Counted from the first letter of the stretch, positions 1 to 54,275 are shown. The stretch is 54,275 bases of DNA from Gammaproteobacteria bacterium (GCA_004796365.1 QZLE01000162.1:1-54275); one strand, 5' to 3'. Translations and numbers: made by a program. The notes: generated from the letters alone by a model not told the origin.

Positions 1-102
1 CCTCCGACTTATCATTTCAACGCAACCAATTTCAAGTATCCTGTTGCCTTGAGATATTTCTATTCCAGTGGTTTCTGTATCAAGTACTATCTGTCTCATC
101 AT
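1..102 (-). CDS. dnaQ: DNA polymerase III epsilon subunit, 5' part (runs off window)
   Basis: Own translation of the minus strand: MMRQIVLDTETTGIEISQGNRILEIGCVEMISRR (ExoI motif DTETTG); directly downstream of rnhA. Not in the ORF track. Confidence 0.93.
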   Translation of the reverse strand, partial: MMRQIVLDTETTGIEISQGNRILEIGCVEMISRR

Positions 103-119
103 TAAATTCCGTTTACAGC

Positions 120-557
120 CTATAATAGCTCGTCTATCCCTCTATTTGCCAGCTGATCAACCCTCTCATTCTCATCATGCCCGCTATGCCCTTTTACCCA
201 ATTCCATGTTATTTGATGTTGCTGTATAAGCTCATCCAGTTTACGCCATAAATCCTCATTTTTTACCGGCTTTTTGGATGAAGTTTTCCATCCTCTTTTC
301 TTCCAATTTTCAATCCAGTTTTGGATACCATCAAGTACATACTTTGAATCTAAAGTAATACTAATTACACAAGGTCTTTTCATCGACTCAAGTGCTTTAA
401 TAACGGCGGTTAGCTCCATGCGATTGTTTGTCGTTTCGATCTCCGCACCAAAAAGCTCTTTTTCATTACCTTTAAAGCGCAGCAATGCCCCCCATCCTCC
501 TGGACCAGGATTACCCCTGCATGCTCCATCAGCAAATATTTCTACTTTATCAGTCAT
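120..557 (-). CDS. rnhA: Ribonuclease HI
   Basis: [41 protein letters not shown] motifs. ATG at 557 preferred over the track start at 614. Confidence 0.97.
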
Positions 558-657
558 TATGTTTCCATTGATTTTTGTAGACAGAAAAATATCATCCATA
601 GCTAATAGATGCAATTTATGATTGCCAGGTTGTGGATTGAAGCAAGAAATACAATAG

Positions 658-1365
658 CTAACTTTTTATCTTGGGGCTAGCCTGAATAGGTGAATTAATA
701 CGCTTACCTTTATCAATCCATTTCGATTTCTGTAAGGTAAGTGGAATTGTTCGTTTTCTAGCCATTAATACATACACGCCCGACCTTACACTCAAGCTGT
801 AATCAGCAAGATCTCCTAAAAATTCGAAATGATCACCATACTCTTTTTTTATTACTTTGTGACTTAACTTTACCCGTCTTTCAACTGTTAGATCGAGCCC
901 TAAAACGGCAAACCAATCTTTAATCCTGCCAATGGATATTGAATTTCCTTCCCAAGGACCATAGGTGGTATATTTTTCCGCAAAGCGCAATACACCGAAT
1001 AAACTATACGGATTAAAACCTGAAATAACGATGTAACCGTCCGGTGACAAAATTCTTTCGGCTTCATGCAAAACCTCTTGCGGATTTTGTGTCGCTTCAA
1101 GTGTATGCCGAAGAATAACGACATCCATGCTTTCTGCCTGAAATGGCAGCGACTCGAACTTACCAAATAAGGCGCAGTCATTATTGCAGTGCTGAGGCGT
1201 ATCAAGAACATAGCAGTTACATCGTCGGTTCAGGTTCAGCCACTTAGTTCCACGCATTGCCCCAAGTTGCAATATATTTACCCCTGGAACGCGATTTATC
1301 TCCTGATTTATCTGCTCAGATTCCTGGTCAATTATGTATCTACCTAGATTGGTTTGACTCCACAA
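658..1365 (-). CDS. yafS: Class I SAM-dependent methyltransferase, YafS-like
   Basis: [51 protein letters not shown] motifs; position upstream of rnhA. Start uncertain (TTG). Confidence 0.8.
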
Positions 1366-1402
1366 TTTTGCTCACCATTTCTATATCATGTCAATAACAC
1401 AT

Positions 1403-2731
1403 CTATTCGTGCCGAAACGGGTGCTCAGTACAAGGAAATGCAATAGTAAACGTTGTTCCTTTGTCTGGCTGTGAGTGACAATCAATACTGCCATTAAGTG
1501 TTTGCATCACAATATTAAATACAATATGCAAGCCTAAACCGCTTCCACCTAACCCTCTTTTAGTCGTAAAAAAAGGGTCAAATATTTTATTTATGTGCTC
1601 CTGCGGAATACCTACCCCCGTATCAGAATAGATAATTTTAAGATTATCACCATCTAGCAATACGGATGCAATGATTTCTCCATGTTCTTTACCTTCAAAA
1701 CCATGTACCAGAGAGTTAATTGCCAGGTTAGTAATAATTTGTGAAATTGCTCCCGGATAGCTATAAACTTGCAGATCATCAGCGCATTCAATATGTAATT
1801 CAATATTTGTATTTTTAAATTTCGGATTAAGACTTGAAAATATCTCTTGCAGATATTCTTTGACGTTAAACTCACGCAGCGAATCACTGGATTGATCAAC
1901 AGCTACCTGCTTAAAACTATGTATCAGATCAGCTGCACGATTCATATTTGACAAAATCATATCTGCACTGTCTGTAACTGTTTTCAAATAAGCATCCATT
2001 TCGGACCTGGTCAATCCACCATCATGATATGATTTTAGAAATTTATTTGTCTCACCGGTTAGATGTGAAGCCGCTGTAACTCCGATTCCCACAGGTGTAT
2101 TAATTTCGTGCGCAACACCTGCTACCAAGCCGCCCAATGCTGCCATTTTTTCAGATTGTATCAGGTAATCTTTAGTTTTATTTAATTTTTCAAGTGATTC
2201 ATTTAACTCACTGGTTCTATCATCTACCAGTTCCTGTAGATGATGTTTGTGTTTAGTTAACTCTTCATTTGCTTGATTTAGTTCATTTGTACGCTCTTCC
2301 ACCATAGCCTCAAGATTTTCCTGGTATTGCTTGTTTTCTTTAATCAAGCGAGCCTTCTCAAGGCATTTATCAACCGCATGAATCAGCACATTAAAATCTT
2401 CAATAGGTTTTAAAATATAATCCCAGGCACCTTGGTGCAAGGCCTGCACAGCTTCCTTAATTACCCCATTTCCTGAAACTACAATTATTGGCAATTGAGG
2501 GTTAGATTTGGTTACATATGCAACTACCTGAAAACCATCTACTTCCGGCATTCTCAAGTCAACAATAATGATATCAATTTGATCTTTTTTAGCCTCATAG
2601 ATATCAAGCCCAACCCTACCATTTTCAGCTGTAAATACGTTGTATTCAAAATCTTCAAGGCAGTCGAGATAACTTTGACGAATATAATCATCATCATCTA
2701 TTGCAAGTACTGTTATCTGGGATTCGCTCAT
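1403..2731 (-). CDS. Cytoplasmic response regulator-histidine kinase (REC-coiled coil-HisKA-HATPase)
   Basis: REC (IDDD, VDLRMP, KP); H-box AHEINTPVG; G boxes DTGVGI, FDPFFTTK, GSGLGL. Confidence 0.92.
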   Translation of the reverse strand: MSESQITVLAIDDDDYIRQSYLDCLEDFEYNVFTAENGRVGLDIYEAKKDQIDIIIVDLRMPEVDGFQVVAYVTKSNPQLPIIVVSGNGVIKEAVQALHQGAWDYILKPIEDFNVLIHAVDKCLEKARLIKENKQYQENLEAMVEERTNELNQANEELTKHKHHLQELVDDRTSELNESLEKLNKTKDYLIQSEKMAALGGLVAGVAHEINTPVGIGVTAASHLTGETNKFLKSYHDGGLTRSEMDAYLKTVTDSADMILSNMNRAADLIHSFKQVAVDQSSDSLREFNVKEYLQEIFSSLNPKFKNTNIELHIECADDLQVYSYPGAISQIITNLAINSLVHGFEGKEHGEIIASVLLDGDNLKIIYSDTGVGIPQEHINKIFDPFFTTKRGLGGSGLGLHIVFNIVMQTLNGSIDCHSQPDKGTTFTIAFPCTEHPFRHE

Positions 2732-2774
2732 TTCGCACCTATGCCAGCTTAAACTATTATTCTAAATTTAAACG

Positions 2775-3161
2775 CTATTTGATTGCATTAACCAGTTCTG
2801 AAAGCATGTTTTCAAGCCTTTGTAGATCACTTACTGGCTTAGAAAAAACTTCAGTAGCAACATTATCCATCGCTAAAATATCGTCAGGCATTTCATATTC
2901 GGGTGAACCGGTGCAAATAACAAAAGCCATTTTGTTATTAATTTTATTAGCTTCTCTGATAAATTGGTCTCCGCCCATTCCTCCCATTCTGATATCAACT
3001 ATCGCACAGTCGATATCGATATTTCGCAGTATATCTAACGCATCTTCTTCCTTTGCTGAGAACTCAACTTGCCAGAGGCAATCTTCAAAGTAGTCAACAA
3101 AGCTATCCCTAACAAACTCTTCGTCATCGACCACAAGCAATTTTTTAGTTTCTTCACCCAT
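2775..3161 (-). CDS. Single-domain response regulator (receiver only)
   Basis: VVDDE, VDIRMGGMGG, CTG, SKP in 128 aa; start overlaps the stop of the upstream kinase. Confidence 0.9.
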   Translation of the reverse strand: MGEETKKLLVVDDEEFVRDSFVDYFEDCLWQVEFSAKEEDALDILRNIDIDCAIVDIRMGGMGGDQFIREANKINNKMAFVICTGSPEYEMPDDILAMDNVATEVFSKPVSDLQRLENMLSELVNAIK

Positions 3162-5439
3162 CTTTATTTCCCTTTGTTGGAAGTGATATTAAAAACTTAG
3201 TGCCAACACCTTTTTGCGATGATACAGCAATTTCACCACCATGGTTTTCGGTGATAATAAAATATGACACGCTCAATCCTAGCCCAGTACCTTTACCCAC
3301 ACCTTTTGTTGTATAGAATGGTTCAAATATTCTTTTCATAGTTTCTTCATCCATTCCCGGGCCATTATCTTCAACCTCAATATTAATTAGCTCACCATCT
3401 GCAGAAGCTTTAGACCTAACATAGATTGTTGGATTTTCGGTACCGGTTTCTTGCATTGCCTGCGCACTGTTACGTATCAGATTTAAAAGTACCTGCTGGA
3501 TTTTGATTTGTTCACAGACCAAAGACGGTATACCAGCATCTATCTCTTTCTCAACTTTTATCTGTTTAAAATCATACTCTTTTTTCATATCATAATCTGT
3601 TGCCGCAATCTCCAGTGTTTTATATATCAATTCACCGATATTTATTGTAGATTTACTGCGGTCACCTTTTCGGGCAAATGCAAGCATGTTTAAAACAACT
3701 TCTGCAGCATGCTTACCAGAATCTTTGATAGTCTGGATCATGCGAGGTATTTCTCTGGCACGCATGTATTGTGCTATTGCCTCAGTAGTTACACCTGCCT
3801 CTTCGGCCGCCTTTTGATTTGCAGGCAAGTCAAGCTTCTCAATTAATCTGTTATTGATTACATTTGCTGTCTGCATCATACCGGCAAGGGGGTTATTGAT
3901 CTCATGCGCCATTCCGGCTGCCAAACCACCTATGGAAAGCATTTTTTCATTTTGCACCATCATTTCTTCAAGCTGAACTTTATCGGTAACATCATCAATT
4001 CTAATTACCACCCCCAGAAGATCATCAGCTATTAACGGAAATACGGTTATATCATGGAAGGAAGGGGTTTCTGACTCAAAAATATTCCGCTTGCTTACAT
4101 ATTTCACCTGCTTATTATTTTTGCTTTCCTCAATGATACTAATTTCGTGTTTTAATAGCGGAAATACATCTATAAGCTGCCTGCCATAGACATCAGGCGC
4201 ATTAATATCAACAGCAGCTTCGGCTGCACTATTCCACAGTGTAACGTTCAAATCTGTATCGACACCGATAAGAATTGAAGGCATTGAATTTACAATTTTT
4301 GACAAATAGCTATGAACACGCTTTATCTCGGTTTGTCGTTCCTTTACTTTAGTTGCCATAAGCCTGAAAGAGTTAGCTAATTGATTGAACTCTATATATT
4401 TTGTTTGCGAAGGGTTTTTATCCTCAGGAGGTATTTCATATTCATCTTTACCAATAGCATCCGATATGATTATCAATTTATTCAAAGCATCATTTATTTT
4501 ATTGCTTATAAAATATGAAAAAACAATAGCCATAATGATTACAGAAATAATAATGACAACAATCATTACAATCAAACGCATCACTGGAGCTTGAAATTCA
4601 CTTAGCGGGGTATATAAAGCCACTTTCCATTTCATCTTAGGAAGAAAAACAATACTAGCTCTATATTCAATTCCATCCAGTACGACATTCTCAACCTGCA
4701 TATCACCATTATCATTTTGCAGATTCGAAAAATACCTAGAATCATAAGCCTGCGTTTTCACCATCTTTTCGTTGGAGTGATATATAAAAGTACCTTTTTG
4801 ATCTGTAAGAGTGAAAATCTTAACGTTTTTTGGCTGAATCTCGGAATGTATTTCTCCACTTAAATATTTAAATACCCCGATATTATTCAGAGATAAAAAG
4901 GCGGTAATTATATATTTTTTGTAACGCATGCTAAGTGTTGAATGCGGGGTTTCACTACCTTCAGGTATAAAGGAAGCTCCCCAAAGTAACTTATTTGAGT
5001 CAATGCTAGAATTGAAGTAATCATGACCGGAAACATCTATGCCAAGCAAATCTTCATCATACGGGGCAATTGCAATCACTTTTCCATCCAAATCTGCAAC
5101 CTGTATCACAGCAAAATGAGAATGCTGTTGCTGGATTGCAGAAATTCCACTTTGTATATGAGTAAGGTTATTTTTTTTCGCCCTATCTATTAATTTTGAT
5201 ATTACCATTACGCCATTAATCGGACGTTCCAGTTGCTGTTCTATCAATGTCTCAATCTGGTGTAAATATACACGATCAAACTCTTTAATCTGATCACTAA
5301 GTGTGTTTGCGGATATTAGAACGCCAATTATCCCAAGAATCAGAACAGGCAAAGCCACTACAGCTGTCAGTGACAGCCCTAGATACTTCTTTATACTGAC
5401 TCCTTTGGTATCATTGATCATTTTCTTCTCACGCTGCAT
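3154..5439 (-). CDS. Membrane sensor histidine kinase (TM-Cache-like-TM-HAMP-PAS-HisKA-HATPase)
   Basis: Two TM segments flanking a periplasmic domain (DVSGHDYF, DQKGTFIYH, MKWKVAL); AHEINNPL; NLIRNS; DNGPGM; FEPFYTTK; GTGLGL. Start may be the second Met (5421). Confidence 0.92.
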   Translation of the reverse strand: MQREKKMINDTKGVSIKKYLGLSLTAVVALPVLILGIIGVLISANTLSDQIKEFDRVYLHQIETLIEQQLERPINGVMVISKLIDRAKKNNLTHIQSGISAIQQQHSHFAVIQVADLDGKVIAIAPYDEDLLGIDVSGHDYFNSSIDSNKLLWGASFIPEGSETPHSTLSMRYKKYIITAFLSLNNIGVFKYLSGEIHSEIQPKNVKIFTLTDQKGTFIYHSNEKMVKTQAYDSRYFSNLQNDNGDMQVENVVLDGIEYRASIVFLPKMKWKVALYTPLSEFQAPVMRLIVMIVVIIISVIIMAIVFSYFISNKINDALNKLIIISDAIGKDEYEIPPEDKNPSQTKYIEFNQLANSFRLMATKVKERQTEIKRVHSYLSKIVNSMPSILIGVDTDLNVTLWNSAAEAAVDINAPDVYGRQLIDVFPLLKHEISIIEESKNNKQVKYVSKRNIFESETPSFHDITVFPLIADDLLGVVIRIDDVTDKVQLEEMMVQNEKMLSIGGLAAGMAHEINNPLAGMMQTANVINNRLIEKLDLPANQKAAEEAGVTTEAIAQYMRAREIPRMIQTIKDSGKHAAEVVLNMLAFARKGDRSKSTINIGELIYKTLEIAATDYDMKKEYDFKQIKVEKEIDAGIPSLVCEQIKIQQVLLNLIRNSAQAMQETGTENPTIYVRSKASADGELINIEVEDNGPGMDEETMKRIFEPFYTTKGVGKGTGLGLSVSYFIITENHGGEIAVSSQKGVGTKFLISLPTKGNKDG

Positions 5440-5558
5440 TATATAGTAATTGTTACATCACCTTGGTTTATCTATTGACAGTTAATCACTACATCAAACT
5501 TTCCCTGCTAAGGCTTGCAATATTTTTTCTTCGTCTACTTATTATATTAGTTATAACA

Positions 5559-6686
5559 TCATTCTCCATTTAGCAATTGATATTCACGATCTTTGATGAC
5601 ATAAAGAGACAACTTTCTTTCTACATCGCCATATTTATCTAGCCTGTATTTGTCTGCAACACCTTCTATTGGATCTATTTCTAGTATACTTTGCTTCACT
5701 TTTCTGGTTTCAGTAGTCTTTGCCATAGCAACACCTAGAGCGTAAATCTGCACTGCCTCATAAGAGTGCCTTGCCGGCAAGTTTGGTTTGTGTCCAAACT
5801 GTTTTTGATGGCTTGAATCAAAAGCCAGCTCTCTCGCAGCCTTTTCCCTATTTCCAAAAGAATCGACAATAATCATGCCTTCAACTGCTCGCCCTCCGTA
5901 AATATGAACATTTGTAACCTTGCACCATGAAGATCCAAACATCTGAGCAGTACCGCCTTTTTGTTTATAGCGTTGAGCAATTCTCCCAGCATCAACGCCA
6001 CTAGATATAAATAATATACCTTCAGGCTGTATATCAATTAGATTTTCAACGAATTGGGAATATTTGTCTGAATCTTCAAAAGAAATATCATCTATAACAT
6101 CAATCATTAGTTGCTTTGCATTTGATTTGAATGCATTGGATACTGAACTTGTATACTCATCATTTCTCTTATCTCTAATGATAAATACATTTCCAATTTG
6201 TTTTTTTGCCGCAATCCGTGCCAGTGCTTCTCCTTGTTGTGATGCATGAGGAATAACCCTTAAAAAGTTGTCGTCGATAGCAGTCAACTTATCAGTTGAG
6301 ACAGTTGGGCTTATTATCAACATATCTTTGTCCTTAACTGCATTGATTATTGGCTGTGCCATTGCGCTGAGTAATGGACCTATAATAACTTCTGCACCTT
6401 GCTTGACTAAATCAGATGCCTGTCGAGCTGCAATATCCTTCTGTGCCTGATTATCACTGATAATCAACTCAAGATTTCTACCATTCACTCCACCCTTTGC
6501 ATTGATCTCATTTACCGCCAGTATCGCACCGTTGCGGCCTGCGATCCCAAGCTGAGATCTTTTTGAGCTTAGGTCGGCAATAAACCCAACTTTTATTGGT
6601 TGCTTTTGAGGTAATAAATAAAGTAGAGAAATTGCTGCTAAAGCAATTATGACTAATGCTAGAATTGTTTTTTTGAATCTAACCAT
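5559..6686 (-). CDS. Periplasmic binding protein type 1 (LivJ/branched-chain amino acid-binding-like), N-terminal signal/anchor
   Basis: IKVGFIADLS, LAVNEINAKGGVNGRNLELIISD, IIGPLLS, ISPT, NFLRV, SYEAV motifs; no permease or ATPase adjacent. Confidence 0.88.
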   Translation of the reverse strand: MVRFKKTILALVIIALAAISLLYLLPQKQPIKVGFIADLSSKRSQLGIAGRNGAILAVNEINAKGGVNGRNLELIISDNQAQKDIAARQASDLVKQGAEVIIGPLLSAMAQPIINAVKDKDMLIISPTVSTDKLTAIDDNFLRVIPHASQQGEALARIAAKKQIGNVFIIRDKRNDEYTSSVSNAFKSNAKQLMIDVIDDISFEDSDKYSQFVENLIDIQPEGILFISSGVDAGRIAQRYKQKGGTAQMFGSSWCKVTNVHIYGGRAVEGMIIVDSFGNREKAARELAFDSSHQKQFGHKPNLPARHSYEAVQIYALGVAMAKTTETRKVKQSILEIDPIEGVADKYRLDKYGDVERKLSLYVIKDREYQLLNGE

Positions 6687-6721
6687 ATATCTTTTCTCTT
6701 TATTTTGTTATCACAGTTTAA

Positions 6722-9091
6722 TTAATATCCAGCTAGCATTCCCTTTCCAGGTTTTGATGGTAGTTTGATAGTAAATTTTGTGCCCTTACCAAGTTCTGAG
6801 TTCACATACATATCACCAAGATGATTTTCAGTAATAATGAAATAGGAGACACTCAATCCTAAGCCTGTGCCATACCCAACAGATTTTGTAGTGAAGAAAG
6901 GCTCAAATACCCTTTTTACGGTTTCACTGTCCATTCCCGGACCATTATCTTCTACTTCTGTAACCACCATTTCACTATTGGTGTCGTAATAAACTTTCAG
7001 GCTGATAAACTGGCTTGGAATTTTAGCTTCGTGCATTGCCTGAGCAGCATTGCGCAGCAAATTTAAAAAAACTTGTTGTATCTGAGATTTGTCACAGAAT
7101 ATATTGACCGGTTCTTCAGGCAACTCAATTTTTATATCTATCTTTTTAAAATCGTAATTACCCTTTACGTTATAATCTGTCAAGGCAAGCTCAACAGTGC
7201 TGTTGATAAGTTCACCCGCATCTATAGGTATTTTGTCACTTCCTCCCTTGCGCGCAAAACTAAGCATATTGGTAATTATGGCAGCTGCTCTGTTGCCGGC
7301 ACATAGAATTGTATTAATCATTCTAGGAATATCACGTTTGCGCATATATTCAGTGATTACTTCTGTAGAAGTACCTACTTCATTTGCAGCTTGAACATTT
7401 GCTGGCATATCAGGTTTTTCTATCAGTCGGTTTGACATTACATGCATGGTCTGCAACATACCGGCAAGAGGATTATTAATCTCGTGAGCCATACCAGCAG
7501 CCAAACCACCAACTGAAAGCATCTTTTCACTTTGAACCAGGATTTCTTCAACCTGAACCTTTTCGGTAACATCATCAATTCTTATAACAGCACCTTGCAC
7601 CCCATTTGCAATCAGAGGATATATAGTTACGTCCTCGTATTTCTTTTGTTCACCATCAACTTTCACTCGTGACTGATGTGCCAGAATAGTGCGTGTTTGT
7701 ATACTTTCACGTATTTTGGCAATTTCTGACTCAAAGTGTGGTAACAACGCGTGAAAGTCTTTTCCTAATGCCTGTTTTTCGTCAATTCCGGTAGTATCAG
7801 CTATTGTCTTATTCCATTGGGTGACTTTCATATCTGAGTCAATACCAACTAGGGCAGAAGGCATTGAGTCAATAACATTAGCCAAATATTTTTTCAGTTT
7901 TCTGACCTCAAACTCAGCCTGTTTCTGATCATTAATGTCTATGATAACCCCATCGATATATATCACATTGCTATCAGCGTCTAGAATGCATTGACCACGC
8001 TCATTCACCCAACAGTTAACGCCATCCGCCTTGACAATTCGATACTGAATATTAAACCCGGATTTATTTGCTACTGCATCAGCTATTGATCGTTCAACCA
8101 TCGCTGAATCTTCAATAAAAATAATCGAATGATAAGTGCGCTTTTTACTTGTAAAGTCAGAACCTTGGTATCCACTTAACTTGTATATTTCATCGCTTAT
8201 ATATACCACTCCCCAATCTTTTTTATACTCATTTCTATAGGTTACACCAGGTATATTATCGACTAGAGTTTCGAACTGGCTTTTTTGTTCTATAACCTGC
8301 GATTGCGCTTCTTTTTGCAAAAATAGTGAATCTGATAATTTCTTTAACATCCTATTAAAGGACTGCTCTATAACCCTTAGCTCGTCCTTTCTGTTACTAA
8401 TAGTAATATTGGTATCGGAAATATTGTTGATATCGACTTGCTCTACGGCACCAGCAAGTTCAGACAGTGGCTTTCTTAATAGCTTGTTAGATATATATAA
8501 AAAGCATATCCATAAAGCGATCGTTTTTATAATGGCATTGAATACCAGCATCATAAATTGAAGCTTTACCCTTTGAAGAATAACAGCTGAGCTGGAATAT
8601 AGAGCAACCTTACCCAATGCCCTTTTTTCACCACCATGGCTATAAAAAATTGGAAACTCGTGTCTGAATACCTCAAGGCTATATACCTCTGTTTCAACAT
8701 GTAGATTTCCATTTTTCTGAATACCAAGAAAGTTAATGGTTTGCTCAATCAAACCAGATTTCTCATTGTCTGATACTATCCCTTCAGCAGCAATAACTGT
8801 TCCAGAATCATCAGCAACTGTCATACCAACTATGACCGGAATTTTGAGTATACTATCCATTGTTTCAGACAATGCAAGGTCATCCATATGCCATATATTC
8901 ATGGAAAGAGTTGATTGGATAGATGGTTCAAATTCTACAAGTGATTTATTAACGTCTGCTTTTTGATAGTTATATTCTACGTACATATGCGTTAATGTTA
9001 TAAGAACCGCAATTACAACATAGAAACTAAAAACAATACTCATTAAACGAGTAGCAATTGAATTTCTTATACTTACACTTTTATGCGGCAT
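6722..9091 (-). CDS. Membrane sensor histidine kinase (TM-periplasmic-TM-HAMP-PAS-PAS-HisKA-HATPase)
   Basis: HAMP (KDELRVIEQSFNRM), PAS (NIPGVTYR...YRIVKADG...WVNERG), AHEINNPL, DNGPGM, FEPFFTTK, GTGLGL. Confidence 0.92.
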   Translation of the reverse strand: MPHKSVSIRNSIATRLMSIVFSFYVVIAVLITLTHMYVEYNYQKADVNKSLVEFEPSIQSTLSMNIWHMDDLALSETMDSILKIPVIVGMTVADDSGTVIAAEGIVSDNEKSGLIEQTINFLGIQKNGNLHVETEVYSLEVFRHEFPIFYSHGGEKRALGKVALYSSSAVILQRVKLQFMMLVFNAIIKTIALWICFLYISNKLLRKPLSELAGAVEQVDINNISDTNITISNRKDELRVIEQSFNRMLKKLSDSLFLQKEAQSQVIEQKSQFETLVDNIPGVTYRNEYKKDWGVVYISDEIYKLSGYQGSDFTSKKRTYHSIIFIEDSAMVERSIADAVANKSGFNIQYRIVKADGVNCWVNERGQCILDADSNVIYIDGVIIDINDQKQAEFEVRKLKKYLANVIDSMPSALVGIDSDMKVTQWNKTIADTTGIDEKQALGKDFHALLPHFESEIAKIRESIQTRTILAHQSRVKVDGEQKKYEDVTIYPLIANGVQGAVIRIDDVTEKVQVEEILVQSEKMLSVGGLAAGMAHEINNPLAGMLQTMHVMSNRLIEKPDMPANVQAANEVGTSTEVITEYMRKRDIPRMINTILCAGNRAAAIITNMLSFARKGGSDKIPIDAGELINSTVELALTDYNVKGNYDFKKIDIKIELPEEPVNIFCDKSQIQQVFLNLLRNAAQAMHEAKIPSQFISLKVYYDTNSEMVVTEVEDNGPGMDSETVKRVFEPFFTTKSVGYGTGLGLSVSYFIITENHLGDMYVNSELGKGTKFTIKLPSKPGKGMLAGY

Positions 9092-9121
9092 AGTCTTTTC
9101 GGTCCAGGTTATTAGATCAGC

Positions 9122-12100
9122 TCATGATTTTTTATCAGAGGACTTTTCTTGATTTAGATCTGAACTTTTTGCTATCAACGGCAACGAGAATCTGAATTTG
9201 GCTCCTTTTTCTTTTGCAGAGAATACCTGCATATCCCCTCCATGTTGATCAACAACGATAAAGTAAGAAACACTTAGACCAAGCCCGGTTCCTTCACCAA
9301 CTGGTTTTGTTGTATAAAATGGTTCAAAAATCCTATTTTGGATATTTTCAGGTATTCCTGGACCGTTATCTTCAAGTTCTATTACTACTCTTTGGTCATC
9401 CTCAGAATAACCCTCAAGATATACTTTTATTGAAATCGTAGGCGTTGAAGTATTATTTGCATGTAATGCTTGGGCACTATTACGTAGTAAATTAAATAAT
9501 ACCTGCTGAATTTTCGTCTGCTGACAATATATGTATGGAATGTTTTCCTGATAATCCCTATCAATTTTTATCTGTTTAAAGTCATAATTTTTCTTGAGAT
9601 TATAATCTGCCTCGGCAACCTTTACTGTCAATTCAATCAACTCAATTATATCTACAGAAGATATGGAATCATTAACATTTCTGGAGAATGAAAGCATACT
9701 GTTAACAATATTGGCAGCACGATTACCAGATTCAACTATCTGCCCCAGCATACGTGGAATATCACGCGCTTCCATAAAACATTTTACTGCTTCAACATTG
9801 GTATTACAGGATTTTGCTGCCAATTGATTAGCTTGCATATCAAAATTATTAACTAGGCGGTTGGCAAGTACGCTGGCTGTTTGCATCATTCCTGCCAGTG
9901 GGTTATTAATCTCATGCGCCATACCGGCAGCTAGACCAGCAATTGATGACATTTTTTCATTTTGGATCATCATTTCTTCAATTTTAACTTCATCGCTTAT
10001 ATCATCAATAAGTATTACCGCACCTTCAAACCCCTCCGTACTTAATGGATAAACCGTTATTTCCTCAACAACATTGCCTTTTTCACCCAGATATGAACGT
10101 TTGGATTTTATGGGCTCCTGGTTTTGAATACTTTTTTCTATCTCAACTGCCTGAGCAGACATATCTGGCAATACATCGTTTAAGTGTCTCCCGTTGGCAG
10201 TATTAAAATCGATACCAGTTTTATCAATTGCGGTCTTATTCCATAGGGAAATTTCACCATCCACATTTATTCCTACAAGCATAAACGGCATTGAATCAAT
10301 AATACTTGTTATATAGTTTCGATACTGTTTGATCCCCTCTTCTGCTTTTTTCTTTTGAGTAATATCATGAATTAGAATAAAATTTGCTGGCTCTCCATGT
10401 AGATATACCGTTTTAGCCCATGATTCTACCCAACCAATTTCACCTGAGCCCTTTACGGCTCTCCACTCATTATTAGTTATTATTCCTTTTGTTATGCCTT
10501 TCTCTTTTTTCATCAACTGATTAGCGATAAGAGATCTATCTTCAGGGTGAATAAACTTAAATAGTTCATATTGATTTAACTGTTCCAGATCCCTGATTTC
10601 CATCTCAAAAATCTTTAAAACCGCTTCGTTACAGTAAATTATTTTTCCTTTCTGAACGATCAATGTTCCAAGAATTAATTGATCAGCCAAGACCTTAAAA
10701 CGCTCTTCAGTTTCTCTTAGCTCCTGGTCCAATTCAGTTTTAATTGTTATATCCCGAGCGACACCACGAATCCCACCAAATTCACCAGTTTCATCAAAAA
10801 ACGGCCCTGCTGACAGCTCAAAGGTTCTTTTCGCACCATCCTTATCTTTAAAGTTGAAAACTTCATTATGAATCTCGTCCTGGCCGATAAACATATGCTT
10901 GATAAGATTTAGTGATCTTTCATAATTTTCATCATGCAATAAAAAACCTGGCTTTTGACCAACAACTTCGTCCTGAACATAACCTAGTAATTCATTCACT
11001 TGCGGACTTATAAAGGAAATATTACCGGTAATATCAAATTCAAAAAGAATATCATTTAATGATTCCACTAATGCGCGGAACTTGGATTCACTCTCTAGAA
11101 AACTAACCTGATATTGCTTGATGCTGGTTATCATTTTCTCCATGGAATTAATCAGTACAGCTCCTTCATCTGATTGTTCCTCTGGCAAATCTCCAACAGG
11201 AATACCTTTTTCATCAACATTACTTACATATTGAACGAGCTTCCTTAATGGCCTAGTCGTTGCCTTAGCTAAAAAAAGTGAGACCCCTGTAGCAATAGCA
11301 ATAAAAATTACAAAACTAAGCAACGCTTTTTGAATAAAAGGCGCCACAAATAAGTTCATATCATCCACATAAATAGAACTCGAGATATACCAATCTAAAG
11401 CAGGATAATGGGAAACGAACGCACTCTTTCTATATATGTAATTTCCTTTGTCTGTAGGTCGGTCCCATAAATAGCTTAACGCACGGCGTTCGGTCCTTGC
11501 AGCCCCTTTGAGGTCATAAATAATACTATTTCCAGAATCAGGGTTAATTATTTTGGTTGCATTTTCCCCTTGGATGGTTGGATGAAGCGGCATATATCCA
11601 TCACCCCGAAAGATAAAGAAATAACCAGTTTTTCCAATTTTTTGCTTTTCCAGAATATTTTTGATTTCGTTAATCAAAACTGTAATGCTATTGTTAATAT
11701 CAGCTTCAACATCATTCGTGGGAGTTGATAGCGCGATATACCAACCCCATGGCATAAATTTTTTAATAAATATTGTATGGTTTATCTGCCTTTCTTCAGC
11801 ACCGCTTTGTTCAACAATGCCGCACTCTATAAAGCCTTCACTTGCATCTTGAAGAAGATTATCAGCAATAGCAAAAACATTGTTCCCGTTAATGCCTGTA
11901 CAATTGCGCGCTCTTTTGTAACTATTATTGATATCATATACGAAACTAGCAGTTTTGTGACCGTATACGCTGCCATTACCGCGCCCATCATTAGTTTTTA
12001 AATCGTAGAGTTTTCCGACCCATAGTAAAACTTGGCTATCAAAAGTGCTTAACTGGCTCAGATCACGCAGGGCACCAACCTGCATATTTGTAAGGTTATC

Positions 12101-12400
12101 TATAACGATATCTTTGTTATTTGCATTTGCTGCAAACATTCGGTGCAATGCATCAACCTTGCTTCGGATAGATTTTTTCTTCAAGTTAAGCTTATTTACA
12201 CTGTCAGCGATAATCGCATTATGGCGAAATTTTATATAATCACGAGTTATCTGAGTAACCGAAAGTGCTTTTTCTTCTATCCTGCTTGCTATAGCTTTTT
12301 TTGCCTCAATCACCTGGTAATAGGTAGATACGGACAACGATATTATGACGACACTTAGAATCGCAACAATTATTCTAGATTTGATGCTTGTTAGTATCAT
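9122..12400 (-). CDS. Membrane sensor histidine kinase (Cache domains-HAMP-3xPAS-HisKA-HATPase)
   Basis: Cache-type motifs (FMPWGWYI; IGKTGYFFIF...HP; YLWDRP...LDWYISSSIY), three PAS, AHEINNPL, DNGPGI, GTGLGL. Confidence 0.92.
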   Translation of the reverse strand: MILTSIKSRIIVAILSVVIISLSVSTYYQVIEAKKAIASRIEEKALSVTQITRDYIKFRHNAIIADSVNKLNLKKKSIRSKVDALHRMFAANANNKDIVIDNLTNMQVGALRDLSQLSTFDSQVLLWVGKLYDLKTNDGRGNGSVYGHKTASFVYDINNSYKRARNCTGINGNNVFAIADNLLQDASEGFIECGIVEQSGAEERQINHTIFIKKFMPWGWYIALSTPTNDVEADINNSITVLINEIKNILEKQKIGKTGYFFIFRGDGYMPLHPTIQGENATKIINPDSGNSIIYDLKGAARTERRALSYLWDRPTDKGNYIYRKSAFVSHYPALDWYISSSIYVDDMNLFVAPFIQKALLSFVIFIAIATGVSLFLAKATTRPLRKLVQYVSNVDEKGIPVGDLPEEQSDEGAVLINSMEKMITSIKQYQVSFLESESKFRALVESLNDILFEFDITGNISFISPQVNELLGYVQDEVVGQKPGFLLHDENYERSLNLIKHMFIGQDEIHNEVFNFKDKDGAKRTFELSAGPFFDETGEFGGIRGVARDITIKTELDQELRETEERFKVLADQLILGTLIVQKGKIIYCNEAVLKIFEMEIRDLEQLNQYELFKFIHPEDRSLIANQLMKKEKGITKGIITNNEWRAVKGSGEIGWVESWAKTVYLHGEPANFILIHDITQKKKAEEGIKQYRNYITSIIDSMPFMLVGINVDGEISLWNKTAIDKTGIDFNTANGRHLNDVLPDMSAQAVEIEKSIQNQEPIKSKRSYLGEKGNVVEEITVYPLSTEGFEGAVILIDDISDEVKIEEMMIQNEKMSSIAGLAAGMAHEINNPLAGMMQTASVLANRLVNNFDMQANQLAAKSCNTNVEAVKCFMEARDIPRMLGQIVESGNRAANIVNSMLSFSRNVNDSISSVDIIELIELTVKVAEADYNLKKNYDFKQIKIDRDYQENIPYIYCQQTKIQQVLFNLLRNSAQALHANNTSTPTISIKVYLEGYSEDDQRVVIELEDNGPGIPENIQNRIFEPFYTTKPVGEGTGLGLSVSYFIVVDQHGGDMQVFSAKEKGAKFRFSLPLIAKSSDLNQEKSSDKKS

Positions 12401-12431
12401 CTAATTCAACTTGTGTGATCCAGTAATATGG

Positions 12432-14048
12432 TTAACTTTCAATAGGCAGTTGCTCAAGAATTTCCATATACTCCGGAATTGATTCAAGAAATGCATCCAC
12501 AACCTTAGGGTCAAAATGTTTTCCGCTTTCGCTTTTAATCAATTCGATAACATCTTCAAATGCCCATGGTTCTTTGTAACAGCGTCTGCTTATCAAAGCA
12601 TCTATAACATCAGCAAGAGCAACAATCCTTCCATAGATATGGATACCATCACCCTTTAACCCTTGTGGATAACCAGTTCCATCCCACTTTTCATGATGTT
12701 CATGCGCAATAATTCCTGCGGCTGTCATCATCTCTCTTTTGGAATTTTTAAAGATACCCCAGCCATACTCAGCATGTTTTTTCATGACTTCATATTCTTC
12801 GTCGGTTAACTTACCTGGTTTTTTTAGAATACTATCCGGTGTACCAATCTTACCAATATCATGCATTGGGGCTGCAATAGCCAGCACTTCAAGTTCCTGC
12901 TCAGACATTCCAAGTTTTTCACCAATCAACGTTGAAACAGCACCAACACGATTAATATGAACTGCTGTTTCTCTGGAATAACCTTCAACCACCTCAGACA
13001 AGGTATAGATTAGCTCTTTTTGCGTATCTTTAATTTCGTTATTTAATGATAAGTTTTCAAATGCTATTGCAACATTGGTTGCAAATATTGATATAAGATC
13101 GCGATCAATATCTGTAAACGGTGTTTGTGATTGGAAATATAGCAGGCTATGCTCTTCGCGCTGACTCTCAAAGTATCCAGTGAATGTGCTTTCAGTGAAG
13201 ATATTTTCTTTTCTATCAAGTGCATCATGAAGCTTTTCCAGAATCGGCTGTTGAATAACATCCTCAAGAGGCTTATTTTCTTTGCCTGTAAACTCACCGG
13301 TTGATGCCACAATGTTATACTTCTGCCTTTCATCGCCCTGATATGCAGTAAAACCCGAACTCTTGGCATATACAAAGTCTTGATCAATATTAAGAACTGT
13401 ACCCAATTGTTTGAGTATTCCTTCAGCAAAAACATGGAAAGTATTCAGTTCAAAAATGTTTCTTGATGCCGAGATTATATTTTCCAACCCTCTTTTATTC
13501 TGTTCAATGGATTTAATCTGCTTATAAGACCTTAAGGACGAGGTAACTACTGTAAATAACTTCTGTGCGGTTAATTCGGTTTTGGCCTTGTAGTCATTAA
13601 TATCATAATTAACAATCACTTCATGTTCCGGCGCCTGTCCTGGCTGACCAGTACGCATAATGATACGAACATTATGATTTTGTAGATCTTCCCTTATCTG
13701 CTTGGCGCATCTCAGTCCTGCATCATCAGTTTCCATAATAATATCAAGCAGGATCAGGGCTACATCTTCTTCTTTTTCTAGTACCTCAATAGCTTCCTTT
13801 GCTGAGTAGGCACTTATCATATTGAGCCCGCGCCCTTCAAATTGATAATCTGCCAATACCATTTTGGTTACGGCATGTATGATCTCATCATCATCAACAA
13901 CAAGCACCTTCCACTTATCGTCAGCTGCTGCGTGTTTTTTAACTGCTAAATTTTCGTTGACTTCAGCGTTATCACTTGCCAAAACATCATCTGCAAATAC
14001 CAGCGCGTCATCGCCATTTTTAGATATTAGTTCATCACTTTGCGACAT
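12432..14048 (-). CDS. Response regulator c-di-GMP phosphodiesterase (REC-DUF3369-HD-GYP)
   Basis: WKVLVVDDD, LLDIIME, RTGQPGQAPE...YDINDYKAK (DUF3369-type RR); ETAVHINRV, MHDIGK, HHEKWDGTGYPQGLKG, ALADVIDAL. Start 14048 or 14066. Confidence 0.92.
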   Translation of the reverse strand: MSQSDELISKNGDDALVFADDVLASDNAEVNENLAVKKHAAADDKWKVLVVDDDEIIHAVTKMVLADYQFEGRGLNMISAYSAKEAIEVLEKEEDVALILLDIIMETDDAGLRCAKQIREDLQNHNVRIIMRTGQPGQAPEHEVIVNYDINDYKAKTELTAQKLFTVVTSSLRSYKQIKSIEQNKRGLENIISASRNIFELNTFHVFAEGILKQLGTVLNIDQDFVYAKSSGFTAYQGDERQKYNIVASTGEFTGKENKPLEDVIQQPILEKLHDALDRKENIFTESTFTGYFESQREEHSLLYFQSQTPFTDIDRDLISIFATNVAIAFENLSLNNEIKDTQKELIYTLSEVVEGYSRETAVHINRVGAVSTLIGEKLGMSEQELEVLAIAAPMHDIGKIGTPDSILKKPGKLTDEEYEVMKKHAEYGWGIFKNSKREMMTAAGIIAHEHHEKWDGTGYPQGLKGDGIHIYGRIVALADVIDALISRRCYKEPWAFEDVIELIKSESGKHFDPKVVDAFLESIPEYMEILEQLPIES

Positions 14049-14407
14049 AATTACTTTAGCCCACATTTAGTTATCATTACGCAGGAATTACCAATAAAAG
14101 CAAAGCACTCCACATTTGCTTTTAAAAACTGCTCATATAAACTACCCACTTGAGCGAATATTCCCATTTAACATTAAGTATAGACTGCATTTTTGATTAA
14201 TCTGCCTGTACTTATGGTCAATTTGAATTTTTGCATATCACTTCAAATTTGGATGCCCGAGCACGGCAAAAACATCATATTTTCATAATAAACCGCCCAC
14301 GAACAATCATTTAAACAATGTTAAAATAAAATAGTTTCTGCTAGCTTGTATTATCAAAATAAATATGGAATATTCTGTACTGATCTGATATTGACTAGGA
14401 CGACACG

Positions 14408-15187
14408 ATGATTAGCGTTTTACCTATTAAGGCTTTCGGTGACAATTACATATGGGTTATCAAAAATGACAATGGAGATACAATTTTTTTTGATCCAGGC
14501 TGCGCTGACTCTGTAATTAAAGTTATCGAAGATCAAAATCTTAATCCTCTTGCTGCTTTTATAACACACCACCACAACGACCATACTGGCGGCATTAGTG
14601 CACTTAAAGAAAAATATAAAACCATAATTTTTGGCCCTGCCCATGAAACCGGGCATGAAACCGAGATGGAGCTTGATGTAATACTTGAAGAGAATGACTG
14701 TATTGAGATAACTCAACTAGATATCTCTCTTACAACAATTGACACTCCTGGACACACTAAAGGCCATATTTGCTTTCATAGCGAAGACTCGCTTTTTAGC
14801 GGGGACACTCTGTTTAGCGGAGGCTGCGGAAGAGTCTTTGAAGGCACACCTGAGCAAATGTATGAATCATTGCAAAAACTGTGTCATCTACCTGATGACA
14901 CTTTGATCTATTGCGCGCACGAATATACACTTGCTAACTTAGCATTTGCACAACATATTGAACCTGATAATTGTGACATCGCAACGTTCATAACACACTG
15001 CGAATCACTACTTAATCTTGGAAAGCCAACACTTCCGGTAACTCTTGGACAGGAAAAAAAGATCAATCCTTTTTTACGCTGTGATCAAAAATCAGTTAAA
15101 AAAACTGCAGAAAATCATGCTGGCAGCCCTTTAAATTCTGACGCTGATGTATTTGCAGTGATTCGGGAAATGAAGAATAATTTTTAA
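14408..15187 (+). CDS. gloB: Hydroxyacylglutathione hydrolase (glyoxalase II)
   Basis: AFGDNYIW, THHHNDHTGG, TPGHTKGHI, GDTLFSGGCGRVFEG, CAHEYT, EKKINPFLR. Confidence 0.96.
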   Translation: MISVLPIKAFGDNYIWVIKNDNGDTIFFDPGCADSVIKVIEDQNLNPLAAFITHHHNDHTGGISALKEKYKTIIFGPAHETGHETEMELDVILEENDCIEITQLDISLTTIDTPGHTKGHICFHSEDSLFSGDTLFSGGCGRVFEGTPEQMYESLQKLCHLPDDTLIYCAHEYTLANLAFAQHIEPDNCDIATFITHCESLLNLGKPTLPVTLGQEKKINPFLRCDQKSVKKTAENHAGSPLNSDADVFAVIREMKNNF

Positions 15188-15214
15188 CATCCGGTAATTT
15201 TTTATTGCTAATTA

Positions 15215-18200
15215 TCAAATATTTTTTGGAATACGAAGGTCAAAAACCACCCCTTCTGCTTCCTGGCTTAAGCAGTTAATATCTCCGCAAAGAGTTTGTG
15301 TAACCAAATTATAAACAATGTGCATTCCTAAACCACTTCCACCACTTCCTCTTTTTGTTGTAAAGAAAGGGTCATATATTTTATTTAGATATTCTTCCTC
15401 TATCCCTTTTCCATTGTCTTTATAAGTAATAGAAATATTTTCATCAATCTCTTTAACATTTATCGATATTATTCCATTATCTTTATCATCAAACCCATGA
15501 ATAATTGAATTCATGATTAGATTTGTCATAACCTGAGATAATGCTCCAGGGTAAGTGTTTAAAACAATCCCTTTGGGACAGTTAAGCAAAACCTCTAATC
15601 CATTTTTATTTATCTCCGAATGCAAACTTAACAAAATCTCTTCAAGGTATTCTAGTAGTTTAAAGTTTCTTTTAACTTCACTGGACTGGTCGACAGCAAC
15701 TTGTTTAAAACTCTGAATTAAATCTGCTGCCCGTCTCATATTCATTACAACCATTCGAGAACTATCATTAACAATACCAAAATATTCTTCCAGATCACTT
15801 CGCTTTAGATTTCCATCTTTATATTTGTTTAGCGTAGCTTTTGTTCGATCCTCTAGATGGGAAGCAGCTGTTACACCAATACTTACCGGAGTGTTTATTT
15901 CATGAGCAACGCCAGCAACCAACCCCCCTAAAGCAGACATTTTTTCTGATTGAATAATATAATCCTGAGCTTGTTGCAACTCTTCTAGTGAACTCTTCAG
16001 CTCAACAGTTCTTTCATCCACTAAATCTTGCAAATGTTCCTTATGCTTGGTCAATTCTTTATTCGCCTGGGATAACTGATTTGTTCGCAGCAGAGCTTCA
16101 TTCTCAGCTTTCTTTTGTTCAGTAATGTCATTTCCAAAGCCAATGATTTCAACTATTTGATTATTAGCATCTCTTTTAGTAAAGCTGTTCCATAAAACCA
16201 ATCGTTTATTACCGTTGCTACAAGTCAACTCCATTTGATAATTCGTTACCTCTCCTTTGGTAATATCATCAAACAACTGTTCAACCTGTTTATATTTTTC
16301 TCCCGGATAAAATCTTCGCCACCAATTTTGTCCAATTAATTCATCTTTGGAATAACCAGTTATTTTTTCAACGGTCGGATTAACAAAAGTAGTATTGCCA
16401 TCAGCATTAATTCCACAAATAAGGCTTGGAGAATTCATAATTATGCTTGTTGAATATGTGCGTTCACTTTCAAGCTTTTCAAATGCCGATGCATTATCTA
16501 GAGCTATAACGGCCTGGCCAGATAATAAAGTCAAAAACTTAACCTGCTCTGGCCTAAAGGCATTCTCCATAAGGTCATTTTCTAAGTATATTATCCCCTT
16601 AAGTACACCATTCATAACTAGCGGAATCAATAATACCGATTTAAGCTTAGACTTTTTATCCTCTTCATGCCCTTCGGTTGTGATTACGTTATCAATAATA
16701 TATGTACTAATATCATCCTGCGTGCGCTCTACTAAATTTATGGGCAAGTTAAATAACGCCAATCTCTGCCCTTCCGGATAGATTACTATGTTCTCTTTAT
16801 TTTTCTTTGCTGCTCTAACGGTTATACCTTCTCCATTAGAATGGATGTAGATGACTCTAGTTGCACCAGAGTTTTGCATAACAGCTTGTAGCAAACTTTC
16901 AAGAAGCGAATTAAGGTTAAGGTTACCCGAAAAACTAGTTATGGTTCCGGCCAAGGTTCTCAGATCAATTCTGTCATATATATCTTGTGATGAACCACTT
17001 GAATCGCTATGGGTTAAATGATCTTTTGCCTCATCAACTTCAGCAAACTCTGTTCTTAACCTGGCTGATTTATTTCCTGCTCCCCAGTCCTCAAAGATTT
17101 CTATTGCTTCTTGAATTTTGACAACTCCAAGCGATTGAAAACCAGAATTAATTAGACTGCGCCCCATCAACTCACTTGCCATACCCGCATCAAGAAAATT
17201 ATTATTTATTAGAGCGTTATCAATAGATTGCTGATAAAGACTAATAATATTGGGGTTTTCTAAGGATTGTAATTCAGCTTCAATAAGCTGTGATTTATTT
17301 AGAATATTCTCTGGCGCTTTTTTTGCCCACTTTTGAAGCTTACACAAAGATCTTTTAGCTTCATTCACATACCTTTTTGATTTTTCGATTTCCCTATAAA
17401 CTTGAATACATACTAAAGCATTAAAAAAATGGGCGATAGGTATATATATTGTCCCAACAAATACATTAACTATTGATTCGAAGTTTTCTTCTCTTAATTT
17501 ATTTGCGAGCTTAAAATCCCTAGCAAGAAAAGCCAGTTGCAATTTTGCAAACATGCAAAATTGATATCCTGAAACAGAGTTGCTTGTCTTTAAATAATCT
17601 AGTAACCACTCCTCTTCAATAAGGTCACCAGAAACTGTTTTTCCATCACCTGTTAGACTGTTTAAGGTAATAAGAAATTGATTCCAGTGTTTTCCCATTA
17701 GCACAGAGTGCTTCTTACCCATGGCTTCAAATTGCTGATGTCTATTTGGAAATTCACGTAATAGAGCGTCAATATTTTCCCCAGCATAAAATGAAACTCT
17801 CATCTTGTTATAAAGTGCTAATGACGCATATTCAAAATTACCTGTTTCTAGCCCTTTTGTGGTGGCAATTTCAAGTCTTCTAAGCGATTCTGATAAAGGA
17901 TCTTTCCATTGGCTAACCCCCATTGCAAACCTGTGGTTAGCAATTGGAATCATTTTCGTGGCATTAACACGTTCAAGGTACTCTAGAGCGGCCTTTCCAG
18001 CCGAGTACCCGTGTTCAATAAAACCCATATTACAAAGCAGTATTGAAAACGATATTAGACAAAGTGGACTACTGACAGTGAGACCGTTAGATATGGTTAT
18101 TTCAATCATCTTAAGAATGATTAGCGGCCACATTTCCGGGTAGGATATATAAGCAATTCCAGATGCAGCAGATAACAAATCCATCTGCGCAATTACTTTT

Positions 18201-20827
18201 ACATCATCGGTTTGCGGCATATCTAAAATAGTTTCTGGCCGCTTACCTTTGAGCAAAATAAAGATTTTTATCAGTTCTTTGTAAAAATGAATCTTTACAT
18301 ATTTTTCAGGTAAGATAATGCCAAGATCTTGCAACGCATTTCGAGCTATTCCAATAGCCTTTTCACTTTCATTTTGATAACCATAATGCAGAATTTGTTT
18401 AGAATATATTTTTCCTTTTATTTGTGGATATTGCGTTAACTCAACAGCTTTTTTGAACTGGACTTCACCTCGATCATACTTATGAGTTAAAAACAATATT
18501 TCTCCATATTCCATCAGAAGAAATGCCAAGCTATCATTATCTTCGGCAGAGGAATTATCTGGTAAAAATGAGATGGCGTACTGATAATAATTTTCTGCAG
18601 CTTGAAATGCAGCATTAGCTTTTAACCTTTGCCCCAAAGATATATTTAAGCGATGTAATTCAATTCTATCGGTTTCATCTTTTATGCAAGATAACGCATT
18701 ATTGAAGTAGTCGATGTACTCTTCAATATATTCATTCTGCATCCCTTTTAAAACCAAATTGGCTTTTATAATTTTGCCGAATTTAAGATTGAGATTGCTA
18801 AATCTTTCTGAGGATATCTGCCCTCTTACAGCTTGAAGCACCCTGTCGTGAACAAATTTAAATTTATCGCCAACTCTTACGATAAGGTGGAGCTCGATTA
18901 AGCTAATAATCAACTGACGCAGATTGTCTCTGCTTGAAGAAAAGATTTGCTCAATAGTACTTACTGTAAATGATCTGCCGAGAATAGAAAGCTCTATTAA
19001 AAACTCTCTAGTTATTTCATCAAGACTATTTATTCTTCCGATTAGGAAAAAAACCACATCGGAATCTGCCGGTAAATCGGCAATTGCATCCAGGTCAACA
19101 AAAATTTCACCGCCTTCACCTTTATATATAAATTTGTTTTCAAAAATCTGTTGGAAAATTGAAGTTAAATAAAGCGGATTACCTTCTGTTTTGGCATAAA
19201 CAAGTTCAGCAACAGTTTTCACTTTTTCATCAGCACAGGGGACCAGGTCTTTAATCCAATCCTGAATTGACAGCTGATTCAGGTTGGAAAGTGCAATATC
19301 ATTACATGTAACCCCTACTCTAGCTGGGCACTCTAGGAAAGAATTTATTGGCGAAACCGAAGTGATCTCATCATTTCTATATGAAAGAATCATTAATAGA
19401 TTCTTAGGGCCAAAACCAATTATTTCTTCAATCAGAGCAATTGACTCAGAATCAGCCCACTGTAGGTCATCAATAAATAATACAATTGGCCTACCTACAA
19501 TAGATAAATTACATATTATTCGAGCAAATATTCTATTTCTATGAAATAACAGTTCCTGTGGTGATAAATCTGGAAGAGTATGTTTTTCTTGCTCGCCCAA
19601 TATTTCACTCAACTCTGGGATAATGTCTAAAAAGATTTGCCCAAAATCACCAATCGATGAATTGATAATACCTTTCCAGTCATTAGAGTTATCTGTCTCA
19701 ATCTGAATCAAGAAGTCTTTTAAAATATCGAAGATAACTGTGTAGCTCAGCTTACTACTAAACTGATCGAATTTTCCACTTAAAAAGAAGCCATCTTTTT
19801 TCGTTATTGGAACATATAGCTCACGAATTAACGATGTTTTCCCAACCCCGCTATTTCCAGATACTGTAATTAGTTGTGTTGATTCTGAACAACATTCCAG
19901 ACTGGTTATTAATGTACTAATCTCTTTGCCACGCCCATAGATATGACCAGACATTGAAATTATCTCTTCAATATCAGCACTTCCCGGATCAAAATCATCC
20001 AGACTTTTCTTCTTAGAAAGGCACGACTGAATATAACGTAAGTCTTCAATTAGGGTTGAGCAAGTTTGGTATCTTTCAGAGGGTGATTTGTTTAATAACT
20101 TCCCAATAACCTTTCCGATTGAACCATGTATTTCACTATTTATGTCGCTGACAAAACTCGGTAAGGTTGCTATATGGTCATATATGAGCTTTCCCTGATC
20201 ATCGTCATCAAATGGCAGCTTGCCGATTAGTAACTGATAAAATGTAATACCCAATGAGTATAGATCCGATCTATGATCCACTGGTTTATTGACCCTACCT
20301 GTTTGCTCAGGAGAAATGTAAGAAAGCCTTCCTTGGAGAATATTTGGGGCAGCAAAGTCAGCCCTTTCTTCCACAAAGCGACTAGCTAATCCAAAATCAA
20401 TTATTTTAATATTATTTAGCGTCCCATTAATAATAATATTTTCAGGGTTAATATCTTTGTGAACGACACCTGCATTATGAATTTGCAACAAAGCAGATGA
20501 TATATCAATTGCTAAATCTAAGAATGTTTTAACATCAAACCCGGTTACAGGAATGCGGGATGATAATGCAACCATCTTATCGTCATGCATAACGATAAAC
20601 GCCGCATCGGCAGTTTCTTCAAAACTAATATAATTCACTACTTGTGAATTTGATACAAGCTTTCCAATTTCAAACTCGCGCTGAAGATCTTTTCGAGAGC
20701 TTCCATATATTGCTCTTTCACGAGATTTAATAATAACAGTGGCGTTATCAGACTCTCTAATCCCACGATAGACTTGAGTCCTATTACTCTTATGTAGTTT
20801 TTCAACGAGCTTAAAACCACTGTACAT
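15215..20827 (-). CDS. HstK-like multidomain kinase: Ser/Thr kinase-AAA ATPase-helical repeats-GAF-PAS-histidine kinase
   Basis: [26 protein letters not shown]; Walker A GNSGVGKT, Walker B [19 protein letters not shown]; GAF (SVLLIPL...GIIYLEN...AF); PAS; [14 protein letters not shown]. Confidence 0.93.
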   Translation of the reverse strand: [1870 protein letters not shown]

Positions 20828-20951
20828 TAAATTTCTCTACTTCCCTCAACGCGAATCCAGATTATCCATAAATTACATTTATTAAATGCTTTATATTAAT
20901 AATATACTAAGCAAAACCTATTATCGATTTTTAAAGAGTAGATAATTAATT

Positions 20952-22022
20952 TTAATACTCTTTTGCAAGGTCTTCACCACTAAGTACTCTTGCAGCACCA
21001 TCTCGAAGAGATTCCAGCTCATTCTCACCAGGCATAACTATAACATCAGCTATAAAGCCTACTCTTTGAGTTATTAACTTAGTAAAGTTTTCGCTATGCG
21101 CTACCCCCCCGGTAAGAGCGATTGCGTCAACAATTCCATTAACTACCGCTGCCAGAGATCCGATCTCTTTAGCTATCTGGTATGCCATTGCCTCGTATAC
21201 CTGTTTTGCCAACCTATCACCTTGCTCAATTCTATCCTCTACTTCGCGCAGGTCATTGGTCCCAAGGTATGCAACAAGCCCTCCCTCACCTTTTATCATC
21301 TTTTTAATTTGCTTCTGATCGTACTTACCACTAAAACACAATCCAACCAGACTCCCTGCCGGAATACCACCGCTGCGCTCTGGTGTAAAAGGTCCATCAC
21401 CATCAAGAGCATTATTTACATCGATTACCTTACCATTTTCATGCAGACCAACCGATATCCCGCCCCCCATGTGCGCAACAATAATTGTAGAATTTAAATA
21501 TTCCTTACCAATCTGTTCAGAAACTATTCTTGCCGTACGTTTTTGATTTAATGCATGAAAAATACTTACTCTTGGAAGTAGCGGATTACCTGAGTATCTG
21601 GCTATATTATTTAGTTCATCAACCACGACCGGGTCTACTATATAACTTTCACAATCAGCTTCTTGTGCAATAGCATCTGCAATCAATGCCCCAAGGTTAC
21701 TGGCATGTTCACCCATCTCCGCTGCATACAGATCATTTATCATGGCTTGATTTACTTTGTAGGTTCCGCCTGGGATCGGTTTTAATAACCCTCCGCGCCC
21801 AACTACTGCATCTAAATCAATTATATCAATGTTTCTTGCATTAAGTGCTTCAAGTATCAATAACTTGCGCATATCAAACTGATCAATAAGCTTTTCAAAA
21901 ACTGCCAGCTCTTCATTGTTATGATTAATATTCTCCAACAAAACAATATCTTCACCGCTAAATACCGCAAATTTTGTTGAAGTTGAGCCGGGATTGATAG
22001 TCAAAATCAGGTAATTGGCCAT
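20952..22022 (-). CDS. buk: Butyrate kinase (acetokinase family)
   Basis: INPGSTSTK, VGRGGLLKPIPGGTY, HASNLG, IVDPVVVDE, FHALNQK, AHMGGGISV, DGPFTPERSG, LTGGVAH, PGENE. Confidence 0.95.
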   Translation of the reverse strand: MANYLILTINPGSTSTKFAVFSGEDIVLLENINHNNEELAVFEKLIDQFDMRKLLILEALNARNIDIIDLDAVVGRGGLLKPIPGGTYKVNQAMINDLYAAEMGEHASNLGALIADAIAQEADCESYIVDPVVVDELNNIARYSGNPLLPRVSIFHALNQKRTARIVSEQIGKEYLNSTIIVAHMGGGISVGLHENGKVIDVNNALDGDGPFTPERSGGIPAGSLVGLCFSGKYDQKQIKKMIKGEGGLVAYLGTNDLREVEDRIEQGDRLAKQVYEAMAYQIAKEIGSLAAVVNGIVDAIALTGGVAHSENFTKLITQRVGFIADVIVMPGENELESLRDGAARVLSGEDLAKEY

Positions 22023-22205
22023 AGTTTTCTCCTAAGTAATCTATTTTAAATATAGAACACACAGGTAGACAATTTAATATTACTTAAAACGTAATGAGCG
22101 CAGCTTACTCTAAGCGCAATAAGCTAAAAAGATGTTGAGCTTACACACAATAAGCGACTAATTTTTTTACAGTTTGCAGCAATGAATAGGCAAGCATAAT
22201 AGTTT

Positions 22206-23357
22206 TTAGAAGCTATAAATAAACTGCAGCATAAACATATCCCAGTATCTATCAAAACTATTTCCTTTATCCGGATTATCTGCTTGCTCTATCATATCGG
22301 CAGAACCACCTTCGATGTTGTGATATTCAGCTTTGATTAAAATACTATGTGTTGGACGCCAGTTAGCACCAATTACATGGGAATTAGTGTAATTATTGTC
22401 TGTTTTACCATTAGAAGTGATATCGTATTTATGGTCATTTCTGATAAACGCACTGAATCTGGCATTAAACATCTTTTCTAACTGAACGTAATAAGCATCG
22501 GAAATGTTTTCATATTCAAATACATTTTCAAATAATCCTGACGAGGTATTTTTGCCACTATAATTCCTGCGTTGATATTCCGCTGTAACAGTCCATGTAT
22601 TAAGATTTAAGCCTGCTGAGAATATATCATAAGAACGTGGACCTTTGTTCACAGAGTTAGGACGGTAGGTTTCATAATCAACCTTTAACCTAGACATGCC
22701 AGCAAAGAACATGTTTTCAGGGGAGTTATACATCACCTTCCACGCAATAAAATTAAGGTCAGGCACATATGAGTCATCTGTATCTAATAGCTTATTGACT
22801 GACATTCTTACCTTGCCTACCTGTGCCTTTGCATTAACCGATCCCAATGGATTTAAATGGTTGAATTCAAGTGCCGCACCTTTGGAGCGCATTAAGCTGT
22901 TTCTAATCCGTTCTGGATAAATTACCTGCGGAAGAACCACACCAGAGTAGGTAGAAGGAATATCTCTTGTTTCATTATAGATTCCCATTGGGATTTTTAG
23001 AAAACCTGCTCTCAAATCTAGCTCGGTTGATCCATTGGCAAACAGATCTACTCCAACCAAGGCATAATCAAGGGCTAAATCCTCCTCGTTAACATACAAA
23101 TCACCGTAGTTACGTGAAATAAGCTGTGTTGAGAAGTAGATACCAGGGTCAGGGGACCAAAGGAAGTTAACCGCTCCCATACTGGAATCAAAACTACCGC
23201 TGGTACTATCGCCCAGGAAGTTATTGCCGGACGATATGGAGAAGCCCTGACTTAGGAAGCCGTGTACCTTAACTTGCCCCAAATCAACTGACGAAGCGCT
23301 TGTAGAGATGATTACAAGAAGCAGCACTGCAAGTACTCTCAAGCTCATCACCGTCAT
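22206..23357 (-). CDS. Putative outer-membrane beta-barrel/porin
   Basis: Signal peptide, HGFLSQG start, LDYA...RAG..KIPMGIYNETRD motif, alternating beta strands, C-terminal Phe (FIYSF). Start uncertain (23348/23357/23381). Confidence 0.72.
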   Translation of the reverse strand: MTVMSLRVLAVLLLVIISTSASSVDLGQVKVHGFLSQGFSISSGNNFLGDSTSGSFDSSMGAVNFLWSPDPGIYFSTQLISRNYGDLYVNEEDLALDYALVGVDLFANGSTELDLRAGFLKIPMGIYNETRDIPSTYSGVVLPQVIYPERIRNSLMRSKGAALEFNHLNPLGSVNAKAQVGKVRMSVNKLLDTDDSYVPDLNFIAWKVMYNSPENMFFAGMSRLKVDYETYRPNSVNKGPRSYDIFSAGLNLNTWTVTAEYQRRNYSGKNTSSGLFENVFEYENISDAYYVQLEKMFNARFSAFIRNDHKYDITSNGKTDNNYTNSHVIGANWRPTHSILIKAEYHNIEGGSADMIEQADNPDKGNSFDRYWDMFMLQFIYSF

Positions 23358-23361
23358 GATA

Positions 23362-23808
23362 TTAGTTAATCTGGAGAACATTTATCTCATCTCCTTTTTT
23401 AACTGATTCAAGATAGCCAATGGCCCCCGGTGTTGAACTAACTGCTTTTATCATCTCCTCTCTGTTATTTACGAATATTGGACCTTCTCCACCACCTGAA
23501 TAGATCACCATATCCCATACCCGCTTAAAATTAATCGGGTAAATATTCATTTGGGAACACACATCAATAAATATTGTGTTGTCATAGTTATAAGTAACTA
23601 GTTTTACGGGAGTACCATCTGGCCATCGGCGCATTCTGCTGGTGAAGATAGCGCGCAGGTTAAACTGTGATATGGCCTGTTGTTGGGTATGATGGTTAAA
23701 GATATAGTCGACAGCAAAAGCGGTTCGAGAAAAGGAAAAGGATAGCACTAGCAGCAGCTGTACCAGCAAAAGCCTGAATCTCTTTTTTACCTTTTTAGCC
23801 GTGAGCAT
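23362..23808 (-). CDS. Small exported protein, PBP/phosphate-binding-like family
   Basis: Signal peptide; LRAIFTSRMRRWPDG, W..VIYSGGG..P, VSSTPGAIGY motifs; co-oriented with and abutting the porin gene. Confidence 0.72.
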   Translation of the reverse strand: MLTAKKVKKRFRLLLVQLLLVLSFSFSRTAFAVDYIFNHHTQQQAISQFNLRAIFTSRMRRWPDGTPVKLVTYNYDNTIFIDVCSQMNIYPINFKRVWDMVIYSGGGEGPIFVNNREEMIKAVSSTPGAIGYLESVKKGDEINVLQIN

Positions 23809-23896
23809 TAATTGTGATTAGACCTATTCGTATTTCTATAAACTTACACCCATATTGAAAGCCCATAATAATACATAATGTGATTTATGATAAGAG

Positions 23897-23930
23897 AAAA
23901 ATAAAGGGGCCGTAAGGCCCCTTTATTTTT
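23897..23930. terminator. Rho-independent terminator downstream of protease 1
   Basis: AAAAATAAAGGGGCC-GTAA-GGCCCCTTTATTTTT perfect hairpin with A/T tails. Confidence 0.9.
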
Positions 23931-23957
23931 TAAGGTTATAACACAATTAACATATAT

Positions 23958-26900
23958 TTACTGACAGCTGGAAACCTTGACCCAGTTTCCAGGCTGCCCC
24001 TCTTGCATCACAGACGTAGTATCAGCTGCCTGCCCCAAGTAATCATCACTACCACTTGCATAGTAAAGCACATTGTACTGCAGATAAGCTCTACCAGCTG
24101 CTTCATGATTAGCATTGGTATCAGTAAAGCATAGTTCTTCCTGCTGTTCTGGGCGAGTAATCGTAAACTGCTCAATATTCGACTTAGCTTCTTGCGAGTC
24201 ATATGCAACCAACGATACGCCAAACGGAGACCCTACTGAGATGCCATGCACTGAGTAATCCAATACACAAGTAAAGTTGGTTGTACCTTCGCATACAATT
24301 CCAGTTAAAGCTCCTAGCCCAAGTACTACACGATCAATATCATCATTAACATCAGATGCTACACCTGTAACCACTGCACGGTTGTAATTAAGCTCTGAAA
24401 TCTCATACGACTCAATCACTGGTGGCTGTGGATCAACTGGGCATGATCCCTGAACATAGTTACCTGAACCTACCGGATCTTCTTTCAGACTAACTACAAT
24501 GCTGCCATCTTTACCCAGTTCTTCTCCAGAACCCTGTGCGTACCAAGTTGTTACCTCAGTACCGCCGTAGCAGAAAGTGCCCCAGCAGGTTTCGCCTTCC
24601 ATATTGGTCTCAGAGTAAGCTCTGCCAGCTGATTCGTGCCCAGTAAGAGTTGCTGAGAAATCAGAACACGCTGCAGGTAGTACTTCAACTGTTGTTACTT
24701 GTACTACCCCGTTTTCTTCTGAATCAAGAGCCCAAACTCTAACTTGTTGAAGGCCTGGCTGAACGTTATTTACAGTAAGGCTAAAGTTTTCAGTGCCGTT
24801 TGCTAATTTCCATTCTCCATGACCACCTATGCCAATCATAATCCTGGAAAGATCACCATCAATATCGGATGCTGTGCCTGTTACTGTAACGGTTTGCTCA
24901 CCACCAACAGCATTAATAGTGTCGATAACAGGAGGGTTCATACCAATTGAAAATGAAAGAGATTTATACTCACTCCAATTGTATTCTGCATCAATTGCAT
25001 ATGCTCTAACAATATAATCACCCTTCTCCAGATCAGGAAAGGTATATGTCCAATCGTAGGTACCTTCAGCAATTATGCCTGAGTACACCGTATTTCCAGT
25101 TTCAAGTGAAAGATTAATTATTTCTAGATCACCATTAGCATCAGATGCTGTTCCATAAACTGTCGCACTGTTACCATTTACATTTATGTTAATTGATTCA
25201 ATCTTGGTATCCCAAACTCTTGCACCTGAAATACTATATTTATTGCCATGTCGATCAGACTGCAAGCCAGTTGAATCAGTTATGCGGATATAAACGTTGT
25301 AGTTTGCAGGACCAATGTCTTCATAGGTATATGACCACTCTTCAGTACCATCGACTACAACCCATTCGGTTTCGTTGTGATGAAGTTTTATCTCGATCTT
25401 TTCTATATTACTATCGGCGTCATATGCTGTACCTGAAACTGTCAAAGTTCTTGGGCCTGGGATAGCAGTTTTGCTGGTAATGACCGGTGTAGCACCATCA
25501 ACAACCGTTACAGTTTGTACCCAAATGGTCTCGTTTCCAGATATATCATAAAGACGATAGGTTATTTCATAATCACCAACAGTTGATGTATCAACAGTGC
25601 CAGACACTTCGCGAATTGGATTCGGATCTAGATCATCAACAGGGTATGCACAATCCATTCTTACATCCCCAGGATCGGAATTAAGCTCCACAGATACATT
25701 CTGGTCACAATATAGTCTGGCATCAGGAGGGGTAACATCTTCGATAACCTTAACCAGGGCTTTAACCTCATCAGTGTAACCTTCGCTATCGGTAACAGTG
25801 AAGATAACCTCATAATCACCAGCAATACTATAATCAGCTGGGTTTTCAACTGAAATGCTATCTTCCCATAAGTGCCCATCTACATGGTCGATTGCTATTG
25901 GGTTATAAGGTGTATATACCGGATGACCTTCTTTCTCATCACGGCGATAGGTTTTGAAAATGCGGAAATAATCTTCACTTGCCTCATTGTCGGTCAAGAA
26001 CAACGGAGAATTCTGGTCAAGAACCACCACATGCCTATACATTGCATAAGATGACTCATAGAGATTTCCGTCAAGGTCTGTAACCTCATAGAATACATCA
26101 CTTCTGTTACCTATCTGATCCAGATTGTCCAAAACTGTTCCATAATAGGTAACTCTATCGCTGATATCACCGTCAAGAACATCCCACCCGATATATCCAG
26201 GGTCAACATATGGCTGGTTAACTACAGTAGTAGAATATCCGGAACAACCATATAAGAAATTACATGCATGACCAAGAAGGATTAGCTTAGGTTGTGGATC
26301 TTCAACAACATGCACCAACCGCGTTTCGATAGTTTCATTTCCTGCTGAATCAGTTACTCGGTATTCAACGATATAGTTACCTACAGCACTGGTATTAACA
26401 GCATTAGTCACCTGAATACTGGAAGTAAGGTCACCGTCTTCTACATCATTTGCAGTTGCATTCTCAGGAGTATATGAACCACCCAGACGAACATATTCTT
26501 CCACCTTACCTTGCAATGTGATTGCTGGAGGAATATCCAACGCGCCATCACAAGAGCCATCGGTTACGAAATAGTCTGGAGTTTTCTCAGTAAGAGTTAC
26601 ATTTGTAGCTGTAAATGAATAACCAATCTGCTCATTGGAGCCATTGGCACAAATATACCAGGCATTACAAGTATGGGCACGACCTGCATCACGGTGTTGC
26701 GCAGGAGTTGCAGTAAAGCTATCGCAAGATGCTTTCAGGCTGTTTAGTGCATCAAATGCATTAAGCATTCCATTAGATCTTACAAGACCAACAAGATTGT
26801 CATTAGGAGTTGCAGTATTCATAAGAATAGACTTTATCGCCACATGGTCTAGTTGCGGAGCCTCTGCTTTCATTAAAGCCGCTACACCAGCTACATGAGG

Positions 26901-28187
26901 TGTCGCCATTGAAGTGCCCCCGTAAAATCCATATTGTTCTCCAGGAAGCGTGCTTTTGGTATGTACCCCAGGTGCTGCAATATCGGTGTGGTGATAGCCG
27001 CGGTTGGAGAAGTCAGCCAACACGCCCTGATGGTTAATTGCAGCTACGCTGATAATATTTGGGAGGTTAAGGCTTGCCGGAACAGCAAAACTGTACTCAT
27101 CCAGGTTGGTATATTCATTACCTGCTGCTGCGGCAAATACCATTCCGGAATTACCAGCTGCCTCAATAGCATCACTGTATGCAGCGGTTATAAGTTCTGC
27201 AATAACCGCATCAGATAAGTTCATTCCATAGCTATTATTTGAAACAGCAGCACCATTATCAGCAGCATAGAGAATGCCCTCAATAATATCTGAGGTAAAA
27301 CCACCACCATTCTCATCAAGGATCTTTACCCCCATTAGCTGAGCTGACCAGGCGACACCAACAATGCCACCATCATTTGCGGAAGCTGCGATTGTACCGG
27401 CGCAGTGGGTTCCATGACCTAAATCATCCATTGGATCACCATCACGGTTAACAAAGTCATAACCGTGAACATCATCAATATATCCATTACCATCATCATC
27501 AATACCGTTACCTGCAATCTCCCCCGGGTTAGTCCAGATATTTTTACTTAGATCGGAGTGGTTATAATCAATACCTGAGTCGATAACAGCAACCACAATC
27601 TCACTTGCATCAGTTCGAATATCCCATGCTTCTGGTGCGTTAATATCAATTCCTGCAACAGGCTCAACAGTTTCAATTACATTTCCATTTTCGTCAGTGA
27701 TATCGAATGATTGGCCTGTATTATTAAGCCCCCAAAGCTGATCATTTAATTCGCTTGAGGTAGTAGCCTGAGCCTTTAATCTAAGATTTGGAACTACATA
27801 CTCTACATTTGGATCCTGTTGCAATAGAGAAAACATATCGCTTAAGCTTTGCCCCTTTTCAAAACTAACAACCTTCCATTGCGAGAAAAGCTGGGCTTGC
27901 GCCGCCAACTTTTTCATTGGCTTAAAGAAAGACTTGATATTTTCAATTACGTTAGATTGCATGGTTGGCACAGCAAAGTTTGCTGATACTTCTTTGAATT
28001 TAACCAAAAGCTGATTAGCTTTAATATCACCTTTTTTAGCAAGCTCATCCAAATCAAGTTTGAATTTATTTATTTCAGCCATAGAAGGGTTAGTAGGGAT
28101 TACAGGTTTGGTGATATTTCCTGGTTGTCCTGCGAAAACATTGCTCAGGTAAAAAGCAAAAAGGAATAAAACGAGTATACGTCTCAT
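23958..28187 (-). CDS. Secreted S8 (subtilisin-like) serine protease 1 with DUF5011/Ig-like repeats and three PHB-depolymerase-type binding-like modules
   Basis: GGAG RBS + ATG 28187, signal peptide MRRILVLFLFAFYLSNVFA, propeptide, triad VIDSG / HGTHCAGTI / GTSMATPHVAG; ATANDVEDGDLT...YRVTDSAGN (DUF5011-like); H..AGRA modules. Confidence 0.92.
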   Translation of the reverse strand: MRRILVLFLFAFYLSNVFAGQPGNITKPVIPTNPSMAEINKFKLDLDELAKKGDIKANQLLVKFKEVSANFAVPTMQSNVIENIKSFFKPMKKLAAQAQLFSQWKVVSFEKGQSLSDMFSLLQQDPNVEYVVPNLRLKAQATTSSELNDQLWGLNNTGQSFDITDENGNVIETVEPVAGIDINAPEAWDIRTDASEIVVAVIDSGIDYNHSDLSKNIWTNPGEIAGNGIDDDGNGYIDDVHGYDFVNRDGDPMDDLGHGTHCAGTIAASANDGGIVGVAWSAQLMGVKILDENGGGFTSDIIEGILYAADNGAAVSNNSYGMNLSDAVIAELITAAYSDAIEAAGNSGMVFAAAAGNEYTNLDEYSFAVPASLNLPNIISVAAINHQGVLADFSNRGYHHTDIAAPGVHTKSTLPGEQYGFYGGTSMATPHVAGVAALMKAEAPQLDHVAIKSILMNTATPNDNLVGLVRSNGMLNAFDALNSLKASCDSFTATPAQHRDAGRAHTCNAWYICANGSNEQIGYSFTATNVTLTEKTPDYFVTDGSCDGALDIPPAITLQGKVEEYVRLGGSYTPENATANDVEDGDLTSSIQVTNAVNTSAVGNYIVEYRVTDSAGNETIETRLVHVVEDPQPKLILLGHACNFLYGCSGYSTTVVNQPYVDPGYIGWDVLDGDISDRVTYYGTVLDNLDQIGNRSDVFYEVTDLDGNLYESSYAMYRHVVVLDQNSPLFLTDNEASEDYFRIFKTYRRDEKEGHPVYTPYNPIAIDHVDGHLWEDSISVENPADYSIAGDYEVIFTVTDSEGYTDEVKALVKVIEDVTPPDARLYCDQNVSVELNSDPGDVRMDCAYPVDDLDPNPIREVSGTVDTSTVGDYEITYRLYDISGNETIWVQTVTVVDGATPVITSKTAIPGPRTLTVSGTAYDADSNIEKIEIKLHHNETEWVVVDGTEEWSYTYEDIGPANYNVYIRITDSTGLQSDRHGNKYSISGARVWDTKIESININVNGNSATVYGTASDANGDLEIINLSLETGNTVYSGIIAEGTYDWTYTFPDLEKGDYIVRAYAIDAEYNWSEYKSLSFSIGMNPPVIDTINAVGGEQTVTVTGTASDIDGDLSRIMIGIGGHGEWKLANGTENFSLTVNNVQPGLQQVRVWALDSEENGVVQVTTVEVLPAACSDFSATLTGHESAGRAYSETNMEGETCWGTFCYGGTEVTTWYAQGSGEELGKDGSIVVSLKEDPVGSGNYVQGSCPVDPQPPVIESYEISELNYNRAVVTGVASDVNDDIDRVVLGLGALTGIVCEGTTNFTCVLDYSVHGISVGSPFGVSLVAYDSQEAKSNIEQFTITRPEQQEELCFTDTNANHEAAGRAYLQYNVLYYASGSDDYLGQAADTTSVMQEGQPGNWVKVSSCQ

Positions 28188-28361
28188 GTTTGTCTCCAGA
28201 TTATGTATTATATCAAGACAGGGGTTATGTCCTGAAAAAGTTCGTGTCCAAATAAACCAAAAAGTGTCCGTTCTTAATGGATTGACCATTTATTAGCAAC
28301 TTTAAAATCAACCTCCAGGCATGTCCAAGTCCTGGAAACTGCAAAAAGTAAACCACAGCAC

Positions 28362-28383
28362 AATGTGAACTGCATCACATTTT
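28362..28383. promoter_or_regulatory. CRP-type palindromic site upstream of protease 1
   Basis: AATGTGAACTGCATCACATTTT = TGTGA-N6-TCACA with consensus flanks. Confidence 0.7.
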
Positions 28384-28501
28384 TACTGTATCGAATTCTA
28401 ATGACGAATAATCTTTTGTCAACATATCTATCGGTTTTTTAACTGAAATTTAATATATTTTTACAAGCCAGTTAGAGAAATTCTATCTATTTAAGGCGCA
28501 T

Positions 28502-28533
28502 AAAAAAACAGGGCTGCAAAGCAACCCTGTTAT
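28502..28533 (-). terminator. Rho-independent terminator downstream of protease 2
   Basis: Minus strand AACAGGGTTGC-TTT-GCAGCCCTGTT followed by a T run. Confidence 0.85.
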
Positions 28534-28578
28534 TAGCTTGGTTTATTACCTACCCAAGACCACAATAGCTTTATTTAT

Positions 28579-31500
28579 CTATGGGCAGCTGGATACCTTT
28601 ACCCAGTTTCCAGGTTGACCTTGCTGCTCCAAAGATGTTGTATCCCCATCCATTCCAAGGTAGTCACCAGAACCAAGAGCATACACAAGAACATTGTATC
28701 TCATCTCTGCACGGCCAGCACTAACATGCTCACTGTTAGTAGCTGTAAAGCAGGTTTGAATAACTTCTTCCCATACTACTGTGAACTCAGCAGAGTCAGC
28801 TACATTTTCAGCAAGGTCAATTGCACGAACCTTCCAAGTCATTGTTGCGTAGTCGGTTCCCTGAAGCTGCATATCGCATCTGAACTGATCACCTCCAGTG
28901 TTATTACATTCAACCACACCGATGTCATCAATTCTGTATAGGAATACCCTGTCAAGATCATCATCAACATCAGAGACAGTTACGGTAACAACCTCAACTG
29001 TTCCTTCTCTTACTTGCTGAATATTGCTTATTACCGGTGGCACAGATGCCTGTTGCTCCGGACGAACAAGGGTGAAATGTTCAATATTTGAGTATTCACC
29101 ACGCAGATCGCGTGCTGATACATGCACTGAAAGTTCTGCACCTACCTCAAAGCCAAACTCTTCATAATCTAGGGTACAAGTAAAGCTTTCTTTCCCTTCA
29201 CACAGAACTCCACTAACGGCACCAAGACCAAGAACCACATAATCGATATCATTATTCGGGTCTGAAGCAACACCAGTTACTACAGCCTGGTAGTAGCTAT
29301 TTTCAACAATCTGGTACGACTCAATTACCGGAGGCATTGGCAGATCCGGGCATTCTCCTTGCTCATAGTTACCTGATCCAACTGGATTTTCTATTAGAGT
29401 CACAACGGTGCTACCATCTTTGCCAAGCTCTTCACCTGATCCTTGCGCGTACCATGTTGTTACTTCAGTACCGCCGTAGCAGAAGGTACCCCAGCAAGTT
29501 TGCCCCTCAATTGTGGTTTCAGAATAAGCTCTTCCAGCAGATTCGTGTTGCGCAAGTGTAGCTGTAAACTCGGCACATGAAGCAGGTAATACTTCAACTG
29601 TAGTTTCTTCTACAGTTCCGTTATCTTCAGCATCCAGCGCCCAGATTCTTACCTGCTTAGTTCCTGGTGCAATACCTGTTACGGTTAGACTGAAGTTTTC
29701 GGTGCCATTAGCAATGTGCCATTCCGGACTATCACCGATACCGATAAGGATTCTGGCAAGATCGCCATCAGGATCTGAAGCACTACCAGTAACCGTTACT
29801 GATAGCTCACCACCTACAACATCAAAGGCGTCAATCACTGGCTGGTTAAATCCAACTCTTGCAGTAATAGTTTCCTTGGGGCTGATATTTCCTGCAGCAT
29901 CATATGCATACACATTAATATCGTAAGAACCCTTACCCATATCCTCGAAAGTATATGTCCAGTTATAGGTGCCATCAGCTACAATATCTTGATGCATAAT
30001 GCCATCAATTACAATTGAGAGCTGTACCCTATCAAGATCACCAGTTGCATCACTAGCTGTTCCAGAAACTATGATATCTTTACCTACTATTTCAACATTT
30101 ACGGTTTCAATCTTAGGATCCCAAACTAGAATTTCACGGACTGTCCCGATACCTTTATATGGGTTTGAAACCAGGCCTGTAGAATCAGTAACACGCGCTC
30201 TTGCGGTATAACCATAGACATCCGGCTCAACGTCATTAATTGTAACTGACCACTCTTCGGTACCGTCAACTTCTACCCAATCATTCCAACCTTCAACTCG
30301 ATGAACGAGAACCTCAACCTTTTCAATATTGTTGTCAGGATCATAAGCAGTTCCTGAGATAGTTATGGATCGCGGACCACCTTCAGCAACCATGCTGGTA
30401 AGAGATGGGGTTGATCCATCAACTACAGTCACATCCATTGTCCAGGTATCTGAGTTACCAGAAAAGTCAGTAACTGTGTACACAACTTGATATTCACCTG
30501 GTGTTGTAATATCAACATTGCTTACAAATTCTCTGGTTGGATATGGATCCAATTCATCGTCTGCAATAATGCAGAATTTGGTTGCTTCCCAATCAGAATT
30601 CAGTTCGACAATCTTGTGCTGATCACACTGAGGTTTGATTTCAGGTGGTGTTATATCTTCAATAACCTGAACCAGAGAGTAAACCTGATCAGTATAACCA
30701 TCACTGTCTGTTGCAGTAAATGTAACCAGATAATCTCCAGCTACAGAATAATCAACGGGATTATCAATAGTGAAGTTATCTTCGCTCAAAGTACCATCAA
30801 CATGATCAACTGCGTCTGGAGCATTTGCAAAGTACTCTGGGTGGTCACCTCCAGGATTTACAGAGCCATTATCACGGCGATAAGTTTGAAATGTGTGATA
30901 ATATTCACCACCCTCAACGCTTGTGATTAGCGGGTTATCATGGTGTACTACATAGACATATCTGAAGTATCCTTCTTCTTTATAATATGTGCCTTCAAGA
31001 TCAATTAGTTCATAGTGAACCATACCTCTGTTGCCAATTGCGTCCAACTTATTCAGAACATCACCTGTTGTAGTAACACGATCAGTAAGATCACCTTGAA
31101 GTATGTCATAAGCGATATAACCAGGCTCAGCAAACTCAGTGTTGACAACAACTGTCATTGGCCAACAAGGACCAATAAACAGACAGTAAGGATCATTAAG
31201 CACAATGCTTGGCGTGGAGCTGGCGCGAACATGAATCAGTCTGGTTTCAATTGCTGAGTTACCTGATGCATCAGTTACCGAATATTTAATAATATAATCG
31301 CCAGCAACAGAGGTATCTACCTCACCCTGAATCTGAACCTGAGCAGTTAAATCACCATCTTCAGCATCTGTGGCTGTAAAGCCTGGTGCATTATAGGCAG
31401 CGCCAACTCTTACAAATTCTTCAACCAAACCTTCAAGTGTGATTACAGGTGGAACGTCCAAAGCTGCATCACAAGATCCGTCATTTACAAAATATCCAGG

Positions 31501-33168
31501 TGATTTTTCTGTAAGGGTAACTAAAGCGCTACCATTTGTGCCAAGATCATGTGAAGATCCCTGAGCATACCATCTTGTAACCGTAGTACCCCCCCAGCAG
31601 AAAGTCCCCCAACAGGTGCCGCCTTCAGTTGTTGTCTCACTATAAGCTCTACCAGCAGTCTCATGCTGTGAAGCTGTAGATGTGAACTCTGGGCAGTTAG
31701 ATCTTGCACCCTCAAGTGCAGCTTTAGCATTTACCAATCCACCACTTCTTACTTTACCCGCAAGCTGAGACATTGGTTTAGAGGTATTCATAAGGATTGC
31801 CTTGGATGCAGCTGCAGACAAAGAAGGTGTTTCCGCTTTCATTAGTGTAGCAACACCTGCTACATGTGGTGCCGCCATTGAGGTACCGTTATAAAAATCA
31901 TACTGGTTCCCAGGAATGGTACTTCTAACCAGAACACCTGGCGCAGCAATATCAGTGCTGTGAAAACCGTAGTTGCTAAATGAAGGTATTTCACCATTTG
32001 GATCCATGGCAACAACACTAACAACATTCGGTAGATTCATTCCTGATGGAACCGGATATTTGTCTTCATCAAGGTTAGCTTTTTCGTTTCCTGCAGCAGC
32101 TACAAAAAGCATGTCCGCTTCACCAGCAGCTTGAATAGCGTCATGATATGGTTTTAGGGCTAGTTCTGCGTACATTGAATCCGGCAAAAGCATTCCATAA
32201 CTATTATTGGAAACCATGGCACCGTTATCAGCTGCGTAAAGAATCCCTTCAATAATATCTGATGTATAACCCCAGCCTTCGTCATTAAGGACCTTTACAG
32301 CCATCAACTGTGCACTCCAGGCAACACCGGTAATACCAGTTCCGTTGTTGCCTTCTGCAGCAATGGTTCCGGCACAGTGAGATCCATGACCATGGACATC
32401 CATCGGGTCACTATCATGATATGCAAAGTCATATCCGTTAACATCATCAATATAACCATTGCCATCGTCATCAATGCCATTACCAGCAATCTCACCAGGG
32501 TTGATCCATATATTAGAACTAAGGTCTGGGTGGTTATAGTCAACACCTGTATCTATAACTGCTACAACAACATCGCTGGCCTCGGTGCGGATATCCCAGG
32601 CTTCAGGGGCATCAATATCAACATCTGCAGTTGCTTCAAAAGAAAAGGAGTAGCCATTGCCGTCATCATATGTGATTGTACCCCCCTGGTTATCAAGCCC
32701 CCACAGCTCTCCACCCATATCATTTGGTGTACTCTGTACCTTCAAGCGAAGGTTAGGCGCGACATATTCTACATTAGGGTCATTTCTTAGCGCGACAAAC
32801 TTATTGGAAATGCCATCACCACTATCAAAAGTCACAACTTTCCAGCTGGAGATCTTTTCTTTGATACCTGCAAGTTTGGCCGCCGGATTAAAAATATCCT
32901 TTACAGATTTAAAACCAGAAAAAGTTTGCAGAACCGATGCTGGTTGCTGAATTGAAGGTTTGAATTTAACCAAAAGCTCATTTGCCTTCATTTGCCCTGT
33001 TTTGATCATCTTGTCGAAATCAGGCTTCCAGTTTGGATCAATTTTGGCAGGTTTAATATTTGAAAGTAACGCAGGGGTTGTCTGGTCATGTTCAATCGGA
33101 CCAGCCTGTCCTGCAAAGGATGCAGTTGCATGTGCAGCAAATAATGCGAAAGCTAATATACGTTTCAT
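28579..33168 (-). CDS. Secreted S8 serine protease 2, paralog of protease 1 with one extra Ig-like domain
   Basis: Signal peptide MKRILAFALFAAHATASFA; triad VIDTG / HGSHCAGTI / GTSMAAPHVAG; same domain order as 23958..28187. ATG 33168 (or 33174). Confidence 0.92.
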   Translation of the reverse strand: MKRILAFALFAAHATASFAGQAGPIEHDQTTPALLSNIKPAKIDPNWKPDFDKMIKTGQMKANELLVKFKPSIQQPASVLQTFSGFKSVKDIFNPAAKLAGIKEKISSWKVVTFDSGDGISNKFVALRNDPNVEYVAPNLRLKVQSTPNDMGGELWGLDNQGGTITYDDGNGYSFSFEATADVDIDAPEAWDIRTEASDVVVAVIDTGVDYNHPDLSSNIWINPGEIAGNGIDDDGNGYIDDVNGYDFAYHDSDPMDVHGHGSHCAGTIAAEGNNGTGITGVAWSAQLMAVKVLNDEGWGYTSDIIEGILYAADNGAMVSNNSYGMLLPDSMYAELALKPYHDAIQAAGEADMLFVAAAGNEKANLDEDKYPVPSGMNLPNVVSVVAMDPNGEIPSFSNYGFHSTDIAAPGVLVRSTIPGNQYDFYNGTSMAAPHVAGVATLMKAETPSLSAAASKAILMNTSKPMSQLAGKVRSGGLVNAKAALEGARSNCPEFTSTASQHETAGRAYSETTTEGGTCWGTFCWGGTTVTRWYAQGSSHDLGTNGSALVTLTEKSPGYFVNDGSCDAALDVPPVITLEGLVEEFVRVGAAYNAPGFTATDAEDGDLTAQVQIQGEVDTSVAGDYIIKYSVTDASGNSAIETRLIHVRASSTPSIVLNDPYCLFIGPCWPMTVVVNTEFAEPGYIAYDILQGDLTDRVTTTGDVLNKLDAIGNRGMVHYELIDLEGTYYKEEGYFRYVYVVHHDNPLITSVEGGEYYHTFQTYRRDNGSVNPGGDHPEYFANAPDAVDHVDGTLSEDNFTIDNPVDYSVAGDYLVTFTATDSDGYTDQVYSLVQVIEDITPPEIKPQCDQHKIVELNSDWEATKFCIIADDELDPYPTREFVSNVDITTPGEYQVVYTVTDFSGNSDTWTMDVTVVDGSTPSLTSMVAEGGPRSITISGTAYDPDNNIEKVEVLVHRVEGWNDWVEVDGTEEWSVTINDVEPDVYGYTARARVTDSTGLVSNPYKGIGTVREILVWDPKIETVNVEIVGKDIIVSGTASDATGDLDRVQLSIVIDGIMHQDIVADGTYNWTYTFEDMGKGSYDINVYAYDAAGNISPKETITARVGFNQPVIDAFDVVGGELSVTVTGSASDPDGDLARILIGIGDSPEWHIANGTENFSLTVTGIAPGTKQVRIWALDAEDNGTVEETTVEVLPASCAEFTATLAQHESAGRAYSETTIEGQTCWGTFCYGGTEVTTWYAQGSGEELGKDGSTVVTLIENPVGSGNYEQGECPDLPMPPVIESYQIVENSYYQAVVTGVASDPNNDIDYVVLGLGAVSGVLCEGKESFTCTLDYEEFGFEVGAELSVHVSARDLRGEYSNIEHFTLVRPEQQASVPPVISNIQQVREGTVEVVTVTVSDVDDDLDRVFLYRIDDIGVVECNNTGGDQFRCDMQLQGTDYATMTWKVRAIDLAENVADSAEFTVVWEEVIQTCFTATNSEHVSAGRAEMRYNVLVYALGSGDYLGMDGDTTSLEQQGQPGNWVKVSSCP

Positions 33169-33364
33169 AATCATTGTCCAATAAGTTAGTGTCCAAAACC
33201 TATTAGATTCCTTTCCAATGAGGTTATAAGTTAATCTGCTTTCAGCCTTAAACCGGGAAAACAGAAACATTTAGACTGATTCAGTTTTTGAGCAGGGAAA
33301 CAAAAATAAACCCATCTAAGGGACTAGTCCATTTAGCCACAAGCGAATTTTAACCACAAAAAAA

Positions 33365-33380
33365 CGTGACGTACAACACA
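33365..33380. promoter_or_regulatory. Degenerate CRP-type site upstream of protease 2
   Basis: CGTGA-CGTACA-ACACA, with the same AACCACA flank at the same spacing as the site upstream of protease 1. Confidence 0.45.
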
Positions 33381-33429
33381 CTTTGGGAAATTTAATAATA
33401 CGTTCACATAACAAGATCAAGCCAAAGGG

Positions 33430-36400
33430 TTATATCTTTTTAATAATGCCTATCTGCTTTTCAATACGCTTGGCTGAGACTGGTATTGATGTCTTTAGCT
33501 CCTGAGCGAATACCGAGACTCTGAATTCTTCCAGCATCCATCGTAGTTGCACCACTTCTTTTATATCGCCATATTCCTGTAGCAACTTTTGATACTGCTC
33601 TGCAAAAGGAAACACCTCATTCATCCACTGGGCGTCGCGTTTTGGGTCGTATTCCAACTTTTCTGCCCTGACTTCTAAAGCATTAATAAAGCGAGGAAGG
33701 TGTTCTAGCCATTCAATTGGTGTTGCACTAATAAATCCTGAATAAATCAAAGATGTGAGTTGTGCGTCTATTTCCTGATAGATCTTTACAAACGATAAAT
33801 TAACACAGCCTTTTAGAGACTTGCGCAATTTGTGAGCAGATGCGAGCGCTTTTTCTGCCACAGCTGCGATGCGGTTCAAAACCGGAATTAGCTCTGCCTT
33901 GTTATTTTCACACAGCAGCTCATATTCACATTTGCTGCGCGGTAGTTCTTTATCGCTGATAAATACCTTTTCAAATACTGCATCGGTTATATCATTTCGT
34001 AGCTCTTCTTTTTTGCCAATTGCAGTATAATACAGTGCCATACGCTCAAAGTTTGGGATGTTTTTATTTATATACCTGGCCTGCTCTTTAAAGCGAATTT
34101 GCAGCAATCGTAACAACCCTTCTTTGCTACGCTGTATCGCATGTTCACGATCAAACATAAGCTTAAGCGAAATAATATCACCATGAACTACGATTGCCGG
34201 AAACGCATTAATTAATACGCCGCCACGATTCACCTCCAGTTCCTTTGGCAATTCATCAAAATCCCACCCTTTTATGTCATCGCGCTCGAATGGCGAATCT
34301 ACTTCTGCATTCAACGCGAGCTTGATCTGCATAGCAAAGTCACGCTGCAGTTTTATTAGATCGCGCCCTGCTCCAAGTAGTTTACCATTTTCATCCACCA
34401 CACGGATATTCATCAACAGATGGGGAGGAATCTGTACCTCTTGCCACATATCACGACTTACTTCCACTCCTGTCATCCGTTTCAGTTCACGAGATATAAA
34501 CGACAGCATCGCACCCTGTTTATCCTGCGGCAAAGCACACTCCATTAGCGCCTTGGCAAATTCTGGAACCGGTACAAAATTTTTGCGCGCTTTCTTAGGA
34601 AGCGCCTTGATGAGATGGATTAGTTTTTCCTCCAGCATTCCCGGTACCAGCCAGTTTAACTGTTCCTGCGAAATCTGATTCAGTGTTACTAATGGGGCAG
34701 TTATGGTTACGCCATCCCGAGGGTGCCCTGGCTCAAAATGGTAGTCGAGCATAAACGGGATATCATCAAGGATAATTCGGTCTGGAAATTGCTCCTCGGT
34801 AACATCTTCAGCAGCATGTTTCATTAACTCATCTTTGGTCATTACCAGGGAGTTCAAAGTCTTATCATCAGCCTTTTTCAGCCACTTTTCCAGTGCCGCC
34901 TTACTGTTGATTTGCGAAGGAATTCGCTCGTCGTAGAAATCAAATATTCTGTCTTCATCAACCAGAATATCCTTGCGGCGCGATTTGGATTCAAGCAGGT
35001 TTATCTCTTCCAAAGTCTCACGATTCTTGCGAAAAAAAACTGCACGCAAATCAATATCCTGATTAACAAGCGCGCTACGGATAAACACCTCACGCGCAGT
35101 CACAGGATCCAACTGACCAAAGTTGACCTTTTTCTTCGGATTAATAGTCAGACCGTAAAGAGTAACCCTGTCAAAGGCGATTACCTGCCCACGCTTCTTT
35201 TCCCAATGCGGTTCGAAATAATGGTGCTTACAAAGGTGAGCACCAACCTGCTCGATCCATTGCGGTTCAATTTTAGCTACGGTGCTGGCAAAAAGATTTG
35301 AGGTTTCGATAAGCTCTGAAGCCATTATCCATTTGGGTTGTTTTTTTACCAGGGTTGAGCCGGGGAAGATACGCAGTTTGTTATTTCTGGCACCGGTATA
35401 TTCGTTTCTGTCGGTGACAACCGCAACATTGCCTAGCAAACCTGCCAATAATGACCGATGTATTGACTCATATTCTGCAGGCTGCTCATTGATCTTGAAT
35501 TTATGATCACATACCTGTTGCTTTAACTGCTTATAGACATCGATCCATTCACGCATACGTAAATAGGAAATAAAGTTTTCCTTACACCATTTGCGTAATT
35601 TGTTCTGCGAGAGCTGCTTGTTCTGTTTATGATACTCGTTCCACAGATTTTGATAGAACTGAAAATCTGAAAGTTCTGTATTAAACTGGCGATGTGCTTC
35701 ATCGGCAGCTCCCTGCCTTTCAAAGGGACGGTCACGCGGATCCTGAGTTCCCAAGGCACTGCCAATTATCAGAAGTTCATGCAGGCAGTTGTTCTCAGCC
35801 GCCGCCAAAAGAATTCTGGAGATGCGCGGATCTACCGGAAAGGTAGCTAGTATGCGCCCTACTTTTGTTATCTCGTTGTTAATATCAACTGCACCAAGTT
35901 CCTGCAGCAGTCGATATCCATCATTAATATATCGACTATCTGGCGGCTCAACGAATGGGAAGTCCTCAATATTACCTAAACGCAGAAACTTCATCTGTAG
36001 AATAACCGAAGCCAGATTGGTACGCAGTATCTCCGGCTGAGTAAACTCAGACTGGTTTAGAAAATCATCCTCAGAATATAGGCGGATACATACACCGGAG
36101 CTTACACGTCCACAGCGCCCCATTCTTTGATTGGCACTAGCCTGTGAAACCTGTTCTATCGGCAAGCGTTGCACCTTGGTACGGTAACTATAGCGGGAAA
36201 TCCGCGCCCTACCGGTATCAATCACATATTTTATACCAGGAACGGTCAAAGACGTCTCGGCAACATTAGTTGCAAGTACAATTCTTCTGCCACCATGAGG
36301 GGCAAATACCTTCATCTGTTCTGCCGGGGAAAGGCGTGCAAATAGCGGTACTATCTCTGCTGTCGGTTGTGATTTTCTTAAGAAATCGGCAGCTTCGCGG

Positions 36401-37323
36401 ATATCGCGTTCGCCCGGAAGGAATACCAGGATATCACCGCTACTAATTCTACCAAGCTCGCTCACGGCATCATCAATCCCCTGCAGCTGATCTTTGTCAT
36501 CCATATCCGGATCTTCATGATATAGTGGACGATAACGGGTCTCAACCGGATAGGTTCTGCCGGATACTTCGATAATCGGTGCATCATCAAAGTGTTTGGA
36601 AAAGCTCTCTGGATCAATGGTAGCCGAGGTTATTATTACCTTAAGATCGGGGCGCTTCGGTAGTAACTGTTTCAGATACCCCAGAAGAAAATCGATATTC
36701 AAGCTGCGCTCATGCGCCTCGTCGATAATAATGGTGTCGTATTCATTCAAAAAACGGTCGGTCTGAGTCTCTGCCAAAAGGATACCGTCTGTCATCAGTT
36801 TGACCAGGCTCTCCTTTTTTACTTGATCGGAAAAGCGCACCTTAAAACCAATCTGATTTCCAAGTTCAACATTAAGCTCTTCCGCAATGCGTTTGGAAAC
36901 ACTGCGTGCAGCAATTCTACGCGGCTGAGTGTGACCTATCTTGCCGTTAATGCCTCTGCCAATCTCAAGGCAGATCTTTGGAAGCTGCGTGGTTTTACCA
37001 GATCCAGTTTCACCACAAATAATCACCACCTGATTGCCTTTAATTAGCTCAGATATTTCAGATCTTTTGTCACTTACAGGAAGAGATTCATCATAGCTAA
37101 TCTCTGGAACAGACTTTGTGCGTTTCTCTAGAGACTCTTTAGAAAGCTCAATTTCAAAACTAAGTTTTTCAAAACCTTGATCAATTGGTTTATTCTCTTT
37201 TAACCTTCGCTCCAAGCCATGAAGTCGTTTTTTAAAGCCAAAACGATCTGCAAAGATACATTTCTGTATCTCTTTTTTTAGGGCCTGTAGTTGCGCAGGT
37301 GCGTTTTCCAATGATTCAACCAA
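33430..37323 (-). CDS. hrpA: ATP-dependent RNA helicase HrpA
   Basis: GETGSGKTTQLPK, TQPRRIAA, DEAHERSLNIDF, SAT, TNVAETSLT, QRMGRCGR; C-terminal RWMLEEFRVSVFAQEL. Confidence 0.97.
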   Translation of the reverse strand: MVESLENAPAQLQALKKEIQKCIFADRFGFKKRLHGLERRLKENKPIDQGFEKLSFEIELSKESLEKRTKSVPEISYDESLPVSDKRSEISELIKGNQVVIICGETGSGKTTQLPKICLEIGRGINGKIGHTQPRRIAARSVSKRIAEELNVELGNQIGFKVRFSDQVKKESLVKLMTDGILLAETQTDRFLNEYDTIIIDEAHERSLNIDFLLGYLKQLLPKRPDLKVIITSATIDPESFSKHFDDAPIIEVSGRTYPVETRYRPLYHEDPDMDDKDQLQGIDDAVSELGRISSGDILVFLPGERDIREAADFLRKSQPTAEIVPLFARLSPAEQMKVFAPHGGRRIVLATNVAETSLTVPGIKYVIDTGRARISRYSYRTKVQRLPIEQVSQASANQRMGRCGRVSSGVCIRLYSEDDFLNQSEFTQPEILRTNLASVILQMKFLRLGNIEDFPFVEPPDSRYINDGYRLLQELGAVDINNEITKVGRILATFPVDPRISRILLAAAENNCLHELLIIGSALGTQDPRDRPFERQGAADEAHRQFNTELSDFQFYQNLWNEYHKQNKQLSQNKLRKWCKENFISYLRMREWIDVYKQLKQQVCDHKFKINEQPAEYESIHRSLLAGLLGNVAVVTDRNEYTGARNNKLRIFPGSTLVKKQPKWIMASELIETSNLFASTVAKIEPQWIEQVGAHLCKHHYFEPHWEKKRGQVIAFDRVTLYGLTINPKKKVNFGQLDPVTAREVFIRSALVNQDIDLRAVFFRKNRETLEEINLLESKSRRKDILVDEDRIFDFYDERIPSQINSKAALEKWLKKADDKTLNSLVMTKDELMKHAAEDVTEEQFPDRIILDDIPFMLDYHFEPGHPRDGVTITAPLVTLNQISQEQLNWLVPGMLEEKLIHLIKALPKKARKNFVPVPEFAKALMECALPQDKQGAMLSFISRELKRMTGVEVSRDMWQEVQIPPHLLMNIRVVDENGKLLGAGRDLIKLQRDFAMQIKLALNAEVDSPFERDDIKGWDFDELPKELEVNRGGVLINAFPAIVVHGDIISLKLMFDREHAIQRSKEGLLRLLQIRFKEQARYINKNIPNFERMALYYTAIGKKEELRNDITDAVFEKVFISDKELPRSKCEYELLCENNKAELIPVLNRIAAVAEKALASAHKLRKSLKGCVNLSFVKIYQEIDAQLTSLIYSGFISATPIEWLEHLPRFINALEVRAEKLEYDPKRDAQWMNEVFPFAEQYQKLLQEYGDIKEVVQLRWMLEEFRVSVFAQELKTSIPVSAKRIEKQIGIIKKI

Positions 37324-37484
37324 ATAATTTGAAACGGGGAACTATACACAATTAAGAGATCAATCTCTATTCACCATAGGCAGATTTACAGATATGTATC
37401 CATTTATTCAAAATATTCTTAACTTGTAGGTTACTATAGATTAATGTATTTACTTTCAATCAAATGATACCCAGATATTTTTCT

Positions 37485-37985
37485 ATGAACATCGAAATCA
37501 AAGAAGTAAAAGAACTTTCGCAGATCGAATCTGTAGCAATACTTGCTGATGAAATATGGACTGAACACTACACATCTATCATCGGATCAGACCAAGTCAG
37601 ATACATGGTAGATAAGTTTCAAAGCAATAAAGCTATTTCTGCACAAATTGACGATGGCTGCAATTATTATCTTGCTTACATTAATGGCGATCCTGTCGGC
37701 TATATCACACTAATCATAGATAACACCAAGCATGAAGTCATGATTAGTAAGATTTATGTAAAAAGCAAGATAAGAAAAAATGGTATTGGGCAAAAATTTA
37801 TTGAGCTAGCGGAAAGCGAATGCAAAAGAAATAACCATACAAAGATATGGCTAACTGTTAATCGTTTTAATACAACTTCAATAGACTGGTACAAAAAACA
37901 GGGCTTTTCTGTTATTAACGAGATAAAAAAAGATATAGGTAACGGGTTTGTGATGGACGATTATGTTATGGAAAAGATTTTTTAA
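37485..37985 (+). CDS. GNAT family N-acetyltransferase
   Basis: EIWTEHY..IIG..QV.YM, ISKIYV...RKNGIG (motif A), IWLTVNRFN...WYKKQGF, DIGNGFVMDDYVMEK. Start 37464 or 37485. Confidence 0.9.
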   Translation: MNIEIKEVKELSQIESVAILADEIWTEHYTSIIGSDQVRYMVDKFQSNKAISAQIDDGCNYYLAYINGDPVGYITLIIDNTKHEVMISKIYVKSKIRKNGIGQKFIELAESECKRNNHTKIWLTVNRFNTTSIDWYKKQGFSVINEIKKDIGNGFVMDDYVMEKIF

Positions 37986-38032
37986 CTCTTTGTGCTAAAT
38001 TCTATCTATAGTCAATCTTTAGGGAGAAAAAT

Positions 38033-38440
38033 ATGGCTTTGATGGAATGGAACGACAATATGAGCGTGGGTCTGGAAACTGCAGATATTCACCACAAAAA
38101 ACTTGTCAGCATGGTTAACTCTTTACATGAGGCGATGCTAAAAGGGGAAACCAAAGAAGTACTTGCCAAGATTTTACATGCATTAATTGTATATACCGAA
38201 AAACACTTCGAATACGAAGAGGGATTATTTAAAACAAATAACTACCCTGATTATGACTCGCACAAGCGTGAACACGATGAATTAACTGCTCAAGTAAAGT
38301 CCCTTAATGATGAGTTCAACTCGGGAAGTATTTCTCTTAGTATCGAGGTAATGACTTTCCTGAAAAACTGGCTTACTGAACATATCATGGATTCAGACAT
38401 GAAGGCTGGAAAATACCTGAATAGCAAGGGTGTTCATTAA
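38033..38440 (+). CDS. Bacteriohemerythrin
   Basis: W...MSVG...D.HH, HFEYEE, HKREH, WLTEHIMDSD di-iron ligand set; GGAG RBS. Confidence 0.95.
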   Translation: MALMEWNDNMSVGLETADIHHKKLVSMVNSLHEAMLKGETKEVLAKILHALIVYTEKHFEYEEGLFKTNNYPDYDSHKREHDELTAQVKSLNDEFNSGSISLSIEVMTFLKNWLTEHIMDSDMKAGKYLNSKGVH

Positions 38441-38451
38441 CGCTAACTTTC

Positions 38452-38472
38452 TTGGGGGCTATCTGCCCCCAA
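38452..38472. terminator. Hairpin between convergent hemerythrin and MBL-fold genes
   Basis: TTGGGGGC-TATCT-GCCCCCAA; U tails weak. Confidence 0.55.
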
Positions 38473-38492
38473 TACCGCTTTATTACTAATCT

Positions 38493-39329
38493 CTAAATAT
38501 TTATCTCCATACCAGCGTAACCTAGCTGTAGCATCTCCCCCATCTCCAGCTGCATCAATCTGATAGCATTATCACCCGTGCAGTGACAGGGAACTATCTT
38601 TGCAACCCCAAAGTTACCAAATACCTCAATAGTCCGACTGATCCTTTCCTGTGTGGCATTAACCAGATGAAGCCCACCAATAACCATGTATATATTTTTA
38701 CTAAACAGTGCCTTTACATGATCCATGGTATTCACTATGCCTGAATGGCAGCAGCCGGTTAAAATCACCAGCCCTTTATCTGTATCCATACATACAGACT
38801 GATCATCATAGATAATATCTACAGCTTCCTTTTGCTTGTCTAAATAAAATGGTCCGCCAGTATCCTCATAGGTGTTATTTCTTGGTATCTCACCGGTAAT
38901 AAATACTTTTTCAGATACCTGCACCATATCTGTTGATATTATTTTCTGCTCATCCGGCAGTGAATGGATAGCTTCAAGCTGCTGCTGTTTGATAGATATA
39001 TCTCTTGCTTCAACTCCCGGGTGTATCGAATATCTTGTTTCAAAGATATCCGGGTGGGCATATATATCTATCGCTTTTGATTGTGAAACTATCTCATCTA
39101 TGGAACCTGTATGGTCATAATGACCATGGCTTAATATAAGTTTATTGATTTGAGATAGAGGCACTTTGAATTTAGCCAGGTTGTGCTTAAAGGCATCACC
39201 CTGACCGCAGTCAAACAGTATCTTTTGATTACCGTCATCTATCAATACCGAGAAACCATGCTCTGACAAATATCCATCACTGGCGTTATTATCAACTACG
39301 ATTTTCAGACTTATACCGTTATCAAGCAT
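38493..39329 (-). CDS. MBL-fold metallo-hydrolase (COG1237-like)
   Basis: EHGFSVLI, ILFDCGQ, LSHGHYDHTG, DDQS, TGCCHSGIVN, IGGLHL, PCHCTG. Start 39329 preferred. Confidence 0.9.
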   Translation of the reverse strand: MLDNGISLKIVVDNNASDGYLSEHGFSVLIDDGNQKILFDCGQGDAFKHNLAKFKVPLSQINKLILSHGHYDHTGSIDEIVSQSKAIDIYAHPDIFETRYSIHPGVEARDISIKQQQLEAIHSLPDEQKIISTDMVQVSEKVFITGEIPRNNTYEDTGGPFYLDKQKEAVDIIYDDQSVCMDTDKGLVILTGCCHSGIVNTMDHVKALFSKNIYMVIGGLHLVNATQERISRTIEVFGNFGVAKIVPCHCTGDNAIRLMQLEMGEMLQLGYAGMEINI

Positions 39330-39351
39330 AATCAATTCTCTCATCAAGCTA

Positions 39352-39690
39352 TCAGTGATCACATGTATTAGCCCCTGATACTAATGTTTTATCCAGCAGT
39401 GACTTTACAAGATTCTGCGGAGTCTCAACCGGAGCACCTACAATCACTTCAATATTTTTGTCCTGAAACAGCTGCTGTGCTCTTGACCCCATACCTCCGG
39501 CAATAATGATCGCCACATTTTTTTCATTTAACCAGCGCGGTAATAAACCAGGTTCATGCGGAGGAGCATCAATGATCTCTTCACCAATTATACTTTTGTC
39601 TTCAGTATTAACCTCTACAAGGACAAATTGATCACAATGCCCAAAGTGGATACATAGTTTCTCTTCTCTTACAGGTATAGCTACTTTCAT
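39352..39690 (-). CDS. NifB/NifX (FeMo-co biosynthesis-like) family protein, like the ORP domain of Mrp-ORP
   Basis: MKVAIP...CIHFGHC..F, PPHEPGLLPRWL, IIAGGMG.RA, C-terminal CDH. Confidence 0.88.
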   Translation of the reverse strand: MKVAIPVREEKLCIHFGHCDQFVLVEVNTEDKSIIGEEIIDAPPHEPGLLPRWLNEKNVAIIIAGGMGSRAQQLFQDKNIEVIVGAPVETPQNLVKSLLDKTLVSGANTCDH

Positions 39691-39720
39691 GTTATCTCCT
39701 TTGATTATTTAGTCATGTGT

Positions 39721-40593
39721 TTATTGTTCAACCCAGTTCTTTACGTTAAACCAGATATTCTCAATCTCTTTAATACATTTACTGTTACCATATTCGACTA
39801 TTGATTTACCCTGAATCTGCGCATCTACCATGCTCTGGTCGCTGGATATTTTTCCAACATATTTAGCTTTTGAACCAAAGCAGATCTTTTTTATCTTGCG
39901 TGCATTATCCGGATTTATATCGTACCGATTCACCGCTACCAATGTTTCGATACCGAAATGGTCTGTTAACTCCAGAGCTCGGTTAAGATCGTGTATGCCT
40001 GACATGGTTGGTTCGGTAATAACTAATACACAATCTGCCCCACTTATTGATGCAATAACAGGGCACCCGATCCCGGGAGGACCATCTACCAGAATCAGAT
40101 TTTTACCATTTTCCTGCGCACATTTTTTGGCTTCTTCTTTAATTAATGAAACCAGGCGCCCTGAATTCTCAGCCGCTATTCCAAGCTTTGCGTGGATCAT
40201 TGGTCCATATTTTGTTTTTGATTTGAACCACTCTCCACAGTCCCGAGGCTGAAAGTCTATTGCACCAGCTGGGCATAAAAAATCACATAATCCACACCCC
40301 TCACACATGGCACTGTCAACCTTCCATGTACCATCAACTGAGCGAATTGCCCCAAATTTGCAGTGCTTAACGCAAATACCACAGTTTTTACATTGATCCT
40401 GTTTTATTGCAGCAAGTTTTCCGCTTATAAAGCGTTCTCTCTTTTCAACCTCTGGGCTTAGCAGTATATGCAGGTCTGCAGCATCTACATCACAATCAAC
40501 TATAACGCTGTTTTGCGCAAGTGCTGTAAGGGAGGCAGTTATACTGGTCTTTCCAGTTCCACCCTTACCACTGATAATTACTATCTCTTTCAT
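39721..40593 (-). CDS. MinD-superfamily P-loop ATPase with inserted 2x[4Fe-4S] ferredoxin domain
   Basis: ISGKGGTGKT, DCDVDAADL, CKNCGICVKHC, CEGCGLCDFLCP, ENSGRLV, DGPPGIGCPV, TEPT. Confidence 0.93.
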   Translation of the reverse strand: MKEIVIISGKGGTGKTSITASLTALAQNSVIVDCDVDAADLHILLSPEVEKRERFISGKLAAIKQDQCKNCGICVKHCKFGAIRSVDGTWKVDSAMCEGCGLCDFLCPAGAIDFQPRDCGEWFKSKTKYGPMIHAKLGIAAENSGRLVSLIKEEAKKCAQENGKNLILVDGPPGIGCPVIASISGADCVLVITEPTMSGIHDLNRALELTDHFGIETLVAVNRYDINPDNARKIKKICFGSKAKYVGKISSDQSMVDAQIQGKSIVEYGNSKCIKEIENIWFNVKNWVEQ

Positions 40594-40653
40594 GACTTAA
40601 TCATCTCTTTCATTTCAAGATCTTTTAAACTCACCTTTTATGCCTGATACTGC

Positions 40654-41517
40654 TTATACAGCCTGACCGCAGTGGCGGAAGAATATTTTCTGCAAAGCCA
40701 TCTTTAGCTGCGCCTGAATCTCTGGGATTTCATTTAGTATGTTTTTCCCCTCTGAGTATTGCTGTGCAATTTCCGGCATTGAATCTATCTGTGTAAGAAT
40801 TTCTATCTGCTCATAGTTACAGTAATCAGCGACATCGCTATTCCCGATATTGGCTTTATTAATGATCACTCCAAATGGCAAACCAAGCTTGCGTAAGGTA
40901 TCGACCGCTATCTTCAGGTCATTTAATCCAAATGGCGTTGGTTCTGTAACAAGTATCACAAAGTCAGAACCGTCAACCGCTGTGATCATTGGACACGATG
41001 CCCCTGGCGGGCAATCAATAATATTTACCCTGCTATCCTTTATCCCTTTTTTCACCTCTTTAATTAACGGGGGGGACATGGTTCTGCCTATCTCCAGAGT
41101 TCCAGATACGACCTTTATCACATTACCGGTTTTTGTTAAGTGCTTTCCTTTATTAATACGCCCGATTTGAAATGGCGCAGATGTAATAGCCTCATTAGGG
41201 CAAACAAAATAACATCCGCCACAGTCATGACACATCTCATCCATAACCACTGTTGTGTCTGCAATTCTCATCAGTGCATTAAACTGACAAAACTTTTCGC
41301 AAGCACCGCAGCCAATACATTGCTCACTCTCTATCCGTGGCACTTCTGTAAAAAAGTCATTGGTTACAGTAAATTTAGGCTTCAAGAAAATCAGGCCGTT
41401 TGGTTCTTCAACATCGCAGTCGTAATAGCTGACATTTGTATTGGCAGCAACCGCAAGCGCCGTTGAGATTGTGGTTTTCCCTGTTCCGCCCTTTCCTGAT
41501 GCTATAGATAAAATCAA
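40654..41517 (-). CDS. Second MinD-superfamily P-loop ATPase with inserted 2x[4Fe-4S] ferredoxin domain
   Basis: ASGKGGTGKT, DCDVEEPN, CIGCGACEKFC, CHDCGGCYFVCP, DCPPGASCP, TEPTPFGLNDL; TTG start with GAGGA RBS. Confidence 0.93.
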   Translation of the reverse strand: MILSIASGKGGTGKTTISTALAVAANTNVSYYDCDVEEPNGLIFLKPKFTVTNDFFTEVPRIESEQCIGCGACEKFCQFNALMRIADTTVVMDEMCHDCGGCYFVCPNEAITSAPFQIGRINKGKHLTKTGNVIKVVSGTLEIGRTMSPPLIKEVKKGIKDSRVNIIDCPPGASCPMITAVDGSDFVILVTEPTPFGLNDLKIAVDTLRKLGLPFGVIINKANIGNSDVADYCNYEQIEILTQIDSMPEIAQQYSEGKNILNEIPEIQAQLKMALQKIFFRHCGQAV

Positions 41518-41553
41518 TGTACTATCCTCTGCCTACTTTTTTCTCCAACCAGA

Positions 41554-41904
41554 CTAAAGAGCCTGCTCCCTTGTAATTTTTTCCAGATTGCCAAGCAGCT
41601 GCTGGCTAATCGCCTCTTTAACCGTAATTTCATCACTTACAAACATCTCGACAGATGAGCCTTCCAGCAAATTAAATGCTTTGGGGCCGAATCTTCCTGA
41701 TATAAGCACATCTGCCCCGCTGTTTATAACAGTCTTTGCAGCCTGAACACCTGCGCCCTGAGCTGCATTTAGGTTGACAGCATTATCAACCACATTAAAG
41801 TTATCCTTTTCTGTGTCGAATAAGATAAACATCGGAGCTCTGCCAAATCTTGGGTTTACCCTTGAATCCAAATCACCACTATCAGCTGTTACTGCTATAA
41901 TCAT
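41554..41904 (-). CDS. Orange protein (ORP)-like NifB/NifX family protein
   Basis: IAVTA....LDS.V.PRFGRA..F, NAAQGAGVQAA, ISGRFGPKAF; GAGGAG RBS before ATG 41904. Confidence 0.88.
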   Translation of the reverse strand: MIIAVTADSGDLDSRVNPRFGRAPMFILFDTEKDNFNVVDNAVNLNAAQGAGVQAAKTVINSGADVLISGRFGPKAFNLLEGSSVEMFVSDEITVKEAISQQLLGNLEKITREQAL

Positions 41905-42304
41905 TACAATCTCCTCGGCTTTTACACCTTTTGGCTTCACTGTTATGCGCTTCACTTTGGCGGCAACATTTACGCGCCGGCATTAAAAACTCTTCACTTT
42001 GCTCCAATGTATTACTAACCCATGCATTACCAACTTTGGATACATCACCACATATAAATGAGATCACATGAATATTATTCAGGCAGGCAACGTGATGCGC
42101 TTTGCGTGATATCGCTCCACACACGATATTGGTTACACCAAGCTGTTTGATAATTTCAAACTTGTCATTAAGGCAATTAGCCTGAATATCTACCTGTTTA
42201 AAGTTGGCACTACCAAGCTCATCCGGCTCTACTAAAAAAGCCGACCTGGAAACATCAAATACTGGTGCAACCTTAAAATTCCAAGCTGGTAATAACATTT
42301 TCAT
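41882..42304 (-). CDS. NifB/NifX-like protein, first gene of ORP-like operon
   Basis: VAPVFDVS, LGVTNIVCGAIS, VISFICGDV, FLMP..CC tail; GAGGA RBS. Confidence 0.8.
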   Translation of the reverse strand: MKMLLPAWNFKVAPVFDVSRSAFLVEPDELGSANFKQVDIQANCLNDKFEIIKQLGVTNIVCGAISRKAHHVACLNNIHVISFICGDVSKVGNAWVSNTLEQSEEFLMPARKCCRQSEAHNSEAKRCKSRGDCNDYSSNS

Positions 42305-42327
42305 AAAGATTTCCTCTGTTTATAGAT

Positions 42328-42344
42328 AGAAATATTCATGCCAA
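42328..42344 (-). promoter_or_regulatory. Probable sigma54 (-24/-12) promoter of ORP-like operon
   Basis: Minus strand TTGGCATGAATATTTCT: good -24 (TGGCA), correct spacing, -12 TTTC instead of TTGC; sigma54 activator gene is adjacent. Confidence 0.6.
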
Positions 42345-42442
42345 AACTTTATACGGCAGCAATTTTCATTATAGAAGATTGAATATAAAGGACTTAATAC
42401 TAGTTAAACTAGTACATCTATATGGAGGAAAAAGAGAACTAA

Positions 42443-42495
42443 TTGCACAACTGCAACCTTTTATTGCAATAAATGACTGCACATCTGCAGTCATT
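42443..42495. promoter_or_regulatory. Candidate upstream activator sequences (two TGCA-CAWC-TGCA palindromes)
   Basis: TTGCA-CAAC-TGCAA at 42443-42456 and AATGACTGCA-CATC-TGCAGTCATT at 42472-42495, ~100-150 bp upstream of the sigma54 site. Confidence 0.5.
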
Positions 42496-42509
42496 GCAAA
42501 AATCAGCAG

Positions 42510-43880
42510 CTAGACCTCAATGCTGTATTTGATCATTTTACGATAAAGTGTGGTCTTATGAATACCAAGGGATTCAGCCGTTTTATTACGGTTGTATTTA
42601 TTATCCTGCAGAGATTTTAATATCATCTCTTTCTCATTAGATTCAACTGCAGATTTAATATTAACTATACCGTGGCTACTTATATCCGCGCCAGATCCAA
42701 CAGCACTAATAAGATCATGCGGGATATGCGATTTATTGATTTCATCATCACCAGATAACACAACCGCACGCTCTATTACATTTTCCAGCTCACGAATATT
42801 ACCCTCCCAGTTATGCTCCAGAAAAACCGAGTACACCTCCGGGCTGATAACCCTGATTTTCTTATTTTGAATCTGATTAAATTTATTCAAAAAGTGATCT
42901 GCAAGATGAGGAATATCCTCCTTCCTTTCCCTTAAAGGGGGGATATTCAGGGTTATTACATTAATTCTGTAATAAAGGTCTTGCCTGAACTTACCATCTC
43001 TCACCATCTGCGCCAGATCTCTGTGGGTTGCAGCAATAATTCTTGCCTTTGACTTTTCGGTCTTATTTGAACCTAAGGGCTCAAAAGTACCCTCCTGCAA
43101 AACCCTGAGCAGTTTAACCTGCATTGCCGGGCTGATCTCACCAATCTCATCCAGAAATAGTGTTCCCTTGCCTGCAGCCGCAAATCTGCCTAATTTATTG
43201 GTATAAGCGCCAGTAAAGGCGCCCTTTTTATAACCAAACAACTCCGATTCAAGTAGCGAATCAAGTAAAGCACCACAGTTAACAGCGACAAATGGCTCTG
43301 ATGAATTTGGGCTGCTTTCATGTATAGATTTTGCAAGCAGTTCTTTTCCAGAACCTGTTTCACCGGTAACCAAAACTGTAGTTGGGCTATCTGCAACTGC
43401 TTTAGCAGTTTCAATCACATTACGCATAACCGGGCTATGGGTGACAAAGCTGCCAAAACTATAAGATTCTTTTAATTCTGACTTTAGCGTTTCAACCTCG
43501 CTCAGATCTCTAAAGGTTTCAGCCCCACCTATCACATCCCCATCTGAGTTGCGTAAAAGAGCAGTTGAAACACTTATAGGAACCTGAATACCAGATGAAT
43601 CAATAATATAACCCGACTGGTTTATTACCGGCTTTTGAGTTCTAAATGTTTTACGCAAAGCACATGCGGATTCACACATGTCAGAGCAGAACACCTCCGA
43701 ACATAGCCTGCCAATCGCCTCATCTTTTGAGACACCGGTTATCTCGGCTGCCGCCCTATTAAAGGAGGTGATCCGCCAATCAAGATCAACAGTAAAAACA
43801 CCATCTGAGATACTTTCTAAAATAGCATCTGTTGATGTACCAAGCTGAAGACTATCATCTTGCACCACAACATATTCCAT
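42510..43880 (-). CDS. PAS-domain sigma54-dependent activator (PAS-AAA+-Fis HTH), OrpR-like
   Basis: PAS with Cys cluster (CSEVFCSDMCESAC), GETGSGKE, ESELFGYKKGAFTGA, LFLDEIGE, FRQDLYYR, WEGNIRELEN, HTH LGIHKTTLYRK. Confidence 0.94.
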   Translation of the reverse strand: MEYVVVQDDSLQLGTSTDAILESISDGVFTVDLDWRITSFNRAAAEITGVSKDEAIGRLCSEVFCSDMCESACALRKTFRTQKPVINQSGYIIDSSGIQVPISVSTALLRNSDGDVIGGAETFRDLSEVETLKSELKESYSFGSFVTHSPVMRNVIETAKAVADSPTTVLVTGETGSGKELLAKSIHESSPNSSEPFVAVNCGALLDSLLESELFGYKKGAFTGAYTNKLGRFAAAGKGTLFLDEIGEISPAMQVKLLRVLQEGTFEPLGSNKTEKSKARIIAATHRDLAQMVRDGKFRQDLYYRINVITLNIPPLRERKEDIPHLADHFLNKFNQIQNKKIRVISPEVYSVFLEHNWEGNIRELENVIERAVVLSGDDEINKSHIPHDLISAVGSGADISSHGIVNIKSAVESNEKEMILKSLQDNKYNRNKTAESLGIHKTTLYRKMIKYSIEV

Positions 43881-43988
43881 ATCATTTTGGTCTGTTAGTT
43901 GCTATAGAATAACCTAATACTGCAGCTGATTCTATCTAAGATAGCTTGCGTTCCTGCAATGCAATCACAAAACCTGCTCCCGGATAAT

Positions 43989-44019
43989 AAAAAAAAGCCC
44001 GGGATAACCCGGGCTTTTT
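43989..44019. terminator. Rho-independent terminator downstream of porin
   Basis: AAAAAAAAGCCCGGG-ATAA-CCCGGGCTTTTT. Confidence 0.9.
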
Positions 44020-44047
44020 AATAAGGGAGTTTGTTTGCTAATACAAA

Positions 44048-45010
44048 TTAGAAATTGTATTTCAAACCAAGTGCAAATGCTGTTGCATCACCATCAACAC
44101 CACCAGCTTCGTCCATACCTTCATCATCGCCAGATACGAATAGCACATACGCCGAAGCCTTCTTGTTGAACTTGTGGTTATAGCCAATTGCGAACATTGT
44201 TGGGTCTTCTGCTGAAGAAGCGTCGATGTCTGTCTGACCGAATACAGCTTTGATAGAACCTTCTTTACTAAGCTTGAACTCACCAGTAATGAACAGGTTA
44301 AGCTCGTCGGTACCAGCTGTTTCTTTATCAACTGATTCAACAACACCGCCAAGTTTGAAAGCATCGAAGCTATAGCTTGCACCTAATTTGAATGCAGAGC
44401 TCGCAGCATCAACATCTTCAAAACCACCACCGATCATTAGACCACCAGCTTTGTACATACCACCAATACTAACTCTTGAACCATCGTTGTCACCAGCGAT
44501 ATCATCACTACCAGCACTGTAAGAAGCGGCCAGGCTGAATGCGTCGAACTTGTTTACGTAAACAATGGAGTTGTTCTCTCTTGCATCATGCTCATCTTTA
44601 TCAAGGATGTTGTTGTAATCAGCATAGGTATCACCCCATGGATCAAACTTTGCAGTAGACCATTTGTAAGCTGTGTCGTGACGACCTACACGAATTTCAC
44701 CAAAGCTTCCTTTAAGGCCTGCATATTGTGTACGACCTTTTTTAATGCTTGTTGCAGTATCATCTGTAGTGTCTACCTCAAACTCAAGCTTATAAGTAGC
44801 GGCCAGGCCTGCATCAATGTCATACTTGCCTTTCATACCAAAACGAGAAGCGTTACTTTTAACCTGGGTAGCACTTCCATCATCGTTATCAATCATGCCA
44901 ACTGATACATGTACACGTCCATATAATGTAGGAGCTGGAATATCAGCAGCGAAAGCTGAACCAGTAACTAAAAGACCAGTACCAATAACAACAGGTAAGA
45001 ATTTATTCAT
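44048..45010 (-). CDS. Gram-negative general porin
   Basis: Signal peptide ...SAFA, TLYGR, SNASRFGMKG, QYAGLKGSFGEIRVGR, C-terminal LGLKYNF; GAGGA RBS. Confidence 0.92.
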   Translation of the reverse strand: MNKFLPVVIGTGLLVTGSAFAADIPAPTLYGRVHVSVGMIDNDDGSATQVKSNASRFGMKGKYDIDAGLAATYKLEFEVDTTDDTATSIKKGRTQYAGLKGSFGEIRVGRHDTAYKWSTAKFDPWGDTYADYNNILDKDEHDARENNSIVYVNKFDAFSLAASYSAGSDDIAGDNDGSRVSIGGMYKAGGLMIGGGFEDVDAASSAFKLGASYSFDAFKLGGVVESVDKETAGTDELNLFITGEFKLSKEGSIKAVFGQTDIDASSAEDPTMFAIGYNHKFNKKASAYVLFVSGDDEGMDEAGGVDGDATAFALGLKYNF

Positions 45011-45396
45011 CAAAGTTTCCTCTTTAAATATACAATTGATGTGGTGAACTGTACGGAAGAAATATTACAGAAAAATTACAACCCAGTTCACATAACTCAA
45101 AAAAAACATCGACTAGTTCACAATTTTAATGATTTATCTAATTGGTTTTAAAGGGGTTTTTGTGTTTACATTTTGTGTGACAAAAAGATTACAGCCATGC
45201 ATGTTTGAGAAAAATTGCTGCATAGCAATATGAATTATCAGGCATTTTTCGAAGCCCAGCTGAACCTATAACAATGCCTTTTGTAAGCCTCATTTTAAAT
45301 ATAGAATAATTATTTGCGGTTGCAACATTTTTGAAGGGTTTTTCAGAAGGGTTAAAATAATTAATATAGAGTTTATAGAACTAAAATAAGTATGAT

Positions 45397-45454
45397 ATAG
45401 GGACGAACCTGTGCGTTCGTCCAAATAAGGGCAGACACATAGGTCTACCCCTAC
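45397..45454. repeat. REP-like inverted doublet (GTAG-type REPIN, degenerate)
   Basis: ATAGGGACGAACCTGTGCGTTCGTCC-aaataa-GGGCAGACACATAGGTCTACCCCTAC: two imperfect palindromes in inverted orientation, right unit ending CTAC. Confidence 0.65.
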
Positions 45455-45484
45455 AAAAAACCAACATAAACTGATTGTCAAAAT

Positions 45485-46936
<1,452 letters not shown>

Positions 46937-47021
46937 TTAAGGTCAGGTATTATCTAAAAAAAATGGATAAAAATCACCTGTTAGAGGCAATTTTTATCCG
47001 ATATTCTTAATCCGCTTGTTT

Positions 47022-48335
47022 TTACTTGGTTTTCTTACTCTTTTTCATATACTGCTGGCTAGTTATTACATCAATCTTGCGCAGTTTTTTAAGCGCCATT
47101 TTGTGCCCTTGGTCAGCGGCTTTAGTCCACCAGTTAACCGCCTCAACCACATCACGATTAACTCCACCAAGCCCCCTGTGGAAAATTCTTCCAACATTAT
47201 ATTGGGCATCTGCTATCCCCGCCTCTGCTGCGACAAGATAGTATTTATATGCCTTGCTCATATTTTTAATAACACCCTCGCCCTTTTTATACATATTAGC
47301 GAGTTTATAGCTGGCCTGGACGTGATTCAGATCCGCCCCCTTAGTTATCCAATTAACCGAACGCATAAAATCACGGTCAACACCGATACCATTTAGATAC
47401 ATCATCCCTAATTCATAGCAAGCATCTGGCTGTTCTTTTTCTGCGGCACGATAAAACCAACCGAATGCTCTTTGATCATTTTGCGATACTACAATCCCCT
47501 CTTTATAAAAGCGACCAACATTATATTGTCCATCTGGGTCATTGTTGTCAGCTGCCTTTTCATACCACTTAAGAGCATTGCGCATATCAGGCTCTTTGCT
47601 TAATAGAGCATTTTCATAAGCATATCCAATGCGGTATTGTGATACACCATCTCCATTATCCGCAGCCTGCTGATAATGGTCCAAGGCCTTTTCAATGTCT
47701 TTATCGACTCCCCACCCTTCAAAGTACATTGCACCAAGATATCTATGTGAGCCAATATTCCCAAGCTCGATAGCCTTGGTAAACAGCATCATTGCCCTTT
47801 TATCACTGTGGCGCACACCATAACCATTGAGATATAAGATAGCTAAATAGTGATGAGAAACCGCATCCCCTTGTTTGGCTGCCCTTTTATACCAACGCGC
47901 CGCTTTTGAATAACTTTGTTTAACCGCTGTACCTTTTTCATACATCTCACCAAGGTTGCGCATGGCTGTGACATTCCCGGATTCAGCAGATTTTTTATAC
48001 CATTCAAATGCAAGTTTATAGTTCTGGGGAACACCCTGTTTCCCATTATGGTAGATAACGGCAAGATTAATTTGCGCCGCGGAATGATTTTGTTCAGCAG
48101 CCTTTTCAAACCACTTAACAGCTTTTACCATATTTTTCGGTACCGCCTCGGCATGCATGTACATATACCCAAGCTGAAATTGGGATTCTACATCACCGGT
48201 TTTAGCTAACTTAAAAAAAACACGGAAGGCTTTGGGATAGTTTCCCGCCTTATAATAATCCATCCCCTCTGCATAGTCCGCAGCAAACAGGTTAGAAGAA
48301 AAAATAATCAAAAAAACAGCTAGTATCTTACGCAT
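47022..48335 (-). CDS. Exported Sel1-like repeat protein
   Basis: Signal peptide MRKILAVFLIIFSSNLFA; about ten repeats of Q..LG.MY..G.GV..d...A..W...AA. Confidence 0.93.
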   Translation of the reverse strand: MRKILAVFLIIFSSNLFAADYAEGMDYYKAGNYPKAFRVFFKLAKTGDVESQFQLGYMYMHAEAVPKNMVKAVKWFEKAAEQNHSAAQINLAVIYHNGKQGVPQNYKLAFEWYKKSAESGNVTAMRNLGEMYEKGTAVKQSYSKAARWYKRAAKQGDAVSHHYLAILYLNGYGVRHSDKRAMMLFTKAIELGNIGSHRYLGAMYFEGWGVDKDIEKALDHYQQAADNGDGVSQYRIGYAYENALLSKEPDMRNALKWYEKAADNNDPDGQYNVGRFYKEGIVVSQNDQRAFGWFYRAAEKEQPDACYELGMMYLNGIGVDRDFMRSVNWITKGADLNHVQASYKLANMYKKGEGVIKNMSKAYKYYLVAAEAGIADAQYNVGRIFHRGLGGVNRDVVEAVNWWTKAADQGHKMALKKLRKIDVITSQQYMKKSKKTK

Positions 48336-48454
48336 AGACCCTTTGACACCCTTTACTTTCATTGATTCTATAAATATAGTCAAAATAAGAACTATTTCAG
48401 AATATACCAGTTATATATCCTGAAATTACTATTATTTCTAAAGACGGATCGCCC

Positions 48455-49033
48455 ATGAAAATTACGTATAACTCACCAACAATTCTTACTTTTTCTTTTA
48501 TAACTGTTGCGATTCAGATAGTAGCCTCAACATTTATGCCTGCCATATCAATTAATTATTTTTCTATCGGTAGCAGCTTTGATCTTGGAAATCCAATCTG
48601 GTATTTCCGCCTATCATCCCATGTATTAGGTCACTCAGGATGGCCCCATCTACTTAACAACATAATATTTATCCTTCTGCTAGGACCTCTACTGGAAGAA
48701 AAATATGGATCAAAAAACTTATTGGTGATGATTATCATAACAGCTATAGTCACCGGACTGGCAAATATGGTGCTTTTCTCCAGCGGGCTGCTGGGCGCCA
48801 GCGGAATTGTATTTATGCTGATACTGTTAGGATCTATCACTGACATCCGCCAGGGCGAAATACCACTAACATTTATATTGGTTGCTATTATTTTCATAGG
48901 AAAAGAAATAACTGCAATATTTCACGATGATAATATTTCACAAATGGCGCATATAATTGGCGGCTTAGTAGGTGGGGCTTTTGGATTTCTGGTTGCCAAA
49001 CCCAAACGTATTACAAATAGCTTTTATAGTTAG
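48455..49033 (+). CDS. Rhomboid family intramembrane serine protease
   Basis: Multiple TM helices; H...HLLNN, G.LLE..YG, GASG nucleophile motif, AHIIGG. Confidence 0.9.
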   Translation: MKITYNSPTILTFSFITVAIQIVASTFMPAISINYFSIGSSFDLGNPIWYFRLSSHVLGHSGWPHLLNNIIFILLLGPLLEEKYGSKNLLVMIIITAIVTGLANMVLFSSGLLGASGIVFMLILLGSITDIRQGEIPLTFILVAIIFIGKEITAIFHDDNISQMAHIIGGLVGGAFGFLVAKPKRITNSFYS

Positions 49034-49048
49034 GCAATAAAACGATTT

Positions 49049-49083
49049 AAAAAGGCCACGAAAAACATCTTCGTGGCCTTTTT
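49049..49083. terminator. Bidirectional terminator between rhomboid and phasin-like genes
   Basis: AAAAAGGCCACGAA-AAACATC-TTCGTGGCCTTTTT. Confidence 0.88.
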
Positions 49084-49125
49084 CTTCTCAGGGACATCTG
49101 GTGCCAAAAGTATGGGATTATTATC

Positions 49126-49410
49126 TTACTTTTTATCTCTTATCTTATCTGAATAATCCTGAATGATTTGAGCAAGCTCTTTATTATCCTGATTAACATT
49201 GTGCAGAATCTGCCTTACAAAGTCATTCTGGTCAACCAGGTAATCACGCAATCCATTTGTATCTTTGATATCGGAAAAATCAGACACTCTGCCAGCCATA
49301 AGCTCAGTATATTTTTTCATGCGCTTGATTTGGTAATCAGTTAAAGACTCAATCAGATCGAACGATGTAGAGTTAATATTTGCCATTTGTTCTATAAACG
49401 AATTAGCCAT
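49126..49410 (-). CDS. Phasin-like (PHA granule-associated) small helical protein
   Basis: 94 aa, all-helical; E.LTDYQ....KKY.EL......DIKD..GL..Y...Q......D...L pattern as in gammaproteobacterial phasins; AGGAG RBS. Confidence 0.6.
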   Translation of the reverse strand: MANSFIEQMANINSTSFDLIESLTDYQIKRMKKYTELMAGRVSDFSDIKDTNGLRDYLVDQNDFVRQILHNVNQDNKELAQIIQDYSDKIRDKK

Positions 49411-49527
49411 GCAATCAGCTCCTTGTAATTTTTTAGGCTTATTTTAAGATTAGTTTCTTTTTAGGAATATGCAAAAATATAATTATTAAAGCCACAGCTT
49501 GTCAAAGCACAATAGTTGGATACCAAT

Positions 49528-49561
49528 AAAAAAGCCGATTAGTATAAACTAATCGGCTTTT
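49528..49561. terminator. Terminator downstream of tRNA-Arg
   Basis: AAAAAAGCCGATTAGT-ATAA-ACTAATCGGCTTTT. Confidence 0.88.
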
Positions 49562-49567
49562 AGAATT

Positions 49568-49644
49568 TGGCGCGCCCGGAAGGAGTCGAACCTCCGACCG
49601 CCTGGTTCGTAGCCAGGTACTCTATCCAGCTGAGCTACGGGCGC
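49568..49644 (-). tRNA. tRNA-Arg (ACG)
   Basis: GCGCCCGTAGCTCAGCTGGATAGAGTACCTGGCTACGAACCAGGCGGTCGGAGGTTCGACTCCTTCCGGGCGCGCCA: 77-nt cloverleaf, anticodon ACG, encoded CCA. Confidence 0.97.
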
Positions 49645-49859
49645 ATGTCATTGAGGTGGCAGATTATGTTTCAAAAAGATGTCATCGTCAACTAAAAATT
49701 CAAAAAAATGTCAGATAGATCGCATTACTATCAATAATTTCTGTACAACCATAATAATGACACCTAAAAAAACATAAATTAAGGTTTTTATGAACTAATA
49801 TATATAGTTGTAAGAATTATATTCATGTACTTTTTAAGAGCATTGGGGCTTTGAGTTTT

Positions 49860-51320
49860 ATGGAACAAAGAAATAATAGAGTACTAGCGGCTATACATGA
49901 CCCGGCTACAAGTACTGCAATAAATTCTAGTTTTAGCGGCAACAGCTTAGAAATAGTTAATAAAGCCGAACTTGAAGATATTCTTACCGCCTTTAACACC
50001 GAAAAATTCTCTGCGATTATTATTGAAGATTGTTTTCTTAAACGAAACGAGGTTCAAGCAGCAATCAAAGCTCATATAGCTACTAATGATCAAATTCCAA
50101 CTATTTTCGGAATATCTCCAGCAAATGAGCAAATAGAAGTAGAAATCGATAACAACTGCAGAATATTACAAACTTTTACTAATTGCATAGATAATAATTT
50201 CGCGCCGCTGTTGGAAAATGCTTCTGAACTTTACAATTTGAGAATAGAAAATAACCATATCAAAAAAGAGCGCAATGAAGCTCAGCAAAAACTAATTTTT
50301 TTGCAAACAAACAATGAAAGCCTAATTTCTGACAAAATTGATGAAATTGAAGCGGGAAAAATTGAGTTGGCACAGCAATGCATGCAAAAATCTGCTTATA
50401 TTGCCAGCAAGTCTCATGCCCTACGCAATATCCTGCATGGTATTTTAAGCTTTGCAACTATAGGTGAAATGAAGTGCGACTCTGCTGCTCCGGAAAAAAT
50501 GAAAGAGTTTTTCAGATACATTTCTGATAGCGGACACAAACTGGAACATATTCTTGAAGAACTAGTATACCTATCCAAACTTGAATGTGACCGTATTGAC
50601 CAAGAAATTGACGGGCACAATATTTATAAAGCAATCAAACAGTCAGTAGACAACCAGAATGATCTTATTAATGAAAAGAACGTTAAAATAGAAATCGAAA
50701 TGCTCCTGGAAAACCAGCGTATCGAATTCGATAAAGAGATGATCATCAGGCTATTTGACAATTTGATCAGCAATGCTGCGCTCTACTCCGATCCTGATAA
50801 GCTTATCAAGATTCAATTTGAAGAAAGCACAACCAGCGATAACCAGCCCGCACTTAAAATTCTGGTCAAGGATAATGGTAATGGTTTTCAAGTGCCGCTA
50901 GATAAGGTTTTTGAAAGATATAACATACCGGAAACCAGGGATAAAATGGCTCCTGATGCGGGACTAGGGCTTTCCATATGCCATGAAATTGTTACGAAGC
51001 ATAATGGTAGCATTGAAATTGCTGACACCGGCGCTGAAGGCAGCACCCTTGCAGTGACTCTACCTTATAAACAACCGAAAATTACTTCTGAGGACAAACC
51101 TGAAAACTCAGCGTTTGCAGCCGCCTTTGGCGATGAGTTAACCGACTTTTCAGACCAGATTGAAGCTGTATTGAATTCCGAAACTCCAAAACCACAGAGC
51201 CATGCTTCTATTATAGATAATAGGGAAATGACGAGTGATTCAAATGATGAGTCATCCGAAAAAGAGAAAGAAAAAGCTCAACCTGCAGAAGATCTTGGTT
51301 CAAATGTAGATTTGTTTTAA
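49860..51320 (+). CDS. Atypical cytoplasmic histidine kinase (degenerate REC-like N-terminus, HisKA, HATPase, acidic tail)
   Basis: SHALRNILHGI H-box, NLISNA N-box, DNGNG, AGLGLSICHEIV..HNG. Start ATG 49860 or TTG 49851. Confidence 0.8.
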   Translation: MEQRNNRVLAAIHDPATSTAINSSFSGNSLEIVNKAELEDILTAFNTEKFSAIIIEDCFLKRNEVQAAIKAHIATNDQIPTIFGISPANEQIEVEIDNNCRILQTFTNCIDNNFAPLLENASELYNLRIENNHIKKERNEAQQKLIFLQTNNESLISDKIDEIEAGKIELAQQCMQKSAYIASKSHALRNILHGILSFATIGEMKCDSAAPEKMKEFFRYISDSGHKLEHILEELVYLSKLECDRIDQEIDGHNIYKAIKQSVDNQNDLINEKNVKIEIEMLLENQRIEFDKEMIIRLFDNLISNAALYSDPDKLIKIQFEESTTSDNQPALKILVKDNGNGFQVPLDKVFERYNIPETRDKMAPDAGLGLSICHEIVTKHNGSIEIADTGAEGSTLAVTLPYKQPKITSEDKPENSAFAAAFGDELTDFSDQIEAVLNSETPKPQSHASIIDNREMTSDSNDESSEKEKEKAQPAEDLGSNVDLF

Positions 51321-52108
51321 TAATCCTCGCCATTTAATAGCTTAGAAAGACGGGAGATTAGTTCATCAATCTTATCGTAATCTGACTTTTTTAGTGATGG
51401 ATCAAAGCTCTCACTTGGATGCAGGCTTTCCATTAGTTCGCTAATTAACTCAAGTGCTTCAGCAAATGCTGACAAGTGCCCACCAGTTTCATCTGTGAAT
51501 TCAAGCATATTCAGCGACTGATTAATTGCAGACTCAGCGCCAACTCCATCATCATTTGCCAAAGCAAGCTTTGCATGTTGCAGCAAGTCACAAACGGTAT
51601 CATTATTTTGCTGAACTTTACTCTTTAGTGCATCAATCCTCTTTACAACTGAAAGGCTTTCAAGAATATGGCGCACCATAATTACGGCCTCAGCATTGAT
51701 CTGCAGCAACCTTTCTTTATCTTTTATAAGGTTTTGATTATGCAAAACAGCTCTAATTTTTTCCCTGAGCTCCTCTAGCCTGACAGGCTTAACTACATAG
51801 TCAGTAGCACCTGATTTATAAGCCTTGGTTATTGCTTCCCTGTCATCAAGTGCTGTAACAAATATAACCGGGATACGACATAAACCTGGATTCTGCCTCA
51901 TTAAGCAGCAGGTTTCATATCCACTCATTTCTGGCATCATTACATCTAAAAGAATAAGATCTGGTACCGATTCACGAATATTTTCCAGGCACTCTGTACC
52001 TGATCTGGAAACTGAAACTTTGAATCCATCGGACTTGAGCATTTTTTCCATGAAAATGATATTAGTGAGTTCGTCATCTACGACGTGAATGTGGTATCTA
52101 GCAACCAT
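51317..52108 (-). CDS. Response regulator with helical C-terminal domain of uncertain type
   Basis: VVDDE, PDLILLDVMMPEMSGY, IPVIFVTA, GATDYVVKP; no HTH or GGDEF output. Confidence 0.85.
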   Translation of the reverse strand: MVARYHIHVVDDELTNIIFMEKMLKSDGFKVSVSRSGTECLENIRESVPDLILLDVMMPEMSGYETCCLMRQNPGLCRIPVIFVTALDDREAITKAYKSGATDYVVKPVRLEELREKIRAVLHNQNLIKDKERLLQINAEAVIMVRHILESLSVVKRIDALKSKVQQNNDTVCDLLQHAKLALANDDGVGAESAINQSLNMLEFTDETGGHLSAFAEALELISELMESLHPSESFDPSLKKSDYDKIDELISRLSKLLNGEDY

Positions 52109-52155
52109 ATAAAATCCATTTTTGATCCAGTGTCATTACAAAATAGCATATTATT

Positions 52156-52926
52156 CTATTCAATCCAGCGAATCTCATTCGCTGTCAATTCCCCCACGAC
52201 AACCGTCTTCAGCCCCCTTGGCATTTTGGCCTTATCCTGGGTTAATGGAATTCTACCAGCCATTATCTCTGCATACCTCTGTGGCAATACGGGTGATCGT
52301 TGCGGCTCTGCATAGCCAATAGGGTATATAGGCTGCACCGTATTCATATCGTATTTATCACTTGCCCCAACTGTGTGTAGTAATTCATGAGCCAATACCA
52401 CATTATTCTTGGCGTTCATATCTTTACTGGCAAAACCATTTACCACCGCATAGAGTCCATTTTGTATTCCCAGAGAATCTGGGACCATCTCATTATCTTC
52501 CTTATCAAAATATTGTAAGAAAATTTTAATATCTGCTGGTTTATCATAACTATTATTGGAATAAATCCAGTATCGCATTTCCAGGCTCCACCAGATTGTA
52601 GAAAGTATTGATCCGTGCTCTGGTGGTTCCGGAGGAATGCTTTGTAATTCAGGCGCCAGAAATATCTTTACCGGCAAAGAAATCCCCAGATTGTATTTTT
52701 CTGCTTCCCGTTTAAAAAAATCTTCTACCGGGTCAAAGCGTTCTTCATCAAGGTTTTCAATAAATTTTTTACTTTCATTAGACCCATCACCATTTATAGG
52801 ATATACAACAACCCATAATGGGTCATTCCAGTCTGTTGTTCTTGCGCGATCAAGGTAAACCCCACCTGCAACCATGAGTAGGATAAATAAAAGGATAAAT
52901 ACTCTTAAGGCCTTAAATGGCGACAT
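52156..52926 (-). CDS. Membrane-anchored putative zinc metalloprotease
   Basis: N-terminal TM; VVLAHELLHTVGASDKY (HExxHxxGxxD) and downstream EIMAG Met-turn-like motif. Confidence 0.65.
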   Translation of the reverse strand: MSPFKALRVFILLFILLMVAGGVYLDRARTTDWNDPLWVVVYPINGDGSNESKKFIENLDEERFDPVEDFFKREAEKYNLGISLPVKIFLAPELQSIPPEPPEHGSILSTIWWSLEMRYWIYSNNSYDKPADIKIFLQYFDKEDNEMVPDSLGIQNGLYAVVNGFASKDMNAKNNVVLAHELLHTVGASDKYDMNTVQPIYPIGYAEPQRSPVLPQRYAEIMAGRIPLTQDKAKMPRGLKTVVVGELTANEIRWIE

Positions 52927-52935
52927 TTTATCTCC

Positions 52936-53763
52936 TTACCGGATAACAAAATCAAACTGATCCAGTTTATTCACCCTAATAATAGACTTGATTGATGCGA
53001 CATATTTCAACCCAATCGCAGAATATTTCTCCAAACCATTAGCAAGATCTGCCCCTAAAATCCGACCTGCCCCGTTTTGTCTAGCCTGTTCTCTAATATC
53101 ACGTAATAACTGATAATTACTATTAGAATTCAATTGTTTAATGTAGTACGACACCGAATCGGCTGGTGATGAAAATTTAGCAACCTCATGTATTGCATTT
53201 CCGCTACGACCATTAGGCACAAGCCCACACCCTTTGGAAAAACACCAGATACCGAAATAATTATTACCATCAACGGCAAATCTGGATGTTCCCCAGGCAG
53301 TTTCATTAGCAGCCTGTGCCAATGCAAGTGAAGCCGGAACTACATCCACCCTTTTTAATAGCTCATTTACTAGATCAATATCATTTCCATTAACTTGGGG
53401 ACAGCGATAAACTCCAGCTAATGTTTGAATATATTGCTTCTCTTTTGGCGATAACTCACCAGCTTTTGCCTTATTATGAATTTGAATAATATTCAACCTG
53501 ACCTGTAACACTTGGTCATTTGCTTGCTCAATAAACGGAGCTAGATATTCAAAAAACGCCTGTTTCTTGCGACCTACATCTTCTATCTGAGAAAAGTCTG
53601 GTCTAACCGTGACGGTTACAATCGGTGCAATATCCCAGCCCGGCATAGGCTTAAACTGAACAAAACCAGTATAAGTACCTCTAAAAATAATCAATGAACT
53701 AAGAAATGCCCAAATAACCAGAAGGAAGACAAATCTACCGCTGAAAACAATATTAAAAATCAC
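52936..53763 (-). CDS. bax: Bax-like glucosaminidase-domain (GH73) protein
   Basis: KKQAFF..L.P.I...N, RVDVVPASLALAQAANETAWGTSRFAVDGNNYFG.WCF..GCG, LNS...Y..LR, GLEKYS..G..Y. Confidence 0.85.
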   Translation of the reverse strand: MIFNIVFSGRFVFLLVIWAFLSSLIIFRGTYTGFVQFKPMPGWDIAPIVTVTVRPDFSQIEDVGRKKQAFFEYLAPFIEQANDQVLQVRLNIIQIHNKAKAGELSPKEKQYIQTLAGVYRCPQVNGNDIDLVNELLKRVDVVPASLALAQAANETAWGTSRFAVDGNNYFGIWCFSKGCGLVPNGRSGNAIHEVAKFSSPADSVSYYIKQLNSNSNYQLLRDIREQARQNGAGRILGADLANGLEKYSAIGLKYVASIKSIIRVNKLDQFDFVIR

Positions 53764-54246
53764 AACAAACGCCTTTAACTCAATAACACTTTCCGAAAAC
53801 CCAAAATTCTAAATGTATTCTAATAATACCAAAATTCGATTCAAAGATTTGCTGAAAATTTGGTTTTAATGATAAAAAAATAACTTAAACAAACTGAAAA
53901 ATGTGCAATTTTTGTCAAAAAGTGTAAGTGAATACCTAGTAGTTTAATCAATAAATACACTGAAACCAGGTTTAAAAAACAAACTCTCTTTATTTGCAAT
54001 GCACAATCAAATATATCTCGTAACCTTTTACTGTAAAAACCATTTTTTTCAGCTTTTGGGATGGCTAACTTTTACTGGCATAAACGCAATCAGACTAACA
54101 TAAGTATCTAATTATCTGACAAATCCTAAGAAATGGGGATTCAAACTGGCCTTTAGAAAATCACTTACGTATAATCGGCGGTCGGACTGCATTTTGTGTA
54201 GTCAAAATAGACAAAATATTTCATTAACAACATCTCGGAGACCGCC

Positions 54247-54275
54247 ATGGCAGAACAAAAAACTGCAATTATTGA
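54247..54275 (+). CDS. Start of an unidentified CDS running off the window
   Basis: GGAG RBS then ATG GCA GAA CAA AAA ACT GCA ATT ATT; too short to assign. Confidence 0.5.

Follow-up and report, generated by a model that had tools for sequence, protein, structure and literature searches.

Paired subtilases with modules homologous to the substrate-binding domain of PHA depolymerases in an uncultured gammaproteobacterium: candidate polyester-anchored proteases

PHA is a universal bacterial storage polymer and a leading marine-degradable plastic, and its breakdown has been explained almost wholly through depolymerases. Extracellular scl-PHA depolymerases (PhaZ) are defined by a layout of signal peptide, catalytic domain, linker and substrate-binding domain (SBD) (Knoll 2009, PMC2666664); in ALC24_4107 of Alcanivorax sp. 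24 the SBD occupies residues 581-635 (PMC7187450). The SBD of a characterised PhaZ is reported to adsorb to several polyesters independently of catalysis, some of which the enzyme cannot cut (PMC11893044, citing Kasuya 1996). Uncultured Gammaproteobacteria on deep-sea PHA are described as having more than ten secretable PHA depolymerases (Omura 2024, PMC10817984), and native PHB granules are reported to have a surface layer made up of proteins only (Bresan 2016, PMC4879537). Among proteases, the deep-sea multidomain subtilase MCP-01 is described as having a C-terminal domain that binds insoluble substrate and raises efficiency, its P-proprotein and PKD domains binding and swelling collagen (PMC11294657).

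The window analysed here, a stretch of 54,275 nucleotides from a gammaproteobacterium, contains a tandem pair of genes on the minus strand, as are all window features given below: gene 1 at 23958..28289 (open reading frame of 1443 aa) and gene 2 at 28579..33270 (1563 aa), paralogues with 55% identity whose predicted products are secreted subtilases of about 1400-1530 aa. Translation probably begins at Met35 (28187) in gene 1 and at Met33 or Met35 (33174 or 33168) in gene 2, because the alignment of the two begins at Met35 and a signal-peptide-like stretch comes after it; a 1531-aa form of gene 2 is present in the protein collection. A consensus scan alone places a promoter-like site (TTGACA-16-TAGAAT, 11/12) at 28395..28422, upstream of gene 1, and a terminator-like hairpin with an 11-bp stem and a T run at 28507..28531, directly past the stop of gene 2.

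The product of gene 1 begins with a signal-peptide-like N-terminus read from the sequence (MRRILVLFLFAFYLSNVFAG, 28128..28187), a region upstream of the S8 domain with a weak prodomain match to PF22148 (27645-28127) and the S8 catalytic domain itself (26727..27644; D237/H292/N391/S460; Pfam PF00082, E 6.3e-60). The first SBD-type module (26550..26726; 59 aa, 4 Cys) adjoins the catalytic domain and is followed by four DUF5011-type Ig-like domains (25503..26522), three Ig-like repeats with the motif G(T/S)A(S/Y)D (24669..25472; Y_Y_Y and Big_13 matches, motif positions), a long module of 76 aa with 4 Cys and a CWGTFC insert (24441..24668), one Ig-like repeat placed by its TGVASD motif (24132..24440), and a short module of 56 aa with 2 Cys, whose end lies one residue short of the stop (23964..24131). 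Gene 2 has the same plan, with the S8 domain at 31696..32616 (D240/H295/N395/S464; PF00082, E 1.6e-63), a long first module of 75 aa and 4 Cys (31471..31695), four DUF5011-type domains (30424..31443), three Ig-like repeats (29578..30393; Big_7 and Big_13 matches), a long second module of 76 aa and 4 Cys (29350..29577), two Ig-like repeats by paralogue alignment and motif positions, one more than in gene 1 (28753..29349), and a short third module of 56 aa and 2 Cys at the extreme C-terminus (28585..28752). The modules are thus spaced by DUF5011-like and Ig-like repeats, as a preliminary description of this DNA had proposed and as Pfam, HMM and motif positions confirm; the Ig-like repeats number four in gene 1 and five in gene 2. 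Pfam itself finds three stretches of DUF5011 (PF16403, Bact_surface_Ig-like) in gene 1 and four in gene 2, the fourth gene 1 domain coming from a purpose-built HMM of 16 PF16403 stretches; the other Pfam matches in the two stalks are to the Ig-type families Big_7, Big_13 and Y_Y_Y.

Both heads score far above the PF00082 gathering cut-off of 21.8 (203.4 bits for gene 1 and 215.2 for gene 2) and have the Asp-His-Ser triad in order, the oxyanion Asn and the canonical motifs, which bears out the earlier claim of two secreted S8 proteases with intact triads. At the N-terminal propeptide region PF22148 (Fervidolysin_NPro-like) reaches 19.1 and 19.2 bits, under its cut-off of 21. In a PDB search the solved chain nearest to the S8 head is deseasin MCP-01 (3vv3, E 3e-64). 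A full deseasin layout of the MCP-01 type was rejected: the catalytic domain is related, but Pfam finds no P-proprotein domain in either window protein and PKD_4 only at E 0.028. Identity of the whole proteins with PHA depolymerases was also rejected, there being no match to PF10503, TIGR01840 or NF050058/9 at E<=0.1. By their sequences both window proteins are peptidases and not depolymerases, and we know of no S8 enzyme reported to cut PHB.

All six modules, three Cys-bounded ones per protease, translate as first described; the positions given then were right, except that both middle ranges run one residue past the closing Cys and both last ranges take in the stop codon. The motif H..[AS]GRA occurs six times in the six-frame translation of the window, each time in one of these modules, and their alignment has 14 invariant columns (C, F, T, H, A-G-R-A, Y, A, G-S, G, C). 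They fall into a short type of 56-59 aa with 2 Cys (4 Cys in gene 1 module 1) and a long type of 75-76 aa with 4 Cys and the extra CWGTFC insert. AF2 models were obtained for gene 2 module 3, of the short type (pLDDT 95.6), and for gene 2 module 2, of the long type (pLDDT 94.6, from a 21-sequence alignment including gene 1 module 2 (A3)). Foldseek of both models against the PDB gave no match at E<=1e-3, the best Z for the short-type model in the wide VIA-align comparison was 2.9, and a PDB sequence search with the module gave nothing under E 0.35; neither Pfam nor NCBIfam has a model that matched the modules, and no solved structure was found for them.

The relationship of the modules to PhaZ is seen at the level of sequence profiles. 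A profile of the six window modules only (A1) matched 383 cluster representatives at E<=1e-3 among 1.84 billion proteins, among them P0095, P0091, P0148 and P0146, in which it covers the C-terminal 55-65 residues and which score 214, 249.9, 254.9 and 466.4 bits, respectively, on NF050058 (extracellular type-1 scl-PHA depolymerase, cut-off 150). A type-2 enzyme has the module as well: a 408-aa frame in a complete genome of the same class (G318) reaches 380.5 bits on NF050059 (type 2, cut-off 280) with its residues 28-340, and the module takes up residues 353-407. The latter match was made with a second profile (A2) of the six modules plus 15 from other proteins, three of these 15 belonging to papain-like (PF00112) proteins and not to PhaZ. 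Gene 1 module 1 is 39% identical to this type-2 SBD (blastp, E 1e-9), and hhalign of A1 with it gives a probability of 97.3%. The invariant positions of A2 are C1, H, A, R, G, G and the last C, with G13, A15, L, E and G conserved at 90% or more. Since A1 finds the C-termini of proteins of both catalytic types that pass NCBI curated models, the six modules are, by sequence, homologues of the PhaZ SBD, the comparison set being proteins that pass these models, none of them experimentally characterised. The proposed homology to PhaZ-type SBDs is therefore upheld by profile, blastp and hhalign in agreement, with model-passing proteins rather than characterised enzymes as the reference.

The same module is common in the present genome, where about 58 copies lie on 28-29 open frames whose heads include nine subtilases, two C25 peptidases, one beta-lactamase-fold hydrolase, one true PhaZ and many that are unknown. 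The PhaZ (contig C62, 5513-9208, locus L016) scores 258.8 bits on NF050058, is also matched by A1, and its last 331 residues are 56% identical to and colinear with the gene 2 tail; it shares the stalk plan of the window proteins (long module, DUF5011, long module, Ig repeats, short terminal module), with a type-1 PhaZ catalytic domain at its head in place of S8. NF050058 has 18 matches in this genome, 10 of them over the cut-off; at least one is on a module-bearing frame, a floor value as about seven frames run off contig ends, and in a 100%-complete sister genome (G002) the module is on 3 of 18 PhaZ frames. Only a minority of the PhaZ genes in the genus bear the module. Were it simply a PHA anchor, depolymerases might be expected to carry it first.

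All four other genomes of the family have 21-66 matches to the module, none of 36 genomes representing one other family of the class each has any, and 6 of 397 class genomes outside the family have a match. Hit lists were ordered by summed score and so over-represent multi-module proteins of the lineage at the expense of ordinary depolymerases with one SBD; in the 120 module proteins ranked best in this way, peptidase families dominate the heads, a hand count giving 36 S8, 15 reprolysin, 5 C13, 4 C1, 2 C25, 2 M6, 1 M64 and 1 M10/astacin, next to 11 with PF10503. A literature search found no published description of an S8 head joined to PhaZ-type SBDs, in line with the preliminary remark that its author knew of no characterised protein with this architecture; with 36 of the best 120 the combination is common among relatives. 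The idea of the tandem pair as a dedicated system was not borne out, because the same module and stalk are on 28-29 frames with at least four kinds of head and the S8-module combination is frequent in relatives. All ten related loci in named genomes come from the MAGs PJM12_PHB_gam1, PJM12_PHB_gam2, BHT14_PHBH_gam1 or PHBVgamm5; the link to PHA plastic rests on relatives' isolate names (PHB, PHBH, PHBV) and not on the present genome.

Some 28 secreted proteins with the same anchor suggest that this uncultured marine bacterium probably parks protein-digesting enzymes on polyester surfaces. For the two window genes we consider it on balance probable, judging from their domain make-up, that a secreted deseasin-type subtilase on an Ig stalk adsorbs to PHA through its three SBD-type modules and digests protein there. 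Each gene encodes a subtilase with a predicted signal peptide, a putative propeptide and a long Ig-like stalk, in which three disulfide-bounded modules would form a multivalent anchor that holds the protease on PHA, either native storage granules from dead cells or PHA plastic. The anchored protease would digest the protein layer of native granules as well as any other proteins that have adsorbed to the hydrophobic polymer, and this would expose the polyester to the ten or more PHA depolymerases of the cell; proteolysis may also be a source of nitrogen, which the carbon source lacks, while anchoring would hinder loss of the enzyme by diffusion. The two genes would then be one case of a genome- and lineage-wide habit in which one anchor stalk serves many secreted heads, mostly peptidases. 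Only tentatively do we extend this to the uncultured marine family as a whole, which may have fitted most of its secreted peptidases, of the serine, cysteine and metallo kinds, and other hydrolases too with PhaZ-type polyester anchors; its whole degradative secretome would then assemble on PHA. Such bacteria would be specialised scavengers of native storage granules (carbonosomes), with anchored proteases stripping the phasin/protein coat and harvesting nitrogen, and the carbon going to depolymerases that are mostly unanchored or cell-bound.

We think it rather unlikely that the modules have been recruited to a different ligand and serve as a general particle or surface anchor (to proteinaceous detritus, chitin, mineral or cell envelope), the tie to PHA being only historical. 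It would fit this reading that most proteins with the module are something other than PHA depolymerases, that the module is missing from most of the genus's PhaZ frames, and that the nearest relative of the S8 head is a deep-sea protease that degrades collagen and has a collagen-targeting binding domain of its own. There are also two positional subtypes, including the lineage-enriched long 4-Cys form, whose specificity may have drifted, since this internal type was met, among the proteins inspected, only in the present genome and relatives (P0009 and P0065 included). Nevertheless, the bona fide PhaZ of the same genome has the same tail, the residues common with canonical SBDs are retained in all six copies, the modules have no Pfam carbohydrate-binding match at E<=0.1, and all named relatives have PHB, PHBH or PHBV in their isolate names. 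A role for the producer itself, i.e., retention on the cell or biofilm matrix, secretion or sorting through the C-terminal copy, or a part in stalk folding and stability, would fit the 23 of 58 modules in this genome that end within three residues of the C-terminus, the similar position of the last module in most of the best 150 representatives, and the copy directly behind the signal peptide in some proteins. We find it improbable, as canonical PhaZ enzymes also finish with an SBD, which makes the terminal position a family trait, internal copies (28) are as frequent as terminal ones, and the window proteins match no known sorting-signal family. That the subtilase heads hydrolyse polyester themselves after delivery by the SBDs, like proteinase K and subtilisins on poly-L-lactide, an earlier suggestion that found no support, is very improbable: subtilisins are reported to depolymerise PLLA with adsorption playing a part (PMC11178483), and PhaZ SBDs to adsorb even to polyesters that their enzyme cannot cut (PMC11893044), but the head is closest to collagenolytic MCP-01, the anchor is shared by unrelated Cys peptidases (C25, C13, C1) and metallopeptidases (M12B, M6), which makes it unlikely that all anchored peptidases are polyesterases, the genome already has ten PhaZ catalytic-domain matches over the curated cut-off, and PLLA is reported not to be degraded at deep-sea or shore sites (Omura 2024, PMC10817984).

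If proteases and other hydrolases are indeed anchored to PHA, as we propose, the removal of surface protein may control PHA turnover in sediments and on plastics, and the module would be a secretome-wide address label rather than an accessory to one enzyme class. Its profile of about 58 columns is a simple sequence marker by which to recognise this lineage-specific and PHA-associated secretome. On the same condition, enzyme engineering would gain natural, multivalent polyester anchors, the new long disulfide-stapled variant among them.

The window modules share with canonical SBDs (G318; P0095, P0091, P0148) a size of 55-65 aa, the bounding Cys pair, H..AGRA, GS..LG and the place at the extreme C-terminus. 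They differ in the second Cys pair, of disulfide type, that the CWGTFC insert adds to the long variant, and the proteins that bear them differ from canonical PhaZ in having an S8 peptidase head instead of an alpha/beta-hydrolase, three SBD-type copies each, two of them internal, and a DUF5011 and Ig stalk where Fn3, Thr-rich or cadherin-like linkers are described for PhaZ (PMC11893044). MCP-01 (Pseudoalteromonas sp. SM9913, PDB 3VV3) has the closest solved catalytic domain, but the window proteins carry PhaZ-type modules instead of P-proprotein and PKD domains and are 2-3 times its length. The nearest parallels in principle are laboratory fusions of PhaZ SBDs such as SBD-sfGFP on PHB surfaces (PMC13718197) and plastic-binding LPMOs (PMC11835289), where an SBD likewise targets a foreign partner to polyester; the fusions described here are natural, multivalent and secretome-wide.

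The tandem genes 1 and 2 of the window encode intact secreted-type subtilases, each of which carries three small Cys-bounded modules of the same kind as the substrate-binding domain (SBD) of extracellular PHA depolymerases (PhaZ). The gene 1 ORF (23958..28289, minus strand) codes for 1443 aa with a Peptidase_S8 match at E 6.3e-60 and three stretches of PF16403 (DUF5011), and the gene 2 ORF (28579..33270, minus strand) codes for 1563 aa with a Peptidase_S8 match at E 1.6e-63 and four such stretches; several Ig-type families are also matched by Pfam in both products. The catalytic triads are intact, as the preliminary description had it, with Asp, His, the oxyanion Asn and Ser in canonical motifs (D237/H292/N391/S460 in the gene 1 product and D240/H295/N395/S464 in the gene 2 product), and the six modules lie where they had been placed and translate exactly as described. 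The six occurrences of the motif H..[AS]GRA in the six-frame translation of the 54-kb window all fall inside modules, and the alignment of the six modules has 14 invariant columns. The two products are 55% identical over 1383 aligned residues, and since both this alignment and a signal-peptide-like stretch begin at Met35 of each ORF, the starts are probably at 28187 (gene 1) and 33174/33168 (gene 2). Our own HMM made from the PF16403 stretches finds four DUF5011-type domains per protein, and the domain order in both is predicted signal, putative propeptide, S8, module, four DUF5011, three Ig, module, one or two Ig, module. A terminator-like hairpin (28531-28507, minus strand) and a near-consensus promoter-like site (28422-28395, minus strand), both consensus-scan predictions, separate the genes, which we therefore read as two transcription units and not as an operon.

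Directly downstream of gene 1 lies the gene of a 391-aa exported protein (22206-23381, minus strand) that ends in Phe and looks like an outer-membrane barrel; it is overlapped by the gene of a 148-aa exported protein (23362-23808, minus strand), also downstream of gene 1, and neither protein has a Pfam match at E<=1e-4. A 356-aa frame at 20952-22022 (minus strand) matches the acetate kinase family in its C-terminal half only (profile positions 177-335 of 392) and may be a truncated or divergent acyl-kinase, while 15215-20827 (minus strand) encodes a 1870-aa cytoplasmic sensor composed of a Ser/Thr protein kinase domain, an AAA_16 ATPase, GAF, PAS and a histidine-kinase ATPase domain. The HrpA-like helicase upstream of gene 2 (33430-37323, minus strand; 1297 aa, TTG start, GETGSGKT and DEAH motifs recognized by eye) seems unrelated to the proteases.

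Neither in Pfam nor in NCBIfam did the two window proteins match a family over the modules, and when the module profile was run against PDB sequences, only a chance T-cell-receptor row came up (E 0.35). Among 1.84 billion representatives, a profile made of the six window modules only (A1) matched 383 proteins at E<=1e-3; 169 of these reach E<=1e-10 and 28 reach E<=1e-30, and the best 150 of the 383 were classified. These matches include proteins of ordinary extracellular PHA depolymerase size and layout. Four of them (P0095, P0091, P0148 and P0146) reach 214, 249.9, 254.9 and 466.4 bits on NF050058, the NCBI curated model of extracellular scl-PHA depolymerase type 1 (cut-off 150), and in each the last 55-65 residues are the A1 match; P0123, P0092, P0103 and P0019 stay under this cut-off (131-141 bits), and all except P0123 pass TIGR01840. 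A 408-aa frame of a complete genome from the class sample (G318) scores 380.5 bits over residues 28-340 on the type 2 model NF050059 (cut-off 280) and has the module at 353-407, thus showing the succession of catalytic domain, linker and substrate-binding domain, the textbook arrangement for these enzymes (PMC2666664, PMC11893044). Module 1 of gene 1 is 39% identical to the SBD of this frame (E 1e-9), and the kinship with PhaZ SBDs proposed in the preliminary description is borne out by profile comparison, in which hhalign of A1 against the same SBD gives 97.3% probability. With the curated-model PhaZ proteins as reference, we conclude from sequence that the window modules are members of the PhaZ substrate-binding-domain family. 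Only automatic names were attached to the clusters ('poly(3-hydroxybutyrate) depolymerase', 'poly(hydroxyalkanoate) depolymerase family esterase' and 'PKD repeat protein'), and a further look-up yielded no name. The 'PhaZ-like' class produced by a local four-query sorting of the best 150 representatives was over-called: precomputed Pfam shows P0108, P0112 and P0153 to be papain-like, and P0144 matches only over a short stretch. Single-linkage clustering of the inter-module segments is dominated by shared Ig linkers and is informative for small components only.

AlphaFold2 models based on 21-sequence alignments predict that the short terminal type of module is a small beta structure to which a single short helix is added (pLDDT 95.6), and that the long type has its elements in the same order, its central hairpin being longer and containing the CWGTFC insert (pLDDT 94.6). 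Foldseek against the PDB gave no match at E<=1e-3 for either model, and the wide VIA-align search with the short module gave no meaningful match (best Z 2.9). Two ESM Atlas clusters, a 55-aa 'hypothetical protein' cluster (0.95, low recognition) and a CBM_5_12 cluster (0.75), were uninformative. A sorting role of the T9SS/PEP-CTERM type was set aside for the terminal module because canonical PhaZ enzymes end in the same way and no sorting family was matched.

The tandem pair, in the preliminary description a candidate polyester-targeted protease system, is not a special system and belongs to a genome-wide pattern of 28-29 module frames. In its genome, G000 (2.77 Mb, 201 contigs, 82.8% complete), A1 gives 57 matches in a profile search of the contigs and 59 modules in 28 frames by hmmsearch, and with the wider profile A2 (window modules and 15 others) the count at 1e-3 is 58 modules in 29 frames. 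By Pfam at E<=1e-5, nine of the 28 frames have Peptidase_S8 heads (gene 1, gene 2, C82, C88, C111, C112:37268 and three consecutive on C130), two have Peptidase_C25, one a beta-lactamase fold (PF00144) and one Esterase_PHB; the other 15, several of which are contig-end fragments, have no catalytic family. Module-bearing frames contain 9 of the 14 S8 matches of the genome. Twenty-three modules end within three residues of the C-terminus, and 21 of them are short with 2 Cys; of the 28 internal modules, 21 are long with 4 Cys; the other seven follow the signal peptide. Module and PhaZ counts in this genome are floors, since many module frames and about seven PhaZ frames are cut off where contigs end (C10:5967-6536, C62:12055-12852 and on C81, C122, C128, C158, C164 and C186); it is probably at the repeated modules and DUF5011 domains that the assembly breaks. 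The loci C10:3608-4951, C166:7926-9029 and C93:764-1825 encode small secreted proteins (350-450 aa) with one module after the signal peptide and another at the C-terminus and, between them, a 200-300-aa core that matches no Pfam family; these proteins may do no more than bind PHA surfaces, or may be enzymes of an unknown kind.

Tail identity does not follow head identity in these proteins: the two parts have separate histories. The last 339 residues of the gene 2 product are 66% identical to the tail of C112:40779, a protein with an unknown head, and its tail is 56% identical both to that of a divergent S8 protein and to that of the true PhaZ on C62 (258.8 bits on NF050058), whereas the C130 and C88 subtilases are 57-59% identical to it in their heads and only 33-37% in their tails. 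The module stalk is shared by the window subtilases and a true PhaZ, and these comparisons show domain shuffling of a common anchor stalk.

All four other genomes of the same family have the module (27, 66, 44 and 21 matches), and in 36 genomes taken from as many other families of the class there is no match. In a 400-genome class sample nine genomes match, six of them among the 397 from outside the family; three of these six (G043, G299, G311) are marked unpublished and enter this tally only. Outside the family the module stands mostly where expected, on one PhaZ in G318 and on two PhaZ frames in the genome G101 (197.9 and 234.6 bits on NF050058). Further frames of G101 encode an S8 protein with a single terminal module and an M6 metalloprotease with two modules, so fusions of a protease to the SBD occur in more than one family. 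A 5.8-billion collection yielded 189 proteins at E<=1e-3 among 7998 scored candidates, and the best 120, counted by hand from precomputed Pfam in a list ranked by summed score, which favours multi-module proteins, comprise 36 S8, 15 reprolysin-type M12B, 11 PF10503, six PF00144, five C13, four C1, two C25, two M6, one M64 and one M10/astacin protein, and 37 with no catalytic family. The PF00144 carriers may be esterases and not peptidases, because a family-VIII esterase is reported to hydrolyse polyester bioplastics (PMC13533575). Seven of the 15 reprolysin-type proteins bear the name 'MAG: DUF5011 domain-containing protein [Agarilytica sp.]'. A related-locus search with protein P0002 as the query, which reaches close relatives only, found as named relatives of gene 2 (41-56% identity) only loci, 10 of 10, in MAGs with PHB, PHBH or PHBV in their titles, namely 'Gammaproteobacteria bacterium isolate PJM12_PHB_gam1', 'PJM12_PHB_gam2', 'BHT14_PHBH_gam1' and 'Cellvibrionaceae bacterium isolate PHBVgamm5'. 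Deep-sea PHA plastispheres are dominated by uncultured Gammaproteobacteria (order QZLD01), Colwellia and Agarilytica, each of these lineages encoding more than 10 secretable PHA depolymerases (Omura 2024, PMC10817984); the words protease, substrate-binding and binding domain are absent from the main text of that paper.

The lineage is indeed rich in PHA depolymerases. G000 has 18 NF050058 matches, 10 of them above the cut-off, and the frame on C62 is the only PhaZ frame with a module, a floor given the truncated frames; in the sister genome G002 (100% complete) there are 21 NF050058 matches in 18 frames and 69 module matches in 34 frames, and three of the 18 PhaZ frames (1255, 557 and 699 aa) carry modules. 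With so few PhaZ frames carrying it, the anchor in this genus is mainly on non-depolymerases. Two long G000 frames, C112:34052-37168 (directly upstream of the module genes C112:37268-40411 and 40779-43943) and C2:12821-15991, have PhaZ catalytic-domain matches under the curated cut-off; at their C-termini a Gly-rich stretch is followed by a hydrophobic helix and then a basic tail, which by eye resembles GlyGly-CTERM or a similar cell-anchor signal. The 775-aa frame C138:20635-22959 has two separate PhaZ type-1 catalytic-domain matches, both above the cut-off, and G002 has similar two-headed frames on C44 (834 aa) and C18 (1533 aa).

We favour surface-anchored proteolysis on PHA. The modules would adsorb the window proteases to the polymer multivalently, and the anchored enzymes would strip granule-coat or adsorbed proteins, exposing the polymer, yielding nitrogen on a nitrogen-free substrate and limiting enzyme loss by diffusion. 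This preference comes from the adsorption of PhaZ SBDs, which is independent of catalysis and extends to several polyesters (PMC11893044, citing Kasuya 1996), from the covering layer of native PHB granules, which consists of proteins only (Bresan 2016, PMC4879537), and from deseasin MCP-01, the nearest solved head to the window S8 domains and a deep-sea subtilase that attacks an insoluble substrate by means of its C-terminal binding domain (PMC11294657). The scarcity of the module on the PhaZ frames of the genus cuts against the simplest reading. A changed ligand of the modules is unlikely. A producer-side role of the modules we consider quite improbable, and that the S8 head itself acts as a polyesterase is more doubtful still.

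In the databases the module proteins go by no other names than 'hypothetical protein' or 'DUF5011 domain-containing protein', and a full-text literature search for protease-SBD proteins brought up reviews and papers on depolymerases and on engineered SBD fusions, none on such proteins. The finding is of clear interest for PHA turnover and for work on plastic-binding modules. Subtilases with accessory binding domains are already a known kind, and so is the PhaZ SBD; what appears to be undescribed is that the two are combined in nature, that the stalk has three copies of the module, that the module has a long 4-Cys variant and that it is spread over a mostly proteolytic secretome.
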